Part shown: piece after piece, positions 1 to 64,000 of the stretch | Position numbering within the stretch: position 1 is the first letter of the stretch | How the letters are laid out: every line of letters begins with the position of its first letter | Source: Candidatus Moraniibacteriota bacterium | GTDB lineage: Bacteria > Patescibacteriota > Minisyncoccia > Moranbacterales > UBA1568 | DNA: 64,000 bases | NCBI GenBank assembly: GCA_963743885.1 | Contig: CAVURJ010000001.1 | Location: 502,321 to 566,320 of the forward strand | Direction of reading: 5' to 3' | Position numbers and translations under genes: made by a program | Notes under the pieces: model-generated | What the model was told of the DNA's origin: nothing | The model's input: the letters and a program-made list of their open reading frames with translations, nothing else | The model's database searches: none

Positions 1-288
1 GATCCGAAACAGAAGATGGTCTTTTATCGTGGCAAGGGGTGCGAAGAATGCGGACAAGCGGGATATAAAGGGCGCATCGCCATCTATGAAGTCATAGGTA
101 TTGATGATGAGATGCGTGAAATCATATCGGATAAGCATGGAAATGATGCGGATGTACGTAGGGCGGCGGCCCATCAGGGCATGCTAACTCTCAAACAGGA
201 TGGAATCCTAAAGGCTCTTCAGGGTATCACGACGCTTTCTGAAGTGGAGCGTGTCACTGAGGGAAGGATCCTTGTGGATGAAGAGTGA
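1..288 (+). CDS. pilB: Type IV pilus assembly / type II secretion ATPase PilB/GspE, C-terminal fragment (5' end outside window)
   Basis: ORF runs from the window edge. It carries the C-terminal zinc-finger-like CEECGQAGYKGRIAIYEV and a GspE-type tail. It is followed by pilT and pilC. Confidence 0.7.
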   Translation, partial: DPKQKMVFYRGKGCEECGQAGYKGRIAIYEVIGIDDEMREIISDKHGNDADVRRAAAHQGMLTLKQDGILKALQGITTLSEVERVTEGRILVDEE

Positions 289-345
289 GGCATTTCTTTC
301 TGAAAGATGGTATAATCAGAGGGGTTCGGTTAAAGAAAGACAGAC

Positions 346-1425
346 ATGGAAACGTTGCATGCAGAACAGCGATTGAAGAATCTTCTTCTCCTCGTAGGAC
401 AGCAGAATGCTTCGGACCTGCACCTTGTTGTGGGGCGGTATCCGACGCTCCGTATTGATGGAAAATTGCATCCTGTTACGCAGGACAAGGTACTCACGCC
501 GGCTGATACCAAAGCCTTGTCGGATGCTATGCTGACTGATGATAAGAAGCAGGAGCTGCTTTCTGTTGGGCAGACAGATTTTTCATATAATTTTGAGGAT
601 CGTGTTCGGTTTCGTACGAATGTCTTCTTCCAGAAAGGGTATGTAAGCGTGACGATGCGCTTCGTAATGGATCGGTTGCGTAGTCTTGATGAGCTAGCAA
701 TACCGGCTTCACTTTATGGCTTCGCGGATTATTCGCAGGGGCTTGTGCTGATTACTGGGCCGGTCGGTCATGGCAAATCGACGACGCTTGCGGCTATCAT
801 CGACTATATCAACCATAACCAGGAGAAGCATATCATGACGATCGAAGACCCGATCGAATTTGTGTACAATCAGGATCGCTGTATCATCAATCAGCGCGAA
901 ATCGGCCGTGATGCCAAGAATTTTCCTGATGCGCTCCGGGCTGTCTTTCGCGAGGATGCGAATGTCGTGCTTCTCGGTGAGCTCCGCGATCTGGAGACGA
1001 TCAGTACGGCGATGACGGCAGCGGAAACCGGCCATCTTATCTTTGCGACGCTTCATACCAATGACAGCTCTCAAACTATCGATCGCATCATAGACGTCTT
1101 TCCGGCGCATCAGCAGAATCAGATTCGCGCGCAGCTTGCGAGCGTGCTGCTCGGAGTTATTTCGCAGCGCCTTCTGCCGCGGACGGGCGGAGGCCGCGTT
1201 CCGGCGGTTGAGATCATGTTCAAGAACCATGCTGTCGAGAACCTCATCCGCGAGAACAAGGTGCACCAGCTTGATTCCGTCATCGAGACGAGTCTCAAGG
1301 ATGGCATGATTTCTCTCGATAGGGCACTTGCCGATCTTGTCCGTCGCGGCGTAATCGCCGTGAACGATGCGCTGACCTATGCGAAAAACAGGGATTATCT
1401 CAGGATGCTTATCGAAAAGTCGTAA
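346..1425 (+). CDS. pilT: Twitching motility ATPase PilT (type IV pilus retraction)
   Basis: 359 aa. Walker A GPVGHGKSTTLAAIIDYIN, Asp box and His box typical of PilT/PilU. RBS-like sequence upstream. Confidence 0.85.
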   Translation: METLHAEQRLKNLLLLVGQQNASDLHLVVGRYPTLRIDGKLHPVTQDKVLTPADTKALSDAMLTDDKKQELLSVGQTDFSYNFEDRVRFRTNVFFQKGYVSVTMRFVMDRLRSLDELAIPASLYGFADYSQGLVLITGPVGHGKSTTLAAIIDYINHNQEKHIMTIEDPIEFVYNQDRCIINQREIGRDAKNFPDALRAVFREDANVVLLGELRDLETISTAMTAAETGHLIFATLHTNDSSQTIDRIIDVFPAHQQNQIRAQLASVLLGVISQRLLPRTGGGRVPAVEIMFKNHAVENLIRENKVHQLDSVIETSLKDGMISLDRALADLVRRGVIAVNDALTYAKNRDYLRMLIEKS

Positions 1426-1541
1426 TAAGGGCGGTAGGCGTTATTGAAAGACAGGTGGTGAGAGATGAGGGGGCCGAGTAATAATAAATTTCGGGGTTCG
1501 GTAGTTTCTGGAAACCAGATCGCCGGTTCCCGGTATCGGAT

Positions 1542-2747
1542 ATGAAATTCAACTTCAAAGCGAAAGACAACAACGGGGCTGAACGAGAGGGTATCGTTGA
1601 GGCGCTGGATTGGACGTTTGCGGCCCAGATCCTTGAGAAGAACGGGCTTACCCCGATTTCTATCTATGAAGAAAAATCTTCGTTTAGCGTGGCTGGGTTG
1701 GAGCGGATATGGGAAGGGGTGAGCCAGAAAGAGCTCATGACATTCTTTCAGCAGATAGCGACGCTAATCGAAGCGCGCGTTCCCATCGTATCTTCGCTGA
1801 ATACTGTTTGTGAGCAGATGACTAACCGGTATTTCCGCATTATCATCAAGGAAGTGAGTGATAACGTAGAAGATGGTATGTCGTTTTCTGAGGCACTTGA
1901 GCGCCACCCGGATGTCTTTTCGTCGCTGACGATCAGTATGATTCGTGCTGGTGAGGTGTCTGGCAGTCTACAGAAGTCGATTGCATATGTGGCTGAGAAT
2001 ATCGAGAAGAACTATCAGCTTATGTCGCGTATCCGCGGAGCGCTCTATTATCCGGCATTCGTTTTGTCGGCAGCAGCTATAGTCGGATTTCTCGTGGTCA
2101 CGTTCATCTTGCCAAAGATAACTGTCATCATCAAGGACATGAATGTGGAGGTGCCGTGGTACACGACCGCGCTCATTTCCGTCGGCGATTTCATGGAAGC
2201 CTATTGGCCGGCGGTTTTGATGGTTGTCTTTGCTGTTATCGGCGCGTTTGTTTATTATATCCGAACTGACTCAGGGAAAAAGGAATGGGAGGTTATTGTG
2301 CTCAAGCTGCCAGTAATCGGGGTGTTGGCGAAGGATATCTATGTGACGAGGATGGCAGAAAATCTGAGTGCTCTCCTTAATGGAGGGATCCCGGTAGTGC
2401 GAGCGCTTGATATCGTGAGCGAAGTTGTCGGGAATCAGGTATTTGCCGGTATTATCATGAAAGCGGCTGAAGAGGTGAAATCTGGTGGTACGATGAGTAC
2501 GGTATTCGTCAGATATCAGCAGATTCCACCGATCGTTTCGCAGATGATCCGTATCGGTGAAGAGACCGGCTCGTTGTCGAAAGTGCTTGGGAGTGTTTCG
2601 AAGTTCTACAATCAGGAAGTCGACAATATGACGCGGGCGTTGACCTCACTCCTCGAGCCGTTTCTGATCGTGCTTCTAGGCATTGGTGTCGGTATCATGG
2701 TAGTCGGTGTGTTGTTGCCGATCTATAATATCGCTGGACAGATGTAG
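1542..2747 (+). CDS. pilC: Type IV pilus assembly platform protein PilC/GspF
   Basis: 401 aa. Duplicated GspF-type cytoplasmic domains with three TM segments. Typical position between pilT and the pilin genes. Confidence 0.85.
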   Translation: MKFNFKAKDNNGAEREGIVEALDWTFAAQILEKNGLTPISIYEEKSSFSVAGLERIWEGVSQKELMTFFQQIATLIEARVPIVSSLNTVCEQMTNRYFRIIIKEVSDNVEDGMSFSEALERHPDVFSSLTISMIRAGEVSGSLQKSIAYVAENIEKNYQLMSRIRGALYYPAFVLSAAAIVGFLVVTFILPKITVIIKDMNVEVPWYTTALISVGDFMEAYWPAVLMVVFAVIGAFVYYIRTDSGKKEWEVIVLKLPVIGVLAKDIYVTRMAENLSALLNGGIPVVRALDIVSEVVGNQVFAGIIMKAAEEVKSGGTMSTVFVRYQQIPPIVSQMIRIGEETGSLSKVLGSVSKFYNQEVDNMTRALTSLLEPFLIVLLGIGVGIMVVGVLLPIYNIAGQM

Positions 2748-2784
2748 AATGTAGACTGGTAGCTGTCGGATAGACAGAACTATG

Positions 2785-2800
2785 GCAATGGTTGTATAAT
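2785..2800 (+). promoter_or_regulatory. Putative extended -10 promoter (TTGTATAAT) for the pilin array
   Basis: ggTTGTATAATg lies about 70 nt upstream of pilin 1. Similar TTGTGGTATA(A/C)T motifs precede pilin 4 (4417) and the small ORF at 44585. Confidence 0.35.
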
Positions 2801-2868
2801 GAAATTGGAAATCGGACAGGGTTTACTCCTGTCAACATAAAAATAAACACGAAAGGAGGTGAGAAGTT

Positions 2869-3285
2869 ATGAATAAATCATTCAAGGGTTTCACCCTCAT
2901 CGAACTCCTGATCGTCATCGCGATCATCGGCATTCTCGCCTCTATCGTGCTTGTCTCTCTTTCGAGCGCGCGTGAGAAGGCGAAGATTGCTGCGTTCAAA
3001 GCGCAGGTGCATTCGATGCAGGCTGCAGCTGTGTTGGCGTGCGATAGTGCCGTCTTGACTGCTGCGATACCGGGTGTCCCGGCGGGCGGTTTTGTCAACG
3101 CATATGCTGCGGGCGATATCCTTACCGGAACAGCAGCAACGGATTGTGGAACGACCGGAACGGGCAACTTTGATATTCAGTTGGAATCTGTCGAGATCGG
3201 CTCTTCAGCAGCTGCGACAGCGTGTGAAACAGCGAACATGACGCATGTTACTCCGACAGGAGCTACGTTCCCTGCAGGTTGCTAG
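2869..3285 (+). CDS. Type IV major pilin (prepilin with class III signal), copy 1
   Basis: Leader MNKSFKG followed by FTLIELLIVIAIIGILASIVLVSLSS (Gly at -1, Phe at +1, Glu at +5). Strong RBS aaaggaggtgagaagtt. C-terminus ends TFPAGC. 138 aa. Confidence 0.85.
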   Translation: MNKSFKGFTLIELLIVIAIIGILASIVLVSLSSAREKAKIAAFKAQVHSMQAAAVLACDSAVLTAAIPGVPAGGFVNAYAAGDILTGTAATDCGTTGTGNFDIQLESVEIGSSAAATACETANMTHVTPTGATFPAGC

Positions 3286-3373
3286 TGAGAGATGATAATC
3301 TTTTTGCCTGCTAATCTCTCTGTTGGCAGGCAGAATGGGTTATCATCGAGGCTTGATTAAGTAAAGGACTATT

Positions 3374-3796
3374 ATGTTGTATAACAAGATACAAAGGGGT
3401 TTCACCCTCATCGAACTCCTGATCGTCATCGCGATCATCGGCATTCTCGCCTCTATCGTGCTTGTCTCTCTTTCGAGCGCGCGTGAGAAGGCGAAGATTG
3501 CTGCGTTCAAAGCGCAGGTGCATTCGATGCAGGCTGCAGCTGTGTTGGCGTGCGATAGTGCCGTCTTGACTGCTGCGATACCGGGTGTCCCGGCGGGCGG
3601 TTTTGTCAACGCATATGCTGCGGGCGATATCCTTACCGGAACAGCAGCAACGGATTGTGGGGTGGTCGGGACAGGTAATTTCAATATTCAGTTGGAATCT
3701 GTCGAGATCGGCTCTTCAGCAGCTGCGACAGCGTGTGAAACAGCGAACATGACGCATGTTACTCCGACAGGAGCTACGTTCCCTGCAGGTTGCTAG
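3374..3796 (+). CDS. Type IV major pilin, copy 2 (near-identical tandem duplicate of copy 1)
   Basis: Leader MLYNKIQRG | FTLIELL. The mature region differs from copy 1 at only a few residues (DCGVVGTGNFNIQ vs DCGTTGTGNFDIQ). The flanking non-coding sequence is also duplicated. Confidence 0.85.
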   Translation: MLYNKIQRGFTLIELLIVIAIIGILASIVLVSLSSAREKAKIAAFKAQVHSMQAAAVLACDSAVLTAAIPGVPAGGFVNAYAAGDILTGTAATDCGVVGTGNFNIQLESVEIGSSAAATACETANMTHVTPTGATFPAGC

Positions 3797-3884
3797 TGAG
3801 AGATGATAATCTTTTTGCCTGCTAATCTCTCTGTTGGCAGGCAGAATGGGTTATCATCGAGGCTTGATTAAGTAAAGGACTATT

Positions 3885-4304
3885 ATGTTGTATAACAAGA
3901 TACAAAGGGGTTTCACCCTCATCGAACTCCTGATCGTCATCGCGATCATCGGCATTCTCGCCTCTATCGTGCTTGTCTCTCTTTCGAGCGCGCGTGAGAA
4001 GGCGAAGATCGCGTCGTTCAAGGCACAGGTACATTCGATACAATCAAGTGCTATCATGTATTGTGACGATGCAGCGGTGGCGACGGCGTCCGATCTTATG
4101 ACAGCGATCGATACTGGGAACGGCGGGGCGTTGCCAACGGGGGTGGCATGGAATGTAGCTTCCGGTGAAGCAGCGGATTGCGGGTCGGCGGGTAGCGGGA
4201 CATTCGTTCTCTATCTTGATCCGACAATACTTGCACCAGGAGCATGCACTGTTTCAGCGACATCGATCGATCCGACAGGGGTGACATTTCCTGCTGGTTG
4301 CTAG
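3885..4304 (+). CDS. Type IV major pilin, copy 3 (divergent C-terminal domain)
   Basis: Leader and first ~45 mature residues identical to copy 2. The C-terminal half diverges but keeps the terminal TFPAGC and the internal Cys. Confidence 0.85.
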   Translation: MLYNKIQRGFTLIELLIVIAIIGILASIVLVSLSSAREKAKIASFKAQVHSIQSSAIMYCDDAAVATASDLMTAIDTGNGGALPTGVAWNVASGEAADCGSAGSGTFVLYLDPTILAPGACTVSATSIDPTGVTFPAGC

Positions 4305-4340
4305 ATGTTGATGGAAGAGGTTTTCTGACAAGTCATGATA

Positions 4341-4371
4341 ACGAGCGAGTCGTATCCTCGCTCGTTTTTTT
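4341..4371 (+). terminator. Intrinsic terminator after pilin copy 3
   Basis: acgagcgag-tcgtatc-ctcgctcgt hairpin followed by TTTTTTT. Confidence 0.6.
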
Positions 4372-4462
4372 GAATGTAAAGAATGGAAAGGAAAATTATG
4401 TCGTATCCTTACTTTGTGGTATACTTGCTGGGAAAGGAAAAAATCAAAGCATATACGAAGAT

Positions 4463-4861
4463 ATGGAAACGAGAGGATTGAAAAGATCAGCGCGAGGTTT
4501 CACTCTCATCGAACTCCTGATCGTCATCGCGATCATCGGCATTCTCGCCTCTATCGTGCTTGTCTCTCTTTCGAGCGCGCGTGAGAAGGCGAAGATCGCG
4601 TCGTTCAAGGCGGTGGTGCATTCGATGCAGACGAAAGCGATCGAAGCCTGTGATAGCGGTACGATCGACTATACCGATGTGACCGGGTCTTTTGGAACGT
4701 ATCCGGTTGACATAAATCCTGCCGGTATTACGGATGGCGGTCAGGATTGCGGACCTTTGGCGGGGAATACGTTTAGCGTCAATGTCCAATCAGCTAACCT
4801 CTCATTCATGTGCACCGCGACGCTTCAGGAGACCGGCATCACGAATTTTGCCGGGTGTTGA
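4463..4861 (+). CDS. Type IV major pilin, copy 4 (own promoter, most divergent)
   Basis: Leader METRGLKRSARG | FTLIELLIVIAIIGILASIVLVSLSSAREKAKIASFKA. Ends NFAGC. Preceded by a TTGTGGTATACT promoter-like motif. The listed ORF 4244 starts upstream of the terminator, so 4463 is the likely start. Confidence 0.8.
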   Translation: METRGLKRSARGFTLIELLIVIAIIGILASIVLVSLSSAREKAKIASFKAVVHSMQTKAIEACDSGTIDYTDVTGSFGTYPVDINPAGITDGGQDCGPLAGNTFSVNVQSANLSFMCTATLQETGITNFAGC

Positions 4862-4899
4862 GATGACTGTCTTTTTCGGATAGAATCTAGAGATCATTT

Positions 4900-5739
4900 T
4901 TGGTTCTGTCGTTTATGACCCTGACTTTTACAGTGATTTTTTTTGTTCTTGGACTCATCATCGGGAGTTTTCTCAATGTGGTGGTCTATCGGCTGAAGGA
5001 TGCGGAGACATTGCTTGGGCGCTCCGTTTGCCGTCATTGTCGCCATCAGATCCGTTGGTACGACAATATTCCAGTTTTTTCGTTTCTTTTGTTGCGAGGT
5101 CGTTGTCGTGATTGTAGAGCCGAGATTTCTTGGCAATATCCGGCTGTAGAACTGATGACGGGCATAAGCTTTGTCTTGATGGGGGTGTATTTCTTTTCGT
5201 TTGAGGATACCGCTTCTTGGGTCGAAACAGCATGGCTGCTTTCCGTCGTGAGTTGCTGTATCGTCGTTGCAGCATATGATATCCGGCACATGGAAATCCC
5301 ATTGATACCGCTCGCTATAATCGCTTTGTTGACGATTCTTTTTTTTGCTTACGAACTCCGTTTCGGTGGATCGTTTTTTTGGAGCCGTCTTTGGCTCGGA
5401 ATAGCTGGAGCTGCTGTTGTCGGAGGATTCTTCTTTGCTCTCGTTTATGCATCCCATGAAACGTGGATGGGATGGGGTGATGTCTGGTTGGGGTGTTTGG
5501 CAGGATTGGTTGTCGGACTTCCAGCCGTACTCTTTATGTTGACAGTCTCTTTCGCGTCTGGGAGCGCCGTCGGTATCGCTGGTATGTATGCGCAAGGAAA
5601 GGGATTGAAGAGCCAGATGCCATTCGGTCCGTTTCTTGTTATCGGGATGATTGTAACTATTCTTTTTCCGGAACTTTTCCCTGGGTACGCATCGCTTTTC
5701 ATGCTTTCGGCTTCTGGTTGGATGCCGCTGTTCGGATGA
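4900..5739 (+). CDS. pilD: Prepilin peptidase PilD (A24 family, N-methyltransferase)
   Basis: 279 aa polytopic membrane protein. N-terminal Zn-binding CRHCRH...CRDC tetracysteine. Conserved Asp-containing motifs typical of the GspO/PilD family. Confidence 0.85.
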   Translation: MVLSFMTLTFTVIFFVLGLIIGSFLNVVVYRLKDAETLLGRSVCRHCRHQIRWYDNIPVFSFLLLRGRCRDCRAEISWQYPAVELMTGISFVLMGVYFFSFEDTASWVETAWLLSVVSCCIVVAAYDIRHMEIPLIPLAIIALLTILFFAYELRFGGSFFWSRLWLGIAGAAVVGGFFFALVYASHETWMGWGDVWLGCLAGLVVGLPAVLFMLTVSFASGSAVGIAGMYAQGKGLKSQMPFGPFLVIGMIVTILFPELFPGYASLFMLSASGWMPLFG

Positions 5740-5863
5740 TAAAAAACAAGGGATGAATATGGGAAGAAACGTAAAAATAGCGGATGCAGCAAGGTCTAGT
5801 ATGTCTGTATATCAGAAGTGGGTGGGTATCTGTTTGTCTAGGCGAAAAAAAGGAGAGGGTAGT

Positions 5864-6352
5864 ATGTCCGGATTCACGTTGATTGAGGTTGTCATAGTGA
5901 TTGCTATTGTCGGCATAAGCTCGGGTATCATTTTGGCAAGCATGACGAGCAGTCAGAGAGTGGAGCGTGAGACTGAGACAGCAGCTAGAAAATTCGCAGC
6001 TCTTGTCCGTGAAGCCCAGAACGATGCGTTGACTGGCAAGCAGCTTGTAGCATCGACAGACCCCTGCTATTACCAGATCGGATGGGGGGGAGGGGCGTAC
6101 TCTTTTCAGTATGCGTCGAGGAATATTGCCACAGGGGTATGTGCAGCACCTATTGTCATCGCATCGTATACCTTGGAGCGCGGGGTAGGCTTCAGCACAG
6201 CCGGTTCATTCTCGTTTTCTGTCCCGCATGGGAAGACGGATTTTTCCGTGGGCAGCATGGCCGTGGTTTTTTCGAAAAGCGGACATAGCCATACGGTGTG
6301 TGCGTATCCGACAGGGCGGATTATCGATCTTGTAGGCGCAATATGTCCATAA
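5864..6352 (+). CDS. Minor pilin / pseudopilin (prepilin-type N-terminal cleavage/methylation domain)
   Basis: MSG | FTLIEVVIVIAIVGISSGIILA with Glu at +5. RBS aaaggagagggt. The listed ORF 5753 has an unlikely 37-aa N-extension. Confidence 0.7.
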   Translation: MSGFTLIEVVIVIAIVGISSGIILASMTSSQRVERETETAARKFAALVREAQNDALTGKQLVASTDPCYYQIGWGGGAYSFQYASRNIATGVCAAPIVIASYTLERGVGFSTAGSFSFSVPHGKTDFSVGSMAVVFSKSGHSHTVCAYPTGRIIDLVGAICP

Positions 6353-6357
6353 AGACT

Positions 6358-6954
6358 ATGTATCAAAAAGTCGTCGGTGCTTTTCAGAGGCAGAAGATAT
6401 ACATGCCTGTGGTTTTTGGTTTTTCCATAGGAGAGGTATTGTTGGCCTCGTTCGTCTTGACGACTGGCCTGCTTTCTGTCGCCGCGCTCATATCCTCGAG
6501 TTATCAGCAGTCGTTGCTTGGAAGGAATGCTATCATTGCGACTGAGCTTGCCCAGGAGGGCGTCGAACTCGTTAGAAATGTTCGGGATAACAATATCGCT
6601 TCTGACCCGTCGAATCCATTTGATGGATTTCCGATTGGCGGATTGCGACATTGCCGGATGAGCTATGATGATTTGGTTCTTGATTGTTCGAATGCAGCTC
6701 ATTCGGCAGCTCTTGATCCGTCGCGTTATGTACTCGAATATACGGTTGCGGGAGTGTATAAGCACACTGGTGCGCTAGGCGCTTTTTATCGCTATATCTT
6801 TATCGATTATAATGGGACAGATAGTGCGATGATACGGAGTTTTGCGTTTCAGGATCCAGCGTTGTATAGTCCGCCAGTTACGGGTGACGCTTCAGGATGT
6901 AACACTGCTAATAAGTGCGCGTATACGGAAGTCGTTCTGACGGATTGGAAATAG
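6358..6954 (+). CDS. Minor pilin-like protein with non-canonical prepilin N-terminus
   Basis: ...MPVVFG | FSIGEVLLASFVLTTGLLSVAAL, with Gly-Phe and Glu at +5. The start is ambiguous among 6343, 6358 and 6403. It overlaps the end of the upstream gene. Confidence 0.5.
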   Translation: MYQKVVGAFQRQKIYMPVVFGFSIGEVLLASFVLTTGLLSVAALISSSYQQSLLGRNAIIATELAQEGVELVRNVRDNNIASDPSNPFDGFPIGGLRHCRMSYDDLVLDCSNAAHSAALDPSRYVLEYTVAGVYKHTGALGAFYRYIFIDYNGTDSAMIRSFAFQDPALYSPPVTGDASGCNTANKCAYTEVVLTDWK

Positions 6955-7086
6955 ATATAGACTATGCAAAAGAAGCGTTTTATGGATAGGATTGATCGTA
7001 AGTTACAGGCGCAGGCGTGCGGGACGATTCCTCAGGAGAGAGGCTCAAGGGCTGTTGCAGCTGTATCGCTATTGCGGCGAGGGCAT

Positions 7087-7623
7087 ATGTTCGGGTTCAC
7101 TCTCATAGAGGTGATGGTGGCCATGTTTATCTTTCTTGTGCTTATGACGGCCGCGTCAGCTGTTTTTTCTGGGGCCATATTTGGTTACCGAAATGCCAGG
7201 GCCGTACAGAGAGATACTGAGAATGTTCAGTATGCGCTTAATGCCATGGCGAAGGAACTTCGAACAAGCTCTATCGTCGATTCAAGCTCCGTATTTGTAC
7301 GGTTTTATGATTATTCTCAAGAAGCCTGCATTTTATATAGGATTTCTGGGGGGAATCTTGAGGCAAGTAGGGTTTCACCAGCTGCGCCATCGACACTTTC
7401 TGTTGCTCAGAAGATTGCATTTTGTCAAGCAGCTATTCTTCCGGCGGCAGAGATAGTGAGTACGGGGGTAGTTACGGGTGTTTTTATTGTTATCTCGTCA
7501 AGTGCTACACCAGTGTCCGTTGGGAAAGTGACTGCATCCATACAGATAGCAGAAGGGCCGAAACATATCGCTCGGCTTCAGACGACGGTTTCGTTGCGTG
7601 ATTATGGTTTTACTGGCTTGTAG
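7087..7623 (+). CDS. Minor pilin / pseudopilin (PilW/GspJ-like)
   Basis: MFG | FTLIEVMVAMFIFLVLMTAASAVF. The ORF is open from 6964. The true start is uncertain between 6964 and 7087. Confidence 0.55.
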   Translation: MFGFTLIEVMVAMFIFLVLMTAASAVFSGAIFGYRNARAVQRDTENVQYALNAMAKELRTSSIVDSSSVFVRFYDYSQEACILYRISGGNLEASRVSPAAPSTLSVAQKIAFCQAAILPAAEIVSTGVVTGVFIVISSSATPVSVGKVTASIQIAEGPKHIARLQTTVSLRDYGFTGL

Positions 7624-7645
7624 GAGGTATCGTTTTGGATGTTGA

Positions 7646-9808
<2,163 letters not shown>

Positions 9809-9933
9809 AATCCAAAATTCAAAATCTCAATTTCCAAATAAATCCCAATATCAAAACTCAAAACTTAGGATTTGGACATTTGAATTTTGAATTTATTTGG
9901 AGCTTGTAATTTTGGGTTTGAGATTTACAGAGT
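9809..9933. repeat. AT-rich imperfect-palindromic intergenic element, copy A
   Basis: aaatccaaaattcaaaatctcaatttccaaataaat...atttatttggagcttgtaatttt. The left and right halves are reverse complements (ccaaataaat/atttatttgg, aatctcaa/ttgagatt). About 95% identical to copy B. Confidence 0.6.
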
Positions 9934-10221
9934 ATGCTCTCGAAGGAAGAGGTAAAAAATATTGCTCATCTCGCCCGCATCGGTGTGACTGAGGAAGAGA
10001 CGGAAAAGTACCGGAAGGATCTTTCTGCTGTGCTTGATTTTTTTCAGGAGCTCCAGTCACTCGATACGGAAGGTATCGAGCCGATCGGCCATATCACTGG
10101 AAGAGTGAGCGAGGCGCGCGAGGACGGGACGGATGATTTTGGCGTGTCGGGCAAGGAAGCGATCAGAAAGAATTTCCCGGAGAGTAAGGATGGGTTTTTG
10201 AAGGTAAAATCAGTATTCTAA
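9934..10221 (+). CDS. gatC: Asp-tRNA(Asn)/Glu-tRNA(Gln) amidotransferase subunit C
   Basis: 95 aa, MLSKEEVKNIAHLARIGVTEEE. GatC family, lying between ligA and gatA. Confidence 0.85.
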   Translation: MLSKEEVKNIAHLARIGVTEEETEKYRKDLSAVLDFFQELQSLDTEGIEPIGHITGRVSEAREDGTDDFGVSGKEAIRKNFPESKDGFLKVKSVF

Positions 10222-10350
10222 GAAATCCAAAATTCAAAATCTCAATTTCCAAATAAATCCCAATATCAAAACTCAAAACTTAGGATTTGGACATTTGTAT
10301 TTTGAATTTATTTGGAGCTTGTAATTTTGGATTTTGAATTTAACGAAGAT
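10222..10350. repeat. AT-rich imperfect-palindromic intergenic element, copy B
   Basis: Near-identical to 9809-9933. It extends to the gatA start, and the listed ORF 10312 begins inside it. Confidence 0.6.
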
Positions 10351-11802
10351 ATGATTCGAGAGCTGCATGAAAAACTGGTATCCGGAGAAGAGACGTCTGT
10401 CGGTCTGACAGAGCGGTATTTCGCTGCGATCAAGGAGAAGGATGGCGTCATCGGCGCGTACCTGACGCTGCTTGAGGAGCGTGCGCTCCGTGATGCGGCG
10501 GCTATCGATGCGCGGTTCCGGGCCGGTGAGAAGATGGATCTGCTTGCGGGTATCCCGGGCGCTATCAAGGACAATATCTGCATCGAGGGTGTCCGGACGA
10601 CGGCTGGATCGAAGATCCTCGACAATTATGTCGCGCCATACGATGCGACAGTCATCGCGCGGCTCCGCGAAGCCGGAGCGATCATGCTCGGCAAGACGAA
10701 TATGGATGAGTTCGCGATGGGATCGTCGACCGAATCGAGTGCGTATCAGAAGACGAAGAATCCCGTTGATCCTGAACGTGTCCCGGGCGGCTCGTCGGGC
10801 GGTTCAGCGGCAGCGGTCGCGGCCGGTGAAGCAGTCTGGTCTCTCGGTTCGGATACGGGCGGCTCGATTCGCCAGCCGGCAGCATTTTGTGGCATCGTCG
10901 GTCTCAAGCCGACCTATGGCCGCGTGTCGCGCTCCGGTTTGCTTGCTATGGCGTCTAGTCTTGATCAGATCGGCCCGTTCGGTGAGAGCGTCGAGGATGT
11001 GGCAATCGTATTTTCGCGGATTGCCGGCTCTGACCGGTATGATGCGACGACGGCTCCGGTGGATAATCATAAGCCATTCGAGGAATACCTGACGGGTGAC
11101 ATGACCGGTCTCTCGGTTGGCATCCCGAAGGAATATTTCTCTGAAGATCTCGATCCGCGCGTCAAGAAGGTTGCTGAAGAGGCGATCGAGCGCATGAAGG
11201 CGCTCGGTGCGACGATCAAAGAGATAACGCTGCCACACAGCCGCTATGCGCTGCCGGTCTACTATATCCTCATGCCGTCCGAAGTCAGCTCCAATCTGGC
11301 GCGTTTTGATGGTATCAAGTACGGCCTCTCCATTAACGATCAGAAAGAGTCTGTTGCCGGATCGGGAGCCCTTTTGGAGACGTATCTCGATACAAGGCGG
11401 CATGGTTTCGGCGCCGAGGTGAAGCGCCGTATCATGCTCGGCACCTACACGCTCTCGGCGGGATATTATGATGCTTATTATCAGAAGGCCCAGAAGGTTC
11501 GTGCACTCATCCGGAAGGATTTCGAAGAGGCATATAAGGAAGTCGATCTCATCTTCTCGCCGACGACCCCGGAAGCCGCATTCCGTTTCGGCGCAAAGAC
11601 GGCCGATCCGCTCAAGATGTATCTTTCTGATATCTATACCGTGACAGCGAATCTGGCGGGTGTGCCGGCGATATCCTTCCCAATCGGGACGATCGAAGAG
11701 GAAGGGAAGGCACTTCCGATAGGCGGGCAGCTCCAGGGCAAGTGGTTCGATGAAGAGACGCTTCTTCGTGCGGCAGATGCTTTTGAGAGGAATAATAAGT
11801 AA
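10351..11802 (+). CDS. gatA: Glutamyl-tRNA(Gln) amidotransferase subunit A
   Basis: Amidase signature GGSSGGSAAAVAAG with the Ser-cisSer-Lys triad region. The start MIRELHEKLVSGE matches the GatA N-terminus. Confidence 0.9.
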   Translation: MIRELHEKLVSGEETSVGLTERYFAAIKEKDGVIGAYLTLLEERALRDAAAIDARFRAGEKMDLLAGIPGAIKDNICIEGVRTTAGSKILDNYVAPYDATVIARLREAGAIMLGKTNMDEFAMGSSTESSAYQKTKNPVDPERVPGGSSGGSAAAVAAGEAVWSLGSDTGGSIRQPAAFCGIVGLKPTYGRVSRSGLLAMASSLDQIGPFGESVEDVAIVFSRIAGSDRYDATTAPVDNHKPFEEYLTGDMTGLSVGIPKEYFSEDLDPRVKKVAEEAIERMKALGATIKEITLPHSRYALPVYYILMPSEVSSNLARFDGIKYGLSINDQKESVAGSGALLETYLDTRRHGFGAEVKRRIMLGTYTLSAGYYDAYYQKAQKVRALIRKDFEEAYKEVDLIFSPTTPEAAFRFGAKTADPLKMYLSDIYTVTANLAGVPAISFPIGTIEEEGKALPIGGQLQGKWFDEETLLRAADAFERNNK

Positions 11803-11863
11803 CAAGAAACAAAGAGACAAACGAATTCGTATTTGTATCTTGTGCCTTGTGTCTTGAAAAAAT

Positions 11864-12394
11864 ATGGACATCGATCCGACGATACTCTTGGCTGACGCAT
11901 TTTCTGGTGTGCAGGGATTTTTTGCTGGGTCGTTCTTGTTTGCGGCAGTCAAATTTTTCCTGTTCGTTTATACGGCGGTGCTTTTGGCTGATATCGTACT
12001 CCTCTTCATGCTGCGTGGCTTCTCATCCGATCTCAAGGCGGTGCTATTCGGGACGAATCGTCCGCTTATGACGCGTACGGCAGCCATCAGTCGTTTCGAG
12101 AAAATCCTCGAGCGGCTTGGGAGTGGCAATCCATCTCAGTATAAGGTGGCGATCCTCGAGGCAGATGCTATGGCGGATGGCGTACTGAAAGAGATCGGGT
12201 TCTCAGGTGCGACGATGGGGGAGAAGCTTGAGTCGATCAAGGACGGGCAGCTTGAGTCCAAGGCCGATCTCCTCGAAGCACACGCGTTTCGCAACCGCAT
12301 CGTCCATGAGAAGGATTTCGAGGTGCCTGCCGAAGAGGCGAAGCAGCAGCTTGACCTCTATAAGCGATTTTTTGACGAAATAGAGCTTTTTTAG
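11864..12394 (+). CDS. Hypothetical membrane protein
   Basis: 176 aa. Two N-terminal TM helices then a soluble domain. No recognisable family. Confidence 0.45.
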   Translation: MDIDPTILLADAFSGVQGFFAGSFLFAAVKFFLFVYTAVLLADIVLLFMLRGFSSDLKAVLFGTNRPLMTRTAAISRFEKILERLGSGNPSQYKVAILEADAMADGVLKEIGFSGATMGEKLESIKDGQLESKADLLEAHAFRNRIVHEKDFEVPAEEAKQQLDLYKRFFDEIELF

Positions 12395-12553
12395 GTCCCG
12401 CACTATTTTGGCGCGATTTTTTCAGAAGAGGCCGTATTTTTCCTATAATTAAAGCCAGGAATCCTGTTTCGTGGATATCGAAGCTTTTCGTATTTACGCC
12501 AAAATAGTGCGGGATTGACGAATGGCCCAGTTTCTGGTAGCCTTCTAAGTAAC

Positions 12554-12576
12554 GAAGCCCTCAGGGGGCTTTTTTA
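12554..12576 (+). terminator. Intrinsic terminator
   Basis: gaagccc-tcag-ggggctt followed by TTTTT. Confidence 0.55.
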
Positions 12577-12589
12577 AGAGGCAAAAAAT

Positions 12590-12775
12590 ATGCGGAAAAT
12601 CATCACGTTTCTGATTGAAGCCAAGGCGGAGCTTTTGCGGGTCAATTGGCCGACGCAGAAGCAGATCATCCGATACACGCTCCTCGTGATCGTGATCAGC
12701 CTCGTGATGGCAGTGTTTCTCGGAGGGCTCGACTTCTTGTTCAGCTCGCTTGTTGAAAAATATCTCATACGATAA
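12590..12775 (+). CDS. secE: Preprotein translocase subunit SecE
   Basis: 61 aa single-TM protein, KAELLRVNWPTQKQIIRYTLLVIVISLVMAVFLGGLD. Immediately upstream of nusG. Confidence 0.8.
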   Translation: MRKIITFLIEAKAELLRVNWPTQKQIIRYTLLVIVISLVMAVFLGGLDFLFSSLVEKYLIR

Positions 12776-12799
12776 TTTCGCGGTAATCGTCATCATCTT

Positions 12800-13345
12800 A
12801 TGGCAAAGCAGACACAACATCATGGGCGCGCTTGGTACGTGCTCCATACGTACTCCGGCTACGAGGACAACGTTTCGAGGAACCTCAAGCAGCGTATCGA
12901 ATCCATGGATATGCAGGAGTTCATCTTTGATGTGCTTGTCCCGAAGGAGAAGAAGATTAAGATCAAGGCTGGCAAGCGTGTGGTAGTGGAGGAGCGCATC
13001 TATCCGGGCTACGTGCTCGTCGATATGATGGTGACTGATGCTTCGTGGTATGTGGTCCGCAATACACCAAACGTGACCGGTTTCATTGGTCTTGGCACGA
13101 CGCCGACGCCGGTTGATCCGAAGGAGATCGATATGCTCAAGAAGCGCATGGGCGTGGCTGAGCCGAAGTACAAGATCGATGTGCATGTGAACGATTCGGT
13201 CAAGATTGCCGATGGTCCGTTCAAGGATTTCGAAGGCAAGATTCAGGAAGTCGATGAGGAAAAGGGCAAGGTCAAGGTGCTGGTATCCATCTTCGGTCGC
13301 GAGACTCCGGTGGAGCTGGATTTCCTCCAGGTGAAGAAAGTATAA
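12800..13345 (+). CDS. nusG: Transcription termination/antitermination factor NusG
   Basis: NGN domain WYVLHTYSGYE and KOW motif. Conserved secE-nusG-rplK-rplA order. Confidence 0.9.
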   Translation: MAKQTQHHGRAWYVLHTYSGYEDNVSRNLKQRIESMDMQEFIFDVLVPKEKKIKIKAGKRVVVEERIYPGYVLVDMMVTDASWYVVRNTPNVTGFIGLGTTPTPVDPKEIDMLKKRMGVAEPKYKIDVHVNDSVKIADGPFKDFEGKIQEVDEEKGKVKVLVSIFGRETPVELDFLQVKKV

Positions 13346-13496
13346 TTTTAAGAAATCCCAAATCCCAAATACCAAATATCAAATAAATTCCAATTTTCAA
13401 AATTCCGACTCCGAAACCGTTTAGGATACTGGAATTTGTAATTTGGAGCTTATTTGGAAATTGGTGCTTGATGTTTGGAGTTTATAAAGTATTATT
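13346..13496. repeat. AT-rich palindromic intergenic element, copy C (divergent)
   Basis: aaatcccaaatcccaaataccaaatatcaaataaattcc...ttggagcttatttgg. Same word content as copies A and B. Confidence 0.45.
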
Positions 13497-13922
13497 ATGG
13501 CAAAGGCAATCAAGACAGTCATCAAGCTCCAGATCGCCGCTGGTAAGGCGAATCCGGCTCCGCCGGTCGGCCCAGCGCTCGGTCAGCACGGTCTCAATAT
13601 TCAGGACTTCTGCGTGAAGTTCAACGAGGCTTCGAAGGATCGCATGGGCGACGTTGTCCCGGCTGAGATCACGGTGTATGAGGATCGCACGTTCACATTC
13701 GTGCTCAAGACCTCCCCGGCATCAGACCTGCTCAAAAAGGCCGCTGGTATTACCAAGGCTGCAGCCAATCCGCTCAAGGATAAGGCTGGTCAGGTGACGA
13801 TGGCGCAGGTGCGTGAGATCGCTGAGAAGAAGATGGCTGATCTCAATGCGAATGATATCGATGCCGCTGCGAAGATCATCGCCGGTTCTGCTCGTTCGAT
13901 GGGTATAAAGGTGGTAGATTAG
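13497..13922 (+). CDS. rplK: 50S ribosomal protein L11
   Basis: [43 protein letters not shown]. Confidence 0.9.
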
Positions 13923-13924
13923 CC

Positions 13925-14000
13925 GGTTATTCCGTTAACGAGTTTCGCGAGTTAACGGGTTGAAAAAAAGAACTCGTTAACGCGTTAGTCCGTTAACTGG
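13925..14000 (+). promoter_or_regulatory. Array of four GTTAAC-centred motifs (cgttaacgagtt-type) upstream of rplA
   Basis: ccgttaacgagtttcgcgagttaacgg ... actcgttaacgcgttagtccgttaactgg. Related TAACGAGTTA words recur at 21199 and 58996. Confidence 0.3.
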
Positions 14001-14078
14001 ACAATATCGTTTCAAATTGTAATTAATGTAATATGTGGGAGAATCTGAAAAGATTCGCTAATACCACGTACAAAATAT

Positions 14079-14768
14079 ATGAAGCACGGAAAGAATTATC
14101 GCGGCGTGGCTCTGAAGCTCGATGCGAGCAAGGAGTATACCCCGGAAGAGGCAATCGCTTTCATCCAGGAGCACAAGATGGCAAAATTCGACGAGTCTGT
14201 CGAAGTGCATGTCCGTCTCGGTATCAACGCCAAGAAGACCGATGAGATGGTCCGCGCGACCGTCGTCCTGCCGCACGGCACGGGCCGTACGCAGAAAGTC
14301 GCTGTCGTGACGTCGACCAAGGAGAAGGAAGCGGAAGAGGCTGGTGCTGATGTCATCGGCGGCGAGGAGCTGATCGCTGATATCAAGGATGGCAAGGTGA
14401 TTGCCGGCCAGGCATTCAGCGTGCTTCTGGCGACGCCGGAGATGATGCCGAAGCTCGCGGTCATCGCGAAGATCCTCGGTCCGAAGGGCATGATGCCGTC
14501 GCCGAAGACTGAGACCGTGACGCCGAAGATCAAGGAAACCGTCGAAATGCTCAAGAAGGGCAAGCGCGTGAGCTTCAAGAATGATGATTCTGGAAATGTC
14601 CATCAGATCATCGGCAAAGTCTCCTTCAAGGCTGAGGAGCTCTTGGAGAACTATCAGATGTTCCGCGAGACCCTCAACAAGGCCAAGTCCGAGTCGACCA
14701 AGGGTAAGCTCGTGAAGTCGGTCACGCTGTGCTCGACGATGGGTCCGAGCCTGACCATCAAGATGTAG
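14079..14768 (+). CDS. rplA: 50S ribosomal protein L1
   Basis: 229 aa, KLDASKEYTPEEAIAFIQE...VEVHVRLGI...TGRTQKVAV. Confidence 0.9.
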   Translation: MKHGKNYRGVALKLDASKEYTPEEAIAFIQEHKMAKFDESVEVHVRLGINAKKTDEMVRATVVLPHGTGRTQKVAVVTSTKEKEAEEAGADVIGGEELIADIKDGKVIAGQAFSVLLATPEMMPKLAVIAKILGPKGMMPSPKTETVTPKIKETVEMLKKGKRVSFKNDDSGNVHQIIGKVSFKAEELLENYQMFRETLNKAKSESTKGKLVKSVTLCSTMGPSLTIKM

Positions 14769-14776
14769 TTTCGACG

Positions 14777-14804
14777 CAGGCCAGGGCTTCCTGGCCTGTT
14801 TTCA
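14777..14804 (+). terminator. Intrinsic terminator after rplA
   Basis: caggccagg-gcttc-cctggcctg followed by TTTT. Confidence 0.55.
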
Positions 14805-14809
14805 TACTA

Positions 14810-14847
14810 AAGCTGATGAAGCTAATGAAGCTAACAAGCTAACAGCT
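14810..14847. repeat. Short tandem repeat (GAAGCTAA-type 8-9-mers)
   Basis: gctgatgaagctaatgaagctaacaagctaacagctg. Its reverse-complement family TAGCTTC recurs at 57161-57200 and inside dnaX. Confidence 0.5.
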
Positions 14848-14853
14848 GTTCCT

Positions 14854-15450
14854 ATGATTCTCTCGGATCGCGATATTAAGAAGGAGATAAAGAGCGGCGA
14901 GATCACACTCCGTCCGTTCAAGAAGGAATACGTGCAGCCAGCGAGTGTCGACCTGCATCTCGACAAGCACTTCCTTGTGTTCGATACGTCCAAGCATTTC
15001 GTCATTGATCCAAAGGATCCGGCGAAGAATCTCATGAAGCCGGTTGAGATCAAGGAGAATGAGGCGTTCATTCTCCATCCGAATGAGTTCGCGCTCGGCC
15101 TTATCTATGAGGAGACGGGTGTTTCGGCGAAGCTCGTCGGCCGCCTTGAGGGTAAGAGCTCACTCGGTCGCCTCGGTCTCATCATCCACACGACAGCTGG
15201 TTATCTTGATCCTGGCAATTCGCTCAAGATGACGCTTGAGCTTTACAATGCCGGCAGGCTGCCGATCAAGCTCTACTACAAGATGCCGATCGGGCAGATG
15301 GCATTCGAATACCTCTCGAGTCCGTGCGAAAAGCCGTACGGATCGGCCGGTCTCAACAGCAAGTACTACGGCGATACCAAGCCGGTCGCCTCGAAGATGC
15401 ATCTCAACTTCGGAAAAGTATCGAAGACCAAGAAGAAATCCTCCCGTTAG
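14854..15450 (+). CDS. dcd: dCTP deaminase
   Basis: 198 aa, MILSDRDIKKEIKSGEITLRPF, dUTPase-like trimeric fold family with a C-terminal extension. Confidence 0.8.
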   Translation: MILSDRDIKKEIKSGEITLRPFKKEYVQPASVDLHLDKHFLVFDTSKHFVIDPKDPAKNLMKPVEIKENEAFILHPNEFALGLIYEETGVSAKLVGRLEGKSSLGRLGLIIHTTAGYLDPGNSLKMTLELYNAGRLPIKLYYKMPIGQMAFEYLSSPCEKPYGSAGLNSKYYGDTKPVASKMHLNFGKVSKTKKKSSR

Positions 15451-15563
15451 GGAGGTTTTCTTTTGGCTTTTTAAAGCCATTTGTAGGTTTTTCTGGTGCG
15501 TGATACAATCAAGTGCAGGAGGGAAAAGTTCTTTTCCCTAATCATCTTTCGAAGGAGAAGTAT

Positions 15564-16481
15564 ATGAAGCAATACCTCGATCTCCTGCGCCATATCATGG
15601 AGCACGGAGCGACGAAGACTGATCGCACCGGGACTGGTACGAAGAGCGTGTTCGGGTATCAGATGCGCTTCGATCTGTCGCAGGGCTTTCCGCTTATGAC
15701 GACGAAGAAGATGTTTACGCGCGGCATCACTGAAGAATTGCTGTGGTTCCTCCGCGGCGAATCGAACATCAAGTATCTCGTCGATCGCGACGTGCATATC
15801 TGGGATGAATGGCCGTTCAAGGCGTATCTCCAGAAGACTGGTCAGGCGGTGCCCGCGACCGGTTCTGATGAATGGAACGCGAAGATGGAGGAGTTTCTCG
15901 CGAAGGTGAAGTCTGATGAGGCATTCGCGAAGGAATACGGCGAGCTCGGCCCAGTGTACGGGTACCAGTGGCGTTCGTGGCCTGCTCCGGATGGCCGGCA
16001 TATCGATCAGATAGCGGAGGTCGTCGATCAGATCAAGAAGTCTCCCGATTCGCGACGCATGATCGTTTCAGCGTGGAATGTCGCTGATATCGGGGAAATG
16101 GCCAAGTCCGGGCTGCCGCCGTGTCATTGCCTCTTCCAGTTCTATGTCGCTGACGGCAAGCTGTCATGTCAATTGTACCAGCGGAGCTGCGATACGTTCC
16201 TTGGTGTACCATTCAATATCGCTTCGTATGCGCTCCTGACGATGATGGTGGCGCAGGTGTGCGATCTCGAGCCTGGCGAGTTCGTCTGGACGGGCGGAGA
16301 TACGCATATCTACAGCAACCATTTCGAGCAGGCGACGCTCCAGCTCTCGCGCGAGCCGCGTCCGCTCCCGAAGATGATCATCAATCCGGAAGTGAAGGAT
16401 ATTTTTGCCTTTACGATCGATGATTTCACGCTCGAAGGCTATGATCCGCACGATGCCATCAAGGCGCCGATCGCCGTGTAA
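15564..16481 (+). CDS. thyA: Thymidylate synthase ThyA
   Basis: Active-site [12 protein letters not shown] and [19 protein letters not shown]. Starts [15 protein letters not shown] after the RBS gaaggagaag; the listed ORF start 15513 is upstream. Confidence 0.9.
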
Positions 16482-16486
16482 GGTCA

Positions 16487-16524
16487 TCCCGCCGCTCCAG
16501 AATGGGGAGGCGGGTTTCTTTTTG
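16487..16524 (+). terminator. Intrinsic terminator after thyA
   Basis: cccgccgctcc-agaatgg-ggaggcggg followed by TTTCTTTTT. Confidence 0.55.
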
Positions 16525-16551
16525 GAAAAAAGGCTGGAAATAGGGTATTAT
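16522..16551 (+). promoter_or_regulatory. Putative sigma-70 promoter (TTGGAA, 18-nt spacer, TATTAT) driving the structured element
   Basis: The -35 and -10 hexamers are correctly spaced immediately upstream of the 16576-16723 element. Confidence 0.35.
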
Positions 16552-16575
16552 GGATGGGTAGTGTGGTGGATTTTT

Positions 16576-16723
16576 CCTCCGGAAGCTCCTTTCTCGAGCA
16601 AAAGAAAACTCGAAGCCTTTGTTTCTGACGGAGCTTTTTCCTCCCTCTCCACGACCCAAGGAAAACCTCCGGGAAACAAAGGCTTCTCAGACAGTTCTTT
16701 TGCCTCAAAAGGACATCCGGAAG
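16576..16723 (+). ncRNA. Candidate structured RNA element (unclassified), copy 1
   Basis: Rod-like three-stem hairpin: P1 ccgga/tccgg, P1b gagcaaaag/cttttgcctc, P2 gaagcctttgtttc/gaaacaaaggcttc, P3 cggag/ctccg. Terminal loop CCUCCCUCUCCACGACCCAAGGAAAAC. Homologous to 33262-33410 with compensatory substitutions. Confidence 0.4.
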
Positions 16724-16942
16724 AAAAATCCTGTTAAGATAAGTGAAGACTTTCGTGTTTTGTTTTTTCTTCCTCTGGCCAGCGGCGGTCACATATGCGA
16801 TGAGCGAACCGGTAACGGTCGAGCGTGACGCGTGGCCGAGTTAGCGGACAGCTCCCCGTTCGGTAGAGCGAGTCGGATATGTTCGCCGGCGGTCATGGAA
16901 TGAAAAAACAAAATACGAGAAGTCTTAACGAACCATCAGTAT

Positions 16943-17431
16943 ATGCCGCAACCTCGCATCAGTCTCATATCAGCCATCGCCCGGAAGGATCGCGCTATCG
17001 GAAAGGATAATGCACTCTTGTGGCATATCCCGGAGGATTTCAAGCACTTCAAGGAGCTAACGAGCGGGCACGCGATCGTCATGGGCGAGAATACGTACCG
17101 ATCGATCGGACGCCCTTTGCCGAACCGGACGAACATCGTGTTGTCGCAGACGCCGGATTTTGCTCCGGAGGGTATAGTGGTCGTGCGCTCGATTGAGGAA
17201 GCATTGGAAAAGGCGAAGGCTATGGAGCAGGAAGAGATATTCATCATCGGCGGTGCGAGCATCTATCGACAGTTCATTCCGCTCGCGGACAGGCTGTATC
17301 TGACGCTTGTCGAGGGTGAGTACGAGGCGGATACGTTTTTCCCAGAATACGATGAGTTTGTAAGAGTTCTGAGCGAGGAAAAGATGGATAATGGTGCGCA
17401 TCAATTTTCATTCGTAACATTAGAAAAATGA
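16943..17431 (+). CDS. folA: Dihydrofolate reductase
   Basis: ISLISAIARKDRAIGKDNALLWHIPEDFKHFKELTSGHAIVMGENTYRSIG, DHFR family, 162 aa. Confidence 0.85.
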   Translation: MPQPRISLISAIARKDRAIGKDNALLWHIPEDFKHFKELTSGHAIVMGENTYRSIGRPLPNRTNIVLSQTPDFAPEGIVVVRSIEEALEKAKAMEQEEIFIIGGASIYRQFIPLADRLYLTLVEGEYEADTFFPEYDEFVRVLSEEKMDNGAHQFSFVTLEK

Positions 17432-17991
17432 CAGACAAAAAGATCATTCTCGGTATCACAGGGGAGATAGCCTCGGGTAAGGATACGGTGACGAAGTATC
17501 TGGTGGAAAAGTATGGCGCGAAGCAGTTCCGTTTTTCGGATCCACTCCGCGATATTCTGGATCGTCTCCATCTGCCGCAGGTGCGCAAGAATCTCGCTGG
17601 TCTGTCGCATTATCTTCGTAAGGCGTTCGGCGAGGATATCTTGGCGCACGTCATTGAGAACGATGCCAAGAAGGATGATCATGCATTGGTCGTGATTGAC
17701 GGCATCCGTCGGCTGTCTGATATCGACCTAGTGAAGAAGCTGCCGGAATTCACGCTCATCTATGTCGAGGCGGATATGGAGCGCCGCTATGAGCGCTTGA
17801 CGGGCCGTCGCCAGAACGCCGATGATCAGACCAAAACATTCGAGGAATTCAAGCAGGACCATCTGCTTGAGACGGAGATGACTATCCCGCCGCTCCGTGT
17901 CGATGCGAAGCACATCATCAACAATGATGGCACGCTCGAGGAGCTGTATGCCCAGGTGGACAAAGTGATGAAAGAATTGAAACAGGCGTAA
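17428..17991 (+). CDS. P-loop nucleotide/nucleoside kinase (dephospho-CoA kinase / dNMP kinase-like)
   Basis: Walker A GITGEIASGKDTV. 187 aa. Start overlaps the folA stop. Sits among nucleotide-metabolism genes. Exact specificity is not clear. Confidence 0.5.
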   Translation: MTDKKIILGITGEIASGKDTVTKYLVEKYGAKQFRFSDPLRDILDRLHLPQVRKNLAGLSHYLRKAFGEDILAHVIENDAKKDDHALVVIDGIRRLSDIDLVKKLPEFTLIYVEADMERRYERLTGRRQNADDQTKTFEEFKQDHLLETEMTIPPLRVDAKHIINNDGTLEELYAQVDKVMKELKQA

Positions 17992-18002
17992 GATAATTTC
18001 AT

Positions 18003-18701
18003 ATGGCGAAATCCAAAAAGGGCAGGCTCATAGTTATCGATGGGGCGGATGGGTCGGGCAAGGCGACCCAGGCCGAGCTTTTGCTCAAGCGCCTAAAGAA
18101 AGAGGGATGCAAGGTGAAGACGCTCGATTTCCCGCAGTATGAGAAGAACTTTTTTGGCGGGCTCATCGGGCGCTGCTTGGCTGGAGAATATGGCGATTTC
18201 ATCGCGATTGATCCGCACATCGTCTCGACACTGTATGCTGCTGATCGGTTCGAATCGAAGCCGATGCTTGAGAAGTGGCTCGGCCAGGGATATGTGGTTG
18301 TGCTTGACCGGTATGTGAGTGCGAACCAGATCCATCAGGGAGGGAAGATCGCTGATGATAAGAAGCGGAAAGAATTTCTCTGTTGGTTGGATGAGATGGA
18401 ATTCGGCGTGTTTGGACTGCCGCGGCCGGATGGGATCATCTATCTCGATGTGCCGATCGAAGTTTCCGATAGGTTGCTCAAGCAGGGGAAGAAAGGGCTT
18501 TCGGTCAATCGCGCAGCGAAAGGGAAGATGGATCTCGCGGAATCCAATCGGAAGCATCTTGAGGATTCTCGGATGAGTGCCCTCAAGATAGTGAAGCGTG
18601 GCAATGCGTGGCATCGTGTCGCGTGCGCTCCGAAAGGTGAGATGCTCCCGCGTGAGGTGGTCGCTGATCTGGTCTGGGATATCGTAAAGAAGATTGTATG
18701 A
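18003..18701 (+). CDS. tmk: Thymidylate kinase
   Basis: RLIVIDGADGSGKATQAELL P-loop and DRY motif region (LDRYVSANQIHQ). Confidence 0.85.
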   Translation: MAKSKKGRLIVIDGADGSGKATQAELLLKRLKKEGCKVKTLDFPQYEKNFFGGLIGRCLAGEYGDFIAIDPHIVSTLYAADRFESKPMLEKWLGQGYVVVLDRYVSANQIHQGGKIADDKKRKEFLCWLDEMEFGVFGLPRPDGIIYLDVPIEVSDRLLKQGKKGLSVNRAAKGKMDLAESNRKHLEDSRMSALKIVKRGNAWHRVACAPKGEMLPREVVADLVWDIVKKIV

Positions 18702-19123
18702 AGCTTGATGTGAAAAAACTGGTGCCGGAGGCGAAGCTGCCGACGCGCGCACATGCGGATGATGCGGGTCTCGACCTGTATTCCATCGAGGAGTGTGTGC
18801 TTGAGCCGGGGGAGCGGCGGGCTGTGAAGACCGGCATTGCTATGGCGATTCCGACCGGGTATGCAGGCCTTATTTGGGACAAGTCGGGGCTCTCGGCCAA
18901 GGCGGGGCTCACGACGATGGGCGGCGTGATTGATGCGGCGTACCGAGGGGAGATCCAGGTGATCATGGTAAATCTATCGCAGGAGCCGTATCGTGTGGAG
19001 AAAGGGTCCAAGATAAGCCAGATCCTAATACAAGAAGTGGAGCTGGCTGATGTTTGCGAAGTACCCGAATTAAGTGATACGATACGGGGAGAGGGGGGAT
19101 TCGGCAGCACCGGGGCGCGTTAG
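18698..19123 (+). CDS. dut: dUTP diphosphatase
   Basis: 141 aa, AGLDLYS...GLIWDKSGLSAKAG...GVIDAAYRGE dUTPase motifs. Start overlaps the tmk stop. Confidence 0.85.
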   Translation: MKLDVKKLVPEAKLPTRAHADDAGLDLYSIEECVLEPGERRAVKTGIAMAIPTGYAGLIWDKSGLSAKAGLTTMGGVIDAAYRGEIQVIMVNLSQEPYRVEKGSKISQILIQEVELADVCEVPELSDTIRGEGGFGSTGAR

Positions 19124-19150
19124 ACCGTTTCCGGCTGCCTGTCAGGGCTT

Positions 19151-19570
19151 ATGAAAATCTATTTCGCCGCTTCCATGCATGGGAGTTTTGAGGATAAGGA
19201 ATGGTATTTTCATATTGCTTCCTTCTTGAAAAAATACGGATCAGTGCTGACCGAGGACGTCTCTCGCGTCGAGTCGAATGACCTCGGGGAGAAGCAGAAG
19301 AACGTCATCGTCTATGAGCGCGATACCGGATGGATCGAGAAGGCTGATGTTGTGATCGCTGAGGTGACGACGCCCTCGCTTGAGGTCGGCTATGAGATTG
19401 GGCTTGCGGAGCGACTCGGAAAACCGATACTCTGTCTGCTTCGGAAACGTGATCATACCGTCCTGTCGCCGATCATCGCCGGGAATCGGCACATCATGAT
19501 CCGTCAGTATGCGAGCATGATAGAGATAGAATCCCATTTGGAATATTTTTTCGAACACCCGAACGGATAA
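19151..19570 (+). CDS. Nucleoside 2-deoxyribosyltransferase-like protein
   Basis: MKIYFAASMHGS...VIAEVTTPSLEVGYEIGLAE, the pattern of the nucleoside deoxyribosyltransferase / Rcl family. Confidence 0.55.
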   Translation: MKIYFAASMHGSFEDKEWYFHIASFLKKYGSVLTEDVSRVESNDLGEKQKNVIVYERDTGWIEKADVVIAEVTTPSLEVGYEIGLAERLGKPILCLLRKRDHTVLSPIIAGNRHIMIRQYASMIEIESHLEYFFEHPNG

Positions 19571-19576
19571 AAGAAT

Positions 19577-21052
19577 ATGGCAAAGTACAATGTCACGATA
19601 GGCATGGAGGTGCATGCGGAGCTCAAGACAGCTTCCAAGATGTTTTGTCGCTGCAAGAACGGCCTCGGCCTTGAGACCGAGCCGAATGTGAACATCTGCC
19701 CGGTCTGCACAGGTCAGCCAGGGACGCTGCCAGTGCCGAACCGTCAGGCGATTGAGTCCGTCCAGCGTGTCGGTTTGGCTCTTGGCTGTACACTTCGTCT
19801 CAAGTCGAAGTTTGACCGTAAGAACTATTTCTATCCAGACATCCCAAAGGGTTATCAGATTTCTCAGTATGACCAGCCGTTCTGCGAGCAGGGCACAATG
19901 AAGATCGATGGTGAGACATTCCGCATTACACGTATCCATCTTGAAGAAGATACGGGTAAGTCGATGCATCCAGCGGGAGCGGACCACACACTCGTCGATT
20001 TCAACCGGGCCGGCGTGTCGCTCATGGAGCTCGTGACGGAGCCTGATTTTTCGACCGGCAAGGATGCTCGTCTGTTCTGCCAGAAGCTCCGCCAGACACT
20101 CCGATATCTCGAGGTGTCCGATGCTGATATGGAGAAGGGGCAGATGCGCTGCGAAGTGAACATCTCACTGTATCCTGAGGGTGCTGACCGATTGTCCGGG
20201 ACCAAGGTGGAGGTGAAGAACCTCAACTCCTTCAAGACGGTCGAGCGCGCTATTGAGTACGAGATCAGGCGCCAGACAGAAGCGCTCGAAGCTGGCGAGA
20301 AGATCGTTCAGGAGACTCGCGGGTGGGATGAAGGCAAGCAGGCGACTGTTTCTCAGCGCAAGAAGGAATCCGCGCATGATTATCGATATTTCCCTGAGCC
20401 GGATATCCCGCCGTTCGAGTTTACTCCGGAGTACGTCGAGGGACTTCGGGCGACGCTGCCGGAGATGCCTGATACCAAGACTGCGCGTTTCATCTCGCAG
20501 TACGGGTTGCCGGAGGCGGACGCGGTCATCCTGACGGACGATCGTGGGTTTGCGGCGTACTATGAGGCGGCACTTTCCGAGATCGATGCGAAGATCCAGT
20601 CCAAGGAGATAGCAGCGCCGATTGAACGTGCTGCCAAGCTTGCTGCGAACTACATGCTGACGGAAGTGCGCAAGCATCTTTCTGAGAGCGGGCAGTCGGT
20701 CGCGGAGATGTCGATTACGGCGGAGAACTATGCCGAGTTCGTCGGTCTAGTCGCCGATAGTAAGATCAACTCGAGCGCAGCTCAGACAGTGCTCGCTGAG
20801 ATGTACAAAGGTGGCGACAATGACCCATCGCACATCGTGGAGAGGCTCAATCTCGGACAGGTCTCGGATACGGGCGAGCTCGAGAAGGTCGTGGATCAGG
20901 TACTTGAGCGGAACGAACAGTCCGTCGTGGATTTCAAAGCTGGCAAGCAGAACGCGCTTCAGTTCCTCATGGGTCAGGTCATGTCGGCTACAAAGGGAAA
21001 AGCCAACCCGCCTATGGTAATGGAATTATTGAGGAAAAAGCTGAATAGCTGA
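19577..21052 (+). CDS. gatB: Asp-tRNA(Asn)/Glu-tRNA(Gln) amidotransferase subunit B
   Basis: MAKYNVTIGMEVHAELKTASKMFCRCKNG...CPVCTGQPGTLP and a C-terminal YqeY-like tail. A divergent duplicate of the last ~20 codons lies just downstream in another frame. Confidence 0.9.
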   Translation: MAKYNVTIGMEVHAELKTASKMFCRCKNGLGLETEPNVNICPVCTGQPGTLPVPNRQAIESVQRVGLALGCTLRLKSKFDRKNYFYPDIPKGYQISQYDQPFCEQGTMKIDGETFRITRIHLEEDTGKSMHPAGADHTLVDFNRAGVSLMELVTEPDFSTGKDARLFCQKLRQTLRYLEVSDADMEKGQMRCEVNISLYPEGADRLSGTKVEVKNLNSFKTVERAIEYEIRRQTEALEAGEKIVQETRGWDEGKQATVSQRKKESAHDYRYFPEPDIPPFEFTPEYVEGLRATLPEMPDTKTARFISQYGLPEADAVILTDDRGFAAYYEAALSEIDAKIQSKEIAAPIERAAKLAANYMLTEVRKHLSESGQSVAEMSITAENYAEFVGLVADSKINSSAAQTVLAEMYKGGDNDPSHIVERLNLGQVSDTGELEKVVDQVLERNEQSVVDFKAGKQNALQFLMGQVMSATKGKANPPMVMELLRKKLNS

Positions 21053-21159
21053 TGACTCCAGATCCGCCTCGGGCGGAAAGGAAACGAAGGGCAAAGCGAA
21101 TCCGCCGATGGTAATGGAGTTGCTACGGAAGAAGCTTGGCGCATAATCTTCTACAAAAG

Positions 21160-21194
21160 AAAAATCCTGTCGGATTCGCCGACAGGATTTTTTG
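21160..21194. terminator. Bidirectional intrinsic terminator between gatB (+) and miaA (-)
   Basis: A-run, atcctgtcgg-attcg-ccgacaggat, then T-run. Confidence 0.65.
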
Positions 21195-21206
21195 TTACGT
21201 AACGAG

Positions 21207-22142
21207 TTACGTAATTATCTTCGTAGCTTCCTCCGGGTCGGAGATCCAGTGGACCTTAAGGCCGGAGCGTTCCAGGCGGCGGAGGAAAGTGAGCTGACGT
21301 TTGGCGTACTGACGGATTTCGGTCTCGAGCTTTTCGAGCATTTCCTCACGGGAGATCTTCTTCTCTAGAAAGAGCGCGACGTATCGGTACTCGAGCCCGA
21401 AGCTTTCGAGTCGCTGCCAGCTGACTCCTTCCGTATGCAGACGGTCGACTTCTTCGATCATGCCTTGATCAAGGCGCTTTAGGAGGCGAGTTTTGATCCT
21501 TTCGTTGAGGATTTCTTTGTCCGGGACCAAAGCGATGATTTGGTAGTTGGTAGCTGGTAGTTTGTAGCTGGTAGCTGGTGCAGGGACGGAGCCGAGAGTC
21601 TCACAAATCTCGAGGGCGCGGATGAGGCGGATCTTGTTCTTCACGTCGATAGTTTTTGCGCGAGCTGGATCTTTCTCTTCGAGCATAGCGAAGAGCTCAT
21701 CGGTGGAGAGCTTTCCGAGCTTCTTGCGGAGCGTGGGATCCGGCTTTACGGCCGGGAGGGGGTTGCCTATAAGGAGTGCCTCGATCCAGAAGTGCGTCCC
21801 ACCGCAGACGATTGGCACCTTGCCTCGCTTTCGGATATCGGCGATCGCTTTTTCCGCATCACGGACGAAGTGCGAGACATTGTAGCTCCGCTTCGGACTC
21901 GCGACGTCGATCAGGTGATGTCGGATGCCTTCGGAATAGAATCTTGAATCTTGAATCTTGAATCTTGAATCTTCGGCAAGGTCTCGTGTCACCTTACCGG
22001 TCCCAATATCCATTCCTCGGTACACCTGCCGACTGTCAGCCGAGATGACTTCGCCATCATATTTCTTGGCGAGCGCGATAGTCAAATCCGACTTGCCGGA
22101 GGCAGTAGGACCAGCTATGACAATAACTTTTTTATGGGACAT
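21207..22142 (-). CDS. miaA: tRNA dimethylallyltransferase MiaA
   Basis: VIVIAGPTASGKSDLTIALAKKYDGEVISADSRQVYRGMDIGTGK. Contains two in-frame tandem-repeat inserts, giving PAPATSYKLPATNYQ and DSRFKIQDSRFY in the protein. Confidence 0.85.
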   Translation of the reverse strand: MSHKKVIVIAGPTASGKSDLTIALAKKYDGEVISADSRQVYRGMDIGTGKVTRDLAEDSRFKIQDSRFYSEGIRHHLIDVASPKRSYNVSHFVRDAEKAIADIRKRGKVPIVCGGTHFWIEALLIGNPLPAVKPDPTLRKKLGKLSTDELFAMLEEKDPARAKTIDVKNKIRLIRALEICETLGSVPAPATSYKLPATNYQIIALVPDKEILNERIKTRLLKRLDQGMIEEVDRLHTEGVSWQRLESFGLEYRYVALFLEKKISREEMLEKLETEIRQYAKRQLTFLRRLERSGLKVHWISDPEEATKIIT

Positions 22143-22255
22143 AAAAAAGAATTCCTAATATCTAATACCTAATTCCTAATGAAATGCCAAATTCTTTAAT
22201 TTTGGAATTTTGATATTAAAATTTTGTTAGAAATTAGAAATTGGGAATTAGAAAT
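22143..22255. repeat. AT-rich intergenic element, copy E (aattcctaat / gaaattagaaatt repeats)
   Basis: aattcctaatatctaatacctaattcctaat...gaaattagaaattgggaattagaaattt, between miaA and dnaE. Confidence 0.4.
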
Positions 22256-25200
22256 TTAGCCAACGGATTCTACTCCTTCAAGTGCTTGGATCCGCGTGAG
22301 GTGTTCGGGTGATGGATCGAGCGAGAAGGTTGTCTCGATGGTGGCGCCTTGGATCTTGACGGAGACCTTCTTCGGTCCGGCGGGGATGGTTTTTAAGAGA
22401 TGGGAAAGGGATTCGATGATTTTGGCTGGAGCGTCATTCTTGACGACGATGATCAATCTTTCAGTTGTAGGAGCATTGGTATCGGGTCGAGCGAGCTTGG
22501 CGCGGGTGGCTTCGACGCGGGCAAACTGATGTACGTCGGTCTGGGAGATCCGCTTGACGCCTTCGGCGAGCGCACGGACCTGGCCGTCCTTGTGCGAGAT
22601 GCGCACGTCGACGATGACGACTTCGTCCTCGACCCAGGATTCGGCAGTGCGTTCGGCAGCGCGGCCGAAGACGAGGAGCTCGGTGCGTCCGGTCATATCC
22701 TCGAGACCGACGAAGAACATCGTGCTGCCGTTCTTGGTGAGGACCTTGCGGACGGCCGTGATGACGCCGCCGACATCGGCGCGCGCGCCGTCCGGCTGCT
22801 TCTCGATATCGCGGAGTGCGGTGATAGTCTTGTCGAAATAAGCCTGATAGTCGGAGACAGGATGGTCGCTTACGTAGAGGCCGAGGAGCTCTTTCTCCCA
22901 GCCGAGCCGCGCCTTCTTGACTGCTGGTACGGCCGCTGCGAGCTCTATCCGGGTCTCGGGCATGTCCATACCGCCGAAGAGGCTGTCGGCGTGGGTATCA
23001 GCGATGGTCTTGAGATTTTTCGAGTATTTCAGGATGGCGTCGATGCTCTCGAGCATCTGGTTGCGCTCTCCGAAGTCCTCAAGGGCGCCGACCTTGGAGA
23101 GTGATTCGAGCGATCGCTTGTTGAGGTCTTTGGTTTGCACGCGTTCGACGAAGTCCTCGATGCTCTTGAATTTCCCTCCGGCCTTGCGTACCTTCACGAT
23201 CTCTTCAGTACAGACCGATCCGACGTTCTTGATGGCGTTCAGTCCGAAGCGGATGCGCTCTTTGCCACCCGCCTCGCCGTGAGTCGCGGCTGGGTCGTCG
23301 CCTACGATGACGGCGAAGTCCTCGAAGCTTTCATTGACGGATGGTGGCAGGACCTCGAGGCCGATCTCGCGGGCTTCGCGTACTTCGATGGCGACGCGGT
23401 CGGTATCGTGTTGGTCGCTTGTGAGGAGGGCAGCCATGAATTCGGCCGGGTAGTGCGCCTTGAGGTAAGCGGTCTGGTAGCCGATGAGCGCATAACAGGC
23501 GGCATGGGAACGGTTGAAGCCGTAGCCGGCGAACGGTTCGATGAAGGCGAAGACCTGCTCGCCGATCTTTCGGCCGACCCCGGTCTTTTCGCAGCCCTCG
23601 ATGAATTTCTCGCGCTGTTCGGCGACGAGCTCGACGATCTTCTTACCGACAGCCTTGCGGAGCACGTCTGCTTCGCCGAGAGAGAATCCAGCGAGGTCGC
23701 GCGCGATCTGCATGAGCTGTTCCTGGTAGACGGCGACGCCGTAGGTATTGCGGAGGATCGGTTCGAGCTTGGGATGGAGGTATTCGACGGTCTTGGTACC
23801 GTGCTTGCCGCCGATGAAGTCGGGGATGTAGTCCATTGGGCCTGGCCGGTACAGGGCGACCATAGCGATGATATCTTCGAAGACGGATGGTTTCAGCTGC
23901 TTGAGATAGCGTTTCATGCCGGTCGATTCCAACTGGAAGACGCCGGTCGTATGTGCGTCCTGGAGCAGCTTGAAAGCGGCTTCGTCATCGAGCGGCAGCC
24001 GGCTCATGATGTCGGCGACGGAAGCAGTCTCAGCATCCAGGCCGAGCTTTTCTGCGAGGGGGCCGAGCTTGCCTAAGGCGCGCACGATGCGGAGCGTATT
24101 TTGGATGATCGTGAGGTTCTTGAGACCGAGGAAGTCCATCTTGAGGAGACCGATCTTCTCGACGGCGTTGGCCTTGGTTGAGGAAGCGTACTGGGTCACG
24201 ACGCCTTCGCGCGAACCGGACACACGCTGGAGTGGAGTGTATTCGGTGACGGGGTCCTTGGTGATGACAACGCCGCAGGCATGCATTGATGTGTGGCGCG
24301 CGAGCCCCTCGATGTTCTGGGCGGCATCGATGAGCCGTTTGGCATCGGCGTTGCTCTCGTAGTGCTGCTTGAATTCCGGTACCTCTTCGAGTGCCTTCTT
24401 GATCGAGGTGAACATCGGGATCATCTTGGCGGTCTGGTCGCAGAGCGGAAGTGGGATGCCGAGCGCGCGGCCGACATCGCGGATGGAGCCGCGAGCAGCC
24501 ATCGTTCCGAAGGTGATGATCTGCGCCACGTGGTCATTGCCGTATTTCTCACGCACGTAGTTGAGCACGTCTTCGCGGCGATCATCAGCGAAGTCCATGT
24601 CGACGTCCGGCATCGAGATACGCTCCGGGTTGAGGAAGCGCTCGAAGAGGAGGTCATACTTGATCGGGTCGAGATCGGTGATGGCGGTGAGATAGGCGAC
24701 GAACGAGCCGGCAGCCGATCCACGGCCGGGGCCGACGACGACGCCGTTATCCTTGGCCCAGTTGGTGAAGTCCTGGACGATCAAGAAGTATGAGGCGAAG
24801 CCGGTCTTTTCGATGATGGAGAGTTCGTAGTCGAGCCGCTCGCGTTGTTCGGGGGTGATCTCCTGCCCGGGGAAGCGCTTCGCGAGGCCGATCTCGCAGA
24901 GCTCGCGGAGCACCTGGTCGGCTGTCTTGCCTTCCGGCAGCGGGAAGGATGGGAGGTGGTTTTGGCCGAGCTCTATCTTCACGTTGCAGGCATCCGCGAT
25001 CTTCTGGGTATTCTCGATGGCCTCGGGGATATCTTTGAAGATCTCCGCCATCTCTTCGGAGGAGCGGAGCGACAGGTCGAGTGCTTTCATGCTGAAACGC
25101 TCGGTGTCCGTGACACGTTTGTTGTCTCGGATGCAGAGGAGGACATCCTGGATCACACTATCTTCTTTCTTCACGTAGTGGACATCGCTCGCGGCAACGA

Positions 25201-25801
25201 CCGGGATGCCGGTCTCGCGGCTGATCTGGACGAGGCCCTGGTTGGCTGCGACCTGGTTTTCGATATCGGTGTGCGGCCCGAGCTCGAGATAGAAATTACC
25301 CGCGCCGAAGATGTCCTGGTATTCGAGGGCAGCGAGCTTGGCGCGTTCATAGTTGCCATAGATGACCTCGGACGGTACCTCGCCCTGCATGGAGCCCGAG
25401 AGCGCGATTAGTCCCTCGCCATACTGCTTGAGGAGCTTCTTGTCAGCGCGCGCCTTGTAGTAGAAACCTTCGAGCTGTGCAATCGAGATGATCTTCATTA
25501 GGTTCTTGTAGCCGATCTCGTTTCGGGCGAGGAGGACCAGCTGGTGGCGGCGTTTGTCTTCGGAGGTGTTGTTCTTGCTCCGGAGATCCTTGCAGATCCA
25601 GACTTCCGCTCCGATGATGGGCTTCACGCCGTAGTCCTTCGCGTGCATATAGAACTCGATCGAGCCGTACATGGCGGATGTGTCGGTGAGTGCGAGCGAG
25701 GTCATCCCGAGTTCCTGCGCGCGCTTCAAGAGGTCATCGACCCGAGGAAGGGCGGTGAGGAGAGAGTAGTGAGAGTGGACGTGGAGATGAGTAAATTGCA
25801 T
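22256..25801 (-). CDS. dnaE: DNA polymerase III alpha subunit DnaE
   Basis: 1181 aa. N-terminal PHP domain MQFTHLHVHSHYSLL, palm and fingers domains, and OB fold. Confidence 0.9.
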   Translation of the reverse strand: MQFTHLHVHSHYSLLTALPRVDDLLKRAQELGMTSLALTDTSAMYGSIEFYMHAKDYGVKPIIGAEVWICKDLRSKNNTSEDKRRHQLVLLARNEIGYKNLMKIISIAQLEGFYYKARADKKLLKQYGEGLIALSGSMQGEVPSEVIYGNYERAKLAALEYQDIFGAGNFYLELGPHTDIENQVAANQGLVQISRETGIPVVAASDVHYVKKEDSVIQDVLLCIRDNKRVTDTERFSMKALDLSLRSSEEMAEIFKDIPEAIENTQKIADACNVKIELGQNHLPSFPLPEGKTADQVLRELCEIGLAKRFPGQEITPEQRERLDYELSIIEKTGFASYFLIVQDFTNWAKDNGVVVGPGRGSAAGSFVAYLTAITDLDPIKYDLLFERFLNPERISMPDVDMDFADDRREDVLNYVREKYGNDHVAQIITFGTMAARGSIRDVGRALGIPLPLCDQTAKMIPMFTSIKKALEEVPEFKQHYESNADAKRLIDAAQNIEGLARHTSMHACGVVITKDPVTEYTPLQRVSGSREGVVTQYASSTKANAVEKIGLLKMDFLGLKNLTIIQNTLRIVRALGKLGPLAEKLGLDAETASVADIMSRLPLDDEAAFKLLQDAHTTGVFQLESTGMKRYLKQLKPSVFEDIIAMVALYRPGPMDYIPDFIGGKHGTKTVEYLHPKLEPILRNTYGVAVYQEQLMQIARDLAGFSLGEADVLRKAVGKKIVELVAEQREKFIEGCEKTGVGRKIGEQVFAFIEPFAGYGFNRSHAACYALIGYQTAYLKAHYPAEFMAALLTSDQHDTDRVAIEVREAREIGLEVLPPSVNESFEDFAVIVGDDPAATHGEAGGKERIRFGLNAIKNVGSVCTEEIVKVRKAGGKFKSIEDFVERVQTKDLNKRSLESLSKVGALEDFGERNQMLESIDAILKYSKNLKTIADTHADSLFGGMDMPETRIELAAAVPAVKKARLGWEKELLGLYVSDHPVSDYQAYFDKTITALRDIEKQPDGARADVGGVITAVRKVLTKNGSTMFFVGLEDMTGRTELLVFGRAAERTAESWVEDEVVIVDVRISHKDGQVRALAEGVKRISQTDVHQFARVEATRAKLARPDTNAPTTERLIIVVKNDAPAKIIESLSHLLKTIPAGPKKVSVKIQGATIETTFSLDPSPEHLTRIQALEGVESVG

Positions 25802-26032
25802 AGCAATTTTTAGATGTATGATGTATGATTTTGGATTTATGAGTCTATTCTTAAATCGTAATTCTAAAATCTTAAATCTTCCAAATAAAAAACCGCATCG
25901 AAAATGATGAAGCGGAATTTGAAATTTGGCATTTAAGCTTTGGCATTGTTGTGTATTCCCTCATAGCCCGGCTTGCGCCTCGGGGTTTGCAGGGAAATTT
26001 ACCGTGTTTCCAGTATAGCGGGTTTTCTAGGT

Positions 26033-26094
26033 AAAAAAAAGCCCGCCCGAATCGCTCCGTGAGTATGTTCACGTACGAAACGGTGCGGGCGGGC
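26033..26094 (-). terminator. Intrinsic terminator (minus strand)
   Basis: gcccgcccg...cgggcgggc 9-bp GC stem with a long loop. On the minus strand it is followed by TTTTTTTT. Confidence 0.45.
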
Positions 26095-26330
26095 CCGCTG
26101 GCGCAGCGCGCGAGCGGGGAGTTTTTGGTCTTTCTCAGCCTCCGAAATACCATAGGGAGGCTTTGATGGTGATAGCCGCTGAGAGGATTATGTAGGTTGT
26201 TCCGCCTATGAGTCCGGAGCATTTGTTGTTCAGCTCGGATCTCAGATGCAGGATCTCCCAGAGAAGTCGGAATGGATTCATCGGAACTGCTCCTTCTGTT
26301 GGGAGGGCAAGGAAATCAAAGCAATGCTCA

Positions 26331-27014
26331 TTATATCCAGCCGTAGAAGCGGTGGCGGATACGGGCGAGCATCTCATAGACGAGCCAGAGATTCGGACCC
26401 CTGGTTTGCCACTGGAGCGAACTGCGATCGTACCACTCTTTGGATGGATCGTGTATATCTGTCGCTGCGACGCCGAAGATTTTTCGGGCGATGAAGAAAC
26501 AACGCTGGATATGTTCGGGATGAGCGACGATGAGCGGGATACGCAGACAGTGTGCTTCAGCGATGCTAAAAGCTGTGAGCATCATGGCGCGCGTCGTCCA
26601 TTTTCCGGCGATAGGCGGCCAAATCGGGAAGAGGATTTCTTGATGCTCCGCGTACCAGTTCGGCTCGATGAGCCACATAGCGTAGAGCACTTCCCATTGG
26701 CCGATGATAGGACGTATGACTAGATGCTTTGGAGCGTTGTATTTGGCGAGTCGAATGCAACGTTGGGCGAGGATTTGGTTCGGTTGACCGGGATCGAAGT
26801 GGCGTATTTTGAGCCATTCAAATGTTGCGATGTCGTTGCTGATTGCATTGCGTTCTCGGCGTACCGTGCAGACATTTTTGTCGGAATATGTATTGCGACC
26901 AAAGGCTTGGGGACAGATGAATTCGGCTTGATTGGGATAGGTGCGACCATCGCCGATTCTGTAGAACGATTCCGGCAGGAACCATGAAGCAATCATGCTG
27001 TCGCGGATGGACAT
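26331..27014 (-). CDS. Hypothetical protein (possible DUF218/YdcF-SanA-like)
   Basis: 227 aa. Weak resemblance to DUF218 (VAHPEHIQRCFFIARKIFG). Family assignment is not secure. Confidence 0.4.
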   Translation of the reverse strand: MSIRDSMIASWFLPESFYRIGDGRTYPNQAEFICPQAFGRNTYSDKNVCTVRRERNAISNDIATFEWLKIRHFDPGQPNQILAQRCIRLAKYNAPKHLVIRPIIGQWEVLYAMWLIEPNWYAEHQEILFPIWPPIAGKWTTRAMMLTAFSIAEAHCLRIPLIVAHPEHIQRCFFIARKIFGVAATDIHDPSKEWYDRSSLQWQTRGPNLWLVYEMLARIRHRFYGWI

Positions 27015-27249
27015 GGGACGTCTCCTTTTTGGTGGGGTTGTCAGGCGGTTGTTAAGGAATGGCGTATTATACCAAAATTGACGGAAAAGTCAACTAGTAG
27101 ACGAGGATGGTATACTGGAGTTATGCCCGGTAGTAGAATTTCGACTGGGTTTTTAAAAGCTTGTGATTATAATGAAGTCTGAAAAGATAAGCGTTTATTG
27201 AAGCTTCTTCAGTTTTTGAAAGAAGATTGTCGAAGTTTCACTACCGGGT

Positions 27250-27972
27250 ATGCAGATAACGACATTCGACAAAGAAAAGGAGCGAGCCTTGCTCGGGCAC
27301 CGATATATTATCGGTGTCGATGAGGTGGGTCGTGGTCCTTTGGCTGGGCCAGTGGTAGCCGCAGCGGTCCGGTACAAGGACCCTGATTTCGTTATTCCTG
27401 AAGAATTGGAAAAAGAATTTGCGCTGATCCGCGATTCCAAGAAACTGTCAGAGAAGCAGCGTGAGAAAATATACGGCCTTATCAGTGAGCGGTTCGAGAT
27501 CGGTATCGGTATCATCTCGGCGGAGACGATTGACCGGGTGAATATCCTCGAGGCGACGTTTCTGGCAATGAAGAGCGCGGTAACCGCGCTCAGACAACAG
27601 TTAGCAGTCAACAGTCAACAGAAAATCGCGGATGAGGAAATGTATTTTTTGATCGATGGGAATCAGAAGATTCCGAATTTTTCATATAAACAAGAGGCGA
27701 TCGTCGGGGGAGATGGCATCGTGAAGTCGATCGCGGCGGCGTCGATCATCGCCAAGGTGACGCGGGACCGGATGATCGCGGAATACGACAAAGAATACCC
27801 GGGCTATGGGTTTGCTGAGCACAAAGGCTATGGTACGAAGGTGCATATGGATGCTCTGCGGCACAAAGGGCCGTGCCCGATCCATCGGAGGTCATTCCGG
27901 CCAGTACAGCTTGCACTGCCGGAAAACGTGAATAAGCGGTTTTCTGGGGTTTTGAAACCAAAAAAACCATAA
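27250..27972 (+). CDS. rnhB: Ribonuclease HII
   Basis: IIGVDEVGRGPLAGPVVAAAV...LIDG...KVTRDRMIAEYDKEYPGYGFAEHKGYGT. In-frame heptamer-repeat insert QQLAVNSQQK. Basic C-terminal tail. Confidence 0.85.
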   Translation: MQITTFDKEKERALLGHRYIIGVDEVGRGPLAGPVVAAAVRYKDPDFVIPEELEKEFALIRDSKKLSEKQREKIYGLISERFEIGIGIISAETIDRVNILEATFLAMKSAVTALRQQLAVNSQQKIADEEMYFLIDGNQKIPNFSYKQEAIVGGDGIVKSIAAASIIAKVTRDRMIAEYDKEYPGYGFAEHKGYGTKVHMDALRHKGPCPIHRRSFRPVQLALPENVNKRFSGVLKPKKP

Positions 27973-28100
27973 AAGCACCAAATTCAAAATTATAAGCTCC
28001 AAATAAATACAAAATTACAATTTTTCAAATCGAGATATGTTTTTTAGTTTTGGATATTGAAATTTATTTGGGATTTGTAATTTTGAATTTGTGATTTAGG
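27973..28100. repeat. AT-rich palindromic intergenic element, copy D (divergent)
   Basis: aagctccaaataaatacaaaattacaattttt...aaatttatttgggatttgtaattttgaattt. It contains both orientations of the ccaaataaat word. Confidence 0.45.
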
Positions 28101-28152
28101 AAGGACTCTTGCCAAAGTGCGGGAAAGCTGATACAGTGGCCATATTGAATAA

Positions 28153-28377
28153 TTGGAGTTAAGAACGAAAGTTATGGCCCTGCCGAAGCAAAGACATACC
28201 CGACATCGCCGCGATCGCGCTCGCAAGGAGCATGACGTGACGCTCGTGAATACCCAGGAGTGCCCGAAGTGCAAGTCCCGCATCCTGTCCCATCGCGCCT
28301 GCCCGACCTGTGGCACGTACAAGGGGAAGGAAGTGAAGGGCGCTGCTCCGAAGGTCAAGGCGAAGAAGGCGGCATAA
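28153..28377 (+). CDS. rpmF: 50S ribosomal protein L32
   Basis: MALPKQRHTRHRRDRARKEH...CPKCKSRILSHRACPTCGTYKG zinc ribbon. Confidence 0.8.
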   Translation: MELRTKVMALPKQRHTRHRRDRARKEHDVTLVNTQECPKCKSRILSHRACPTCGTYKGKEVKGAAPKVKAKKAA

Positions 28378-28416
28378 GACCGCTTTTTTTCCGATTCCTT
28401 TCCGTTTCAAAATAAA

Positions 28417-28989
28417 ATGGCCAACAGACATCTTCAGCGATCGGTAGCGATGCAGTCCCTCTTCGAGTGGGATTTTAAAGGCAAGCACGACGAGCAGTCG
28501 CGCGAGGTTTTGAAGCGCAATCTGGAAGAATTCGCTCCGGGACTTGAGGACGGTATCTTCGCTGGTCAGCTTATCGAAGGCACGCTCCGTGAACGTCCGA
28601 CGATCGACAAACTCATCGAGAAGTGCGCGCCGGAATGGCCGCTCGAGCAGGTGACGGTGATTGACCGCAATATTCTTCGTCTCGGCATCTACGAGCTCAT
28701 GTTCGGCAATTATGACGAGGTGCCGCCGAAGGTAGCGATCAATGAAGCAATTGAGCTTGCCAAGACATTCGGCAGTGATGCGAGTCCGCGGTTTGTGAAC
28801 GGTGTGCTCGGCACGATCTATCGCGAGATGGGCGAGCCGATGAAGGATGACATTTCCGAGAACCACAAGCGTAACCTTGAGAAGCAGGAGAAAGAGGCTG
28901 GCGAGCAGGCCGAGAAGACGGTAAAGACAGCCGCCGCAGCGAAAGTGAAGAAGGCAGCCAAAAAGACAGTCAAGAAAAGCGCCGTCTAA
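28417..28989 (+). CDS. nusB: Transcription antitermination factor NusB
   Basis: [13 protein letters not shown]...[15 protein letters not shown]...PRFVNGVLG with a Lys/Ala-rich C-terminal tail. Confidence 0.8.
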
Positions 28990-29017
28990 GGCGCTTTTTG
29001 AAAAGCACCACCACTAT

Positions 29018-29713
29018 ATGGATAGCAAGGTAGACACCGCACAACTGAAGGAGAAGCTCGCCATCGGCATCACCAATGACGACCTGTTTCAGGAGGCGCT
29101 GACGCATCGGTCATTTCTGAATGAACACAAAGGATACGCGCATCCGCACAATGAGCGGCTGGAGTTTCTTGGTGATGCGGTGCTTGAGCTTGTCGTGACG
29201 CGCCATCTCTTTGATCATTTCGACAATCCGGAAGGCGAGCTGACCAGTTTTCGTGCGGCGCTCGTGAATGGGGATATGCTCGGCAAGATTGGGCACAGCC
29301 TGGGACTCCAGGATTTCCTTCTCATGAGTCGCGGCGAAGCCAAGGATACCGGCCGGGCGAGGAACTACCTTGTGGCCAATGCCATGGAGGCGGTCATCGG
29401 AGCGCTCTATCTTGATCAGGGGTATGATGCGGCCAAGGATTTCATCGAGCGTTATGTGCTCACACATCTGCCAGAAGTGCTCGAGCAAGGACTCTATACC
29501 GACGCGAAGAGTCGCTTCCAGGAAGTGGCACAGGAGAAGGTCGGCGTGACCCCGGGATACCGCGTGCTCCGCGAGTGGGGGCCGGATCATGATCGGCACT
29601 TCATTGCGGGCGTCTATCTGGGCGATGAGCTGGTCGCTGAGGGAGAGGGCGTGTCCAAGCAGGAAGCACAGCGCGCTGCCGCCAAGGCCGGACTGGAGAA
29701 GAAGGGGTGGTAA
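29018..29713 (+). CDS. rnc: Ribonuclease III
   Basis: RNase III signature ERLEFLGDAVLELVV and a C-terminal dsRBD. Confidence 0.85.
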   Translation: MDSKVDTAQLKEKLAIGITNDDLFQEALTHRSFLNEHKGYAHPHNERLEFLGDAVLELVVTRHLFDHFDNPEGELTSFRAALVNGDMLGKIGHSLGLQDFLLMSRGEAKDTGRARNYLVANAMEAVIGALYLDQGYDAAKDFIERYVLTHLPEVLEQGLYTDAKSRFQEVAQEKVGVTPGYRVLREWGPDHDRHFIAGVYLGDELVAEGEGVSKQEAQRAAAKAGLEKKGW

Positions 29714-29795
29714 GAAAACCGGTATATCGTATTTCGTATATTGTATCTAGCGAAGAAATGCGAGAAGATTGATTTTTTCCAACTTATCTGATAGA

Positions 29796-29823
29796 ACACC
29801 GGTAGTTCCACGGTGTTTTTTTG
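29796..29823 (+). terminator. Intrinsic terminator after rnc
   Basis: acaccg-gtagttcca-cggtgt followed by TTTTTTT. Confidence 0.55.
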
Positions 29824-29848
29824 TTCTCATATGATGGAGGGCGAAATC

Positions 29849-29983
29849 ATGGGTAAGGAGTTCGTTTTGTTATTGGATCCTGTCGGAGTGGTTATCGGCG
29901 GCGCATTTCTCCTGGTAATTTTCTTTTTCCTGTTCCAGGAGGCGCGGAGCGGTAACCACGAGGATGATGATTCTGGTCTTTGA
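29849..29983 (+). CDS. Possible small hydrophobic protein (44 aa)
   Basis: MGKEFVLLLDPVGVVIGGAFLLVIFFFLFQEARSGNHEDDDSGL. RBS ggaggg 7 nt upstream. Its stop overlaps the start of the next gene. Confidence 0.3.
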   Translation: MGKEFVLLLDPVGVVIGGAFLLVIFFFLFQEARSGNHEDDDSGL

Positions 29984-30717
29984 CAACTAGGGAGGATGAG
30001 AAAGTGAAAAAGTCGACAAAACAGACGGCATGGGCCATCGTCTGGCTCTTTGTTCTCAGTACGGGGTTGCTTGTTCTGAGTCATGGCGCGTTCGTGCAGA
30101 TGTTCGGCGAGTATGCGCATGTTCCGGAAATCCTGATTGTCATTGCTGTTTTTGCCCTGGCCTACTGGTTGTGTAAGAACCGTGAGACTCTCGGAGGAAA
30201 GCATCACCCTCGTTGGGGCGGAGACATGCGTACTTTGATGACGTTGGTGGTCGGCATGCAGGGGGATATACGGACAGCTGTTCTCAACCATGTCCGGACG
30301 AAACTCGGGATAGGATTTGATGGCCAGGCCATGATTGGACCGAAAGAAGATGCGCTGCTCATGAAATGGTTTCTCGACTACGGGTATATTTCAAAGGCAG
30401 CCGTCGGAAAAGCGGTGCACGAGAGGCTGTGCGAGATTGGTCGGATCGTGTATGAACGAGACATCCTTTCTTGGCATCAATTTCCCGATGGCGCGCTCGT
30501 TTTGTCGAATGCACTTGGGTATGCAATCTTGCATGGTGCTGTTTCTGCTGAAGAAGTGAAGAATATCCGCTTCGACCATAACGAGGCTGCCAAGGAATAC
30601 GCTAGGGCGGCGGAAGGATTGCACGAGAACGTCATGCGGCAGCTTGCCTCTGGCGATGCGTATTTTCGTTCTGAGTTTTCGGGCGGCGATGATTGCTGCT
30701 GCTGTGATTACTGCTGA
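29980..30717 (+). CDS. Hypothetical membrane protein with Cys-rich C-terminal tail
   Basis: 245 aa. Two N-terminal TM helices and a soluble domain. Ends GGDDCCCCDYC. No recognisable family. Confidence 0.45.
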   Translation: MTTREDEKVKKSTKQTAWAIVWLFVLSTGLLVLSHGAFVQMFGEYAHVPEILIVIAVFALAYWLCKNRETLGGKHHPRWGGDMRTLMTLVVGMQGDIRTAVLNHVRTKLGIGFDGQAMIGPKEDALLMKWFLDYGYISKAAVGKAVHERLCEIGRIVYERDILSWHQFPDGALVLSNALGYAILHGAVSAEEVKNIRFDHNEAAKEYARAAEGLHENVMRQLASGDAYFRSEFSGGDDCCCCDYC

Positions 30718-30910
30718 TATCGGCAGGATTTGACCAACGTGTCACTGGAAGGGGTTTGCGAAAGCAGCCCCTTTTTCTTTTTGGCTTGTTTGCGATATAC
30801 TATGGGAGACAGTATACGGTATTATGTATGATGTATTAAGGAAGCGTCTCAGATGTTTCTTCCGTGTTTATACGTGATACGTAATACAAGATACACAATA
30901 CTTTTTCGAA

Positions 30911-33211
30911 ATGTATCTAAAGAAACTCGAAATCAGTGGTTTCAAATCCTTCGCCAACAAGATGGCGTTGGATTTTTTGCCTGAGTGCGACATCGTTTCC
31001 GGCGGCAAGTGCGGCATCACGGCGATCGTGGGACCGAACGGCAGCGGCAAGTCCAATGTAGCTGATGCGATCCGCTGGGCGATCGGCGAGCAGTCGCTCA
31101 AGAATTTGCGCGGCAAGAAGTCCGAGGACGTCATCTTCGCTGGTACGGACAAGAAGGCCCGGCTCGGCACAGCATCGGTGACGATGTATTTCGATAACTC
31201 CGACAAGCGTATCCCGATCGAGTTCGCCGAGGTTTCCATCACACGCAAGATCTACCGGAGCGGCGAGAGTGAGTACCTGATCAATGGGTCGCACGTGCGG
31301 CTCATGGATATCGTCGATCTCCTGGCGAAGGCTGGCATCGGCAAGGACAGCTATTGTGTCATCACGCAGGGCATGAGCGATGCTGTGCTCAATGCATCTT
31401 CTTCCGAGCGGCGATCCATCTTTGAGGACGCGGCCGGCGTGAAGCAGTATCAGATCGAGAAGGAACGTTCGCTTCGGAAGCTTGAGAGCACTCGGGAAAA
31501 TCTCGTTCGCGTCGACGCGCTGACAGTCGAGATCGAGCCTCATCTCAAGAACTTGCGCCGCCAGGCCGAGAAGGCTTCACAGGGCAAGGATATTGCGCAA
31601 AGGCTTCGCGACAAGCAGGTGCTGCTCTATAGCTATCTCTGGGATAGCTTCCAGGGTGAGCGGGGGGCGCTTATGAAGGAGCGCGATGCGGCGCAGAAAC
31701 AAGTTTTTGATCTTGAAGTCGAGACCAATACGCTCGCGACCGAAGTCGCCGAGGCGTCCAAATCCATGGATGATCAGAGCGGAGAGGATGGTCTCTCGAA
31801 TGAGCTCCTGCGGCTGCGCGATGAAGCCAATACACTGCTTCGTGATCGGAGCATCGTGGACGGCAAGATCGAGATAGAGAAAGAGAAGCAGAAGGAGCAA
31901 GAGGTGATCCGCACCATACCGGTCGACCTGAACTATGTCCGTACGGCGCTTGAGGAGATCCGTGGCAATCAGCAGGAGCTGATCGATCGTATCTCGCATG
32001 CCGAGAAGCTCGAAGACCTGCAGGATATCCGCGAGTTCGCCCAGGTGATCAAGCAGAAGCTTCATGACCTTGATGAGAAGGCTGGGAAGGGGAGCGTCGA
32101 GGAGAAGAAGGTCATCGCGTTGCCGCCCGATGAGAAGAAGGCGAGCGATGAGCGCCTGGCTGTCTTTGCGAAGGAAAAAGCGGATTGTAATGCGAAGCTC
32201 GAAAAGCTCCAGAAGGCGCTTACGGAGAAGGAGCAATCACTCATCGCGCTCCGTGAAGCGAGTCGTACGGCTCGTGAGACGTTTTTTGCCAAGGAGAAGG
32301 AATGGCGTGAGAAGGAGTACCGACTGACGAAGCTCAAGGACAGCCTGAACGAGGTGAAGGTGCGTCTGGCGCGTGTCGAGGTGCGCGAGGAGGATCTCGT
32401 GGCGCTCACGCGTGAAGAGCTCTCGATGGATGTGGCTGACCTGAAATATGACGGCACGGCCGTGGAACGGGAGCGTCTTGAGCATGAGATCGCCCGGCTC
32501 AAGGTGGAAGTCGAACATATCGGCACGATTGACCCGCTCGTCGTCGAGGAATATCAGGAGACAGAGAAGCGCTTCACGTTCTTGACGCACGAATCAGCCG
32601 ACCTCAAGGCAGCGATCGAATCACTCCAGACTGTGATCAAAGAGATGGATCAAAAGATCGACCATGCATTCCAGGATGCCTTCAAGGAGATCAAGAAAAA
32701 GTTTGAGGATTATTTCAAGATCATCTTCGGCGGCGGCAAGGCGGAGCTCCAGATCGTGAAGATCAAGAAGCGCAAAGCCGCTGCAGAGGAAGGGGAGGCA
32801 GAAGAGGGTGATGTCGACGAGGAAACCGAGGATGAGCCGGATGAGATCGGTATCGAGATCTTCGCGTGCCCTCCAGGGAAGAAGATTACGAACCTTTCCA
32901 TGCTTTCTGGCGGTGAGCGTTCGCTCACATCGCTCGCGCTTCTCTTCGCTATCATCTCGCACAATCCGCCGCCCTTTGCGGTGCTCGATGAAGTGGAGGC
33001 CGCGCTCGACGAGGCCAACTCGCGCCGCTTCTCGATGATGCTTCGTGAATTGTCCGATCATACGCAGTTCGTCGCTATCACGCACAACCGCGAGACGATG
33101 TCCCAGGCTGGGCTCCTCTACGGAGTCACGATGGGGGACGATGGCGTCTCGCAGCTCCTCTCCATCCGATTGGATCAAGTGGGCGAGGGTGGAAAAGTAG
33201 TGGTGAAATAG
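30911..33211 (+). CDS. smc: SMC-family chromosome segregation ATPase (short, 766 aa)
   Basis: N-terminal Walker A GPNGSGKSNVADAIRWAIG. Long coiled-coil. C-terminal signature LSGGERSLTSLALLFAI and Walker B AVLDEVEAALD. Shorter than canonical SMC, so the hinge is reduced. Confidence 0.75.
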   Translation: MYLKKLEISGFKSFANKMALDFLPECDIVSGGKCGITAIVGPNGSGKSNVADAIRWAIGEQSLKNLRGKKSEDVIFAGTDKKARLGTASVTMYFDNSDKRIPIEFAEVSITRKIYRSGESEYLINGSHVRLMDIVDLLAKAGIGKDSYCVITQGMSDAVLNASSSERRSIFEDAAGVKQYQIEKERSLRKLESTRENLVRVDALTVEIEPHLKNLRRQAEKASQGKDIAQRLRDKQVLLYSYLWDSFQGERGALMKERDAAQKQVFDLEVETNTLATEVAEASKSMDDQSGEDGLSNELLRLRDEANTLLRDRSIVDGKIEIEKEKQKEQEVIRTIPVDLNYVRTALEEIRGNQQELIDRISHAEKLEDLQDIREFAQVIKQKLHDLDEKAGKGSVEEKKVIALPPDEKKASDERLAVFAKEKADCNAKLEKLQKALTEKEQSLIALREASRTARETFFAKEKEWREKEYRLTKLKDSLNEVKVRLARVEVREEDLVALTREELSMDVADLKYDGTAVERERLEHEIARLKVEVEHIGTIDPLVVEEYQETEKRFTFLTHESADLKAAIESLQTVIKEMDQKIDHAFQDAFKEIKKKFEDYFKIIFGGGKAELQIVKIKKRKAAAEEGEAEEGDVDEETEDEPDEIGIEIFACPPGKKITNLSMLSGGERSLTSLALLFAIISHNPPPFAVLDEVEAALDEANSRRFSMMLRELSDHTQFVAITHNRETMSQAGLLYGVTMGDDGVSQLLSIRLDQVGEGGKVVVK

Positions 33212-33261
33212 ATACGAAAAGAGTTTCCTATGGGGAGCTCTTTTTTTGAATGATATATCTC

Positions 33262-33410
33262 CCACCCGGAAACTCTTTTCTCGAGCAAAAGGAAACTCGA
33301 AGGGCTTGTTTCTAACGAAGCTCTTCCCTCCCTCTTCACGACCCAAGAAATAGCTTCGAGAAACAAGCCCTTCTCAGACAGTCCTTTTGCCTCAAAAAGA
33401 CATCCGGGCG
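33262..33410 (+). ncRNA. Candidate structured RNA element (unclassified), copy 2
   Basis: Homologous to 16576-16723. Stem P2 is gaagggcttgtttc/gaaacaagcccttc and P3 is cgaagct/agcttcg, both with compensatory changes relative to copy 1. The loop CCUCCCUCUUCACGACCCAAGAAA is conserved. Confidence 0.4.
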
Positions 33411-33437
33411 GGAGATGACTGAAGGTAGTTGATCTGT

Positions 33438-33465
33438 TTGACAGAGGGGTGTGTTTTGATATACT
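33438..33465 (+). promoter_or_regulatory. Sigma-70 promoter (TTGACA, 16-nt spacer, TATACT)
   Basis: Consensus hexamers about 40 nt upstream of the ATG at 33506. Confidence 0.5.
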
Positions 33466-33505
33466 GCCGGCGAGTTCCTTTTCAAAAAAACTATCAGGAG
33501 GCGAT

Positions 33506-34205
33506 CATGCGAGTAAAAGTCGTGAAGGGTTTTGCGTCCGGTCCTGTCTGGCTGTGCCAAGTCGGCTCCGAGGAGCAGGGTTTGCGCATTGATCAGGAAG
33601 ATGGCGCCCCGATTGTTCCGGTCCTTCCAGAATTCGTCGGCCAGCATTTCTACTTTATTGACTGGGAGAAGGAGCGGATTTTTCGTGGAGGACCAGGTTC
33701 GTTCGGAGGTGGTTTCCCGCAGCGGAACATATTCCGAAACATTATTTTTGGCAGACTGGTATCGGAATCTTGGTCGGACGTTCCTCGGGTTAGTTGGTGT
33801 CTTGCGACCGATGGGAATCCTCCGGAAAGGATAGATGTTTCTCAGGAGTCCGAGCTGGCATCTGTACTGCATTCTTGTAGTCTCTCGTACTCTGATCGAA
33901 ACATACTTTGTCTGGGCGATGAAGATTGCCAGAAATTCGTCGAGGAGTTGTTGTTATATAGATGGGTGGCGCATGTCGAACCGCACGTCTGGGCCGATAT
34001 CTTCCTTGCGATGCCTGATGCTCGCTTTCCGATTCCGGATATCGTCCGGCGGGAGCTTTCCCAGCGTTTGGAAAAGACGATGGCGGAGCGCTCGAGCCTC
34101 CAAGAGAGGCTGGCGCGGCTCGCGGCGGAGCAAGTGGATACGGATGCTCAGATCCAGGGACTCGAAGAGCTCGAAGCAAAGCTTGTCCGATACGGGGCTG
34201 CCTGA
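33506..34205 (+). CDS. Hypothetical protein with C-terminal coiled coil
   Basis: Starts MRVKVVKG after the RBS aggagg; the listed ORF 33429 has a spurious extension. 233 aa. No family recognised. Confidence 0.5.
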
Positions 34206-34269
34206 CAGTTAGACAATACGGCCTGTCCATACTATGTGTATGGCGGGCTGTTCTTTTTTCTGGCTGGTA

Positions 34270-34299
34270 TTGACACGGTACGAAGAATGGGCTAGAATG
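34270..34299 (+). promoter_or_regulatory. Sigma-70 promoter (TTGACA, 18-nt spacer, TAGAAT) for rpsP
   Basis: Consensus hexamers follow the terminator hairpin at 34219-34259. Confidence 0.5.
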
Positions 34300-34333
34300 G
34301 CTCTTGTATACATCTTATAGCGTCAATCAGCGT

Positions 34334-34732
34334 ATGTTGGTCATCCGTTTCAACCGTACAGGCAAGAGGAATCGCGCACACTTCCGTGTCGTGCTGCAGG
34401 AGCATACCAAGGCTCCGGGCAAGCGCCATGTGGAGATGCTCGGCAGCCACGACCCGATCAAGAAGACGACTATCCTCAATAAGGATCGCATCCTCTATTG
34501 GATGGGGCAGGGTGCCAAGCCGTCTGATGTCGTATTCAATCTTCTGGTGAAGGAAGGCGTCGTCGAAGGCAAGAAGATCGTGAAGAAGATGCCGCGTCCA
34601 GTCGTGAAAGAAGCTCCTGTTGAGGAAGTGAAGGCTGAAGAAGCTCCTGTAGCCGCTGAGACCCCGGCCGAAGCTGCTCCTGAAGAGGTGAAGGCTGAAG
34701 AGAAGAAAGAAGAAGTTGCCCCGGCCGCCTAG
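34334..34732 (+). CDS. rpsP: 30S ribosomal protein S16
   Basis: MLVIRFNRTGKRNRAHFRVVLQEHTKAPGKRHVEMLGSHDP with an Ala/Glu/Lys-rich C-terminal extension. The listed ORF 34304 starts 10 codons upstream. Confidence 0.85.
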   Translation: MLVIRFNRTGKRNRAHFRVVLQEHTKAPGKRHVEMLGSHDPIKKTTILNKDRILYWMGQGAKPSDVVFNLLVKEGVVEGKKIVKKMPRPVVKEAPVEEVKAEEAPVAAETPAEAAPEEVKAEEKKEEVAPAA

Positions 34733-34739
34733 TCAGGAT

Positions 34740-35050
34740 TGACCCCGGTCACCTATAGCGAAAGTCTTGTTGAGGTGGAAAAAGTAAAAGGCATAGCCGC
34801 CTATCGGCTTACAAGTTATCTGATTTTTGAGCCTCGTTTGGAAGGTGACGGGGTTGACAGGCTGTGAGTTTCGGAGTAGCATAGACATACAATTCAATTC
34901 CGCAGACATGAGGCATTCGTTCGCGAAATAAGCCCCTCACGAGGAAACGTATCTCCTGGCGACAGTCGAAAAGATAGCGCTGGAAGAGATCGTTCCATGA
35001 TCATGAAGTCTGCGGTATCCCCGCAGATTTTCCCTTTTAATCAACAAACG
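34740..35050 (+). promoter_or_regulatory. Probable L10 (rplJ) leader region
   Basis: 310-nt untranslated region before rplJ. Long-range complementary segments gattgaccccggtcacc / ggtgacggggttgac, and the hairpin ctgcggtatccccgcag next to the start codon. Confidence 0.35.
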
Positions 35051-35051
35051 T

Positions 35052-35576
35052 ATGCAGCAGACCAAGCAGGTGAAGCAGGCGCTCGTCGCCGAGGTCGCCG
35101 AAAAGGCGAAGAATGCCAAGTCGCTCGTGTTCGCCAACTACAAGGGCGTGACCGTGAAGGATCTGACGGCTATCCGTCAGGAGCTCCGGAAGAGCGGATC
35201 GAGCTGGCAGGTGCTCAAGAAGACCCTCCTCAATATCGCGCTCAAGGATGCCGGTATCGAGGTGGATGCGAGGAAGCTTTCCGGACAGATCGGCGTCGCG
35301 TTCGGCGGAGACGAGGTCGGTGCCGCCAAGACGCTCGCGGATTTCGTGAAGGCGAACAAAGAGACACAGCTTTCAATCGAAGGCGGATCGCTCGGATCGA
35401 AGGAACTGTCAGTCGAGGAAGTGAAGGCGCTCGCCAAGCTTCCGAGCCGCGATGAACTCCGGGCCAAGCTCGTGGGTACCCTCCAGGCTCCGATCGCTGG
35501 TTTCGTCAGGACTCTCTCCGGCAATCTGAGTGGCCTCGTGCAGGTGCTCAAGGCGATCGAAGAGAAGAAAGCATAA
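35052..35576 (+). CDS. rplJ: 50S ribosomal protein L10
   Basis: 174 aa, [38 protein letters not shown]. Confidence 0.85.
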
Positions 35577-35616
35577 TCCAATCGTTTATCAAGTAATTTA
35601 TTCTAACGTCAATCAT

Positions 35617-36018
35617 ATGACCGAAGAGAAGAAGGAAGTCGTCGTGCCGGAGAAGTTTGAGAAGCTCGTCGCTGAGATTGAGAAGATGAGCGTGCTCGAC
35701 CTGTCCGAGCTCGTGAAGGTGCTTGAGGAGAAGTTCGGTGTGTCCGCTGCTGCTCCGATGATGATGGGAGCCGCTCCGGCTGCCGCTGCTGAGGCTGCTG
35801 AGGAGAAGACCGACTTTGATGTCGAGCTCGCTGCTGCTGGTGAGCAGAAGATCAATGTGATCAAGGCTGTCCGTGAGATCACGGGCCTCGGTCTCAAGGA
35901 AGCCAAGGACCTCGTTGATGCTGCTCCGAAGGTGATCAAGGAGAAGGTAGCTAAGGCCGATGCTGAGAACTTCAAGAAGAAGCTCGAGGAGGCTGGTGCG
36001 ACCGTCAACCTCAAATAA
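35617..36018 (+). CDS. rplL: 50S ribosomal protein L7/L12
   Basis: [42 protein letters not shown]...Ala-rich hinge...[23 protein letters not shown]. The listed ORF 35530 has a spurious N-extension. Confidence 0.9.
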
Positions 36019-36116
36019 CAGGTATTAGACCTGATTTTACCTGCACTCGCTCGAAAACGAAAGTTTACTTTCGTTTCACTCGCTTCGTTTGGTAATAATA
36101 CCCCTGCGTATTGTTG

Positions 36117-36146
36117 AAACCCCGCCTATACTGGCGGGGTTTTTCG
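36117..36146 (+). terminator. Intrinsic terminator after rplL
   Basis: aaaccccgcc-tatact-ggcggggttttt. Confidence 0.65.
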
Positions 36147-36184
36147 TTCTCGGTGTTTTCCGGTATACTGAATAGGATAATCTT

Positions 36185-36817
36185 GTGATTGACCTCATTA
36201 TGCATTTTTTCGGCATCGATCTCATCACGCTCATCGAAGCAGTCGGTTATGCCGGTCTTTTTGCTATCGTCTTCGCTGAGACAGGACTTTTCCTCGGATT
36301 CTTCTTGCCGGGCGATAGTCTGCTCTTCGTAGCAGGATTCCTCGCGGGACAGGGGATCTTCTCACTTCCGATGCTCATCGGCGGGCTTTTCGTTTCGGCA
36401 GTGCTCGGCAATCTGCTCGGCTATGAGTTCGGCAAACGTGTCGGCCCGAAGCTTTTTAGTCGCGATGACTCGTTCATTTTTAAGAAAGCCCACGCGCTCC
36501 GGGCGCAGGGATTTTATGAGAAGCATGGCGCGAAGACAATTGTACTCGCCCGTTTCATGCCGATTGTGCGCACGTTCGCACCGATCGTCGCCGGTATCGG
36601 CAAGATGCATTATCCAGCCTTCGTAGCGTACAATGTCCTCGGCGCCGTGCTCTGGACGTCGATGCTCGTGTTGCTCGGGTATTTCTTAGGCAGCGTCATT
36701 GATGTGGATAAGTATCTCTTGCCGATCGTGCTTTTGATCGTCTTCCTCTCGTTTTTGCCGGCTATCATGGCCTATTTCAAGGAGCGGCGTCTGGCGAAGG
36801 AGACTATAGCAAAATAG
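36185..36817 (+). CDS. DedA/SNARE-associated family membrane protein
   Basis: 210 aa, FLGFFLPGDSLLFVAGFLAG...TIVLARFMPIVRTFAPIVAGIGKM, typical DedA motifs. Confidence 0.75.
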   Translation: MIDLIMHFFGIDLITLIEAVGYAGLFAIVFAETGLFLGFFLPGDSLLFVAGFLAGQGIFSLPMLIGGLFVSAVLGNLLGYEFGKRVGPKLFSRDDSFIFKKAHALRAQGFYEKHGAKTIVLARFMPIVRTFAPIVAGIGKMHYPAFVAYNVLGAVLWTSMLVLLGYFLGSVIDVDKYLLPIVLLIVFLSFLPAIMAYFKERRLAKETIAK

Positions 36818-36912
36818 TCTTAGCGGGGCTTTGACAAAGCCTAAAACAAGGAGTAGGATAGGAAGGTATCTTTACCGCAAGGAAGGTATCTTTTTTTTCA
36901 GGCATATCCCGT

Positions 36913-37437
36913 ATGTACCGGATGCTCAGGAAAATCGCCAGTACTCCCAGGCTTATCGTTCCCGAAAAGGAGCTTCTCGCGCTCGATATCGAGGGGATTG
37001 GTCAGGAGCTCGAGGCTTCTATCAGGAGAATGTTCAATGGTTCGCTCGCTATCCGTGAGGTAGCGGCTGGATCGAGCAATGCCGAGGAGCAGGAGCTCAC
37101 GGCGCTCACGAATGCGTACTATGATGTCGAGCGATTCGGCATCCATTTTGTCGCGTCTCCGCGCCATGCCGATATGATCATGGTGACCGGTCCAGTCTCG
37201 CGTAACATGGCACAGGGGGTTCGGCATACCTATGAGGCGACGCCTGATCCAAAGATCGTGGTTGCGGTTGGCGATGGCGCGATCGATGGTGGCGTGTATC
37301 GCGGATCCTATGCTATCCATGACAGCCTCGAAGAGGTGATCCCGGTCGATTTCAAGATCCCGGGCGATCCGCCGTCTCCGAAGATGGTGCTCGCTGCGTT
37401 GCTTCAGATGCTCCGTGATATGGAAAAAGAACGTTAG
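36913..37437 (+). CDS. NuoB/HycG-like small subunit of a group-4-hydrogenase/complex-I-like module, without cysteines
   Basis: Family hallmarks ERFGIHFVASPRHADMIMVTGPV and PKIVVAVGDGAIDGGVY. The four [4Fe-4S] ligand positions are S, A, D and D (GSSNAEEQE, GDGA, PGDPP). The protein contains no Cys. Confidence 0.75.
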   Translation: MYRMLRKIASTPRLIVPEKELLALDIEGIGQELEASIRRMFNGSLAIREVAAGSSNAEEQELTALTNAYYDVERFGIHFVASPRHADMIMVTGPVSRNMAQGVRHTYEATPDPKIVVAVGDGAIDGGVYRGSYAIHDSLEEVIPVDFKIPGDPPSPKMVLAALLQMLRDMEKER

Positions 37438-37440
37438 TGT

Positions 37441-39492
37441 ATGGAACTCCCATTCTTCATTTCGCCAGCCAGTATTCTTCTCCTGATTTCCGTCTTCCTT
37501 TCCGGAGGTATTGGAGCGTTGTTTTTATCGCGTTTCTTCGATAGCCGCTTGGCCGGTCTTTGGGCGCATGCAGTCGCATTTGTTGGTTCCCTGTGTGGAC
37601 TTCTGATTGCCGGATCGGTGCTTTTTTATGGGCAGGGGATCGCGTTCGCACTTCCATCGGTATTTCCTGGGCTCTCCTTCGAGTTCCGTGTTGATGGTCT
37701 CTCGGCATTTTTCCTTGCGGTCATATCGCTCGTCGCGTCGGTCGCGTCGCTGTATGGTATCTCCTATCAGAAGCATTTTTACGGCAAGTACGATCTCGGC
37801 ACGTTTGGGCTTTTTTACAACGCATTCGTCGGCAGTCTGATGCTGGTTACCATGGCGAACCATGCGCTCTTCTTCTTGTTTGTTTGGGAGATCATGTCGC
37901 TCGCGTCGTACTTCCTGGTTGTTTTCGAGCATCACGAGGCAGAGAACGTCAAAGCTGGTTTTCTGTATTTCCTCATGACACATTTCGGTACGGCGTTCAT
38001 CACGCTCGCATTCTTCCTCGCTTTTAAGGCGACGGGAGAGTGGAGTTTTGATGCGTGGCGTGCCGCTGCCGGGACGATCGCACCGGTGCTCCAGACGGGC
38101 ATCTTCGCGGCTGCACTTATCGGATTTGGCACGAAGGCGGGTATCATTCCGCTTCATATTTGGTTGCCGGAGGCGCATCCAGCCGCACCATCACACGTTT
38201 CCGCCCTCATGTCGGGCGTGATGATCAAAACGGCTATCTTCATGTTTATCCGTGTCTTCTTCGATTTTTTCCCGGTGGCCGGGACGGAGTGGGGGCTCAT
38301 CTTCCTTGTCTTGGGTGGCGTCTCGTCTCTCCTTGGCGTGCTGTATGCGCTTTCCGAGCACGATCTCAAGCGCTTGCTCGCCTATCATAGCGTCGAGAAT
38401 ATTGGTATCATCCTGCTCGGTTTCGGTGCGGGACTCGTCTTCTTCAGTCTGCATCTCGAGACCTTCGCATTGTTTGCGCTCGCGGCGGCGCTTTATCATA
38501 CGATGAATCATGCCATCTTCAAGGCGCTGCTCTTTCTCGGCGCTGGCTCGGTCGTCTCGGCGACTGGTACGCGCAATATGGAAGAATACGGCGGTCTCGC
38601 TAAGCTTCTGCCGGTTACGTCGGCGCTCTTTCTGATTGGTTCGCTCGCTATTTCTGCTTTCCCGCCGTTCAACGGTTTCGCGAGCGAGTGGCTCACGTTC
38701 CAGGCGCTTTTCGCTGGTATTGCTTCGGCGAGCGTCGTCATCAAATCCGTCTTCATCTTCGCGATTGGCAGTCTGGCATTTACGGGCGGTCTCGCGGCGG
38801 CTTGTTTCGTCAAGGCGTTTGGCTCGACTTTCTTGGCCCGGCCACGGAGTGAGCACGCGCGGCATGCACATGAGGCAGCCTGGCCGATGATCGCAGCGAT
38901 GACAGTGCTCGCACTCCTCACACTCCTCCTTGGTGTTTTCTCGACGACGGTTATCGCGGCGCTCGTCGGCGTCGTGGCGAGCATCGGGCTCACCCAGCCG
39001 CTCACGCTCCAGTTCCCGTTCATGGATTTTCTCGTGGAGCGCGAGCAGTTCGCTGTGCTGCCGCTCGATGGATTCGCGCTCGCGTTCCTTGCAGTCTTCG
39101 CTATCGTGGCGGCGATCGTCATGTTCATGACGCGCTCACGCAAGGTCGTCATCAGCCGCACCTGGGATTGTGGTACGCCGCTTGCTCCGCGCATGGAGAT
39201 CACGGCTGGTAGCTTCTCGCGTTCGCTTGTCACCATCTTCCGTGGCATCCTCCGCTCGACCAAACAGACCGATACTGAGTATCATGACGAGAACATGCGC
39301 TACTTCATCAAGTCTCAGGAGGTGAAGACAGAGATCGGCGATCCGTATCGCGACAAGCTCTATCGCCCGATCAATACGCTCCTGACGTTCTTCGCTTCCC
39401 GGGCTCGCCGTATCCAGGGCGGCAGCGTGAATATCTATCTCCTGTATATCTTCGTCACGCTCGTGGTGTTGCTCATTTGGGCTTCTCGCTAA
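37441..39492 (+). CDS. Antiporter-like membrane subunit (NuoL/HyfB/HycC family)
   Basis: 683 aa polytopic protein. Conserved WLPEAHPAAPSHVSALMSGVMIKTAIF motif of complex I / Mrp antiporter-like subunits. Confidence 0.75.
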   Translation: MELPFFISPASILLLISVFLSGGIGALFLSRFFDSRLAGLWAHAVAFVGSLCGLLIAGSVLFYGQGIAFALPSVFPGLSFEFRVDGLSAFFLAVISLVASVASLYGISYQKHFYGKYDLGTFGLFYNAFVGSLMLVTMANHALFFLFVWEIMSLASYFLVVFEHHEAENVKAGFLYFLMTHFGTAFITLAFFLAFKATGEWSFDAWRAAAGTIAPVLQTGIFAAALIGFGTKAGIIPLHIWLPEAHPAAPSHVSALMSGVMIKTAIFMFIRVFFDFFPVAGTEWGLIFLVLGGVSSLLGVLYALSEHDLKRLLAYHSVENIGIILLGFGAGLVFFSLHLETFALFALAAALYHTMNHAIFKALLFLGAGSVVSATGTRNMEEYGGLAKLLPVTSALFLIGSLAISAFPPFNGFASEWLTFQALFAGIASASVVIKSVFIFAIGSLAFTGGLAAACFVKAFGSTFLARPRSEHARHAHEAAWPMIAAMTVLALLTLLLGVFSTTVIAALVGVVASIGLTQPLTLQFPFMDFLVEREQFAVLPLDGFALAFLAVFAIVAAIVMFMTRSRKVVISRTWDCGTPLAPRMEITAGSFSRSLVTIFRGILRSTKQTDTEYHDENMRYFIKSQEVKTEIGDPYRDKLYRPINTLLTFFASRARRIQGGSVNIYLLYIFVTLVVLLIWASR

Positions 39493-39505
39493 AAATCCTG
39501 CCACT

Positions 39506-40480
39506 ATGCATATCGCATTCATCATCCTCCAAGTGCTTGCCGTACCGGCTCTCTCGCCGCTCATGATTGGTATCATCCGCCGGCTCAAGGCGCGTCTTCA
39601 GAACCGCTCTGGTGCGAGTGTCTTCCAGCCGTATCGCGATCTCTGGAAGCTCTTCCATAAGGATGAGGTGATCTCTTCGGATGCCTCGTGGATCACGCGT
39701 TTCTCACCGTACCTTCTATTCTCTATCACGATCCTTGTCGGTATGAGCGTGCCGGTCATGACAGCTATCCCGATTTCGTTCGATGGTAGTGGTCTGCCGA
39801 TGCTCCCGTTCCTGATCTCTGGTGATTTCATCGTTATCATCTATCTTTTGGCGCTTGGGACGTTCTTCCTGGCACTTGCCGGCATGGATGCTGGATCGGG
39901 TTTCGGCGGTTTTGGTGCGAGCCGTGAGATGACGGTTGCGGCGCTCGCCGAGGGCGGACTCTTCTTCTCGCTTCTGGTCGCGTCAATTGCTGCTGAGAGC
40001 GGCAATGCCATGCTGATGGTCGGGCATCTTGCAGCGCTTCCGCTTCAGTCGTTCATGCCGCTCTTTATCGCGTTCCTCGCGTTTGCTATCGCGCTTCTGG
40101 CAGAGAACGGCCGCTTCCCGGTCGACAATCCGGCGACGCACCTCGAGCTCACCATGATCCATGAAGCGATGATCCTCGAGTATTCCGGCAAGCGTCTGGC
40201 GCTCATGGAGTGGGCTGCTTGGAATAAGCTCACGATCTTCATCGCGCTCGGAGCGAATATCTTCTTTCCGTGGGGGGTTGCGACGGAGCTTTCGGCCGCT
40301 CTGGCTGGAGTGATCGTCCTTTCCTCGGTACTGTTCGCTATAAAGAGCGGTATGCTGCTCGCATCGATCGCGCTCATCGAATCGACCATGGCCAAGTTCC
40401 GCATCTTCCGCATTCCTGATCTCCTGTTCACTTCGTTCGTCCTGGGCGTCATCGCGCTCGGCGTCATCATTACACTCTAG
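39506..40480 (+). CDS. NuoH/HycD-like membrane subunit
   Basis: 324 aa, 8 TM. N-terminus MHIAFIILQVLAVPALSPLMIGIIRRLKARLQNRSGASVFQPYRDLWKLF as in HycD/NuoH. Confidence 0.7.
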   Translation: MHIAFIILQVLAVPALSPLMIGIIRRLKARLQNRSGASVFQPYRDLWKLFHKDEVISSDASWITRFSPYLLFSITILVGMSVPVMTAIPISFDGSGLPMLPFLISGDFIVIIYLLALGTFFLALAGMDAGSGFGGFGASREMTVAALAEGGLFFSLLVASIAAESGNAMLMVGHLAALPLQSFMPLFIAFLAFAIALLAENGRFPVDNPATHLELTMIHEAMILEYSGKRLALMEWAAWNKLTIFIALGANIFFPWGVATELSAALAGVIVLSSVLFAIKSGMLLASIALIESTMAKFRIFRIPDLLFTSFVLGVIALGVIITL

Positions 40481-40483
40481 CTT

Positions 40484-41146
40484 ATGACCGGACATTTCGC
40501 AGAAATATTCTTCCTGCTTGATCTCGTCGCCTTTCTCACAGCGATCATCATGCATCTCGTCAGGCGCAACAAGAATCTTGTTGGGCTCTATGCACTACAG
40601 TCCGCCGCCGTAGGCGTACTCCTTATTGGGGCTGGTATTGCAGAAGGGGAGCAGAGCCTCGTCTGGGTCGGCGTGCTGACGGTCGCTATCAAGGCTGTCT
40701 TGGTGCCGATTTTCTTCTCTCGTCTGCTCCGTCAGTTCGGTGTCCAGGCATCCGCGAGCAGCTACCTCTCGACGCCGCTTACGCTCGCTATGCTCATGGG
40801 ACTCGTCCTCTTCGCCTATTCTCGTGTCTTCATGCCGCTCTCGGCGCTTCTGCCACAGGCGATCGGGTCGCTTTCGTTCAATCTGGCCATCATCTTCGCT
40901 TCGATCTTCCTCATGATCAATAGGAAGGGCGCCTTCACGCAGATGATCGGCGTCCTCTCACTCGAAAACGGTATTGTGCTCTTCGCAGCGCTCATCGGCA
41001 TCGAGCAGCCGCTCGCGCTCGAGATCGGCATCATCTTCGACATCACGGTTTGGGTCGCTATCGGTAGCGCGTTCATCGGGATGATCCATCGCCAATTCGG
41101 ATCGCTTGATACCGACGAATTGAGAAATCTGACTGAAGAAGACTAG
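40484..41146 (+). CDS. HyfE-like small membrane subunit
   Basis: 220 aa, about 6 TM. Size and hydropathy match the hydrogenase-4 component E family. Confidence 0.55.
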   Translation: MTGHFAEIFFLLDLVAFLTAIIMHLVRRNKNLVGLYALQSAAVGVLLIGAGIAEGEQSLVWVGVLTVAIKAVLVPIFFSRLLRQFGVQASASSYLSTPLTLAMLMGLVLFAYSRVFMPLSALLPQAIGSLSFNLAIIFASIFLMINRKGAFTQMIGVLSLENGIVLFAALIGIEQPLALEIGIIFDITVWVAIGSAFIGMIHRQFGSLDTDELRNLTEED

Positions 41147-41207
41147 AGCGTATCTCAAAATTCACCGCTTGTATGCAAATCCCATAAAAACTCACGCTTG
41201 TCGGCTG

Positions 41208-41305
41208 AAACATCAGGATTTCGGCTGCACATTCCAGAAAATTTCTCGGATTATCGCGATAGTCCTCGAAATTTTCTGAACTGTTCGCTCGAAATCCTGA
41301 AGTTT
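41208..41305. repeat. Nested ~100-bp imperfect palindrome inside the operon
   Basis: Outer arms gaaacatcaggatttcg / cgaaatcctgaagtttc. Inner arms cagaaaatttctcgg / cctcgaaattttctg. Centre is the perfect palindrome tatcgcgata. Confidence 0.55.
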
Positions 41306-41349
41306 CATCTCGACATGAATTTTGAGATCCGCTCTTAGTTACATCACTT

Positions 41350-42804
41350 ATGCTGCTTACATTCCTCATCGCCACGCCGTTCCTCGCCGCCTGTTTCGTC
41401 GCGCTCATGCGGCCCAGGCACATGCGTCTCATCGAAGGGGCGGCAGTAGCTGCTTCGGCCATCGCGCTCGGCCTTGCGATCGCGCTCGTACCGCAGACGC
41501 TTGCGCATGGAGCTGTCAGGGCTTCAGAGCTCTTTTCTATCGATGCGCTTGGCGCTTTCATGTTGGTCATCATCGCTCTTTCCGGATTTTTCGCTAGCCT
41601 GTATTCCGTCGGTTATCTGCGGGCTGAAGTAGCGAAGGGTATCGTCGGTCCGAGCCGTGTCCGCCAGTTCTTCCTGCTCCTCGAATTCTTCCTCTTCGCG
41701 ATGTCGCTTGCCGTCTCGACTATCAGCCCGATCGTCATGTGGATTTCTATCGAGGCCACGACACTCTCGACTGCATTCCTCATCAGTTTCTACAACAAGC
41801 CGTCCGCGACAGAAGCAGCCTGGAAGTATCTCATTATCAACTCGCTCGGACTACTCCTCTCGCTTCTCGGTACGCTGCTCTTCCTCGCGCTGCCGGAGAT
41901 GCGTACAGGATCGATCACCTGGGACATGCTCCGCGAGGCCGCGGCCAGCATGCATCCGCTCGCGGTCAAGATCGCTTTCGTCTTCATCCTGGTCGGATAC
42001 GGGACGAAGGTTGGATTGGTGCCGCTTCATACTTGGAAGCCTGATGCCTATGCCAAGGCGCCGACCCCGGTCGTCGCGCTTCTGGCGGGTGTGTTGGTCA
42101 ACGTTGCTCTCTTCGCTATCCTCCGCTTCAAGACGGTGGCTGATGTGACGGTCGGATCGGAATTCGCCGGCAGCCTCCTGATATTCTTCGGTCTCCTTTC
42201 TATACTACTCTCAGCGCTCATCATCTTCGTGCAGAAGAATTACAAGCGGTTGCTCGCATATTCCGGCATCGAGCATGCAGGACTCATCGCGCTTGGCTTC
42301 GGCTTCGGCGGACTCGGGACGTTCGCGGCGCTCCTCCATATGCTCTATCACGCGCTCGTCAAGATGCTGCTCTTCTTCGCGGCTGGCAATATTTTCCTCA
42401 GGTATAGCTCGACGAAGATGAAAAATGTCACTGGCGTCCTGTCGGTACTGCCGGTTTCGGGACCGATCTTTCTTGGTGGATTTATCGCTATCACTGGTCT
42501 GCCGCCGTTCGGGCTCTTTGCGACCGAGATGACGATTCTCTCTTCAGGTATGGCGGCACATCCATGGATCGCTGGTACGGTACTCTTTTCTCTGGCAGTC
42601 ATCTTCTTCGGATTTTTCCGCCATCTCTCAGGCATGATTTTCGGATCGGTACCGGAAGGCGTAAGCCGCGGCGAATCCCGCCTGCTCACCCAGCTGCCAC
42701 TCCTCTTGCTTGCGGCGCTTATCGTCGTTTTCGCCTGGGATTTTCCTGAGGGACTCCTCGATCTCATCCGTCAGGCTGCCACCGATCTGGCTGTCAATCA
42801 CTAA
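41350..42804 (+). CDS. Antiporter-like membrane subunit (NuoN/NuoM/HyfF family)
   Basis: 484 aa. Conserved VPLHTWKPDAYAKAPTPVVALLAGVLVNVALFAILRF. Confidence 0.75.
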   Translation: MLLTFLIATPFLAACFVALMRPRHMRLIEGAAVAASAIALGLAIALVPQTLAHGAVRASELFSIDALGAFMLVIIALSGFFASLYSVGYLRAEVAKGIVGPSRVRQFFLLLEFFLFAMSLAVSTISPIVMWISIEATTLSTAFLISFYNKPSATEAAWKYLIINSLGLLLSLLGTLLFLALPEMRTGSITWDMLREAAASMHPLAVKIAFVFILVGYGTKVGLVPLHTWKPDAYAKAPTPVVALLAGVLVNVALFAILRFKTVADVTVGSEFAGSLLIFFGLLSILLSALIIFVQKNYKRLLAYSGIEHAGLIALGFGFGGLGTFAALLHMLYHALVKMLLFFAAGNIFLRYSSTKMKNVTGVLSVLPVSGPIFLGGFIAITGLPPFGLFATEMTILSSGMAAHPWIAGTVLFSLAVIFFGFFRHLSGMIFGSVPEGVSRGESRLLTQLPLLLLAALIVVFAWDFPEGLLDLIRQAATDLAVNH

Positions 42805-42815
42805 TCCTGCTTCCT

Positions 42816-44402
42816 ATGACTGACACAACGACTATCCTTACCCGCTTCGGCCTCGCCGAGTATCGGGCGACGAAGGAGGGGAAGCTCCATCTCTTTGAAG
42901 TCATGCAGCCGGACCTGGAGCAGGTCATACGGACGCTCCGTCATGATCACGGTCTCCGTCTCAAGACGATCGCTGCATCCGATGAGCGGGCTGATCGCGG
43001 CGCATTCCGCATCCACTATGTCTTCAGCATTCCTGGTGATGACTGCTTCTTGGTGCCGTTCATTTCGGTAGCTGCTGATCAGTCCGGATTTCCATCTATG
43101 ACGCCGGTCGCTCACGAGTGCTCCGTATACGAGCAGGAAATCAAGACTTTTTTCGGCCTCGAGCCAATCGGCCATCCGGATGCGCAGCGTATCACTCTCC
43201 ATCGCGAGAATTTTCCTGAGGATATCCATCCGCTTTGCAAGGAGTTCGCCTGGGATACCGAGATTGCTCCGATTACGGGCAAGTCGATGCCGGAGTTCGC
43301 TCGCTTCGAAGGGGAGAGTGTCTATGAGATCCCGGTTGGTCCAGTGCATGCTGGTATCATTGAGCCGGGGCACTTCCGCTTCAGTGTGCTCGGCGAGGAG
43401 ATCCTGCGCCTTGCGCCGCGTCTCGGCTATGTACACAAGGGGACGGAGAAGCTTTTCGAGACGCTGCCGATGGACAAGAAGCTCCAGCTTTCCGAGCGCA
43501 TCTCGGGCGACAGCTCGTTTCATCACGCGCTCGCATTTGCTCAGGCGGTCGAATCGATGGCTGGAATCGAGATCTCCGAGCGCGCGAAAATGCTCCGCAC
43601 CATCTATGCCGAGCTCGAACGTCTCGCCAATCATTTCAATGATATTGCATTTATCATGCTCGATACGGGACTGTCGTTCGGTGGCAGTCATGGGACGCGA
43701 CTCCGTGAGCGCGTCATGCAGTGGAATGAGCGTCTGACGGGCAGTCGCTTCCTACGCGGCACGGTCGCTCTGGGCGGTGTGACGCAGGATATCGTCAAGG
43801 AGATGGCTGAAGAGCTTCAGGATGATCTTGAGGTTCTCGAGAAGGACTTCATGGAAGTGATGGACGTCGTCAGGGAGAGTGATTCGCTCGAGAACCGTCT
43901 CCGCGGGACTGGCCGGCTTGATGCAGAGATCGGACGTGATCATGGCGCGGTCGGTATCGCAGCTCGGGCGATCGGTGATGAGCTCGATGCTCGCGCCGAC
44001 CATCCGTATGCGGCGTATGATATGGTGCAGTGGAGCATCCCGACGGAAACGAACGGCGATGTCCGCGCCCGCTTCCAGGTGCGCGTCAAAGAAGTCTTCC
44101 AGTCGTTCCGTATCCTCGGACAGATCCTCACGCTCCTGCCGCATCGCGAGGGCGTACTCTCGATGCCTCAGGCGAAGCTTCCGGCCGATGCGCATGCGGT
44201 CGGCATCGTTGAGGGCTGGCGTGGTGATATCGTCTACTTCATCATGACCAATCATGACGGCGAGATTTCGCGTGTGAAGGTGCGTGACCCGTCGTTCCTC
44301 AACTGGCAGGTCTTCCCGTATGTCGTGACCAATGACATCGTTCCGGATTTTCCACTCATCAACAAGAGCTTCAACCTTTCCTATACCGGAAACGACCTCT
44401 AG
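42816..44402 (+). CDS. NuoC-NuoD fusion / HycE-like large subunit without [NiFe]-site cysteines
   Basis: N-terminal NuoC-like domain plus NuoD/large-subunit domain VGPVHAGIIEPGHFRFSVLGEEILRLAPRLGYVHKGTEKL. No N-terminal RxCGxCxxxH motif and no C-terminal DPCxxCxxH/R motif. Confidence 0.75.
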   Translation: MTDTTTILTRFGLAEYRATKEGKLHLFEVMQPDLEQVIRTLRHDHGLRLKTIAASDERADRGAFRIHYVFSIPGDDCFLVPFISVAADQSGFPSMTPVAHECSVYEQEIKTFFGLEPIGHPDAQRITLHRENFPEDIHPLCKEFAWDTEIAPITGKSMPEFARFEGESVYEIPVGPVHAGIIEPGHFRFSVLGEEILRLAPRLGYVHKGTEKLFETLPMDKKLQLSERISGDSSFHHALAFAQAVESMAGIEISERAKMLRTIYAELERLANHFNDIAFIMLDTGLSFGGSHGTRLRERVMQWNERLTGSRFLRGTVALGGVTQDIVKEMAEELQDDLEVLEKDFMEVMDVVRESDSLENRLRGTGRLDAEIGRDHGAVGIAARAIGDELDARADHPYAAYDMVQWSIPTETNGDVRARFQVRVKEVFQSFRILGQILTLLPHREGVLSMPQAKLPADAHAVGIVEGWRGDIVYFIMTNHDGEISRVKVRDPSFLNWQVFPYVVTNDIVPDFPLINKSFNLSYTGNDL

Positions 44403-44490
44403 GGATCGGTGCTGGATAGAGCGTGAAAAAAATCCCTTCAAAAGACACTGAAGCGATTTTTAGTGCAATATATGGCTTTTTAAGCCGAAA

Positions 44491-44524
44491 AACCGCTTGC
44501 CATCTTGATGGAAGCGGTTTTTTG
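44491..44524 (+). terminator. Intrinsic terminator after the hydrogenase-like operon
   Basis: aaaaaccgcttgccatc-ttgatggaagcggtttttt. Confidence 0.6.
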
Positions 44525-44533
44525 TGGTATAAT
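44521..44533 (+). promoter_or_regulatory. Extended -10 promoter TTGTGGTATAAT
   Basis: tttTGtggTATAATgg lies 50 nt upstream of the small ORF. Confidence 0.4.
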
Positions 44534-44584
44534 GGAACCAAGTAGTATTTCGTAGTTCGTTGTCGTACAGAAAGGGAGGGCATC

Positions 44585-44764
44585 ATGTCATCCGATATGT
44601 TTGCGAAAATAGCGGCCATGAATCCAGTAGCTGGGTGGTGGTTGCTTACCACGATGCGGTATATGCCTCGCTATGAGCCGGAATGGTCAGCGCCTGAAGC
44701 AGCTAACGAATCCGCGTTCAATGTGGTGCATGTCGTACAGTGGGGACATCCACATGCTGCATGA
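44585..44764 (+). CDS. Small hypothetical protein (59 aa)
   Basis: Strong RBS aaagggaggg 5 nt before the ATG. MSSDMFAKIAAMNPVAGWWLLTTMRYMPRYEPEWSAPEAANESAFNVVHVVQWGHPHAA. Not in the >=60-aa ORF track. Confidence 0.3.
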   Translation: MSSDMFAKIAAMNPVAGWWLLTTMRYMPRYEPEWSAPEAANESAFNVVHVVQWGHPHAA

Positions 44765-44842
44765 GATTCCTTTTCACTCTGACGGATCGGCCTTCGCTGA
44801 GATCACTCGCGAAGGCCCTTTCTTTTGATATTTTGAAACAGT

Positions 44843-46093
44843 ATGGACGCAAAAAATATCTCATACGATGTCATCGTGATCGGCGGGGGACCCGCTGGTA
44901 TGATGGCGGCTGGCCGGGCGGCTGAGTGTGGTGCGCACGTGCTGCTCGTCGAGAAAAATGAGGATCTCGGCAAGAAGCTGCTCATCACAGGCGGTGGCCG
45001 ATGCAACCTGACCAATACCGGTCCGGATTTTTTTGATAGATTCAAACGGGACAAGAAGTTTCTGTTTTCGCCATTTGCGCGTTTTGGTGTCGAGGAGACA
45101 CTTCATTTCTTCAACGGCCGAAAAGTCTCGACCAAGGTCGAGGCGGGCGGACGTGTCTTTCCGGAGAGCGACCAGGCCCAGTCGGTGTGGGGTGCGCTCG
45201 CTCGGTATATGGACGAGGGACGAGTGACGGTCCGCTCGAGCGTCTTTGCGAAAGGTTTCGAGATAGAAGGAGAGAAGATCACCGGGCTGAGGATTGGGAA
45301 CGGTGAGATGCTTTGCGCGGACTCATATATCCTCGCGACCGGCGGCCTCTCGCATCCGGAGACGGGGTCGACAGGGGATGGCTTCCGTTTCCTCCGTGAG
45401 ATGGGCCATACGGTACGTGATCCGGAGCCGTCGCTCGTGCCGATCAAGGTACGTGATCGGTGGGTGCATGCGCTCTCGGGCGCGACGCTCGACGATGCGG
45501 TGCTGGCTGCCTATCAGGACGGTACGAGGCGCTTCGTGCGCCGCGGCAGGATGCTCTTCACACATTTCGGCCTCTCTGGTCCTATGGTGCTCAATATGAG
45601 CCGTGAGGTGAAGGAACTCATGAAGCGGGGATCAGTGGAGCTTGTGCTCGATCTGGCGCCTGGTACGGACCAGGGTGCATTTGATGGGAAGCTCCAAGGG
45701 GTCTTTGCGGAATATCAGAACAAGCTGATCAAGAACGTCCTTGGCAGTATCATCCCATCGGCGCTCGTAGAGGCAGTGCTCGGGCTTGCAGGCATCGATC
45801 CGTCGAAGCCAGTGCGGACCGTCAGTCGGGAAGAACGTCTCGCTCTCGGCCGGGCGGTCAGACATCTGTCGATGACGGTGTCGGGCTTTCTTGGGACGGA
45901 CAAAGCGATCGTTACTTCGGGCGGTGTCTCGCTCAAAGAAGTGGATATGAAAACGATGCGCTCGCGCCGGTATGGGAATCTCTATCTCGTCGGTGATATC
46001 CTCGATATCGATCGGCCGAGCGGCGGCTATAGTCTCCAGCTGTGCTGGACGACCGGGTATGTGGCCGGTGAATCAGCAGCGGGCGGGGAGTAG
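44843..46093 (+). CDS. FAD-dependent oxidoreductase (HI0933/YhiN-like flavoprotein)
   Basis: N-terminal dinucleotide-binding fold DVIVIGGGPAGMMAAGRAAECGAHVLLVEKNEDLGKKLLITGGGRCNLTN. Confidence 0.75.
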   Translation: MDAKNISYDVIVIGGGPAGMMAAGRAAECGAHVLLVEKNEDLGKKLLITGGGRCNLTNTGPDFFDRFKRDKKFLFSPFARFGVEETLHFFNGRKVSTKVEAGGRVFPESDQAQSVWGALARYMDEGRVTVRSSVFAKGFEIEGEKITGLRIGNGEMLCADSYILATGGLSHPETGSTGDGFRFLREMGHTVRDPEPSLVPIKVRDRWVHALSGATLDDAVLAAYQDGTRRFVRRGRMLFTHFGLSGPMVLNMSREVKELMKRGSVELVLDLAPGTDQGAFDGKLQGVFAEYQNKLIKNVLGSIIPSALVEAVLGLAGIDPSKPVRTVSREERLALGRAVRHLSMTVSGFLGTDKAIVTSGGVSLKEVDMKTMRSRRYGNLYLVGDILDIDRPSGGYSLQLCWTTGYVAGESAAGGE

Positions 46094-46109
46094 GAAAAAG
46101 TATAGGACG

Positions 46110-46140
46110 AAAAAACCGCCCCGAGGGGCGGTTGTTTTCT
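46110..46140. terminator. Bidirectional terminator between the flavoprotein gene (+) and csp (-)
   Basis: aaaaaaccgcccc-gag-gggcggttgtttt. Confidence 0.6.
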
Positions 46141-46153
46141 GGTTCCGTGCCGA

Positions 46154-46351
46154 TTAGGCGCGGGACACGCCGGTGGCCGCAGGGCCCTTCGGGCTCTCAG
46201 TGACCTCGAAGGTGACGGCATCGCCGACCTTGAGCTCATCGAAAGTCACGCCGACCAACTCCTTGGAGTGGAAGAAAAGGTCCTTCTCCTCGCCATCGCG
46301 AGAGATGAAACCGAATCCACGGTCCGTGAGCGTCTTGATAGTTCCGTTCAT
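46154..46351 (-). CDS. Cold-shock protein (CspA family)
   Basis: MNGTIKTLTDRGFGFISRDGEEKDLFFHSKEL...GDAVTFEVTESPKGPAATGV, RNP1/RNP2 motifs. The listed ORF 46154..46411 has a spurious 20-aa extension. A long 5' UTR is typical of csp genes. Confidence 0.85.
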   Translation of the reverse strand: MNGTIKTLTDRGFGFISRDGEEKDLFFHSKELVGVTFDELKVGDAVTFEVTESPKGPAATGVSRA

Positions 46352-46467
46352 AGTGGTTCTTGTGCTACGTTTGTCGGAAATTCGACGACGTTTCCTTTGC
46401 ATTAATTGCAATCTTGATTATAGCACGTATTTTTTCTAAAGTCAATACTATGAATATAATGGCTTGT

Positions 46468-47709
46468 TTACGCCATTTTTTTCTTCAAAACAAAGAGGTT
46501 GGCCCAGGACGCGAAAACGAAGAGAGAACCGATGATGAACGGCAATGTGATGCCGAAGAGGCCTGATCCGAAGCCAGCTGCGAGTGGGATGATGCCTTGC
46601 GAGAGCGCCATGAGCGAGCCATTGATGCCGAGTGCGGCGCCCTGGCGCTTCGGCGAGATGCCCTTGCTGATGAGCGCGCTCAGGTTGGCCATCGAGAGGC
46701 CCTGCGGGATGGAGAAGAAGGGCATGAGGATGTAGAGCCAGGCTGATTCTGGGAGGAAGGGATAGATGGCGATGGCACAGCCGACAGAGAGGAACGACCA
46801 GCGGAGGATGGAACGCTCGCTGTACTTGCTGGAGAGGATGCGGAGGACGACCAGCTGGGTGAAGATGCTCCAGGCGCCGACAGCACCGAAGAAGGTGCCG
46901 ATGCCCGCTTCGGAGAAGGCGAACTTGGAGACGAGCAGGATGCCGATGAACGAGGTGAAGAAGGTGAAGCCTGATCCGTAGAGGAAGCTCGAGAGGTAGA
47001 GCGGCTTGGCATCGACGTCACGGAAGGCAGCACGGATGTTCTGGATGCCTTTGAAGATATGGAAATGATGCTCTGCCTGTCGGTCATGATGCGTCTCGCG
47101 AAGGAAGAAGGCGACCCCGAAGATATTGATGATACCGAGGATGCTGGCGAACCAAAACGGTGCGGCCGGGTCATGTGCGGCTTCGGCGATCCAGCCGCCG
47201 AGGGTAGGACCGAGGATGAAGCCGATGCCGAAAGCGGCACCCATCAGGCCGAAGTTCTTGGCGCGCTCGTGCGGCTCGCTGACATCGGCGATGGCGGCTT
47301 GGGCGATGCTGAAATTGGCACCGGAGAGCCCGGCTAGGATGCGGCTCGCGAAGAGCAGGACGAGTGACCCGGTCTCGATGCCGAAGCCGAAGAGCATCTG
47401 CGAGAAGGCGAGTCCGAGGACGCCGATCATGAGGAGGCGTTTGCGGCCGTAGACATCGGAGAGTTCACCGAGGATAGGGGCACCGATGAACTGCATCAGC
47501 CCGAAGACGGCGGCGATGGCCCCGGCGATGATGTACTGACCGGTCACGGAGTAGCCCTGGAGCAGGAAGTTCGGGGAGGTGGGATCAGTGAAGATGACCG
47601 GGATGATCGGGATGATCATGCCGATCCCGACCATATCGAGAAGGAGCGTGAAGAAGAGGACAGGAAGGACTTTCTTTTTCATAGGAGAGAGTATCATTTG
47701 AACGTTCAA
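46468..47709 (-). CDS. MFS transporter (drug:H+ antiporter-like)
   Basis: 413 aa, 12 TM. MFS motif [17 protein letters not shown]. The start may be at MKKKVLPV (47682). Confidence 0.75.
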
Positions 47710-47901
47710 TCAGTATGTCAGAAAATCCCGTTTTTATCCAGGGTTGTGGCTTGCCCCGTACCAGTCTTGATTGTGATGTTGTGGTTTATGTATCGGAAGC
47801 CGGAGGCGGTAAGTATCTTACAGTGTTTGCTAGCTTGAGGCTTCGAGGAGACTTGGTTCGGGGTTTACGTCGCATGTCGTATCCGGTATACTTCACGTGT
47901 T

Positions 47902-48477
47902 ATGGAACAGCCAGCATCACAACCGCAGACAGAAGAGAAGAAGATGTCCCGTCTGGAGCATCTCGCGTTTGAGGCGCCTCGCCATATCGGCTCGGTGCCG
48001 TCGCTCATCATCCACACGGTCTTTTTCGTGGGCATCTTCGCGCTGCAGATATGGGGTTTTTCCTTCGATCAGATCATGCTCATCCTGACGACTGCTGTGT
48101 CGCTTGAGGCTATCTATCTTGCTATCTTCATCCAGATGACGGTCAACCGCCATGCCGAGCAGATCGAGGAAGTGAGCGAGGACGTCGTGGAGCTGTCTGA
48201 GGACGTGGAAGAGCTCGGCGAGGACATCGAGGACATTTCCGAGGATGTGGACGAGATCGTGAAGGATATCGATACCATCCAGGAGGACGTGAAGGAGATC
48301 AGTGAGGACGTGGAGGAGATTTCCGAGGATGTGGAAGAGCTTGGCGAGGAGATCGAGAAGGACGACCAGGAAGACGCCGTCGAGCGCACTGAGGACCAGC
48401 GCAAGCTCGAGCATATGGAAAAGATTATCGCAGAATTGCTTTCTGAAATCCGTGATCTGAAGCATGAGAAGAAATAG
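47902..48477 (+). CDS. DUF1003-like membrane protein with acidic tandem-repeat coiled coil
   Basis: Two TM helices then repeated SEDVEELGEDIEDISEDVDEI... heptad-like units. Underlying DNA direct repeats. Confidence 0.5.
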   Translation: MEQPASQPQTEEKKMSRLEHLAFEAPRHIGSVPSLIIHTVFFVGIFALQIWGFSFDQIMLILTTAVSLEAIYLAIFIQMTVNRHAEQIEEVSEDVVELSEDVEELGEDIEDISEDVDEIVKDIDTIQEDVKEISEDVEEISEDVEELGEEIEKDDQEDAVERTEDQRKLEHMEKIIAELLSEIRDLKHEKK

Positions 48478-48500
48478 CCCTCATATAGCATCAATTTTCA

Positions 48501-48540
48501 GTGTACATATTTTCCTACGACCGTAGGAAAATATGTACAC
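48501..48540. repeat. Perfect 19-bp-arm palindrome
   Basis: gtgtacatattttcctacg ac cgtaggaaaatatgtacac. Confidence 0.8.
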
Positions 48541-48551
48541 TGTTAGAAAAG

Positions 48552-48590
48552 AAAAAGGCCCCGGCACGATGTGTCGGGGCTTTTGGTTTG
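48552..48590. terminator. Bidirectional intrinsic terminator
   Basis: aaaaaggccccggcac-gat-gtgtcggggcttttgg. Confidence 0.55.
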
Positions 48591-48598
48591 CGTTAGTG

Positions 48599-49228
48599 TC
48601 AGGCGTTGCCGATGGCGTGATGCTGTTGCGTAGTCCAGTCAACGTCCGGATCCAGACTGAGTACCGGACGGTATTCATGACCAGCCCAGTGTCCCATGAG
48701 GAACTTGGTAGGCTCGAGGCAGCCTTCGCGCATGCATCCGATGTAGAAGTCATCGACTTGGTAGGTGTCTCGATGAGCAATCCGCAGGTTGGATGCATGA
48801 TAGAACGTCACGCCGTCTTCTGGTCGGATAGGCAACCCGCAGCACGCACAGCGGGTCGTGTATTCCTGGACGAGTTTGACGAAGCAGTCTGGGCACCATT
48901 TCCGCGAGATGATTTTCGTCGGAGTGTCGCCGTAGACGCTGATGTAGTACCAGGAAGGTCCGCTATGGTTGCATTCGTATTGTGCAGTATCGGGCGATTG
49001 GGCAACGATATGGACCTTGTCATTCGGATTGATGGGCTGGTCTTCTTTCGGTGGTATGGTATCGTCGATGCCGGGCGCTTCCGGGAGGTCGTGAGCGATG
49101 CGCTGGTCCAGGGGACTTTCCTTCAGGAAGAGCGAGAAAGGAAAGTAGAGATGTGCGAGGACCATGAATGCGACGATAGCGATGAGCGCGATCAGGCCAT
49201 ACAGCGCCAGGGTGGGGATTGATTCCAT
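48599..49228 (-). CDS. Hypothetical membrane-anchored protein with Cys-rich domain
   Basis: Starts MESIPTLALYGLIALIAIVAFMVL (TM anchor). C-terminal CPDCF...CACCG...CMREGC. The listed ORF extends to 49453. Confidence 0.45.
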   Translation of the reverse strand: MESIPTLALYGLIALIAIVAFMVLAHLYFPFSLFLKESPLDQRIAHDLPEAPGIDDTIPPKEDQPINPNDKVHIVAQSPDTAQYECNHSGPSWYYISVYGDTPTKIISRKWCPDCFVKLVQEYTTRCACCGLPIRPEDGVTFYHASNLRIAHRDTYQVDDFYIGCMREGCLEPTKFLMGHWAGHEYRPVLSLDPDVDWTTQQHHAIGNA

Positions 49229-49370
49229 GGGAGAGTCTCCTTTGGTTGGGTTGTGAACGAGCCGGAATGATGCGGATAGTATGCCGCGGATATCGGGGAT
49301 TGTCAAGGGTTTGAAAAAGAAAAACGCGAGGCAGATGGCTGCTCGCGTTTCGATTGATGGGCGTTGCCGG

Positions 49371-49613
49371 TCACTTCGTATAGACGCCGCCGCGCCGATG
49401 GATGACGTATTCTTGGCACATATTGCGGACGATCTGGAGTGATGTCGGGACATATCCAGTCCCGCGGAGTTCGCGAGAGAGACCGGTCAGCGTCCGGCCT
49501 TCTTTGCGGGCAAGGAGCGAGTTCGTCGTGACCTCGTAGATCGTTCCGACGAACATATCGCCTTTGCGGCAGGTCTCGATGCGGAGCTTCACTTCTTCGA
49601 CTGGCTGTGGCAC
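49371..49613 (-). CDS. Small hypothetical protein (possible winged-helix)
   Basis: 80 aa, RTLTGLSRELRGTGYVPTSLQIVRNMCQEYVI. Terminator hairpin downstream on the minus strand at 49315-49352. Confidence 0.35.
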   Translation of the reverse strand: MPQPVEEVKLRIETCRKGDMFVGTIYEVTTNSLLARKEGRTLTGLSRELRGTGYVPTSLQIVRNMCQEYVIHRRGGVYTK

Positions 49614-49668
49614 GGTATTCTCCTCTGGTGTGGAACTGGCAGGATGATAGGGGATTCTTTCTGGATTG

Positions 49669-50004
49669 TCAACGGTCCGTATCGAGGATTCGGGCGGCGC
49701 GTTTGATGGCGACGAAGCCGTAGGCCCAGAGGAGGGGAAGCCAGATCGGCATCAGACCGAAGAGACTGTTGCGCTCGAAGGTTTCTACGCCGGTACTGAT
49801 GAAAAGGTATTCGGAGACAGTCATAGCGAAGCATCCGAAGACGAGGAAGATGAAGTCGTTCTTTTCGCGCTTGATAGCGAGAGCGACGGCGATGATGATC
49901 ACATAGAGCACAGTGAGCAGGAGGTCATCTGAGACAAGCGGGATCAGCCCGATCATCACGAGTATCGGCAGAGCGTTGAGGAGGATATGGAGGGATTTTT
50001 TCAT
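49669..50004 (-). CDS. Small membrane protein
   Basis: Starts MKKSLHILLNALPILVMIGLIPL. 3-4 TM helices. No family. Confidence 0.4.
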   Translation of the reverse strand: MKKSLHILLNALPILVMIGLIPLVSDDLLLTVLYVIIIAVALAIKREKNDFIFLVFGCFAMTVSEYLFISTGVETFERNSLFGLMPIWLPLLWAYGFVAIKRAARILDTDR

Positions 50005-50570
50005 GGCGTTCCTGTTACTATTGTTTCTATCGGTTTGGCATGGAATTTGATGGCTGTCCCTTTGTCTTTGCACAGCGTAATGGTCGGGTTCGGAAGTTGG
50101 CGGGTTTCTGATACGGGTTCACTTTCGGAATATTGCCCGGTTTGCTTCAGGGGGTCGATATCGATATTCGGGAAATACCGCAAGAAATCTTCGCGCAGCA
50201 TGTCCATGGTGTCGGCGGAAGATGGGATGACGAATTCGATATGTTCCCAGCCGTCGGGATAGTCATGGTCTGGCTTTGGATAGGGGAGCTCAATGCAGGG
50301 AATGGTCCATCCACATACGGAGAGTGGAGTGGCGAGTTTGAATATATCGATTTCCCTTCCGTTGACGATGGCAGAAGAAAGGAGGAGATCGCCTCTTTCC
50401 CGCAGCTCATTTTTTAGCGATTCGATAGAGCTGATATCTTTCATTCTTAGTCCGATATGATCGGATTGGAGACGTGATGTCTCTTCGGATATTCCGAGGT
50501 CATCAAGGTATCGGCTGATCCGCTCCCCGAATTCCACAAGGGCTGATTGTGAGAATGGTTGCGGGTTCAT
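50001..50570 (-). CDS. VOC-fold (glyoxalase/YecM-like) protein
   Basis: 189 aa. Weak YecM/VOC-like pattern (HIGLRMKD...HIEFVIPS). Confidence 0.4.
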   Translation of the reverse strand: MNPQPFSQSALVEFGERISRYLDDLGISEETSRLQSDHIGLRMKDISSIESLKNELRERGDLLLSSAIVNGREIDIFKLATPLSVCGWTIPCIELPYPKPDHDYPDGWEHIEFVIPSSADTMDMLREDFLRYFPNIDIDPLKQTGQYSESEPVSETRQLPNPTITLCKDKGTAIKFHAKPIETIVTGTP

Positions 50571-50623
50571 AAAGATATTGTGGATTTGAGGTGATGTTGG
50601 AACGTATTTGGCTCAACAGAATT

Positions 50624-51202
50624 TTATTTATTAATATAGCCTGCTTTTGCCGCTTCTTCAAAAACATTCTTTAATTTTTCATCTGCCCAGTCCAGATAAT
50701 CTTGTATTTCTGCGGTCGTTATTTTTGTATTGCCTATCTTTACAGCGTCTGGGTAGAATCCTATTTCAGTTTGTAGGTGTGATTCTATGGAAAGCTTTTG
50801 GTGTCTCTTTACCTTTCTTTCGTCTTCTTCCTCATCAAAATTTTCACGAATATCGTGTCGAATGTGATTGCGAATTACAATAATTAAATCACTCAGGCTA
50901 TGAGACTCAGAACCAGATTTCTCGCAGTATTTTTGTATACCCGCAAGATCTTCAAATAAACAAGATATCTCGTGTAAGCAATCTAAAACCGAATCTACAG
51001 CATTGTACTGATGAAGTTCTTTTGCGACCTCTGTGTATCTATTTAGTTGCTTTTTTGCTCCTTTTACATATGGAAGCGCAAGTGTCCAAACAATGTGGTC
51101 AGTTTTTCTTTCCTTAATTAATGCATCGGGTGGCATTTCTTTTTTAGGACGACCCTTTATTACATCGCACCCTTTTTTAGCAACTGATATTCCGTATCCC
51201 AT
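50624..51202 (-). CDS. Hypothetical protein, AT-rich, RX4H (HEPN-like) motif
   Basis: 192 aa. IVIRNHIRHDIREN contains an R-x4-H motif. Low GC relative to flanks. Confidence 0.4.
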   Translation of the reverse strand: MGYGISVAKKGCDVIKGRPKKEMPPDALIKERKTDHIVWTLALPYVKGAKKQLNRYTEVAKELHQYNAVDSVLDCLHEISCLFEDLAGIQKYCEKSGSESHSLSDLIIVIRNHIRHDIRENFDEEEDERKVKRHQKLSIESHLQTEIGFYPDAVKIGNTKITTAEIQDYLDWADEKLKNVFEEAAKAGYINK

Positions 51203-51217
51203 AGAATTTGTAAGGGG

Positions 51218-51799
51218 CTATATTATTTTTTGAATAATATTTAGGTCTAACCAGCGAATTAGCATTGTGTATTTTTGAACATAATCAATAAACTGAAGAA
51301 ATAGTATTTGTTCAAATGGTGGAATTTTAGCTAATTCTAGTTTTTTATATTTTTGCCCTTTGTTGTCTGTTGGATGAAAGAATTCGCCATTTAGCCAAAG
51401 ATCAAAAATCTCTTCTGCCTCAATCGTTTCTTCACCCAGATTGAATCGCATACTTGCTCCTGGGGCTAACACTTTTTGCCATGCCATTTTTGCATCCTGT
51501 ACTTTCTTAAATAGTTCAGAGTCTTGGTCTTTTAAAAGAAGGCTGAGCTTATTACATATTGAAAGGAAATGTACCGCCTCTCCTTGCAAGACAAAAGGAC
51601 GAAATCTTAGTAAGAATGACTCAGTTGTTTTTCTATCTGGTCCATCAAAAGCAGTAGAAACATGAGTTCCGTACCTCTCCTCTTTTGCTTTAATGTTTAA
51701 GCTAAGGTTTTTTAAAAATTCTTGATCACCTAAAGCTTCCGATTTTCTATGGAATAATACTAATGTTTCAATTATTTCTTTTCGATTAGGAGTAGGCAT
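51218..51799 (-). CDS. Hypothetical protein, AT-rich
   Basis: 193 aa. No recognisable motifs. Immediately downstream of promoter repeat R1. Confidence 0.4.
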   Translation of the reverse strand: MPTPNRKEIIETLVLFHRKSEALGDQEFLKNLSLNIKAKEERYGTHVSTAFDGPDRKTTESFLLRFRPFVLQGEAVHFLSICNKLSLLLKDQDSELFKKVQDAKMAWQKVLAPGASMRFNLGEETIEAEEIFDLWLNGEFFHPTDNKGQKYKKLELAKIPPFEQILFLQFIDYVQKYTMLIRWLDLNIIQKII

Positions 51800-51854
51800 A
51801 GACGGGGTATTTGTTTTTAAACTAAAACACCCTCTATAATTAAGGCTAACAATT

Positions 51855-51945
51855 GAAATATAGCCCTAAACCAGGCTTCTTACAAGCTTGGTATGGCCTG
51901 AAATCCTAAGCAACAGAAACGGTCTCGCGGCTGGTTTTTTGTAAG
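51855..51945 (-). promoter_or_regulatory. Repeat R1: terminator plus sigma-70 promoter cassette (minus strand)
   Basis: About 90 nt, nearly identical to 55797-55890. On the minus strand reads TTGTAA, 17-nt spacer gaagcctggtttagggc, TATATT. Upstream is the hairpin ccgccatgtcccctggacctctggcgg followed by a T-run. Confidence 0.5.
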
Positions 51946-52001
51946 AAAAAACCGCCAGAGGTCCAGGGGACATGGCGGGGGAAGGAATTTCGTGGAATTC
52001 C

Positions 52002-52841
52002 TTATGACTTCATCGCTTGGTAGGCTGCACGCTCCTTTTCCCAGGCGATTTCGGGATCGACCTGGAACACGTGGCCGTTTTCACGGAGGAACGCGACCAT
52101 TTTCCGGGATAGTGGCGTGTGCCAGCCGCAGCGGGATTGATCATCACGGAACTTGCGACCACAGCCGGAACAGCTCGAGAGCAGGAGGCCTGCGCCGCAA
52201 TGAGCGCAGTTGAATTCCGTGAAGCCGCCTCGTCCGCCAGAAATCTCGCTATGGATCATGTGGTCGATCGTCATCTGCGAAATCGCTTCGTCAATGAGTT
52301 CGCTCTCCGGCTTGGACCAGTCGTTGATAATTTTGTTCCAGTCGCGCTTCAGGGTGACGTAGAGCACCACCTTTGTGCGCGGTGAGTCTCTATGGTACCG
52401 GTCGTTGACGAGATCGGTGGGATCCTGGATGTAGAAGCTGACGGAGGATTCCCAGTCGTCCAGAACGAGTTCGTTGCCCCAGTTCTCTTCAGCGAACCGC
52501 ATCGCCTTGTCCGCATGTTCGTATTTCAAGAACACGTCGCCATGTGGCATGCCGTCTGCGTATGAGGCGAGCGTCCTTTCGGCGTATGCGTATTCGAGCA
52601 ATGCCGGATGATTCTTGATGATGGTGATGCCGACTACTTCGACCAATTCCCTGCGGTATTTGATGACTTGGAAACCATGGCGGACGCGGAGCGGCGGGCA
52701 GGCGACGTAGCCTTCGCCGGTCGTGAATGCCCGGACAGCTTCTTCGGGCGTGAGGTGAGGACATAGCCTGGCCATGTCCTCGGGCTTCGGGCTCTTGATT
52801 GGGAGTTGTCCGAGAAGGGAACGATACTCCGTGCTTTTCAT
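52002..52841 (-). CDS. Hypothetical protein with C-terminal zinc ribbon
   Basis: 279 aa. CAHCGAGLLLSSCSGCGRKF near the C-terminus. Confidence 0.45.
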   Translation of the reverse strand: MKSTEYRSLLGQLPIKSPKPEDMARLCPHLTPEEAVRAFTTGEGYVACPPLRVRHGFQVIKYRRELVEVVGITIIKNHPALLEYAYAERTLASYADGMPHGDVFLKYEHADKAMRFAEENWGNELVLDDWESSVSFYIQDPTDLVNDRYHRDSPRTKVVLYVTLKRDWNKIINDWSKPESELIDEAISQMTIDHMIHSEISGGRGGFTEFNCAHCGAGLLLSSCSGCGRKFRDDQSRCGWHTPLSRKMVAFLRENGHVFQVDPEIAWEKERAAYQAMKS

Positions 52842-52962
52842 GAAGCGATCTCCTTGTTAATGTGCTTGGTTGTCGCGAAATCCATGCGACAGATGGATTA
52901 CCACAATGATATGGTAACCGTACATTATACACCAAAAATTACGTTTTGTCCACACTGAAACG

Positions 52963-52990
52963 AAAAAGAGGCTTCTGAAAGCCTCTTTTT
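52963..52990. terminator. Bidirectional terminator hairpin aaaaagaggcttc-tgaaa-gcctcttttt
   Basis: Perfect stem flanked by an A-run and a T-run. The same hairpin recurs at 56553 and, in variant form, at 59066. Confidence 0.6.
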
Positions 52991-53021
52991 ATGTCGATAG
53001 CTGGGGGAGATTGGGGATTTT

Positions 53022-53639
53022 TTACAGATGAATCCCGAGATGTTCTAGGTCAGCTTTGAGCTGCTCGTTGCTTTTGAAGAGTATGGGGGTATAGCCGATC
53101 TCACCTGCCTTCTCTAGACTTTTCGGGGCGTCGTCTATGAAGATTACTTCTTCTGGTTGGACGGCGAGCTTTTCGAAAAGTACGTCGAATGCTTCTTTGT
53201 GCGGTTTCTGAAATCCGATTTCTCCAGAGACGACGACTTCGTCCACGAGGTCTAAGATGCCGTCCGTGCGAAGTTTCTCTCTCAATGAGGTCGTATGATT
53301 GCTGAAGATGGCGACTTTGAATCCGTGCTTCCGCATGATTGGGAAAAGTGCGACGAGGGCAGTATTGATCGTGCTTTTCGATCGATATTCCTTGATGACC
53401 GACATCACGCCGTCGTGAACATCTTCTTTTGGAACGAAGGCGGAGACGACTTCCATGATCATGTCTTCCCAGGGGGTGTTTCCTGTATTGCTCAGGTGGT
53501 TATGCTTGAAGTACTCTTTCTTGAAGTCTTCTTTGGGAACGTGCAAGAAATCAGAAATATTCGTCAGAAGATTTCCGCCCGTCGATAGCTCAATGACGCC
53601 GCCATGATCGAAGACAATGGCTTTGAATGTTTTGTTCAT
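53022..53639 (-). CDS. HAD-superfamily hydrolase
   Basis: Motif I FDHGGVI, motif II SN, motif IV IFIDDAPKSL. 205 aa. Confidence 0.7.
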   Translation of the reverse strand: MNKTFKAIVFDHGGVIELSTGGNLLTNISDFLHVPKEDFKKEYFKHNHLSNTGNTPWEDMIMEVVSAFVPKEDVHDGVMSVIKEYRSKSTINTALVALFPIMRKHGFKVAIFSNHTTSLREKLRTDGILDLVDEVVVSGEIGFQKPHKEAFDVLFEKLAVQPEEVIFIDDAPKSLEKAGEIGYTPILFKSNEQLKADLEHLGIHL

Positions 53640-53646
53640 GCGTATT

Positions 53647-54156
53647 TTAAATAGAGTTTACCTTGTAAAACTCGAACGTTCTGCCACCTCTCGTTTTCTT
53701 TGTCAGCTCTGGCAGGGGAATGAGCTCGGGGTCTACTGTCTCGAATTGCCGGATGCCACCGCCGATAGTGGCTGGGAGCTTGTTGAGGATGATTCTATCG
53801 ATCAGTTTCTCTTTCAGGAAAGCGGTATTGAGGCCGGGGCCGCTACAGAGGAGAATATTCGGACTCATCGTGGCTGCGTCCTGAAGCGAGGAGATCTTCG
53901 CGTAGGCTGCTTTCGGAACGAAAGAATCATCGCGTGTAACGACGATTTTTTTGATAGCCGTGTGTTCGAAAGCGTCTATGAGATTCTGATCGAAAGATTG
54001 GATTGCATCGTAGGTGTTCTTCCCCATGACGAGGACGTCGTATTCGGCCAGAAGCTCTAGGAAATCATCCCAGACCTCATCGGGGATGAAATCCTCGCCT
54101 CCATCCGTCTGTGCGATGAATCTATCCGAAGAGATGACGTTGTAGGCGGTAAGCAT
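53647..54156 (-). CDS. RibD C-terminal domain / DHFR-like reductase family protein
   Basis: 169 aa. VLVMGKNTYDAI...ILNKLPATIGGGI pattern of PF01872-type proteins. Confidence 0.55.
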   Translation of the reverse strand: MLTAYNVISSDRFIAQTDGGEDFIPDEVWDDFLELLAEYDVLVMGKNTYDAIQSFDQNLIDAFEHTAIKKIVVTRDDSFVPKAAYAKISSLQDAATMSPNILLCSGPGLNTAFLKEKLIDRIILNKLPATIGGGIRQFETVDPELIPLPELTKKTRGGRTFEFYKVNSI

Positions 54157-54276
54157 ATGTTTGTTGGGTGAACTGTGGCAAATGGAAATCAGAGCTTATT
54201 ATCAAACGCAGTGAGCGAAATGAGAGCTTGCTCTCATTTCCGAGCGCAGTGCCGGTAAAATCGGGTTCAATACCCG

Positions 54277-54636
54277 TTATTTATTAACCCACCACTGTCT
54301 GAATTCGATCGCTTTTCCTTGATTATCCAGTTTTACATAATAAGCGCCCTTGGAGTCATGAATATTTCCCCTGGTATCTTTAAAGGAAAATTCGTATGAT
54401 GCGCTTCCTTCATTTTCTTTTGTGAGGAGCGTGTTTATTTCGAGCTTAAGAATGTCCTGATCAGAGACTTCTTTCCAAGCACCCTTTACTTCATCCAAGG
54501 AAGTGAGTGGAGGCTCGAAAGGATCTTCGTAGTATTGAAAATTTGAAGAAAGCAAACTATCGATATTCTCGATATCCTTATTGATCCAGATATCTTTCAA
54601 GGATCGGAACCAATTTTCAATTGTGGGGCTGTCCAT
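54277..54636 (-). CDS. Hypothetical protein (possibly NTF2/SnoaL-like fold)
   Basis: 119 aa. AT-rich. Confidence 0.35.
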   Translation of the reverse strand: MDSPTIENWFRSLKDIWINKDIENIDSLLSSNFQYYEDPFEPPLTSLDEVKGAWKEVSDQDILKLEINTLLTKENEGSASYEFSFKDTRGNIHDSKGAYYVKLDNQGKAIEFRQWWVNK

Positions 54637-54671
54637 AATATTTTGCTGTCCCTATGGGACGAAGTTGGAAC

Positions 54672-55169
54672 TTATTTAGGAAGCTTCTGATCATTAGGAT
54701 TGACACTTGAACTTGTGCTTGCAGTGATTTTTTTATTCGTTTCATCTTGATACTCTACAATACTCAAAATACTTTTAAACTCTTCACTTGTAACGATAGC
54801 CTCACCTAAAGCACAAATTTCTTTTAGGTCTTCTTCAAAAGAATCATCATAGATTTCCGTAAGAAGATCATGAACTACTTTATTTCTTTTAGCTCTAAAA
54901 TGATGTAGATCCTGTGCTAGTGTTCCCTTTATCAGTTTAGTTTTATTTAAAAACTCAATAAGTTTATAAAGACTATAATTAGAAACTTCAGTTCTGAGTT
55001 CATTTATAATTTCTGAATCCTTAATTTTATTCGTCTCAACAAAAAAAGAGAAATCGGCATGTAATTTTAAAAGACTCTCTATATAAGCACCTTGAACAAG
55101 AAAGGCTTCAAGGTATTGCTGTTTCAATATTGAACCTCGGATATGATTTGTTAATTCGATGTGTTTCAT
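54672..55169 (-). CDS. Hypothetical protein with HEPN-like Rx4H motif
   Basis: 165 aa. HHFRAKRNKVVHDLL contains R-x4-H. Strongly AT-rich. Confidence 0.4.
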   Translation of the reverse strand: MKHIELTNHIRGSILKQQYLEAFLVQGAYIESLLKLHADFSFFVETNKIKDSEIINELRTEVSNYSLYKLIEFLNKTKLIKGTLAQDLHHFRAKRNKVVHDLLTEIYDDSFEEDLKEICALGEAIVTSEEFKSILSIVEYQDETNKKITASTSSSVNPNDQKLPK

Positions 55170-55224
55170 AAGATTTGTTGGGGCTGTGGGATGGAATTGG
55201 AAAATATTTAAATGTTTTATCGTA

Positions 55225-55794
55225 CTAGATTTGAGTCAAAATTTTCTTAACTACCATCTTGGAAATTTCCAAGAACGGCCTTAGGTTCAGACAATAATAC
55301 TCATCTCTCTTTACTAAAACTGAATCCTGGTTATTTCCTGGATACAGCATCATACCAGGAGGCATGTGGCTATTATGAGTAAGCCTGTTTCTGTATTCTT
55401 TTTCTATTAGCCTGAGTTCAACTTCTGACAACTTTAAGTTATAGTACTCCGGATTATTTAATATTTGGAAGTGTTTTCCAATATCGTCTCCCCCTTTTTC
55501 GATTAGTGTTCCGACACTATCTACTATACATAGAAGTAATATTGCGGAGGGGTATCCATAACATCCTGCTTGATTAGGCCATCTGAAGTCTTTGCTTTTA
55601 TCAAAGTTGATACAATACTCTGAAACCTCAATCATCTCTTTTAAGGCTTCTTTAATCATCGAGTTGGTATTTCTGTGGATGGCCATAATATGTGTAGTGA
55701 TTTTCCTGCGGCCGGCCGCGGATGGGTGAGCCCAAAACCCATTCCAGAGTTTGGTATCTGTTACTAGAAAGTAAAACAAAAATATAGGTAACAT
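55225..55794 (-). CDS. Hypothetical protein, AT-rich
   Basis: 189 aa. Contains the GC-rich palindrome gcggccggccgcgg. The start may be the internal MAIHRNT. Downstream of promoter repeat R2. Confidence 0.35.
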   Translation of the reverse strand: MLPIFLFYFLVTDTKLWNGFWAHPSAAGRRKITTHIMAIHRNTNSMIKEALKEMIEVSEYCINFDKSKDFRWPNQAGCYGYPSAILLLCIVDSVGTLIEKGGDDIGKHFQILNNPEYYNLKLSEVELRLIEKEYRNRLTHNSHMPPGMMLYPGNNQDSVLVKRDEYYCLNLRPFLEISKMVVKKILTQI

Positions 55795-55796
55795 CT

Positions 55797-55890
55797 GAAA
55801 TATAGCCCTAAACCAGGCTTCTTACAAGCTTGGTATGGCCTGAAATCCTAAGCAACAAAAACGGTCTCGCGGCTGGTTTTTTTGTAATGG
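55797..55890 (-). promoter_or_regulatory. Repeat R2: second copy of the promoter/terminator cassette
   Basis: Nearly identical to 51855-51945. Confidence 0.5.
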
Positions 55891-55995
55891 GTATATCTAT
55901 CTAGTCTTAGAAATTAGCATAATACTCTCCGAAAAACAGAAAACCCACCGAAGCGGATTTTCCGTTGGTGGGTTTGTGGCGGTAGAGCTTTTGTC

Positions 55996-56457
55996 CTACA
56001 CGTATGTCTTCGCAAACGCATCGGCGTCGATCAGGTAGGGTTCGCCGCCCATGTTCGAGCCGTCTTCATCGCAGGTGTCGGCAATCATGCAGTTGGCGCC
56101 GCTGGTTTGCGGCGAACCCCATGAGGCCATGATCTCGATCGGCGTGCCGAACGGATTCACGATGGCTCTGCACGACCCCTTGGCCTTGTAGACATCGCCT
56201 TCGCCGGTCGTTTCGTAGCGATCGAAGAACTTCTTCTCGGAGATGATGTACTGCTCACCGGAAGGGTTCGTCACGATCCAGTCGCCCGCCTGTGCGGTGT
56301 TGGTCGTTTCCTTGGCGCCACCTTCGAGCGTCGTGGTGATTTCTTCGCCGACCACTGCGGGGCGAGCTTTCACCTGGCCCTGTTTCTTGAACACGGACGC
56401 GTTTGCGAGTGCAGCCATGATCTCGGGTGCCTTGCGTTCGATCTTTTTGAATGTCAT
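55996..56457 (-). CDS. Hypothetical protein
   Basis: Starts MTFKKIERKAPEIMAALANASVF after the RBS ggag. 153 aa. Cys-containing C-terminal half. Confidence 0.45.
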   Translation of the reverse strand: MTFKKIERKAPEIMAALANASVFKKQGQVKARPAVVGEEITTTLEGGAKETTNTAQAGDWIVTNPSGEQYIISEKKFFDRYETTGEGDVYKAKGSCRAIVNPFGTPIEIMASWGSPQTSGANCMIADTCDEDGSNMGGEPYLIDADAFAKTYV

Positions 56458-56552
56458 TTCATCGCTCCAATTTGGAAGTTGCGGGATGCCGACGAGATTC
56501 ATCGGACCTAATATGATAGCATATTTTATGGTATCGGTCAATAGCAAAAACG

Positions 56553-56576
56553 AAAAAGAGGCTTCAAAAAGCCTCT
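56553..56576 (-). terminator. Terminator hairpin downstream of the tRNA cluster
   Basis: aaaaagaggcttc-aaaaa-gcctct. On the minus strand it is followed by tttttcgttttt. Confidence 0.5.
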
Positions 56577-56598
56577 GAATCAGTGGTTGTGGGGTATG

Positions 56599-56696
56599 TT
56601 GCCCGGGCAGGGTTCGAACCTGCGCATAGCGGAGTCAAAGTCCGCTGCCTTACCCGCCTCGACTCGCGTCGACGCGAGGCGGGCCACTTGGCTATC
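56599..56696 (-). pseudogene. tRNA-Gln(UUG)-like fragment X with a 31-nt hairpin in the D-loop and no 5' acceptor strand
   Basis: Minus-strand agcc-aagtgg-[cccgcctcgcgtcgacgcgagtcgaggcggg]-taaggc-a-gcgga-ctttgac-tccgc-tatgc-gcagg-ttcgaac-cctgc-ccgggca-a. It has D, anticodon (UUG) and T arms plus the 3' acceptor strand, but no complementary 5' strand. Confidence 0.4.
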
Positions 56697-56706
56697 ATTA
56701 TTGATG

Positions 56707-56779
56707 TTGGGGAGGTAGGGATCGAACCTACGAAATGGAGCCTTCAAAGGGCCCTGCCTTACCACTTGGCTACTCCCCA
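56707..56779 (-). tRNA. tRNA-Gln (anticodon UUG)
   Basis: Minus strand tggggag-ta-gcca-agtggta-aggc-a-gggcc-cuuugaa-ggcuc-(c)atttc-gtagg-ttcgatc-cctac-ctcccca-a. Acceptor, T-arm and anticodon stem all pair. CCA is not encoded. Confidence 0.75.
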
Positions 56780-57030
56780 ATAATATTTTCTAGTATCTTT
56801 TTTAGTTGTTTTCGTCCTGATGCTGTTTTTAAGTAATGTTCTCTTTTTCTTGCTTCGGATAGAGTATCAAATGTTTCAGAATGTATCAATTGTAATGGCC
56901 TGCGGTGTATTGTCGCTTTGCAGTAACCGTCTGAGTGTTCTTTTATTCGTTTTTCTATGTTATCGGTTGATCCGGTATATGTTTTTTTATCTTTCTGACT
57001 GAGTAGAATATATACGAATCCCTTTGCCAT
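56770..57030 (-). CDS. GIY-YIG nuclease family protein (YhbQ/UPF0213-like, 86 aa)
   Basis: MAKGFVYILLSQKDKKTYTGSTDNIEKRIKEHSDGYCKATIHRRPLQLIHSETF...ARKREHYLK matches the GIY...YIG...R...H/E core. The last 3 codons and the stop (GGGGAGTAG) overlap the 5' end of tRNA-Gln. Confidence 0.75.
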   Translation of the reverse strand: MAKGFVYILLSQKDKKTYTGSTDNIEKRIKEHSDGYCKATIHRRPLQLIHSETFDTLSEARKREHYLKTASGRKQLKKILENIIGE

Positions 57031-57041
57031 AGCTTTTTGAT

Positions 57042-57159
57042 CCTGCCTTACCCGCCTCGCGCCAGCCTCGCCGAAAGAGTCTAGGCGGGTCGATGAGTCC
57101 GCGAGTCGAGGCGGGCCACTTGGCCTGTCGCGTCTCGTTTCGAGACGGACTACTCCCCA
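57042..57159 (-). pseudogene. Duplicated tRNA-Gln 5' segment (nt 1-28) interrupted by two perfect-hairpin insertions
   Basis: tggggagta-[gtccgtctcgaaacgagacgcgaca]-gccaagtgg-[cccgcctcg...cgaggcggg, 67 nt]-taaggcagg. Without the inserts this equals the first 28 nt of the intact tRNA-Gln. The D-loop insertion site and terminal arms match those of fragment X. Confidence 0.4.
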
Positions 57160-57160
57160 C

Positions 57161-57200
57161 TAATAGCTTCGCTAGCTTCATTAGCTGCTTAGCTTCTTAG
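57161..57200. repeat. TAGCTTC-family short tandem repeats (intergenic)
   Basis: taatagcttcgctagcttcattagctgcttagcttcttag. The same family lies inside dnaX and, reverse-complemented, at 14810. Confidence 0.5.
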
Positions 57201-57249
57201 ATTTATCCGAAAATACTAACTACGAAATACTAGATACCAGATACTAAAA

Positions 57250-58914
57250 TTAGTTCTCCTGAACTAATTTTCCTCCAAGCATCTCCATCGCTTGGGCCAC
57301 GAGCGGATTTGCTGGGGCTGCCGCGGCGGGAGCGTTGTCGAGGATGATCCGGAGCCGTGTCTCGGACTCCAAGATGGTATCAAAGGCCTGCTTGAGCGTC
57401 AACCGGTTGGCCGGCTGGTCGAGGCGTTCTTTGTGGAAGGGGTATTTGACGGCGATGACGATCTCCATGCCTTCGGTCGAGACCGGACGAGCGGTGGAGA
57501 GGGCGAGCGAGAGCGAGGCGTTGAGTTCTTTGGCCTTCTCGAGGATCATGTGCCAGCGGTTGCTGATATGGGAGAAGTCAAAATTAGCTGCGTTAGCTTC
57601 CTTGGCTTCGCTAGCTTCTTTAGTTTTCGGAGAGGAGGGTTGAGATTCCTCGCTTGCACTCGGAATGACAGAAGAGGAAGCCTTGCTAGCTGCGTTAGCT
57701 TCACTAGCTTCTTTAGCTTCGTTAGGAGAAGAGAGAGCTGGGGAGGTGGCCGCAATCTTTCTTCCTTGGGCTGGCGTTTCTGGTTCTCTTGCCTCTTGCG
57801 TCTTGCCTCTTGCGTCATCTGCCAGTATCCGTACGATAGCGATCTCGAGCGGGAGCTCGGCGATGACCGAGGTCTTGCTCGCGGCCTGGGCGATCTGGAA
57901 TTCCTCGAGCATACGGACGATCGTACCCGGCGTGAAGAGCGATGCGAGCCGTTCGAGGTCCGCGCGTTGCTCATCGGTCAGGTGGTCCATATCAGAGAGG
58001 GCTGTCTTCGGGCTGGCCGAGACGAGCAGGAGCTCGCGGAGGAAGGAGAGAAGCGCGCCGCCAAAGACGGAGAGGTCAACGCCGTCTCCTGAGAGCTTGC
58101 CGACGAAGGAGAGGGCCGGATAGAGCTCATGTGCGCCCAAGAGCGAGACAAGCGCCGCGACATTCTCGCGCTTGGTGGTGCCGAGCACTTCGGCGACCTT
58201 CTCTTCTGTGATGAGTGTATTCCCGAGCGCCGCTACCTGGGTGAGGAGCGATTCGGCATCGCGCATGCCACCTTCGGCTGCGAGCGCAATCATCCGGAGA
58301 GCACCCGGCTCGATTTTCAGCTTCTCTTCTTTGGTAATCTTCGTGAGCTTGGCGATGATGTCCTTGACCGGGAAGCGGGAGAGGTCGAAACACTGGCAGC
58401 GGGAGACGATGGTATCTGGCACCTTGTGGAGCGCGGTAGTAGCAAGGATGAAGATGACGTGCGCTGGTGGCTCTTCGAGGGTCTTGAGGAGCGCGTTGAA
58501 AGCGCCGATCGAAAGCATGTGGACTTCGTCGATGATGTAGATCTTGTGTGACCCTAGGGTTGGTGGGAGCGAGATGGTCTCGCGGAGCTCGCGGATATTG
58601 TCGACGCCGGTGTGCGATGCGGCATCGATCTCGGTGACATCGAGGCTGCGTCCCTCGGCCATGAGGAGGCAGTGTGCGCATGTGCCGCACGGTTCCGCGG
58701 TCTTCTTGTCACGATGAGAACAGTTGACAGCTTTGGCGAAGAGGCGGGCGAGTGTGGTCTTGCCGGTGCCGCGCGGACCAGTGAGGAGATAGGCTTGGCC
58801 GACGCGTCCCATGCGGAGCGCGTTCGTCAGGGTCTTCACGATATGCTGCTGGCCGACGACATCGGCGAAGGTCTGCGGACGGTACTTGCGATACAAGGTG
58901 GTGGATGTAGTCAT
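57250..58914 (-). CDS. dnaX: DNA polymerase III subunit gamma/tau
   Basis: YRKYRPQTFADVVGQQHIVKTLTNAL...GPRGTGKTT, Zn-binding CGTCAHC. The C-terminal region carries low-complexity KEASEA-type inserts encoded by TAGCTTC repeats. Confidence 0.9.
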   Translation of the reverse strand: MTTSTTLYRKYRPQTFADVVGQQHIVKTLTNALRMGRVGQAYLLTGPRGTGKTTLARLFAKAVNCSHRDKKTAEPCGTCAHCLLMAEGRSLDVTEIDAASHTGVDNIRELRETISLPPTLGSHKIYIIDEVHMLSIGAFNALLKTLEEPPAHVIFILATTALHKVPDTIVSRCQCFDLSRFPVKDIIAKLTKITKEEKLKIEPGALRMIALAAEGGMRDAESLLTQVAALGNTLITEEKVAEVLGTTKRENVAALVSLLGAHELYPALSFVGKLSGDGVDLSVFGGALLSFLRELLLVSASPKTALSDMDHLTDEQRADLERLASLFTPGTIVRMLEEFQIAQAASKTSVIAELPLEIAIVRILADDARGKTQEAREPETPAQGRKIAATSPALSSPNEAKEASEANAASKASSSVIPSASEESQPSSPKTKEASEAKEANAANFDFSHISNRWHMILEKAKELNASLSLALSTARPVSTEGMEIVIAVKYPFHKERLDQPANRLTLKQAFDTILESETRLRIILDNAPAAAAPANPLVAQAMEMLGGKLVQEN

Positions 58915-59062
58915 AGGGCAGAAAAGTGGATTGATGGGGTTTCGAGAAACTTTGAAAATAGTAACTGGTAATCCGTAATCGGTAACTAGGAAAGAAGTGA
59001 CCCCCCTGGTTACGAGTTACTCATTACTAGTTACTTCATCCATTATATCTCCTTTCGTCTAA

Positions 59063-59092
59063 CAAAAAAAGCCTCGGAAAAGAGGCTTTTTC
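59063..59092. terminator. Bidirectional terminator hairpin
   Basis: aaaaaaagcctc-ggaaaa-gaggcttttt. Confidence 0.55.
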
Positions 59093-59121
59093 TTGACATA
59101 GAACAGGATTCTGGCTATTCT
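59093..59121 (+). promoter_or_regulatory. Sigma-70 promoter (TTGACA, 17-nt spacer, TATTCT)
   Basis: ttgacatagaacaggattctggctattct, upstream of the secreted-protein gene. Confidence 0.45.
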
Positions 59122-59235
59122 TTCTTTGTTCTTTCACAACCAAGGAGCCCATCTTCCCCATCGAATCCAAAAGAAGCATCTGAAAAAGTAGCACTACGTG
59201 CTGTTTTTTTGTTTTTTCTCCCAAAGGAGTATCGC

Positions 59236-59565
59236 ATGAGAAAATTCGTACTGATCTTCTGTCTCTTCTGTTCCGGCCTCGCCAATGCTTTCGATTGGAG
59301 CCGGCTGCCTCCTCCGAAACCGATCCCGTTCACGGAGAACGGCGTCACCTACGACGCCTTCGTCCAGACGAGGCATCCGTGGTACCACCAGAACTACACC
59401 GTCTACTATCCGGAAAACATCCCTGAAAGCCTGAAGCCGGTCGCCGTCGACTACAACCAGGGCCTTCCCTACCAGCATCTCTGGATTTTGCTTAACCCAG
59501 CCTCTCAAAGCCAGGCATTTGACAGCTTTGACTACAATCCAGGTGTCATCGTCTACCTCTGCTAG
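59236..59565 (+). CDS. Hypothetical secreted protein
   Basis: Signal peptide MRKFVLIFCLFCSGLANA. 109 aa. Trp/Tyr-rich. Confidence 0.45.
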   Translation: MRKFVLIFCLFCSGLANAFDWSRLPPPKPIPFTENGVTYDAFVQTRHPWYHQNYTVYYPENIPESLKPVAVDYNQGLPYQHLWILLNPASQSQAFDSFDYNPGVIVYLC

Positions 59566-59569
59566 GGAA

Positions 59570-60625
59570 ATGTTGCTTGTCAAAACGATACCTGGGGTAA
59601 TCCTGTCTCGAGCAACCAGATCCGGTATCGCCAGTACACCTGGTTCGACTGGACCTACGCTGGCCCGACCGGGTACGATCTCCAGAACGACCTGGTTAGG
59701 GCGGTTGGCATCGATATTAAGGTCAAACTTCGCTTACGATTGGAGCGGACAGTTCGGGTTGACGAGCCTGGCGGCGGGGGATGTGCTGGTGGAGGGGGGA
59801 ACTCCGTTCGCATACCTCAGTTTTCCGATACCGTACGACCTGAACGGGAATTCTAGCCGGAACGGAGTGCCCTATACGGCCTATACGGCACCGGTGAGTT
59901 CAGTGATGGATCAGTCTATGCCGAATGGACCGTATTCCTATAATGGAATTGTGGTGGCCTTCGATGGCGAAACAGGAGATAATCAGTCGTACTGTTATAA
60001 TCCTCCCGGTTGTTCGGTTATTGGTTATTCCAAAACAGGTGGCGGATACTTCTTCGAAGATGCAAACGGGAACAAGCTTATCAATTACCCCGCACCTTCT
60101 GGAGAACATAACGACACACGTCTTTTCTATGACGGCCACCCCGGCTACGACTATCCGTTTAGTCAAGGCACATATATTGTGGCTCCTGAAGGCGGAACCC
60201 TTTGTGTGGCTACAGCCAATACGCAGAGTTATGGTGCTGGAACGGTATGGCGCGACCCAACAAGATGTCCGCTTGCGGCATTAGCCGGATCAACAACATG
60301 GGACACTAATGGTCATGAATATCACGCTTTCTATATCGTGCATTCAGGGCTGAATATTAATGGTAGTCCTGCCGATTACATAACCGGATTTCTCCATAGC
60401 AACAATCTTGAGGGTTCGATTCAATCATCAATCGAGCAGCATGGTTATGCCACTGTTACGAAAGGCCAATTCGTTGCCCAAGTAGGCGGATGGGGGACGT
60501 CGGGTGCCAATACATACGGGTACCATATGCATCTTGAAATCTACAAGAAGAGCGTTTCAACCAGTAACTGGGATCTTGTCGATCCGTACGGAGATGGCAC
60601 GAATAACATCCTCTGGTCGCACTGA
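59570..60625 (+). CDS. M23-family metallopeptidase (LytM-like)
   Basis: Zn-ligand motifs HPGYDYP and YHMHLEIY. Gly/Asn/Tyr-rich N-terminal region. The start is ambiguous; the listed ORF begins at 59519 in overlap with the upstream gene. Confidence 0.65.
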   Translation: MLLVKTIPGVILSRATRSGIASTPGSTGPTLARPGTISRTTWLGRLASILRSNFAYDWSGQFGLTSLAAGDVLVEGGTPFAYLSFPIPYDLNGNSSRNGVPYTAYTAPVSSVMDQSMPNGPYSYNGIVVAFDGETGDNQSYCYNPPGCSVIGYSKTGGGYFFEDANGNKLINYPAPSGEHNDTRLFYDGHPGYDYPFSQGTYIVAPEGGTLCVATANTQSYGAGTVWRDPTRCPLAALAGSTTWDTNGHEYHAFYIVHSGLNINGSPADYITGFLHSNNLEGSIQSSIEQHGYATVTKGQFVAQVGGWGTSGANTYGYHMHLEIYKKSVSTSNWDLVDPYGDGTNNILWSH

Positions 60626-60699
60626 ACAGCAACGCCTGTAAAATAAACTCCCTATCAGAGAAATCTGGTAGGGAGGTTTTTTTAATCTGATAGTGCGAG

Positions 60700-61341
60700 C
60701 TAGTTCAGGAACTTGAATGTGGAGAGGAAATCGTTGGTGAATTTTTCGTCAAGACCGGAAAAATTTATGTTGAAGATAGTATTGTTATGATAAAAGATAA
60801 CAATATTATCCTTTAACCAAACAATTTTTTCTCCAAACAATGCAGATTCTTTTTCTATTGGAGGAAGGTTTTTATTTTGCTGCAAATATTCTTCTAGAGA
60901 ATTGCTTTTTTTAAAGTTAGCGCCGCCCTTCTGATTCATATCAATAGCATCAATTGATACGGAAATATCGCCAGCAGTTGAAACCGTGAACTTATTTGTA
61001 AAAAACATCCATGTACTCGTACAATCTTTCAGTTCTTCAAACCCATACGGCCCTCTTAAGCCAAGAACCCAAGCACTCGGATATTTTACCTCATATCCAG
61101 CCTTTTCATTTCGGCACGTTTTCCATTGCTCAACCGGTTCGGCTATCGCAACCTTTTCATCTGTCTTACCCGGGTGTACCTTTTCTGCAGTCTGCGCTTT
61201 CTTCTGTATGGCCTGAGTCGGAATATCTGTCGCTATCGATCCTTGATTTTTCTCATACACCCACACAAAACCCCCCACCGTAATGGCGATGACGACGAGG
61301 ATGACGGCTCCGAGCCTGGTCGGGATTTTTTTGTTATCCAT
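60700..61341 (-). CDS. Hypothetical membrane-anchored protein
   Basis: Starts MDNKKIPTRLGAVILVVIAITVGGFVWVY (N-terminal TM anchor). AT-rich C-terminal half. The listed ORF extends to 61497. Confidence 0.4.
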   Translation of the reverse strand: MDNKKIPTRLGAVILVVIAITVGGFVWVYEKNQGSIATDIPTQAIQKKAQTAEKVHPGKTDEKVAIAEPVEQWKTCRNEKAGYEVKYPSAWVLGLRGPYGFEELKDCTSTWMFFTNKFTVSTAGDISVSIDAIDMNQKGGANFKKSNSLEEYLQQNKNLPPIEKESALFGEKIVWLKDNIVIFYHNNTIFNINFSGLDEKFTNDFLSTFKFLN

Positions 61342-61345
61342 ATAT

Positions 61346-61993
61346 CTATTTCTTAAACACGATGAATTTGTAGCCGATGAAGTTCCAGGCGAGTCCGGAA
61401 ATACTGCCGGCAGCGGCGCTGACCAGAGCCCACTGTTCTGGTGAGAGGCCACCGAGCTTGTGGAAGAATGAGAAGATAAGCGAGGAGGCGACGACATTGA
61501 TGATGAAGCCGATGAGGCTGACGACGAAGAACTGGATGAACTCCTCGGAGGTCTTCTTCTCGGTGGCGGAGCTGAAGGTCCAGTGTTTGTTCCAGAAGTA
61601 GCTGTTCACGTTGGCGATGATGAAGGAGATGCTCTTGTAGAGCGTGAAGAAAGTGATCGATATGCCGATGGAGAAGGCGACGTCGCTTGCGGCTATCGGG
61701 AGCGCGCTTGCGGCGGCGAGGGTGAGCATGAAGGCGAGGGCACCGATGTCGACCAACGTATTGAGCACACCGATGACGATGAACTTGGCGAGCTGCCAGA
61801 TGATGGCGAAGCGGCGGCCGATCCAGGAGGCGACGACGAGGCCGACGGGCACAATGACGGTGAAGATAGGAACAATGGCGAACTTGAGCGCCTCATAGAG
61901 AGATGGCTTGGCGGTCTCGAGCGTCGGCATGAGGAGTACGCCGATGAGGAAGCCCGAGACGGTCGCGAACAGGTAATCTTTCCTTGATCCCAT
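61346..61993 (-). CDS. GtrA-family polysaccharide-biosynthesis membrane protein (with N-terminal extension)
   Basis: GtrA motifs KFIVIGVLNTLVDIGALAF and NSYFWNKHWTF. Confidence 0.55.
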   Translation of the reverse strand: MGSRKDYLFATVSGFLIGVLLMPTLETAKPSLYEALKFAIVPIFTVIVPVGLVVASWIGRRFAIIWQLAKFIVIGVLNTLVDIGALAFMLTLAAASALPIAASDVAFSIGISITFFTLYKSISFIIANVNSYFWNKHWTFSSATEKKTSEEFIQFFVVSLIGFIINVVASSLIFSFFHKLGGLSPEQWALVSAAAGSISGLAWNFIGYKFIVFKK

Positions 61994-62083
61994 AGCGGGG
62001 AAATGAATGGATTAATGAGTGAGAGATATATTGGATTTGTACGAAAGCCGGCTCATGGCCGGCTCTTTCGATAGTGCGGAGCG

Positions 62084-62872
62084 TTACTTCTGTCCGTTGA
62101 TCTCTTTTTCGATGGCCTCCATATCGCGGACCCAAGCGCCGAGGATAGAATCAGTGTCAGCGGCCGGAGCCGGAGCTTCGGCTGGGGCAGGAGTCTCGAC
62201 GACGGGCTGAGGCGCGACAGTGGCATCTTCTTTCAGGCTCTCGCGCCAGCTATTGATGGCGCTGTGCTTGTCTTCGGCACGGGCGAGCTCGCCCTCCCAA
62301 TCCTTGTGGGCGCCTTTCTGGAGGATGTTTTCGAGCGCGGCCCAAGTGGCTTCGAGATCGCGAGGGAGCAGGACAGCTACCTCATCTCCTGGGGATGCTT
62401 TGAAATACGTGATGGAAGCGAGCAGGATGCGAAACGGCTTGCCGTCAGCGACGACATAGTAGCTGCCGCTCTCATCCTGGGTGACGACGCCGATAGCGTG
62501 CCGGCGGTCGATCGGACCGATCTGCTTGTAGAGGAAGGTGCCGTCGGTCGTGATGGTGAGCTTGAGCATATCTCCCTCGACCAGTTTGGACTTGGAAGCA
62601 TAGTTGGCCGGGACGGGGTACTGCTTGCCGTCGGCGCCCATCATGATCTGGCCGTCGAACGTGCCTTCCACGATGGTGCCATCGACATCGGAGAGGTCGA
62701 TTTTGCGTGGGCGGCCGGACTTCTTCTTGCCCTCAAGCTGGAGGAGCATCGCCTTGGCGCTCTGGATAGTTTTCTCTGCGTTGTTGACCATGTCGCGGAG
62801 CGCCTGGATCTTCATGGAGCGGTCCGCTTCGTCGACAGCTTCCGGCTCAGCTGGAGTGATATTCTTCGTCAT
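62084..62872 (-). CDS. Hypothetical protein
   Basis: 262 aa. Charged N-terminal helix, central beta-rich domain, Pro/Ala-rich linker. No family recognised. Confidence 0.45.
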   Translation of the reverse strand: MTKNITPAEPEAVDEADRSMKIQALRDMVNNAEKTIQSAKAMLLQLEGKKKSGRPRKIDLSDVDGTIVEGTFDGQIMMGADGKQYPVPANYASKSKLVEGDMLKLTITTDGTFLYKQIGPIDRRHAIGVVTQDESGSYYVVADGKPFRILLASITYFKASPGDEVAVLLPRDLEATWAALENILQKGAHKDWEGELARAEDKHSAINSWRESLKEDATVAPQPVVETPAPAEAPAPAADTDSILGAWVRDMEAIEKEINGQK

Positions 62873-63328
62873 AGTATTTTTTGTTTGCGCGCTTTCCGAT
62901 GAGTGTTTTCGGAAAGTATGTTTCTTTCTGTCTTGATACAGTCATTATAATATATGGTTTCGGAGGAAGCAAGGACTGATTGCTGTTGGGGAGTGATTTC
63001 GCATCATGATGTGTCGAGTTCCATCGTGTCTCGTGCGACGCATGGGAAATCGGGATGCTCTTTCGAATTTTTTCTGTGATAGCCATGAAGATTGGTCTCG
63101 CGATGCGTGACGAGATGGGGAGTCATCATGTCATAACGCGAGTCGGATGATGAGAATGGAGATGATGGTATACCGTAGTCGTACGAGACAATATCGGCCA
63201 GCGATATTTGGAATTTTTGACGGATATTTTCGAGGTCTTGACAAAAAATAGGATTATGCGTTAATATAACTCGACTGGAATTTGAGAGGAAATCTATCAT
63301 TTTGTAAATCCCCTAAAGAGAAACCTTT

Positions 63329-64000
63329 ATGTCGAACCAGGAAACTGCCGCCAAGGAAGATTTGTCTTTTTCTGAAGCGCTTCGCGTGCTGCTCGGCCGC
63401 CTGCCGGCCCGGTCCCGCGATATCGTGGAGGCCCGTTTCGGCATTTCCGGGAGCGAGCCGAAGACGCTCGAGGAGATCGGCCGCACCTACAAGATTACTC
63501 GTGAACGTGTCCGTCAGGTAGTGGCGAGCGCGCTCGGTTTTCTTTCTGGAGAAAAAGACAATGATATGGTGGTCCGTATCGCTCTCGCAGTGCAGTCGGC
63601 GCTCCGTGAGAAGGGCGGTGCGATGGACGCTGATGAGCTTCTTGCGAAGCTTGCTGGCAGTGCGAGCGAGCGCGGTGCGATCCTGGCATTCCTCGAAGGT
63701 CTTTCGGGCATCAAGGAAGGCAAGGACGATAAGGAACACGGCAAGATCTATATGCTCGATGGTTTCTCTCTTTCTGAATGGAAGAAGGTGAAGGAAGATG
63801 CGAAGAAGTTGCTCGCGGAGGCGGGTGAGCCGCTCGAGGCGAAGGAGTTCGCTGTCCGGTTCGCGAAGACGCATCCGCAGATGAGCGAGAAGCGTCTCTT
63901 CGATCTGCTCGCGCTGTCGAAGGAAGTCAAGAAGAACGTCTTCGGAAGATGGGGTCTTGCTACGTGGAGTGATATCCGCCCGCGCGGTACCCGTGAGAAG
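63329..64000 (+). CDS. Sigma-70 region-4-like HTH domain protein (3' end outside window)
   Basis: N-terminal TLEEIGRTYKITRERVRQVVASAL resembles the sigma-70 region 4.2 HTH. The ORF is open to the window edge. Confidence 0.45.
   Translation, partial: MSNQETAAKEDLSFSEALRVLLGRLPARSRDIVEARFGISGSEPKTLEEIGRTYKITRERVRQVVASALGFLSGEKDNDMVVRIALAVQSALREKGGAMDADELLAKLAGSASERGAILAFLEGLSGIKEGKDDKEHGKIYMLDGFSLSEWKKVKEDAKKLLAEAGEPLEAKEFAVRFAKTHPQMSEKRLFDLLALSKEVKKNVFGRWGLATWSDIRPRGTREK

Follow-up and report, generated by a model that had tools for sequence, protein, structure and literature searches.

What kind of element is Repeat A, which occurs twice in the stretch of DNA analysed here (the window; 64 kb, 52% G+C), once behind thyA and once behind a gene for an SMC-like ATPase? 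The initial annotation had described it as a ~150-nt element present in two aligning copies and had regarded copy 1, with a plausible promoter, as consistent with a small-RNA gene. The two copies are real: they lie in direct orientation on the plus strand (16579-16720 and 33266-33407) and share 85% identity over 142 nt without gaps (BLAST E=1.7e-28), and searches of the 64 kb with nhmmer and with a covariance model (filters off) revealed no third one. The hairpin, however, is longer than the repeat unit and spans 165 nt in both copy 1 (c1) and copy 2 (c2; Table 1), with an outer 14-16 bp that differ wholly between the copies yet are complementary inside each (ATTTTTCCTCCGG/CCGGAAGAAAAAT in c1 and ATCTCCCACCCGG/CCGGGCGGGAGAT in c2). 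Each copy is predicted to fold into one hairpin of ~61 bp, with a minimum free energy for the plus-strand RNA of -69 kcal/mol in c1 (z -7.7) and -76 kcal/mol in c2 (z -9.9), and no shuffled sequence folded as well as either.

Table 1. Positions of Repeat A, of the palindrome families B and C, and of neighbouring genes and signals in the window and in the contigs of relatives (L numbers)
Feature	Sequence	Position	Strand	Remark
thyA	window	15564..16481	+	upstream of c1
thyA intrinsic-terminator-like hairpin and T-run	window	16488..16523	+	seen by inspection; not listed in the consensus scan
Sigma-70-like promoter, TTGGAA-18-TATTAT	window	16522..16551	+	ancestral folA promoter
Repeat A, c1	window	16568..16732	+	imperfect palindrome, 61 predicted pairs; between folA promoter and folA start codon (context 1: folA 5' region, forward)
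CCTCCCTCT motif	window	16640..16648	+	5' side of apical loop (16641-16659); c2 equivalent 33327-33335
CTCAGACAG	window	16686..16694	+	3' side, conserved asymmetric internal loop; c2 equivalent 33373-33381
Repeat B	window	16743..16929	+	unrelated long palindrome directly after c1; -95 kcal/mol
folA (DHFR)	window	16943..17431	+	downstream of c1
rnc (RNase III)	window	29018..29713	+	
SMC-like ATPase gene (766 aa, SMC_N)	window	30911..33211	+	upstream of c2
Repeat A, c2	window	33255..33419	+	same architecture; between terminator of the SMC-like gene and promoter of the next gene (context 3)
Promoter-like site, TTGACA-16-TATACT	window	33438..33465	+	11/12, strong; next gene's, downstream of c2
Family C, four copies	window	9808-9927; 10223-10342; ~13353-13481; ~27977-28097		AT-rich ~120-nt palindromes
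Repeat A, ortholog	L001	9612-9776		identical in L002; same thyA-folA site as c1 (context 1)
Repeat A, L014a	L014	8870-9034		begins 19 nt after stop codon of rmlD-like gene, no terminator between (context 4); 93.8% identity to c2 (8871-9031)
Repeat A, L014b	L014	~5222-5364		antisense, between two plus-strand genes (context 5)
Repeat A, L015	L015	~166-353		opposite strand, just upstream of folA (context 2: folA 5' region, inverted)
Repeat B	L001	9810-9977		
Repeat B	L001	14220-14375	-	
Repeat B	L014	9086-9273		
Repeat B	L015	1-111; 4528-4678	-	
Repeat B	L020	1-65		
Family C, weak copy	L003/L004	6457-6564		upstream of rplK
Empty-site folA promoter	L006	2700-2737		
Empty-site folA promoter	L009	620-659		
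Empty-site folA promoter	L003	9960-10003		

The structure of A is actively maintained. The compensatory changes reported earlier for stems P2 and P3 are present as described: between c1 and c2, 10 pairs are replaced by a different Watson-Crick pair through changes on both sides and one becomes a wobble pair, while five involve a mismatch in one or both copies, so that the claim of pairing preserved at every changed position is nearly, but not strictly, true. When four gap-free copies were tested for covariation against shuffles over the 61-pair structure, 95.9% of the cells were paired and 15 pairs changed on both sides; neither value was reached in any of 500 shuffles, and structures whose 3' partners were slid by 1-3 columns gave only 2-4 double-sided changes. 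Similarly, c1 and its ortholog in L001 differ by five fully compensated pairs, two wobble changes, and three pairs that are broken or repaired. Differences between c1 and c2 affect 25% of the paired columns (31 of 122) and 12% of the unpaired ones (5 of 43), and unpaired columns thus change less than paired ones, which suggests that the stems are free to vary as long as they pair and that the loop and bulges are held in sequence. The CCUCC-containing loop motif had been called conserved, and CCTCCCTCT is indeed invariant in all six copies known from the window and its relatives, the divergent L014b included; CTCAGACAG is identical in five of six, again with L014b among them (CTCAAACAG in L014a). 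Conservation of the apical loop is limited to this 5' part, as its 3' half varies (CACAGCCCCAG in the L001 ortholog versus CACGACCCAAG in c1). Across the element, conservation is highest in the centre (loop and bulges) and lowest at the termini.

As the initial annotation had stated, A belongs to no identifiable RNA family: it had no match in Rfam 15 at the gathering score or at E<0.2 (best scores of 12.9-19 bits against thresholds of 40-50), and an Rfam 15 scan of the whole window returned tRNA matches only. Several known systems were considered and rejected. 6S RNA and SRP RNA resemble A in that each forms one long, irregular helix of 110-190 nt in which internal loops are conserved; A, unlike them, has neither a central bubble nor a GNAR loop, is multi-copy, and shows presence/absence polymorphism, and no covariance-model match was found even at E<10, noise aside. 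These two, retron ncRNA, and integron attC sites were all set aside on Rfam results, architecture, and context. The hallmarks of attC are R''/R' core sites (RYYYAAC ... GTTRRRY), cassette arrays, and a nearby intI; the ends of A (ATTTTTCC...GGAAGAAAAAT and ATCTCCC...GGGAGAT) lack such core sites, its copies lie 16.7 kb apart behind housekeeping genes, and no integrase was found among the window ORFs. The template and variable repeats of a diversity-generating retroelement (DGR) were rejected as well, given that the differences are not adenine-specific, neither copy is in a coding region, and no reverse transcriptase was found among the window ORFs.

Both signals that had been noted ahead of copy 1 exist, and both belong to its neighbours. 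The terminator that c1 follows (16488-16523) is that of thyA and is also present in relatives without A. In three A-less relatives (L006, L009, and L003), this terminator and the -35/-10 boxes are kept, and the folA ATG follows the -10 box at a distance of 7 nt. Since the promoter is kept in relatives that lack A, the site at 16522-16551 is the ancestral folA promoter, downstream of which A was inserted, and not the element's own; judged from the sequence, folA is apparently leaderless in these A-less relatives. In the window, 391 nt separate the folA promoter from the ATG, and folA lacks a preceding Shine-Dalgarno sequence. At the second site, a crude consensus scan listed no promoter-like site upstream of copy 2 on either strand, and the same kind of scan listed no terminator-like site after any copy of A. 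The SMC-like gene that precedes copy 2 is, with SMC_N over its full length of 766 aa, much shorter than a canonical SMC, and a 245-aa ORF without a Pfam match (29980-30717) lies between it and rnc.

The DHFR encoded by folA places the window in Candidatus Moranbacteria, and a 652-kb contig encodes an identical protein. Related loci were collected from the contigs of DHFR homologues with 81-91% identity to the folA product, and a single-frame profile of the A translation led, through the spurious ORF P0121, to a further locus (L014). Together with the window, these contigs hold six distinct copies of A (c1, c2, L001, which equals L002, L014a, L014b, and L015), ranging from ~145 to 188 nt and found in five contexts (Table 1). 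Three of the five independent placements run along the neighbouring genes and two are opposed to them; A shows no orientation preference. The thyA-folA gap measures 461-480 nt where it is filled and 6-99 nt in L003-5, L006-8, L009, L010, and L016, from which A is absent, and the DHFR of filled-site genomes is 88-91% identical to that of the window compared with 81-90% for empty-site genomes. Among the related lineages sampled, five lack A at this site, and one (L015) carries it inverted. The copies also differ in their make-up. The outer stem of c2 recurs in L014a at a different locus, and it therefore belongs to the element rather than to a palindrome at the target; the L015 copy is a mosaic of a c2-type outer stem and a c1-type inner stem with a 20-nt insertion; and L014b, which is ~19 nt shorter and has a G+C-rich lower stem (GC[AAAA]G/C[TTTT]GC changed to GC[CGCC]G/C[GGCG]GC), keeps the A architecture, loop, and bulge. 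Pattern scans that required an exact 20-base match, and would miss divergent copies, found no A in 185,579 species-representative genomes, in the scannable metagenome collection, or in viral, plasmid, and phage collections. The loop pattern CCTCCCTCTNCACGACCCAAG had no match in the species-representative genomes, BLAST of copy 1 gave no match in the plasmid and phage collections, and the matches to the 3'-arm pattern CAGACAGTNCTTTTGCCTCAA (a Vibrio genome, an unrelated Patescibacteria MAG, and a marine metagenome contig) and those to the A-loop and B-core patterns in the viral collection were regarded as chance only.

These distributions bear on the idea that the copies are paralogous small-RNA genes, each giving rise to a hairpin RNA of ~165 nt, with an invariant CCUCCCUCU loop that would base-pair with ribosome-binding sites of the GGAGG type or act as a mimic of the anti-Shine-Dalgarno sequence. 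Strong double-sided covariation, loops and bulges more conserved than the stems, a CCTCCCTCT motif that survives even in the divergent L014b, and the lack of a match among known RNA families would all suit such a gene, and copy 1, being downstream of a promoter, is probably transcribed. That promoter, however, is folA's own and older than the insertion, no promoter-like site precedes copy 2, terminator-like sites are missing behind all copies, and two of five independent placements run opposite to the surrounding genes. The orthologous site is empty in most close relatives (L003-10 and L016) and holds an inverted copy in L015, so neither synteny nor orientation is conserved, and the stems are nearly free of G-U pairs and show no strand asymmetry. 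We therefore consider a small-RNA gene unlikely, and the original proposal of one with its own promoter gives way to a patchy, non-syntenic, sometimes inverted element that stands behind the promoter of folA. For annotation, the lesson is that two genomic copies with perfect compensatory covariation do not suffice to identify a small-RNA gene, because palindromic repeats give an equal signal.

A protein product was evaluated in the same copies. Two ORFs overlap copy 1 (16405-16737 on the plus strand and 16484-16792 on the minus strand), and frame +1 is open in c1, L001, and L014a and has been called as a gene twice (a 147-aa ORF in L001 and the 63-aa P0121), which is what a small protein would predict. 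Every reading frame, however, is stopped in at least one of the six copies, the 20-nt insertion in L015 shifts the frame, L014b is ~19 nt shorter, and the substitutions are base-paired doubles rather than changes at synonymous sites. A translation profile recovered one relative among 1.84 billion representative proteins, and the same one in a set of 5.8 billion proteins. With no frame open in all six copies, these ORFs are not conserved as proteins, and a coding origin is extremely improbable.

Whether A acts as RNA or as DNA was approached through its pairs and folds. The stems are almost purely Watson-Crick (three G-T cells against five A-C cells across four sequences), a ratio without strand bias and uninformative as to the transcribed strand. 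Minus-strand RNAs fold 9-16 kcal/mol better in every copy because C/A-rich unpaired segments turn G/U-rich on that strand, and we accordingly rejected this advantage, which comes from the composition of unpaired segments, as a sign of the functional strand. As single-stranded DNA, A folds at -46 kcal/mol (z -8.5), which is as convincing as the RNA fold. The near-exclusive Watson-Crick pairing without wobble bias, this single-strand fold, and the inversion of the A-B module in L015 relative to the window would be compatible with a DNA-level cruciform or hairpin site for a nucleoid, recombination, or replication protein, whose palindromy was kept through template-switch correction only. On the other hand, asymmetric bulges and a ~19-nt loop persist in all copies, while pure arm-to-arm correction would erase asymmetry; no recombinase was found nearby, and no known site consensus was recognised by inspection, so that such a site is very unlikely. 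The lasting bulges and large loop argue against a palindrome kept solely by arm-to-arm copying and point to recognition of the folded form, be it RNA or single-stranded DNA.

Taken together, the dispersed sites, both orientations, the filled, empty, or inverted state of a single site in relatives, the non-coding sequence, and the lack of an own promoter or terminator suggest, with a probability of about 0.7, that A is a non-autonomous palindromic intergenic repeat family of the MITE/REPIN/ERIC/bcr1 type in a narrow lineage of Candidatus Moranbacteria (CPR/Patescibacteria). So read, A is a new, lineage-restricted family within a known type of bacterial repeat. It would spread as DNA, probably through a folded single-strand hairpin, with a trans-acting enzyme encoded elsewhere recognising the conserved loop and bulges, and its complementarity would be kept either since the hairpin is the substrate or through arm-to-arm template-switch correction. 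Some observations count against this repeat reading: the least conserved termini are the opposite of terminal inverted repeats recognised by a transposase, only two copies lie within 64 kb, and the invariant loop and bulges would also suit an RNA selected for function. By eye, no target-site duplication was seen at the flanks of c1, c2, L014a, L014b, or L015, and the AT at both ends of A is itself palindromic and hence uninformative on this point. No transposase, reverse transcriptase, or integrase was found among the ~56 window ORFs (Pfam) or in the gene tables of the related loci.

Comparison with described repeats places A close to several of them and identical to none. As in MITEs, A is short (145-188 nt, below the limit of ~500 bp), non-coding, and dispersed, with insertion polymorphism over five contexts in genomes whose DHFRs are 81-91% identical; terminal inverted repeats are present in that the whole length is palindromic (61 pairs), with termini that differ between sub-families, and neither the ~56 window ORFs nor the gene tables of the related loci revealed a cognate autonomous element or transposase. 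REPINs are doublets of REP sequences that form hairpins and are mobilised by RAYT tyrosine transposases, and compensatory changes across the hairpin are common in them (Bertels & Rainey 2011, PMC3116915). They share with A the non-coding, extragenic, long hairpins predicted in single-stranded DNA or RNA, the lineage-specific sequence families, and the clustering of adjacent repeats, but at ~70-110 nt they carry two short conserved REP palindromes at their ends and a variable spacer, whereas the profile of A is reversed, with the most variable ends and the most conserved centre; no RAYT (Y1 HUH transposase) was found in the window or the related loci that were fetched. In the Bacillus cereus group, the bcr1 element (~155 bp) is transcribed and shows no conserved distribution among genomes, and compensatory changes preserve its structure; the enterobacterial ERIC (~127 bp) is co-transcribed and affects mRNA decay (PMC3184786). 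Both resemble A in size (~127-155 bp), in being imperfect intergenic palindromes over their whole length, in their patchy occurrence between close relatives, in stems kept through compensatory changes, and in co-transcription with neighbours, which for A is presumed. They differ from A in their ends: bcr1 is bounded by 5-bp direct repeats and ERIC-type elements end in TA on both sides, while no such duplication was seen for A; sequence similarity is absent, and the host of A is a CPR bacterium with a small genome. In Neisseria, Correia hairpins undergo processing by RNase III and alter how neighbouring genes are expressed. Like A, these Correia/NEMIS elements are inverted-repeat elements of 100-160 nt beside genes and are co-transcribed (again presumed for A), but they possess conserved 26-bp terminal inverted repeats, a TA duplication, and an IHF site, and only their ends pair.

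Once landed in a transcribed region, A would be co-transcribed with its neighbours. In the window, A, with B, would turn a leaderless folA mRNA into one with a ~390-nt leader carrying two long hairpins (predicted fold -177 kcal/mol, z -10), and the ~60-bp RNA duplex would be a likely RNase III substrate, altering the stability or translation of the neighbouring mRNA; the product of rnc in the window would be the host enzyme expected to cut it. A related possibility is that the host itself selected A as a cis-acting RNA, a long hairpin in 5' or 3' UTRs that would control mRNA half-life or processing by serving as an RNase III site or by blocking exonucleases, and that its spread is secondary. 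The location of copy 1 and of the L001 ortholog within the folA leader, the start of L014a 19 nt behind a stop codon with no terminator between, the very stable predicted leader, the RNase III gene in the window, and the precedents of ERIC, Correia, and REP elements (PMC3184786) would fit such a role. Copy 2, however, lies after a terminator and before the next promoter and may be poorly transcribed, A stands in both orientations at folA (window and L015), and most relatives have folA without A. Moreover, the proposal is compatible with a mobile palindromic repeat and concerns what follows from the element, not how it arose; as an explanation in its own right it is improbable.

A further, similarly doubtful alternative is that A, and perhaps B, is an undescribed structured module of CPR bacteria, in which the invariant C-rich CCUCCCUCU loop and the fixed bulges form a functional RNA or single-stranded DNA surface and spread depends on the hairpin. 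The loop, an anti-Shine-Dalgarno look-alike, might then capture ribosome-binding sites or a specific protein, and such spread would need neither conserved termini nor target duplications. The module would also rewire the expression of essential genes, as in the change of folA from a leaderless mRNA to one with a long structured leader. The unusual profile of a fixed centre and free ends offers a testable handle on how A is recognised.

The palindromic repeat reading gains context from two other families, and the lineage carries several palindromic intergenic repeat families, of which A is one. Repeat B measures ~160-200 nt and folds at -89 to -104 kcal/mol. Its core (CGGTAACGGTCGAGCGTG ... ACAGCTCCCCGTTCG) is conserved, its outer stems vary between loci yet remain complementary, and no Rfam match was found for it. 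At three placements it adjoins A: it follows A in the window, L001, and L014, and the pair is inverted in L015. Contig L020 begins with a copy that lies upstream of folA. Further copies, without A, stand downstream of gatB in L001 and L015, where neither the window (21147-21200) nor L006 has an insert. Both L015 and L020 break off within B, as assemblies usually do at repeats. The palindromes of family C (about -32 kcal/mol) stand directly before gatC, gatA, and rplK. The one before rplK is apparently retained in a relative with a DHFR of just 81% identity, and family C may be part of leaders or promoter regions instead of being mobile.

CPR/Patescibacteria genomes are small, and mobile DNA is usually said to be scarce in them; one 64-kb stretch of such a genome here carries three families of long palindromic intergenic repeats. 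What is noteworthy about A is this host group, its insertion between the promoter and the start of an essential gene, folA, that appears to be leaderless in relatives, and its inverted conservation profile. Palindromic repeats also break metagenome assemblies and attract spurious ORF calls. In the literature library searched, no paper was found on miniature inverted-repeat elements in the candidate phyla radiation, nor on non-coding RNA in Moranbacteria.

Several further features of the window and of its relatives were recorded. The last ~53 nt of gatB (20990-21042) are duplicated 94 nt downstream (21084-21136, 79% identity) as a 3'-end remnant past the stop codon, and L001 has a similar gatB remnant that is interrupted by a small G+C-rich hairpin. 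In L001, a gene for an 84-aa GIY-YIG nuclease (14448-14702, minus strand) adjoins the B copy downstream of gatB; it is missing at the corresponding site in the window, L006, and L015. A 103-nt direct repeat of 93% identity (51838-51940 and 55780-55882) stands just upstream of two minus-strand ORFs without a Pfam match (51218-51799 and 55225-55794) and probably reflects the duplication of a gene together with its 5' region. A partial tRNA-like Rfam match on the minus strand (56607-56664; 33.5 bits, model positions 9-63) lies 40 nt from tRNA-Gln (56706-56779); ARAGORN called no tRNA at this position, and the sequence may be a truncated tRNA or a tRNA remnant. Positions 1-14 of the JGI contig L021 are Illumina adapter-like (TGCTCTTCCGATCT), an assembly artefact. 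Finally, tandem paralogous pilin-like genes with the N_methyl motif occupy 2886-4794 with a 511-nt period, and acidic repeats with a 21-nt period are found at 48157-48398, inside ORF 47902-48477.

Follow-up and report, generated by a model that had tools for sequence, protein, structure and literature searches.

The six-gene complex of this ultra-small Patescibacteria/CPR bacterium is, as judged from its genes, a CPR form of the Ehr (energy-converting-hydrogenase-related) complex, and its predicted subunits lack every canonical ligand of both the Ni-Fe site and the proximal [4Fe-4S] cluster. The complex is under strong purifying selection, and we propose, with middling confidence, that it would work as a redox-independent ion-translocating machine that no longer transfers electrons. 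Because the canonical ligands are absent and no HyfH/HycF/NuoI subunit is present, the sequence excludes any known type of hydrogenase or quinone-reductase activity, as an earlier note on this DNA had held. That note left the function of the complex unknown; the kept channel residues, the gene neighbourhoods and the strong conservation of a peripheral arm devoid of cofactors narrow it towards redox-independent ion translocation, a proposal drawn solely from conserved residues and gene neighbours.

The operon (36913-44402, + strand) consists of six same-strand open reading frames (ORFs), with the small-subunit gene first and the large-subunit gene last (Table 1). Pfam and NCBIfam models place all six genes in hydrogenase-4/complex I families and, together with PDB alignments, identify HyfI-, HyfB-, HyfC-, HyfE-, HyfF- and HyfG-like products, in line with the hydrogenase/complex-I-like operon first proposed. 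The complex is descended from group-4 [NiFe] hydrogenases of the Hyf/group-4f type. Its membrane arm is of the FHL-2/complex I type, with a NuoH-like, a NuoK-like, one NuoL-like and one NuoN-like antiporter subunit, and its peripheral cap comprises two proteins, one NuoB-like and one NuoCD-like. Cysteine accounts for only 7 of its 2413 residues (0.29%), compared with 1.04% in the 44 other ORFs of the window, that is, of the whole 64 kb stretch of DNA analysed. Among all window ORFs of 100 aa or longer, none contains a CxxCxxCxxxCP, R.CG.C or DPC..C motif, and the motif scan found neither a ferredoxin-type gene nor a conventional paralogue in the operon or elsewhere in the window, which bears out the reported lack of a NuoI/HycF ferredoxin subunit.

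Table 1. Positions of the operon, its former ligand motifs and its upstream elements in the window.
Feature	Position	Strand	Match or alignment
DedA/VTT-domain membrane protein, directly upstream	36185..36817	+	PF09335, 1.2e-16
Promoter-like site TTGACA-17-TAGGAT, between dedA and small-subunit gene	36831..36859	+	consensus scan, 10/12 matches, pattern match only
Small subunit, NuoB/HycG/MbhJ-like, 174 aa	36913..37437	+	PF01058 (Oxidored_q6/NuoB), 1.3e-23
GSSNAEEQE, former CxxC of proximal [4Fe-4S] site	37069..37095	+	MbhJ GSCNGCDIE, HycG GGCNGCEIE
VGDGAIDGG, former third Cys ligand (G122)	37267..37293	+	MbhJ IGACPTGG
PGDPP, former fourth Cys ligand (D152)	37360..37374	+	PGCPP of MbhJ and HycG
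HyfB/NuoL/MrpA-like antiporter-like subunit, 683 aa	37441..39492	+	NF005086 (hydrogenase 4 subunit B); Proton_antipo_M
HyfC/HycD/NuoH-like membrane anchor, 324 aa	39506..40480	+	PF00146 (NADHdh), 2.3e-37; HycD, 1.6e-41
HyfE-like membrane subunit, 220 aa	40484..41146	+	NF008556, 1.6e-17 (under its cut-off); PF00420, residues 135-217
HyfF/NuoN/MrpD-like antiporter-like subunit, 484 aa	41350..42804	+	NF005044 (hydrogenase-4 subunit F), 1.5e-124
Large subunit, NuoC-NuoD/HycE-like fusion, 528 aa	42816..44402	+	PF00329 and PF00346 (Complex1_30kDa and Complex1_49kDa)
GPVHAGIIEPGHFRF, large-subunit beta1-beta2 loop	43338..43382	+	HycE GPLHVTSDEPGHFRL
RISGDSSFHH (228-237), former L1 motif RxCGxCxxxH	43497..43526	+	HycE RVCGICGFAH
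NLSYTGNDL, former L2 motif DPCxxC	44373..44399	+	NLSYTG (520-525) to HycE DPCYSC

The small subunit contains no cysteine and keeps the motifs ERFGI (residues 73-77), SPRHAD (82-87) and VTG (91-93), as had been read from the sequence before. Among PDB sequences it matches MbhJ (1.4e-27) and HycG (4.9e-24) best, and residue-by-residue alignment to these proteins (6cfw_J and 7z0s_G) puts the four [4Fe-4S] ligand positions at S55, E58, G122 and D152. The loss of the four cysteines was thus correctly recognized in the earlier note, but the replacements are S, E, G and D instead of S, A, D and D; A57 and D121 adjoin the ligand positions and are not the aligned residues. Aligning by phmmer to PDB, by MAFFT of 150 representatives and by MAFFT of 120 homologues, each independently, gave the same columns. 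S55 stands in place of Cys1 and E58 in place of Cys2; in an alignment of 74 homologues, E59 and E61 never vary and E58 shows conservation of at least 90%. In the homologue alignment D121, just before the third position, is invariant and G122 is at least 90% conserved, position 122 being D in divergent CPR relatives. D152 likewise reaches at least 90% conservation, and this position is D in the CPR, Chloroflexota and high-GC (L016) versions. The replacement residues are invariant or at least 90% conserved in homologues of as low as 40% identity. The AF2 model (pLDDT 90.5) matches 6cfw_J (TMt 0.87, rmsd 2.1 A), so an intact NuoB fold is predicted, and at 66-74% identity to CPR orthologues this is the most conserved of the six subunits.

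The large subunit matches HycE over residues 34-525 (1.2e-75) and has no conserved Cys column among 118 homologues. Both CxxC motifs of the [NiFe] site are gone, as previously noticed: in the HycE alignment SGDS (S230 and S233 for the two Cys) takes the place of L1 and SYTG (S522 and G525) that of L2. S230, G231, D232 and H237 are invariant in 118/118 homologues, as are S522, Y523, G525 and D527 in the same set, and the beta1-beta2 loop is nearly all invariant there. This loop is the coupling loop in complex I and in group 4 hydrogenases.

The membrane subunits keep the residues expected of ion channels, the invariance of which was assessed in a 7-sequence alignment of CPR, Chloroflexota and cluster-bearing Ehr proteins. 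The HyfB-like subunit (NF005086 score of 674 bits against a cut-off of 667; matches to HycC and MbhH) retains E150 in TM5 (WEIMS), K232 in TM7, K263 in TM8, K361 in TM11 and E416 in TM12, all of them invariant across CPR, Chloroflexota and one cluster-bearing Ehr. The NuoH-like anchor still has the motifs GASRE, ENGRFPVD and LEYSG, with E141, E149, E200, D207, E214 and E220 invariant. In the HyfE-like subunit the C-terminal half is NuoK/ND4L-like, and about 95 residues of its AF2 model (pLDDT 81) match NdhE/NuoK/ND4L (TMt 0.70-0.78). E161 is the only one of its two NuoK-type Glu residues to be invariant in 54 homologues as well as in the 7-sequence alignment, whereas the invariance of E180, D186 and K70 in the 7-sequence alignment breaks down among the 54. 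The HyfF-like subunit, which matches MbsH and MbhH, keeps E135 (TM5), K220 (TM7), K338 (TM11) and E392 (TM12), likewise invariant in the 7-sequence alignment; at the TM8 Lys position it has Asn (N251), which speaks against an ion-translocating machine.

Loss of the cluster ligands is shared by the relatives of this complex. At the four ligand positions, the 120 nearest 90%-identity clusters, which belong to Patescibacteria wherever a taxon is named, have SEGD (107), NEGD (7), TCDD (4), NESD (1) or SEGR (1), and CCCC is kept in 94 of the 150 nearest 50%-identity representatives. Homologues occur in Patescibacteria including Moranbacteria, Paceibacterota, Howlettbacteria and Azambacteria. In divergent CPR relatives one Cys and three Asp occupy these positions, an arrangement that could be a metal site and that would count against the proposed function. 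One locus (L012) has the six genes in the same order and a small subunit with all four Cys, and its large subunit is already without the NiFe cysteines and carries the same SGD[ST] and SY[ST]GNDL motifs as found here.

The gene neighbourhoods provide further hints. A dedA gene lies directly upstream in 7 loci, and it holds this position in L002, L003, L005, L008, L009 and L010 even where genes farther upstream differ; it is absent next to the operon in L006/L007 and L013-L015. The DedA protein is thus a conserved neighbour and possibly an accessory of the complex. A CPA-type Na+/H+ exchanger gene precedes dedA in L008 and L010, and F1-ATPase genes directly precede the operon in L013, with a distance of about 4 kb between the two in L015. 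These associations are few and in part reflect shared synteny.

Several known systems resemble the complex. The earlier description of an energy-converting-hydrogenase-related module fits a class already named Ehr, and a CPR-specific Ehr clade with a large subunit lacking the metal-binding cysteines (L1/L2) has been published by Jaffe et al. (2020, BMC Biol 18:69, PMC7304191), whose verdict was that it 'likely cannot interact with H2'. Our complex shares with that clade its Patescibacteria range, a group 4-related large subunit and the lack of L1/L2 cysteines. In the part of the paper available to us only the large-subunit L1/L2 motifs are treated, and the Cys-less small subunit, the missing ferredoxin-like subunit, the carboxylate replacements, the channel residues and the neighbourhoods do not appear. 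We found no literature report of additional loss of the proximal Fe-S cluster together with the lack of any ferredoxin subunit; the name Ehr and CPR Ehr without [NiFe] cysteines are already known, and this combination is apparently new. Classic Ehr complexes of the kind described by Marreiros et al. (2013), such as Geobacter sulfurreducens EhrA-1/B/C/D/L/S (PMC7894505), have the same NuoL-like, NuoH-like, HyfE-like, NuoN-like, large and small subunits and a large subunit without NiFe ligands, but they keep an electron-transfer site: the small subunit of L012, a classic Ehr, has all four Cys, and the one described here has none. The Ehr of Margulisbacteria/Saganbacteria has the same subunit set (PMC6349859 Supplementary Note 4); in Margulisbacteria a single fusion protein combines the NuoB and NuoI homologues (PMC6349859), whereas no NuoI-like domain is found here.

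Every subunit has its best matches in E. coli hydrogenase 4/FHL-2 (HyfA-J) and FHL-1 (HycB-G; PDB 7Z0S), with which the complex also shares the NuoC-NuoD fusion of the large subunit, but their [NiFe] site, proximal cluster, HyfH/HycF, HyfA/HycB and formate dehydrogenase are all missing. Pyrococcus furiosus MBS (membrane-bound sulfane reductase, PDB 6U8Y) is likewise derived from group 4, with hydrogenase activity lost and the surroundings of the proximal cluster remodelled (PMC8165549), and its MbsJ, L, M and H match subunits of our complex. Unlike the latter, MBS is a reductase driven by ferredoxin and equipped with an Mrp-type Na+ module; it retains two vestigial NiFe cysteines and three [4Fe-4S] clusters, of which the proximal one is bound by three Cys. 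The Mrp cation/proton antiporter (PDB 6Z16, 7QRU, 7D3U) belongs to the same superfamily, is redox-independent and has a MrpC/NuoK-like element; the HyfB-like subunit finds matches in its MrpA/MrpD-type subunits (8.5e-45 and 7.3e-43). Mrp is the functional model for a possible role of the complex. Mrp has no NuoH-like anchor or NuoB/NuoCD cap, which are present here. The Mrp-specific MrpB/E/F/G-like subunits, thought to form the Na+ path, are not seen in the operon, and Mrp-like antiport is thereby left without direct support.

The former active-site residues are the best-conserved part of the large subunit, and such extreme conservation could mean that chemistry or ligand binding persists there, contrary to a machine for ion translocation only. 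The complex could then still be a catalytic, possibly redox, enzyme, which we consider unlikely. In this case some other cofactor would sit in the altered pocket, for example a mono- or dinuclear metal on carboxylates, His and Ser (small-subunit E58, D121 and D152 and large-subunit D232, H237, Y523 and D527 are candidates; Cys plus three Asp in the divergent relatives), or a soluble protein, for instance a flavoprotein or a group 3b hydrogenase, would dock at the pocket. Carboxylates do recur at the ligand positions (SEGD, TCDD, DAAD, DVDD, DADN, DCDN, ECED), in about 19 of the 33 cases where Cys is replaced, counted over lineages that are not independent of one another. However, no conserved Cys or His cluster of the kind seen in known redox metal sites is present, and no ferredoxin-like wire for electron entry was found in the window or in the relatives' loci. 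CPR bacteria reportedly have neither quinones nor respiratory chains. A four-subunit cytosolic group 3b [NiFe] hydrogenase with HypA is divergently adjacent to the operon in one Paceibacterota lineage (L006/L007), which also tells against the ion-translocating reading, and an HI0933-like flavoprotein gene comes after the operon in the window and, at a distance of about 2.5 kb, in L010, but these neighbours vary between loci. Turnover at the pocket would drive ion pumping, just as the altered proximal cluster of MBS, a precedent for a re-purposed site, became a catalytic centre (PMC8165549).

A second alternative, in our view quite unlikely, is a device that senses pmf or pH or is powered by pmf, in which the cap would be the output and not a passive lid: the cap would be moved by ion flow through the membrane arm, or by the carboxylate pocket becoming protonated, and would gate the channel or act on a partner such as the DedA protein or ATP synthase. 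The cap is at least as conserved as the membrane subunits, the coupling loop is invariant, titratable carboxylates replace a charged redox centre, and several loci have DedA or F-ATPase genes nearby. Such a device is without precedent in the superfamily, and sequence data alone cannot separate it from the antiporter model. That the operon is a functionless relic in decay (a pseudo-operon) or results from a sequencing, assembly or alignment error, for which the loss of all classical ligands and an unusual 203-nt gap between the hyfE-like and hyfF-like genes might be cited, is extremely improbable and effectively refuted by the conservation data, as all six ORFs are intact here and in orthologues from more than 10 loci (identity as low as ~40-55%), each subunit has 120 homologous clusters with the replacement residues conserved, the channel residues are invariant, the ligand columns agree between alignments, and an independent Logan assembly (run ERR12035942) contains the same genes, with an identical product for the single gene sequence-checked.

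For redox-independent ion translocation, then, we envisage a fermentative cell without a respiratory chain, in which protons or cations would still pass through the NuoH/NuoK 'E-channel' and both antiporter-like subunits. A machine working on gradients only has no obvious need for a large, highly conserved peripheral arm. The cofactor-less cap may have been retained to close and conformationally control the NuoH-side channel, and the carboxylates that would line the former Fe-S pocket (E58, E59, E61, D121 and D152) may stand in for the negative charge of the cluster or bind a cation. The complex would most likely act as a secondary cation/proton antiporter or as a pmf-interconverting device alongside the F-type ATPase. 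Beyond the CPR, the cluster ligands are missing as well in Chloroflexota (L011), in Dehalococcoidia and in the high-GC lineage L016, in which the gene order differs; because the loss of the ligands is repeated in these groups, our results suggest that the Ehr scaffold can dispense with the proximal cluster.

Six co-oriented ORFs occupy window positions 36913-44402 and are separated by intergenic gaps of 3-13 nt, with one exception of 203 nt. Based on the Pfam and NCBIfam assignments (see table) and on PDB matches to Hyc and Pyrococcus MBH/MBS subunits (MBS being the membrane-bound sulfane reductase), the six-subunit, hydrogenase/complex-I-like architecture proposed in the earlier note was correct; the closest solved structures are HycG, HycC, HycD and HycE of the E. 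coli formate hydrogenlyase together with the MBH/MBS subunits. The 203-nt exception is a non-coding gap at the hyfE-like/hyfF-like boundary, where the spacing in relatives is 5-75 nt. An independent Logan assembly of run ERR12035942 contains the same genes and also the gap. No Rfam match was found in the gap or the operon, and the plus strand of the gap has no obvious ORF; a minus-strand ORF overlaps it. Across the operon, the GC skew fell to -0.10 and the AT skew to -0.31, whereas GC skew is positive elsewhere, and this shift is probably caused by the T-rich codons of hydrophobic membrane subunits and not by a strand or replication feature.

Features of the operon, of its surroundings in the window and of related loci, with subunit identities computed against the CPR (Patescibacteria) orthologues from ten fetched loci
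Feature	Sequence	Position	Strand	Length	Assignment or remark	Identity
Small subunit	window	36913-37437	+	174 aa	Oxidored_q6 / NuoB family (Pfam, NCBIfam)	66-74%
HyfB-like	window	37441-39492	+	683 aa	Proton_antipo_M; NCBIfam 'hydrogenase 4 subunit B', 674 bits, above cut-off	55-72%
NuoH-like	window	39506-40480	+	324 aa	NADHdh / NuoH (Pfam, NCBIfam)	59-73%
HyfE-like	window	40484-41146	+	220 aa	'hydrogenase 4 membrane subunit' HyfE; C-terminus NuoK-like	39-65%
HyfF-like	window	41350-42804	+	484 aa	hydrogenase 4 subunit F (Pfam, NCBIfam)	53-69%
Large subunit	window	42816-44402	+	528 aa	Complex1_30kDa + Complex1_49kDa; NuoC-NuoD/HycE-type fusion	55-68%
DedA/VTT membrane protein	window	36185-36817			directly upstream of operon	
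Non-coding gap	window	41147-41349		203 nt		
ORF overlapping gap	window	41073-41573	-	166 aa		
Skew shift	window	38001-42000				
191-aa protein	window	47902-48477		191 aa		
Low-GC stretch	window	50001-52000			GC 0.40	
Low-GC stretch	window	54001-56000			GC 0.38	
Partial tRNA-like match	window	56607-56664			Rfam model positions 9-63	
tRNA-Gln	window	56706-56779			Rfam	
hyfE-like/hyfF-like spacing	L002	8462-8537				
hyfE-like/hyfF-like spacing	L008	14250-14256				
Group 3b-type [NiFe] hydrogenase + HypA	L006	4715-9288			divergent from operon	
Group 3b-type [NiFe] hydrogenase + HypA	L007	1082-5655			divergent from operon	
ArsR/HTH_5-family regulator	L012	6731-7081			same strand as operon	
F1-ATPase delta, alpha, gamma, beta, epsilon	L013	1-6144			same strand as operon	
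F1-ATPase beta, epsilon	L015	1-2079			same strand as operon	
Small subunit	L016	6154-6987		277 aa	N-terminal extension	

The small subunit contains no cysteine. In the HMMER alignment to MbhJ/HycG, GSSNAEEQE lies opposite GSCNGCDIE/GGCNGCEIE, VGDGAIDGG opposite IGACPTGG and PGDPP opposite PGCPP. As a MAFFT alignment with 150 representatives gave identical ligand columns, the proximal [4Fe-4S] ligand positions are S55, E58, G122 and D152. The earlier note had read these positions as S, A, D and D; its first and last residues (S55 and D152) stand, whereas A57 and D121 are neighbours of the aligned E58 and G122. Misalignment or sequencing error, which that note had itself raised, does not account for the missing ligands, since three independent alignments give the same columns, 120 homologous clusters are in the same state and an independent assembly contains the same genes. 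In the large subunit, the HycE sequence RVCGICGFAH of the first [NiFe] ligand motif (L1, RxCGxCxxxH) corresponds to RISGDSSFHH, and DPCYSC of the second (L2, DPCxxC) to NLSYTG; the four [NiFe] cysteine positions are S, S, S and G. The alignment to HycE thus bore out the reported absence of both CxxC motifs, and the protein terminates in ...SYTGNDL with no cleavable C-terminal extension. A scan of the window for NiFe, Fer4, CxxCxxC and Walker motifs detected neither a ferredoxin-type CxxCxxCxxxCP nor [NiFe] L1/L2 among the ORFs of 100 aa or longer, and the operons of 12 related loci contain no Fer4 gene; the claimed lack of a NuoI/HycF ferredoxin subunit therefore held for the window. The possibility that the window conceals a ferredoxin or a conventional hydrogenase was rejected on this negative scan and on Pfam assignments of 20 further ORFs, which were housekeeping only. 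Cysteine makes up 7 of the 2,413 residues (0.29%) of the six proteins, compared with 1.04% in 44 other window ORFs.

The sites that have lost these ligands are strongly conserved. Homologues of the small subunit form at least 120 clusters at 90% identity, 65-100% identical to it, and the named clusters among the matches listed belong to Moranbacteria, Paceibacterota or the 'Patescibacteria group'. In the best 120 clusters, the ligand columns read SEGD (107), NEGD (7), TCDD (4), NESD (1) or SEGR (1). When 74 small subunits down to 40% identity were aligned, E59, E61 and D121 were invariant, and E58, G122 and D152 were at least 90% conserved. The best conserved of the six subunits is the cysteine-less small subunit, and its AlphaFold2 model (pLDDT 90.5) superposes on MbhJ (TM 0.87, rmsd 2.1 Å) and also on complex I PSST/NuoB. 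Among the 118 large-subunit homologues listed, S230, G231, D232, H237, S522, Y523, G525 and D527 are invariant, as are nearly all residues of the beta1-beta2 loop PVGPVHAGIIEPGHFRF, and there is no conserved cysteine column. The former active site is therefore the most constrained part of the large subunit and is not decaying. The cap, consisting of the NuoB-like and NuoCD-like peripheral pair, is more strongly constrained than the membrane arm.

The loss of cluster ligands appears to be recurrent. Of the nearest 150 small-subunit representatives at 50% identity, 94 keep CCCC and approximately 25 lack at least two ligands. In a rough neighbour-joining tree (BLOSUM distances, 122 columns), the clade containing the window protein holds SEGD, NEGD, NEGN, DVES, DADN and SVGN forms, and outside it are DAAD (Chloroflexota), SAES (Dehalococcoidia), DVDD, DCDN and ECED; the Chloroflexota DAAD form is sister to the CCCC protein of a cluster-bearing energy-converting-hydrogenase-related (Ehr) locus, L012. 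Because the tree has no support values, the count of independent losses is only indicative. The phyletic distribution of such small subunits, which had been suggested as a check, comprises at least 120 clusters without CCCC, from Patescibacteria where named, and recurrences in other phyla. The six-gene order of the Chloroflexota locus (L011) is the same as that in the window, whereas that of L016, from an organism of 67% GC, is C-E-F-L-S-B; L016 has D, V, D and D in the ligand columns and a large subunit without NiFe cysteines. The extension of the small subunit of this high-GC, non-CPR Ehr carries a single CINCGLC motif and is apparently what is left of a NuoI-like ferredoxin domain once fused there; the protein seems to capture the loss of cofactors midway through a series of steps. 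In CPR lineages of greater divergence (L006 and L013-L015), the ligand columns read T/D, C, D and D. Acidic residues account for approximately 19 of the 33 non-cysteine replacements across the patterns; as the lineages share ancestry, this figure is an observation and does not amount to a statistical test.

Comparison with known systems places the operon among the Ehr complexes. Group 4 [NiFe] hydrogenases (Hyc/Hyf/Ech/Mbh) likewise have a NuoH-like anchor and NuoL/M/N-like subunit(s) encoded beside the large and small subunit genes. In contrast to the window proteins, they possess four L1/L2 cysteines, a four-cysteine proximal [4Fe-4S] small subunit and a 2x[4Fe-4S] subunit (HycF/HyfH/EchF/MbhN/NuoI). 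Ehr complexes are encoded by group 4 homologous clusters whose large subunit lacks Ni-Fe ligands (PMC6349859, PMC10284858, PMC7304191), as is the case here, and they have antiporter-like (Mrp/Nuo L, M, N-type) subunits, to which the two Proton_antipo_M subunits of the operon correspond. Their function has been reported as unknown (PMC6349859, PMC10284858, PMC10432482). Described Ehr complexes keep electron-transfer sites (PMC6349859), usually with an Fe-S subunit bearing the NuoB-like cluster and often a NuoB-NuoI fusion, whereas the window complex has neither the cysteines nor a NuoI-like domain. L012 has six genes in the identical order and a large subunit without NiFe cysteines (RISGDTT / NQSYSGNDL), but its small subunit keeps all four cysteines. 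L012 represents the intermediate state, and the window complex, with neither cluster ligands nor a ferredoxin-like subunit, is one step further. An ArsR/HTH_5-family regulator gene precedes the L012 operon.

Complex I differs in that its N2 cluster is ligated by NuoB with tandem cysteines, which are absent from the window small subunit in alignments to Nqo6 and NDUFS7, and in having 11-14 core subunits, including separate NuoA, NuoJ, NuoK and NuoI and three antiporter-like subunits, compared with only six genes here. The quinone-site residues Tyr87 and His38 of Thermus Nqo4 are not kept in the large subunit: in a single pairwise phmmer alignment to 2fug_4, G231 lies opposite Y87, and an Ile of the GPVHAGIIEP loop lies opposite H38. 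In the HyfE-like protein, the C-terminal half has a NuoK-like fold; similarity to NuoJ is only weak. Mrp antiporters share the TM5 Glu, TM7/TM8 Lys and TM12 Lys/Glu of MrpA/MrpD, with the exception of an Asn in TM8 of the HyfF-like subunit; however, they have MrpB, E, F and G subunits that are absent from the operon, and no peripheral arm, whereas the operon encodes the NuoB/NuoCD cap and the NuoH-like anchor.

It is near certain that the complex is a cofactor-ligand-free CPR Ehr, and the central observation of the earlier note is confirmed, its interpretation supported and sharpened. Large subunits of CPR Ehr that lack the NiFe cysteines have been known since Jaffe et al. 2020 (PMC7304191), whose supplementary figure is confined to the L1 and L2 regions of that protein; the novelty is tempered accordingly. 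In the literature searched, outside which stand the founding papers of Marreiros 2013 and Coppi 2005, no prior description of cysteine-less Ehr small subunits or of the ferredoxin-less state was found. As far as checked, the new features are the lack of every canonical cofactor ligand, including those of the proximal cluster, the conserved carboxylate replacements, the recurrence of ligand loss in other phyla and the link of the operon to ion-energetics genes.

The ion-channel residues of the membrane arm are largely retained. The HyfB-like subunit keeps E150 of TM5 (WEIMS), K232 of TM7, K263 of TM8, K361 of TM11 and E416 of TM12, as well as H239, H246, H353 and H357, and the HyfF-like subunit keeps E135, K220, K338 and E392. 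The NuoH-like subunit retains GASRE, ENGRFPVD and LEYSG, with six acidic residues invariant. In an alignment of seven sequences from CPR, Chloroflexota and the cluster-bearing L012, the canonical residues of the membrane subunits are invariant. Of the two NuoK-type Glu of the HyfE-like protein, E161 is invariant both there and among 54 homologues, whereas E180 and D186 are invariant only among the seven. Sequence search yielded no PDB match for this protein; its AlphaFold2 model matched NuoK/NdhE/ND4L over the C-terminal ~95 residues, with non-significant E-values in the fold search and a consistent NuoK-like superposition.

The window is otherwise an ordinary stretch of CPR chromosome, encoding SMC, S16, L10, L7/L12, DNA polymerase III alpha and tau and NAD-dependent ligase. 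The dedA gene upstream of the operon is also found in L002, L003, L005, L008, L009 and L010, and in the Moranbacteria-like lineage it always holds this position, even where a different set of genes lies beyond it; L008 and L010 have, ahead of dedA, a gene for a CPA-type Na+/H+ exchanger of ~695 aa (PF00999). F1-ATPase genes directly precede the operon in L013 and lie ~4 kb upstream of it in L015, these loci being from two divergent Patescibacteria. In a Paceibacterota genome (L006 and L007), the operon adjoins genes for a complete four-subunit hydrogenase of group 3b type (Fer4 beta, NAD-binding gamma, 256-aa small and 420-aa large subunits) and HypA, so that the cofactor-less complex exists there alongside a conventional hydrogenase. 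In the window, the operon is followed by an HI0933-like flavoprotein gene, and one also lies nearby in L010. None of these neighbours is universal, and jointly they lean towards membrane ion energetics. A contig search with the large subunit gave five loci, several titled 'uncultured Bdellovibrionales'. Because gene content and synteny (rplJ-rplL-dedA-operon) are CPR-like, this label on the MAGs of L002-L005 (CAZATJ01, CAYWLN01, CAYUIR01 and CAZCNN01) looks wrong, or the bins look mixed.

Elsewhere in the window, the Rfam scan found one tRNA-Gln and a weak, partial second tRNA match, for which ARAGORN makes no call. These adjoin two low-GC stretches (compared with ~0.53 elsewhere) with small minus-strand ORFs that mostly lack a Pfam match, the exceptions being YecM, a PGDYG protein, a HAD hydrolase and a RibD_C fragment; the stretches are possibly an island, integrated or gained horizontally, that retains part of a tRNA. 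Two hydrophobic segments are predicted near the N-terminus of the 191-aa protein, whose tail is made of near-repeats (SEDVVELSEDVEELGEDIEDISEDVDEI...), and its matches to DUF948 and DUF1003 are sub-threshold only.

To our knowledge, in every characterised member of the complex I and group 4 hydrogenase superfamily with a peripheral arm, that arm is an electron wire ending at a cluster on the NuoB-like subunit. Because the window complex has no electron path, its ion-pathway residues and coupling loop are conserved and its cap is most constrained, the simplest reading is a redox-independent ion-translocating machine, probably a secondary cation/proton antiporter or gradient interconverter, to which we assign an even chance. 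Such a machine would serve pH or ion homeostasis beside ATP synthase in a fermentative cell that does not respire, with the NuoB/NuoCD cap closing and controlling the channel on the NuoH side; the carboxylate pocket may keep the negative charge once given by the cluster or bind a cation. It is unlikely, on our assessment, that chemistry continues at a new, non-cysteine metal or ligand site, perhaps aided by a partner that docks there; the invariant residues of the former active site speak for this proposal, and the lack of any cysteine in the small subunit speaks against it. Rather less probable is a sensor of proton-motive force or pH, or a conformational device driven by that force, whose output would be the cap, a proposal favoured by the conservation of the cap and of the beta1-beta2 loop. 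An artefact or relic is hardly credible: three independent alignments, 120 clusters and an independent assembly with the same genes agree, and the replacement residues, the former active site and the channel residues are conserved.

How a charge change at the NuoB-like site drives ion pumping approximately 100-200 Å away is a long-standing question. A bold and fairly improbable reading is that the conserved-carboxylate pocket (E58, E59, E61, D121 and D152, with Cys+3 Asp in sister lineages) acts as a charge switch that can be titrated or that binds a cation, giving a natural and widely conserved complex-I-type machine without a redox cofactor. Protonation or ion binding, and not reduction, at the old electron-transfer site would then trigger a conformational wave, which would pass through the beta1-beta2 loop to the NuoH/NuoK E-channel and on to the antiporter-like subunits. 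If this is true, CPR, Chloroflexota and a high-GC lineage have each uncoupled the electrostatic coupling of complex I from electron transfer, and the operon would offer a minimal six-subunit model of how the N2/Q-site charge drives ion pumping.

In summary, the operon encodes an intact and strongly conserved cap and membrane arm in which sites for all known redox cofactors are missing; it is represented by more than 100 clusters (90% identity) per subunit in Patescibacteria, and the same loss is seen in other phyla. The complex is either an ion machine of the complex-I kind, and the first to be free of redox chemistry, or an enzyme whose active site is of a novel type. Its six subunits would make it tractable for cryo-EM and for work on the coupling mechanism, and it is one of the few candidate membrane-energetics devices of CPR besides ATP synthase.

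Follow-up and report, generated by a model that had tools for sequence, protein, structure and literature searches.

A GIY-YIG nuclease gene interlocked with a tRNA-Gln gene and hairpin-bearing tRNA fragments in a Moranbacteria genome

How does a nuclease gene come to end inside a tRNA gene, between two incomplete copies of that same tRNA that are interrupted by hairpins? This is the arrangement at one locus in the window (the whole stretch of Candidatus Moraniibacteriota DNA that was analysed, 64,000 nt). An earlier note, made from the sequence alone, had distinguished four parts on the minus strand: a 5′ tRNA-Gln fragment (i), a nuclease gene (ii), an intact tRNA-Gln (iii) and a second, incomplete tRNA-Gln (iv). 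All four lie where it placed them (Table 1). It had suggested either repeated mobile-element activity at a tRNA gene or an unusual tRNA-embedded element.

Anatomy of the tRNA-Gln locus

The two hairpins described in fragment (i) are present, with lengths of 26 and 65 nt in place of the 25 and 67 nt first given. The 65-nt insert contains a second, degenerate copy (CCCGCCTAG...CGAGGCTGG, positions 57089–57062), one hairpin being nested in another. The D-loop hairpins of fragments (i) and (iv) have the outer stem CCCGCCTCG/CGAGGCGGG in common (type-A hairpins), as had been noticed from the letters. CCCGCCTCG occurs 6 times in the 64-kb window against 0.79 expected, four of the six within the tRNA-Gln locus, and the type-A hairpins of the window are confined to this locus. 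The excess, together with the repetition of the layout in an independent assembly (L001), argues against chance. An Rfam search at E values up to 10 returned no family matching the hairpins and none for introns.

The nuclease ORF closes on a TAG that forms nt 8–10 of the intact tRNA, its end overlapping the first 10 nt of that gene. This interlocking had been claimed before and holds, with both ARAGORN (which the note had proposed as a check, and which calls tRNA-Gln(UUG) at 56779–56706) and Rfam recognizing the tRNA. Fragment (iv) is, as described, a tRNA-Gln body that lacks the 5′ acceptor strand and carries a 31-nt hairpin in its D-loop; it scores 33.5 bits against the Rfam tRNA model (gathering score 29) over model positions 9–63. 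The last piece of fragment (i), TAAGGCAGG, includes a possible Shine–Dalgarno AGGA, and a role as the ribosome-binding site is plausible in the window and in L001; in other family members this role of the tRNA fragment fails, the distance to the ATG being 7–31 nt. The 37-nt block at the dnaX stop codon, TAATTTTAGTATCTGGTATCTAGTATTTCGTAGTTAG, may be the promoter site of a tRNA operon; we infer this role, since a scan for the sigma-70 consensus matched nothing at 57216..57252 or upstream of fragment (i).

Table 1. Features of the tRNA-Gln locus, in the order in which they are read on the minus strand (positions in the window)
Feature	Position	Strand	Remarks
dnaX stop codon and conserved 37-nt intergenic block TAATTTTAGTATCTGGTATCTAGTATTTCGTAGTTAG	57216..57252	-	near-identical in L001
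Fragment (i) overall, about tRNA-Gln nt 1–28, split by two hairpins	57159-57042	-	
Fragment (i), tRNA-Gln nt 1–9 TGGGGAGTA	57151..57159	-	identical to intact tRNA
26-nt hairpin insert GTCCGTCTCGAAACGAGACGCGACAG, after tRNA nt 9	57125..57150	-	fold -14.3 kcal/mol
Fragment (i), tRNA-Gln nt 10–18 GCCAAGTGG	57116..57124	-	
65-nt D-loop insert, type-A element, outer stem CCCGCCTCG/CGAGGCGGG	57051..57115	-	
Fragment (i), tRNA-Gln nt 19–27 TAAGGCAGG, up to cassette junction	57042..57050	-	
Linker, tRNA fragment to ATG	57031..57041	-	
GIY-YIG nuclease gene, 86 aa, single domain, UPF0213/Ssn-like	56770..57030	-	Pfam PF01541
Intact tRNA-Gln(UUG)	56706..56779	-	ARAGORN; Rfam 60 bits
Spacer, intact tRNA to fragment (iv)	56695..56705	-	12/13 nt same in L001
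Fragment (iv) overall	56694-56599	-	Rfam tRNA match
Fragment (iv), tRNA nt 8–18 TAGCCAAGTGG, no 5′ acceptor strand upstream	56684..56694	-	
31-nt type-A palindromic element, D-loop of fragment (iv)	56653..56683	-	
Second ('type 2') tRNA-Gln(UUG) body, nt 19–73: anticodon arm, T arm, 3′ acceptor CCGGGCA, discriminator	56599..56652	-	
Intrinsic terminator-like hairpin and T-run, end of unit	56557..56576	-	

Empty and occupied sites in relatives

In three Moranbacteria relatives (L205, L207 and L208; DnaX 76–64% identical), dnaX is followed by a spacer and one clean tRNA-Gln, and the nuclease gene is absent. The site is occupied in the window and in L001, which has the entire window layout. The clean tRNA of L205 starts at the homologous position of the start of fragment (i), behind the same upstream spacer, and nt 1–9 of fragment (i) are what the host tRNA gene originally began with. 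As far as sequence comparison can tell, these relatives settle the origin of the locus as a host tRNA-Gln gene that was invaded, and the clean tRNA-Gln at the corresponding site supports the suggestion of mobile-element activity. The earlier note had also held that clean relatives would reduce the locus to a lineage-specific scar. Clean sites do exist, but the arrangement is under selection in two diverged lineages and belongs to a widespread class.

Between the window and L001 the nuclease ORF has diverged with a dN of 0.067 and a dS of 1.17 (dN/dS 0.057), and dnaX with a dS of 0.71; because the divergence of the ORF is at least that of dnaX, the ORF was inherited vertically there. Fragment (i) with its 26-nt hairpin is identical to its L001 counterpart at 50 of 52 nt, the hairpin itself at 24 of 26 even though dS is 0.7 or more. 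For the spacer together with the 5′ part of fragment (iv) the figure is 39 of 40, while adjacent spacer sequence has diverged. The next ~50 nt after the near-identical 37-nt block have diverged as well. An ORF dN/dS of about 0.06 and fragments that stay near-identical at this dS argue that the locus is no neutral scar.

In fragment (i) of L001 a plain 31-nt element takes the place of the 65-nt insert, and the 31-nt element in fragment (iv) of the window is identical to it. The third L001 unit shows degeneration: its anticodon loop has 6 nt and its T stem a mismatch. The type-2 body of fragment (iv) is identical to the matching part of an intact type-2 tRNA-Gln in another relative (L206), and ARAGORN calls a tRNA once the type-2 5′ end is restored to it. 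Judged by this identity, fragment (iv) is what is left, as a pseudogene, of a second tRNA-Gln gene whose intact form is seen in L206. Long-range pairing between the fragments is predicted in L001 and is not conserved in the window.

The nuclease family, its hairpins and known systems

The 86-aa protein matches the Pfam GIY-YIG family over residues 3–73 with 59.1 bits (cut-off 22.6, E = 5e-16). Across 17 sequences Y7, Y18, H32 and E64 are invariant and R28 nearly so; we take Y7, Y18, R28, H32 and E64 to be the counterparts of Y6, Y17, R27, H31 and E75 of I-TevI. The AF2 model (pLDDT 91.5) has the beta-beta-alpha-beta-alpha fold of GIY-YIG domains, and its Foldseek matches are UPF0213 1zg2 and Slx1 (closest), At-HIGLE and the I-TevI catalytic domain. 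The family profile matches 1ywl at E = 5e-12 and 1zg2 at E = 1e-11, and YazA scores 55 bits against it with 40% identity. Given these profile, sequence and fold matches, the YhbQ/UPF0213 assignment made in the earlier note is reasonable. The protein is a bare catalytic domain, without a separate DNA-binding domain. At 34% GC against 49–58% in the flanks, the ORF looks foreign in composition. Exact-sequence look-ups of the window GIY-YIG and DnaX proteins matched no record, and PADLOC and PHROGs gave weak generic GIY-YIG matches at most. The family is nearly absent from viruses, with two weak relatives in 2.9 million viral contigs.

The association of nuclease, tRNA, fragment and hairpin extends across the family. 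A same-strand tRNA stands beside the ORF in at least 57 of 85 homologous loci, where the background density is 0.11 tRNA per kb. Upstream of the ORF, about 20 loci carry a partial 5′ tRNA copy that a hairpin interrupts, and mirror-image classes have a 3′ tRNA fragment downstream. The order of partial tRNA with hairpin, GIY-YIG gene and intact tRNA is found in dozens of loci with several tRNA identities, which supports the idea of a tRNA-embedded element; the layout recurs at many tRNA genes of uncultured bacteria. Strong structure in the ~110 nt that precede the ORF is seen at 74% of loci and in 7–14% of controls (p = 2e-20), the hairpin always ends 7–31 nt before the start codon, and the insert position varies from nt 6 to nt 21. 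The ORF stop codon overlaps the tRNA in several loci. The hairpin family tracks the protein clade, not the tRNA identity (two tRNA-Gln clades have different hairpins), a correlation that is confounded by host phylogeny. One locus (L002) has a type-2 5′ fragment yet a type-1 intact tRNA, which suggests that the cassette carries or co-converts the whole tRNA. Another (L005) repeats fragment (i) and the ORF in tandem, and three (L108, L149 and L171) have hairpin-bearing tRNA fragments and no nuclease gene.

The 26-nt hairpin GTCCGTCTCGAAACGAGACGCGACAG is found only in the window locus and in L001. The CCCGCCTCG...CGAGGCGGG hairpin, by contrast, is a palindromic mini-element that is found across phyla and lies mostly in-frame inside housekeeping protein genes, with more than 120 genome matches and several copies per Moranbacteria genome. 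Its length is a multiple of 3 in 93 of 132 cases, and 77 of the 132 fall within open frames that are 150 codons or longer. Pfam confirms SecA, NAD-ligase and topoisomerase I as host proteins; a UvrA-like host has an ABC_tran match only. Most genomic type-A hairpins are solo, within protein genes and distant from nuclease genes. In 869 kb of sequence surrounding type-A hairpins there are ~10 GIY-YIG genes, and for most of them a hairpin is no more than about 400 nt away; in 319 kb of GIY-YIG loci these hairpins occur beside ORF/tRNA units only.

By its sequence features the window locus most resembles the Ssn nuclease/hairpin-repeat systems. The Ssn enzymes, GIY-YIG nucleases with a single domain and 94 aa in length, cleave ssDNA beside hairpin repeats that flank the gene encoding them (Chenal et al. 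2025, Nat Commun, PMC11893778). The NTS/SRM repeats of Ssn (CDD cd10448) are scattered in many genomic copies, hairpin variants match nuclease variants, and the authors note an IS-like repeat–gene–repeat layout; the word 'tRNA' appears nowhere in the text of the paper (PMC11893778). Like Ssn (~90–94 aa), the window gene product is a small single-domain GIY-YIG protein whose gene is directly flanked by hairpin repeats that are multi-copy in genomes. Unlike the Ssn genes, this one lies within a tRNA gene, accompanied by partial duplicates of the tRNA and interlocked with an intact copy, and the window hairpins (CCCGCCTCG...AGTCGAGGCGGG and GTCCGTCTCGAAACGAGACG) depart from the SRM pattern. The 26-nt hairpin has the general GTC-palindrome-C shape of Ssn-related motifs, but the SRM search pattern, HGTCWYN(0-2)YYVSBRHN(0-5)WNVSBRGN(0-2)RNCYNB, does not match it. 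This pattern gave no match in the window locus and six in 313 kb of 84 related loci, none adjoining the ORF; a control locus (L212) has four flanking matches. Canonical SRMs occur in the same Moranbacteria lineage, with two copies within dnaX of L001. As a stand-in for Nm SsnA in the family comparison we used an SRM-flanked Azospirillum homologue, which is 36% identical to the window protein; with 45 bits for this Ssn homologue and 55 bits for UPF0213/YazA against the family profile, the window protein is no nearer to the former than to the latter.

Other systems share parts of the arrangement. UPF0213/YhbQ/YazA proteins (COG2827; PDB 1zg2, 1ywl) and Slx1 are the best sequence and fold matches, with the same size and catalytic motif, but the UPF0213/YhbQ/YazA genes are housekeeping-like and single copy; tRNA fragments and hairpin repeats were not seen around yazA. 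The Seg proteins of phage T4 (SegB lies in a tRNA gene cluster) and I-TevI are GIY-YIG homing endonucleases of 200–250 aa with a separate DNA-binding domain. Free-standing homing genes resemble the window gene in lying in or next to a conserved gene, in their presence or absence among relatives, in foreign composition and in preserving host function; the window protein differs in lacking a DNA-binding domain and in belonging to a family almost missing from viral contigs, and we know of no Seg or Tev homing in which target duplication is accompanied by hairpin insertion. Type-A hairpins are like the Rickettsia palindromic elements, reportedly described by Ogata et al. in 2000, in being short palindromes that lie in-frame in SecA, ligase and topoisomerase I, occur also in RNA-gene remnants and nest in one another; they are far shorter (31–45 nt) and conserved at the nucleotide level across phyla. 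Their association with a small nuclease gene recalls REP/RAYT, whereas the enzyme is a GIY-YIG nuclease and not the Y1 transposase of REP/RAYT and IS200/IS605. An integrase att insertion would likewise lie within a tRNA gene and restore an intact tRNA through a partial duplicate, but here an integrase is absent, the payload is a single 261-nt ORF and the duplicated part is the 5′ rather than the 3′ end. Group I introns interrupt tRNA genes in the same phylum, Patescibacteria, sometimes with endonuclease ORFs, and GIY-YIG is not mentioned in the paper on them (PMC13011429). The window locus differs from these in having no intron RNA core and in carrying 26–65-nt hairpin inserts in the D-arm region, not the anticodon loop. 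A literature search for GIY-YIG genes, tRNA fragments and hairpins together found no description.

Candidate explanations and their implications

On balance the locus is probably, although far from certainly, a selfish, Ssn-like minimal cassette of nuclease and hairpins lodged in the host tRNA-Gln(UUG) gene. The cassette would comprise the 86-aa GIY-YIG gene and GC-rich hairpin elements, placed after tRNA nt 28. Because a complete tRNA-Gln copy lies directly after the ORF, overlapping the stop codon, the host retains this tRNA. Upstream, the original 5′ part of the tRNA, now displaced, would form the leader of the nuclease gene; downstream, a duplicated segment of D arm plus hairpin would be joined to a second tRNA-Gln gene that has decayed. 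By analogy with Ssn, the nuclease may bind and cut ssDNA beside its cognate hairpins. Such breaks would stimulate recombination in the tRNA sequence, a short and universally conserved homology, and recombination within the tRNA would give rise to the insertion and the partial duplications. With hairpins interrupting the direct tRNA repeats, loss of the ORF by recombination would leave a hairpin-disrupted tRNA, and we propose that the cassette is thereby locked in. The overlap of stop codon and tRNA may couple nuclease expression to tRNA processing.

The cassette reading draws on the empty sites, the L001 layout, the foreign GC and the selection on the ORF and fragments; on the tRNA adjacency, upstream structure and match of hairpin to clade in the family, and the type-A hairpins nearby; and on the Ssn precedent, the mixed types of L002 and the tandem of L005. 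Against it stand the vertical inheritance between the window and L001, with no near-identical ORFs verified in different contexts as a sign of recent mobility, and the lack of a DNA-binding domain. The SRM pattern is unmatched, the protein is equidistant from Ssn and UPF0213, type-A hairpins are mostly solo, the promoter scan was empty, and the correlation of hairpin with clade is confounded by host phylogeny.

A domesticated gene would also be consistent with strong purifying selection and long retention; we consider this explanation unlikely. The nuclease would then have a host role in tRNA or nucleic-acid maintenance and be co-transcribed with the tRNA, and the hairpin-bearing tRNA pieces would be a conserved regulatory leader and trailer instead of mobile-element ends, for example a 5′ structure that stabilises the mRNA or a decoy in competition with the folding of the tRNA and its cleavage by RNase P. 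The dN/dS of 0.06 and the conservation of non-coding fragments over a dS of at least 0.7 suit such an operon, as do the 7–31 nt always kept between hairpin end and start codon, the overlap of stop codon and tRNA in several loci, the position of B. subtilis yazA between a tRNA methyltransferase gene (trmNF) and rsmI, and the scarcity of the family in viral contigs. It accords poorly with the patchy distribution and the clean sites of close relatives, the low, foreign-looking GC, the tandem copies in L005 and the direct tRNA repeats, which are insertion signatures. The same hairpins, moreover, act as selfish insertions elsewhere, and the long-range pairings predicted in L001 are not kept in the window.

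It is decidedly improbable that the parts are unrelated scars. On this view neutral tRNA debris from a single insertion or duplication event was occupied by an independent palindromic mini-element because a compact genome offers few other neutral sites, and nuclease and hairpin would have no functional link. The type-A hairpin is indeed independent, cross-phylum, multi-copy and mostly distant from GIY-YIG genes, the three nuclease-free loci carry hairpin-bearing tRNA fragments, and insert positions vary. Yet conservation far exceeds the neutral expectation both in the fragments and in the unique 26-nt hairpin, upstream hairpins occur in 74% of loci and in all clades, hairpin type tracks protein clade, and type-A hairpins lie only beside ORF/tRNA units in the 319 kb of GIY-YIG loci.

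Functional unconventional tRNAs, with the hairpins as small introns or with fragments (i) and (iv) as split, permuted or trans-spliced tRNA-Gln halves as the earlier note had wondered, are highly improbable and we reject them. Fragment (iv) does retain D, anticodon and T arms of canonical form (Rfam 33.5 bits), and in L001 its 3′ strand is complementary to the 5′ strand of (i), with which it pairs in the minimum-free-energy fold. In the window, however, TGGGGAG of (i) and CCGGGCA of (iv) pair at only 3 of 7 positions, ARAGORN rejects both hairpin-less (iv) and an (i)+(iv) chimera, no Rfam intron family matches, the pieces are separated by an intact tRNA-Gln of identical anticodon, clean genes are present in relatives, the third L001 unit has degenerated, fragment (iv) is the remnant of a separate gene, and insert positions range from nt 6 to nt 21 among loci. 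Two further candidates were rejected: an integrase att duplication, as there is no recombinase between dnaX and the PGDYG gene and the duplicated part is nt 1–28, and a phage-borne homing gene, given the two weak viral relatives.

Returning to the cassette, a bolder joint reading, which we regard as unlikely, would make gene, hairpins and short tRNA arms one self-propagating, tRNA-targeting element that moves via ssDNA. The nuclease would cut at the hairpin, the 10–20-nt tRNA arms would serve as portable homology or guide for copy-insertion into the cognate tRNA gene of any genome, and the spare tRNA would be the 'licence'; the 31–45-nt in-frame palindromes, too, would owe their spread across phyla to this nuclease family.

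If the cassette reading is true, Ssn-type modules are not merely scattered transformation-modulating repeats but would also build compact cassettes inside essential tRNA genes by means of an interlocked replacement copy, a minimal persistence strategy in the highly reduced genomes of Patescibacteria. It would account for many 'tRNA fragments' and for missed or odd tRNA calls in MAGs, and would tie the module to a cross-phylum palindrome found in-frame in SecA, ligase, topoisomerase and other core proteins. The family would also offer natural nuclease–hairpin pairs with different specificities for ssDNA tools.

The tRNA-Gln locus and the same site in relatives

The locus consists of a gene for an 86-residue GIY-YIG protein and an intact tRNA-Gln(UUG), with partial tRNA-Gln pieces upstream (fragment (i)) and downstream (fragment (iv)). 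All parts are present as described in the earlier note, but its lengths for the hairpins of fragment (i) were wrong by one and two bases (26 and 65 nt are correct). The ORF stop codon TAG forms nt 8-10 of the intact tRNA, the sole ARAGORN tRNA call in the whole 64 kb. Fragment (iv) scores 33.5 bits over Rfam model positions 9-63; its anticodon and T arms are complete, and its 5' acceptor strand is missing. The 65-nt insert is a type-A hairpin (outer stem CCCGCCTCG/AGTCGAGGCGGG) nested within itself. Six copies of CCCGCCTCG occur in the window versus 0.79 expected, four of them at this locus.

Features of the tRNA-Gln locus and of other window regions discussed in the text (window positions)
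Feature	Position or length	Strand	Composition or support
Fragment (i)	57159-57042	minus	TGGGGAGTA + 26-nt hairpin + GCCAAGTGG + 65-nt hairpin + TAAGGCAGG
26-nt hairpin of fragment (i)	57150-57125	minus	
65-nt hairpin of fragment (i)	57115-57051	minus	
Linker, fragment (i) to ORF	11 nt	minus	
GIY-YIG ORF, 86 aa	57030-56770	minus	
Intact tRNA-Gln(UUG)	56779-56706	minus	ARAGORN; Rfam 60 bits
Spacer, intact tRNA to fragment (iv)	11 nt	minus	
Fragment (iv)	56694-56599	minus	TAGCCAAGTGG + 31-nt hairpin + anticodon arm (UUG) + T arm + 3' acceptor CCGGGCA
Terminator-like hairpin	56576-56557	minus	end of unit, after fragment (iv)
Degenerate SRM copy in dnaX	~57628-57678	minus	TGTCATTCCGAGTGCAAGCGAGGAATC, peptide SVIPSASEES
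PGDYG-domain gene (PF14083), downstream of the locus	55996-56547	minus	weakly similar to uncharacterised phage protein families
Island of GC 30-38%	54300-55900		two minus-strand ORFs, 189 aa and 165 aa
Identical 31-mers, spaced 511 nt	3051-3081, 3562-3592		CGTCTTGACTGCTGCGATACCGGGTGTCCCG

Neither island ORF matches a family; the 165-aa product contains an R-x4-H motif (RNKVVH) and gives a weak CARF_HEPN match, and the two may encode a small toxin or defence pair. The paired 31-mers indicate a direct repeat or duplicated segment.

DnaX relatives place the window in Candidatus Moranbacteria/Moraniibacteriota, and five related dnaX loci were compared. The comparison with relatives proposed earlier gave a divided outcome: L205, L207 and L208 (DnaX identity 76, 67 and 64%) have a clean tRNA-Gln and no nuclease gene, whereas L001 (75%) keeps the entire arrangement, including fragment (i) with both hairpins and the intact tRNA, and an ORF product 86% identical to that of the window. 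In L207 and L208 the order is dnaX, spacer and a single tRNA-Gln(UUG). L205 has its upstream spacer in common with L001, and its tRNA starts exactly where fragment (i) starts; fragment (i) is thus the original 5' portion of the host gene, and all sequence beyond nt 28 an insertion. The suggestion of mobile-element activity at a tRNA gene is therefore borne out. The intact tRNA-Gln(UUG) in L206 (73%) belongs to a second type (TGCCCGG...CCGGGCA), and its body is that of window fragment (iv). In L001, fragment (iv) has the body of the intact tRNA and is joined by a third unit, a degenerate type-2 tRNA. Window fragment (iv) is best read as the product of a deletion fusing the 5' part of an L001-type fragment (iv) onto a type-2 remnant.

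Between the window and L001, dS is 1.17 for the ORF and 0.71 for dnaX (first 350 codons), so the cassette dates back to the split of these lineages or earlier; the ORF dN of 0.067 indicates strong purifying selection. Fragment (i) as far as the hairpin loop is identical at 50 of 52 positions (including 24 of 26 in the 26-nt hairpin), and the spacer with the 5' part of fragment (iv) at 39 of 40, against a neutral expectation of ~40-55% identity at this divergence; part of the dnaX-fragment (i) spacer is unalignable. By these sequence comparisons a neutral scar is ruled out for the window locus, the ORF and fragments evidently being under selection. No further copy of the 26-nt hairpin was found in the rest of the window or in 213 loci, beyond the window locus and L001.

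The nuclease and its family

The 86-aa product matches GIY-YIG in Pfam (59 bits), and among 17 aligned relatives Y7, Y18, H32 and E64 are invariant and R28 nearly so. Its confident AF2 model (pLDDT 91.5) is closest to the UPF0213 protein 1zg2, followed by Slx1, At-HIGLE and the I-TevI catalytic domain; a PDB sequence search matched only the UPF0213 proteins 1ywl and 1zg2. The protein is a catalytic domain alone, lacking a DNA-binding domain, and its ORF has 34% GC versus 49-58% in the neighbourhood.

The closest known system is the Ssn family, 94-aa single-domain GIY-YIG proteins (cd10448) that cleave single-stranded DNA beside a hairpin repeat (NTS/SRM) bordering the ssn gene itself and scattered genome-wide (PMC11893778); the text of that report on Ssn makes no mention of tRNA. 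As a control we used an Azospirillum plasmid gene bordered by four canonical SRMs. Its protein shares 36% identity with the window protein and scores 45 bits against the family profile, compared with 55 bits for Bacillus subtilis YazA, so the window clade lies at equal distance from Ssn and UPF0213. Hairpins of the window locus do not fit the published SRM pattern. Within this lineage, two canonical SRMs lie in-frame in the variable dnaX linker of L001 (7350-7377 and 7725-7752; TGTCATTCCCGCGCAGGCGGGAATCCAG, peptide VIPAQAGIQ), the window dnaX has a degenerate copy, and L206 DnaX has several SVIPS-type copies.

Homologue searches yielded 85 loci. At least 57 of them have the ORF adjoining a tRNA on the same strand, against a background of 0.11 tRNA per kb; many of the others lie at contig ends. 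Nuclease clades follow both the identity of the tRNA and its side of the ORF (upstream for Ser and Gly, downstream for Gln, etc.). About 20 tRNA-downstream loci have a 5' tRNA copy before the ORF, extending to nt 19-40, with a GC-rich hairpin inserted after nt 6, 8, 9, 11, 16-18, 20 or 21; throughout the particular Gln clade to which the window belongs, the hairpin sits at nt 18/19. The tRNA-upstream loci have a 3' tRNA fragment after the ORF, and hairpins of the tRNA 3' end and its complement on both ORF sides. In the Gly and Ser clades (L020, L031, L038, L040, L059 and L080) the pre-ORF hairpins are palindromes composed of the 3' acceptor end and its complement (CACCCGCTC...GAGCGAGG; TGGCGAGATCTCGCCA; GGCGGATCCGCC), and the block of tRNA 3' end and hairpins is present twice, either side of the ORF. 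In L005 fragment (i) and the ORF occur twice in tandem, as (i)-ORF-(i)-ORF. In L002, fragment (i) is type-2 and the intact tRNA type-1, which suggests that the whole tRNA moves with the ORF or is co-converted.

Strong structure marks the ~110 nt before the ORF in 74% of loci versus 7-14% of control segments (Mann-Whitney p = 2e-20). The hairpin family tracks protein clade, not tRNA identity: two Gln-associated clades have different hairpins, and a single hairpin type occurs at Gln, Asp, Leu, Asn and Met loci. Partial Glu, Val and Leu tRNA copies with a hairpin lie beside the intact same tRNA without a GIY-YIG gene in L108, L149 and L171; these copies may either be left over from a lost ORF or reflect an independent palindrome effect. 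In L003 (1-2100), a tRNA-Gly, GIY-YIG gene and tRNA-Gln are followed at once by a large serine recombinase gene, which may mark a larger integrated element in the same tRNA cluster.

The type-A palindrome

A scan of one genome per species for the exact pattern CCCGCCTCG N(8-38) AGTCGAGGCGGG found >120 stretches in Patescibacteria, Planctomycetota, uncultured Gammaproteobacteria, Bdellovibrionales, Elusimicrobia and one archaeon, with several in each Moranbacteria genome. A GIY-YIG gene is found within -300/+900 nt for just 7 of the 132 occurrences; tRNA-like sequence hosts ~15. The 869 kb around type-A hairpins hold ~10 GIY-YIG genes, most of them no further than ~400 nt from a hairpin; across the 319 kb of GIY-YIG loci, hairpins of this type are confined to ORF and tRNA units. 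Length is a multiple of three in 93 of 132, and 77 of 132 fall within open frames of at least 150 codons. Insertions are in-frame in SecA, NAD-dependent ligase and topoisomerase I (Pfam-confirmed); in a UvrA-like host the Pfam match is limited to ABC_tran. Hosts among L085-L204 include L094 (SecA), L102 (UvrA-like), L176 (NAD-ligase), L185 (topoisomerase I) and L150 (Pol I). The 31-45-nt palindromes are read in-frame as PASTRG..STRGG-like peptides in Patescibacteria, Planctomycetota, uncultured Gammaproteobacteria and others.

These multi-phylum, in-frame and mostly nuclease-distant copies show that the palindrome is an independent mini-element. It behaves like Rickettsia palindromic elements (RPEs) and looks like an RPE-like selfish element common to several phyla. 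The palindrome also nests within other hairpins: in L123, L129, L139, L162 and L197 it lies in the loop of an SRM/NTS-like hairpin (e.g. tgtcattccggact[HP]tgatccggaatccagg), and the two hairpin families nest in each other.

A probable nuclease-hairpin cassette in a tRNA gene

Nuclease, tRNA, tRNA fragments and hairpins are established as a four-way association, and sequence comparison with the clean relatives shows an insertion with duplicated tRNA segments. The best-supported reading is that a selfish, Ssn-kind nuclease/hairpin cassette has probably lodged in a tRNA gene. The nuclease would recognise the hairpins in single-stranded DNA, and its breaks would drive recombination inside the tRNA sequence. 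The hairpins would 'poison' the direct repeats, with the effect that ORF loss would destroy the tRNA; the stop-codon overlap may link nuclease expression to tRNA processing. One rival is a domesticated operon whose leader is structured; a second holds that an independent element colonised unrelated scars. The analysis rejects functional tRNAs that are split or carry introns, as well as the trans-splicing or permuted processing raised earlier: only 3 of 7 acceptor-strand positions pair, ARAGORN refuses the constructs and the relatives are clean; an Rfam search of the tRNA-Gln locus matched no intron family. Neither the tRNA-embedded layout nor the cross-phylum in-frame palindrome appears to have been described in the searchable literature.
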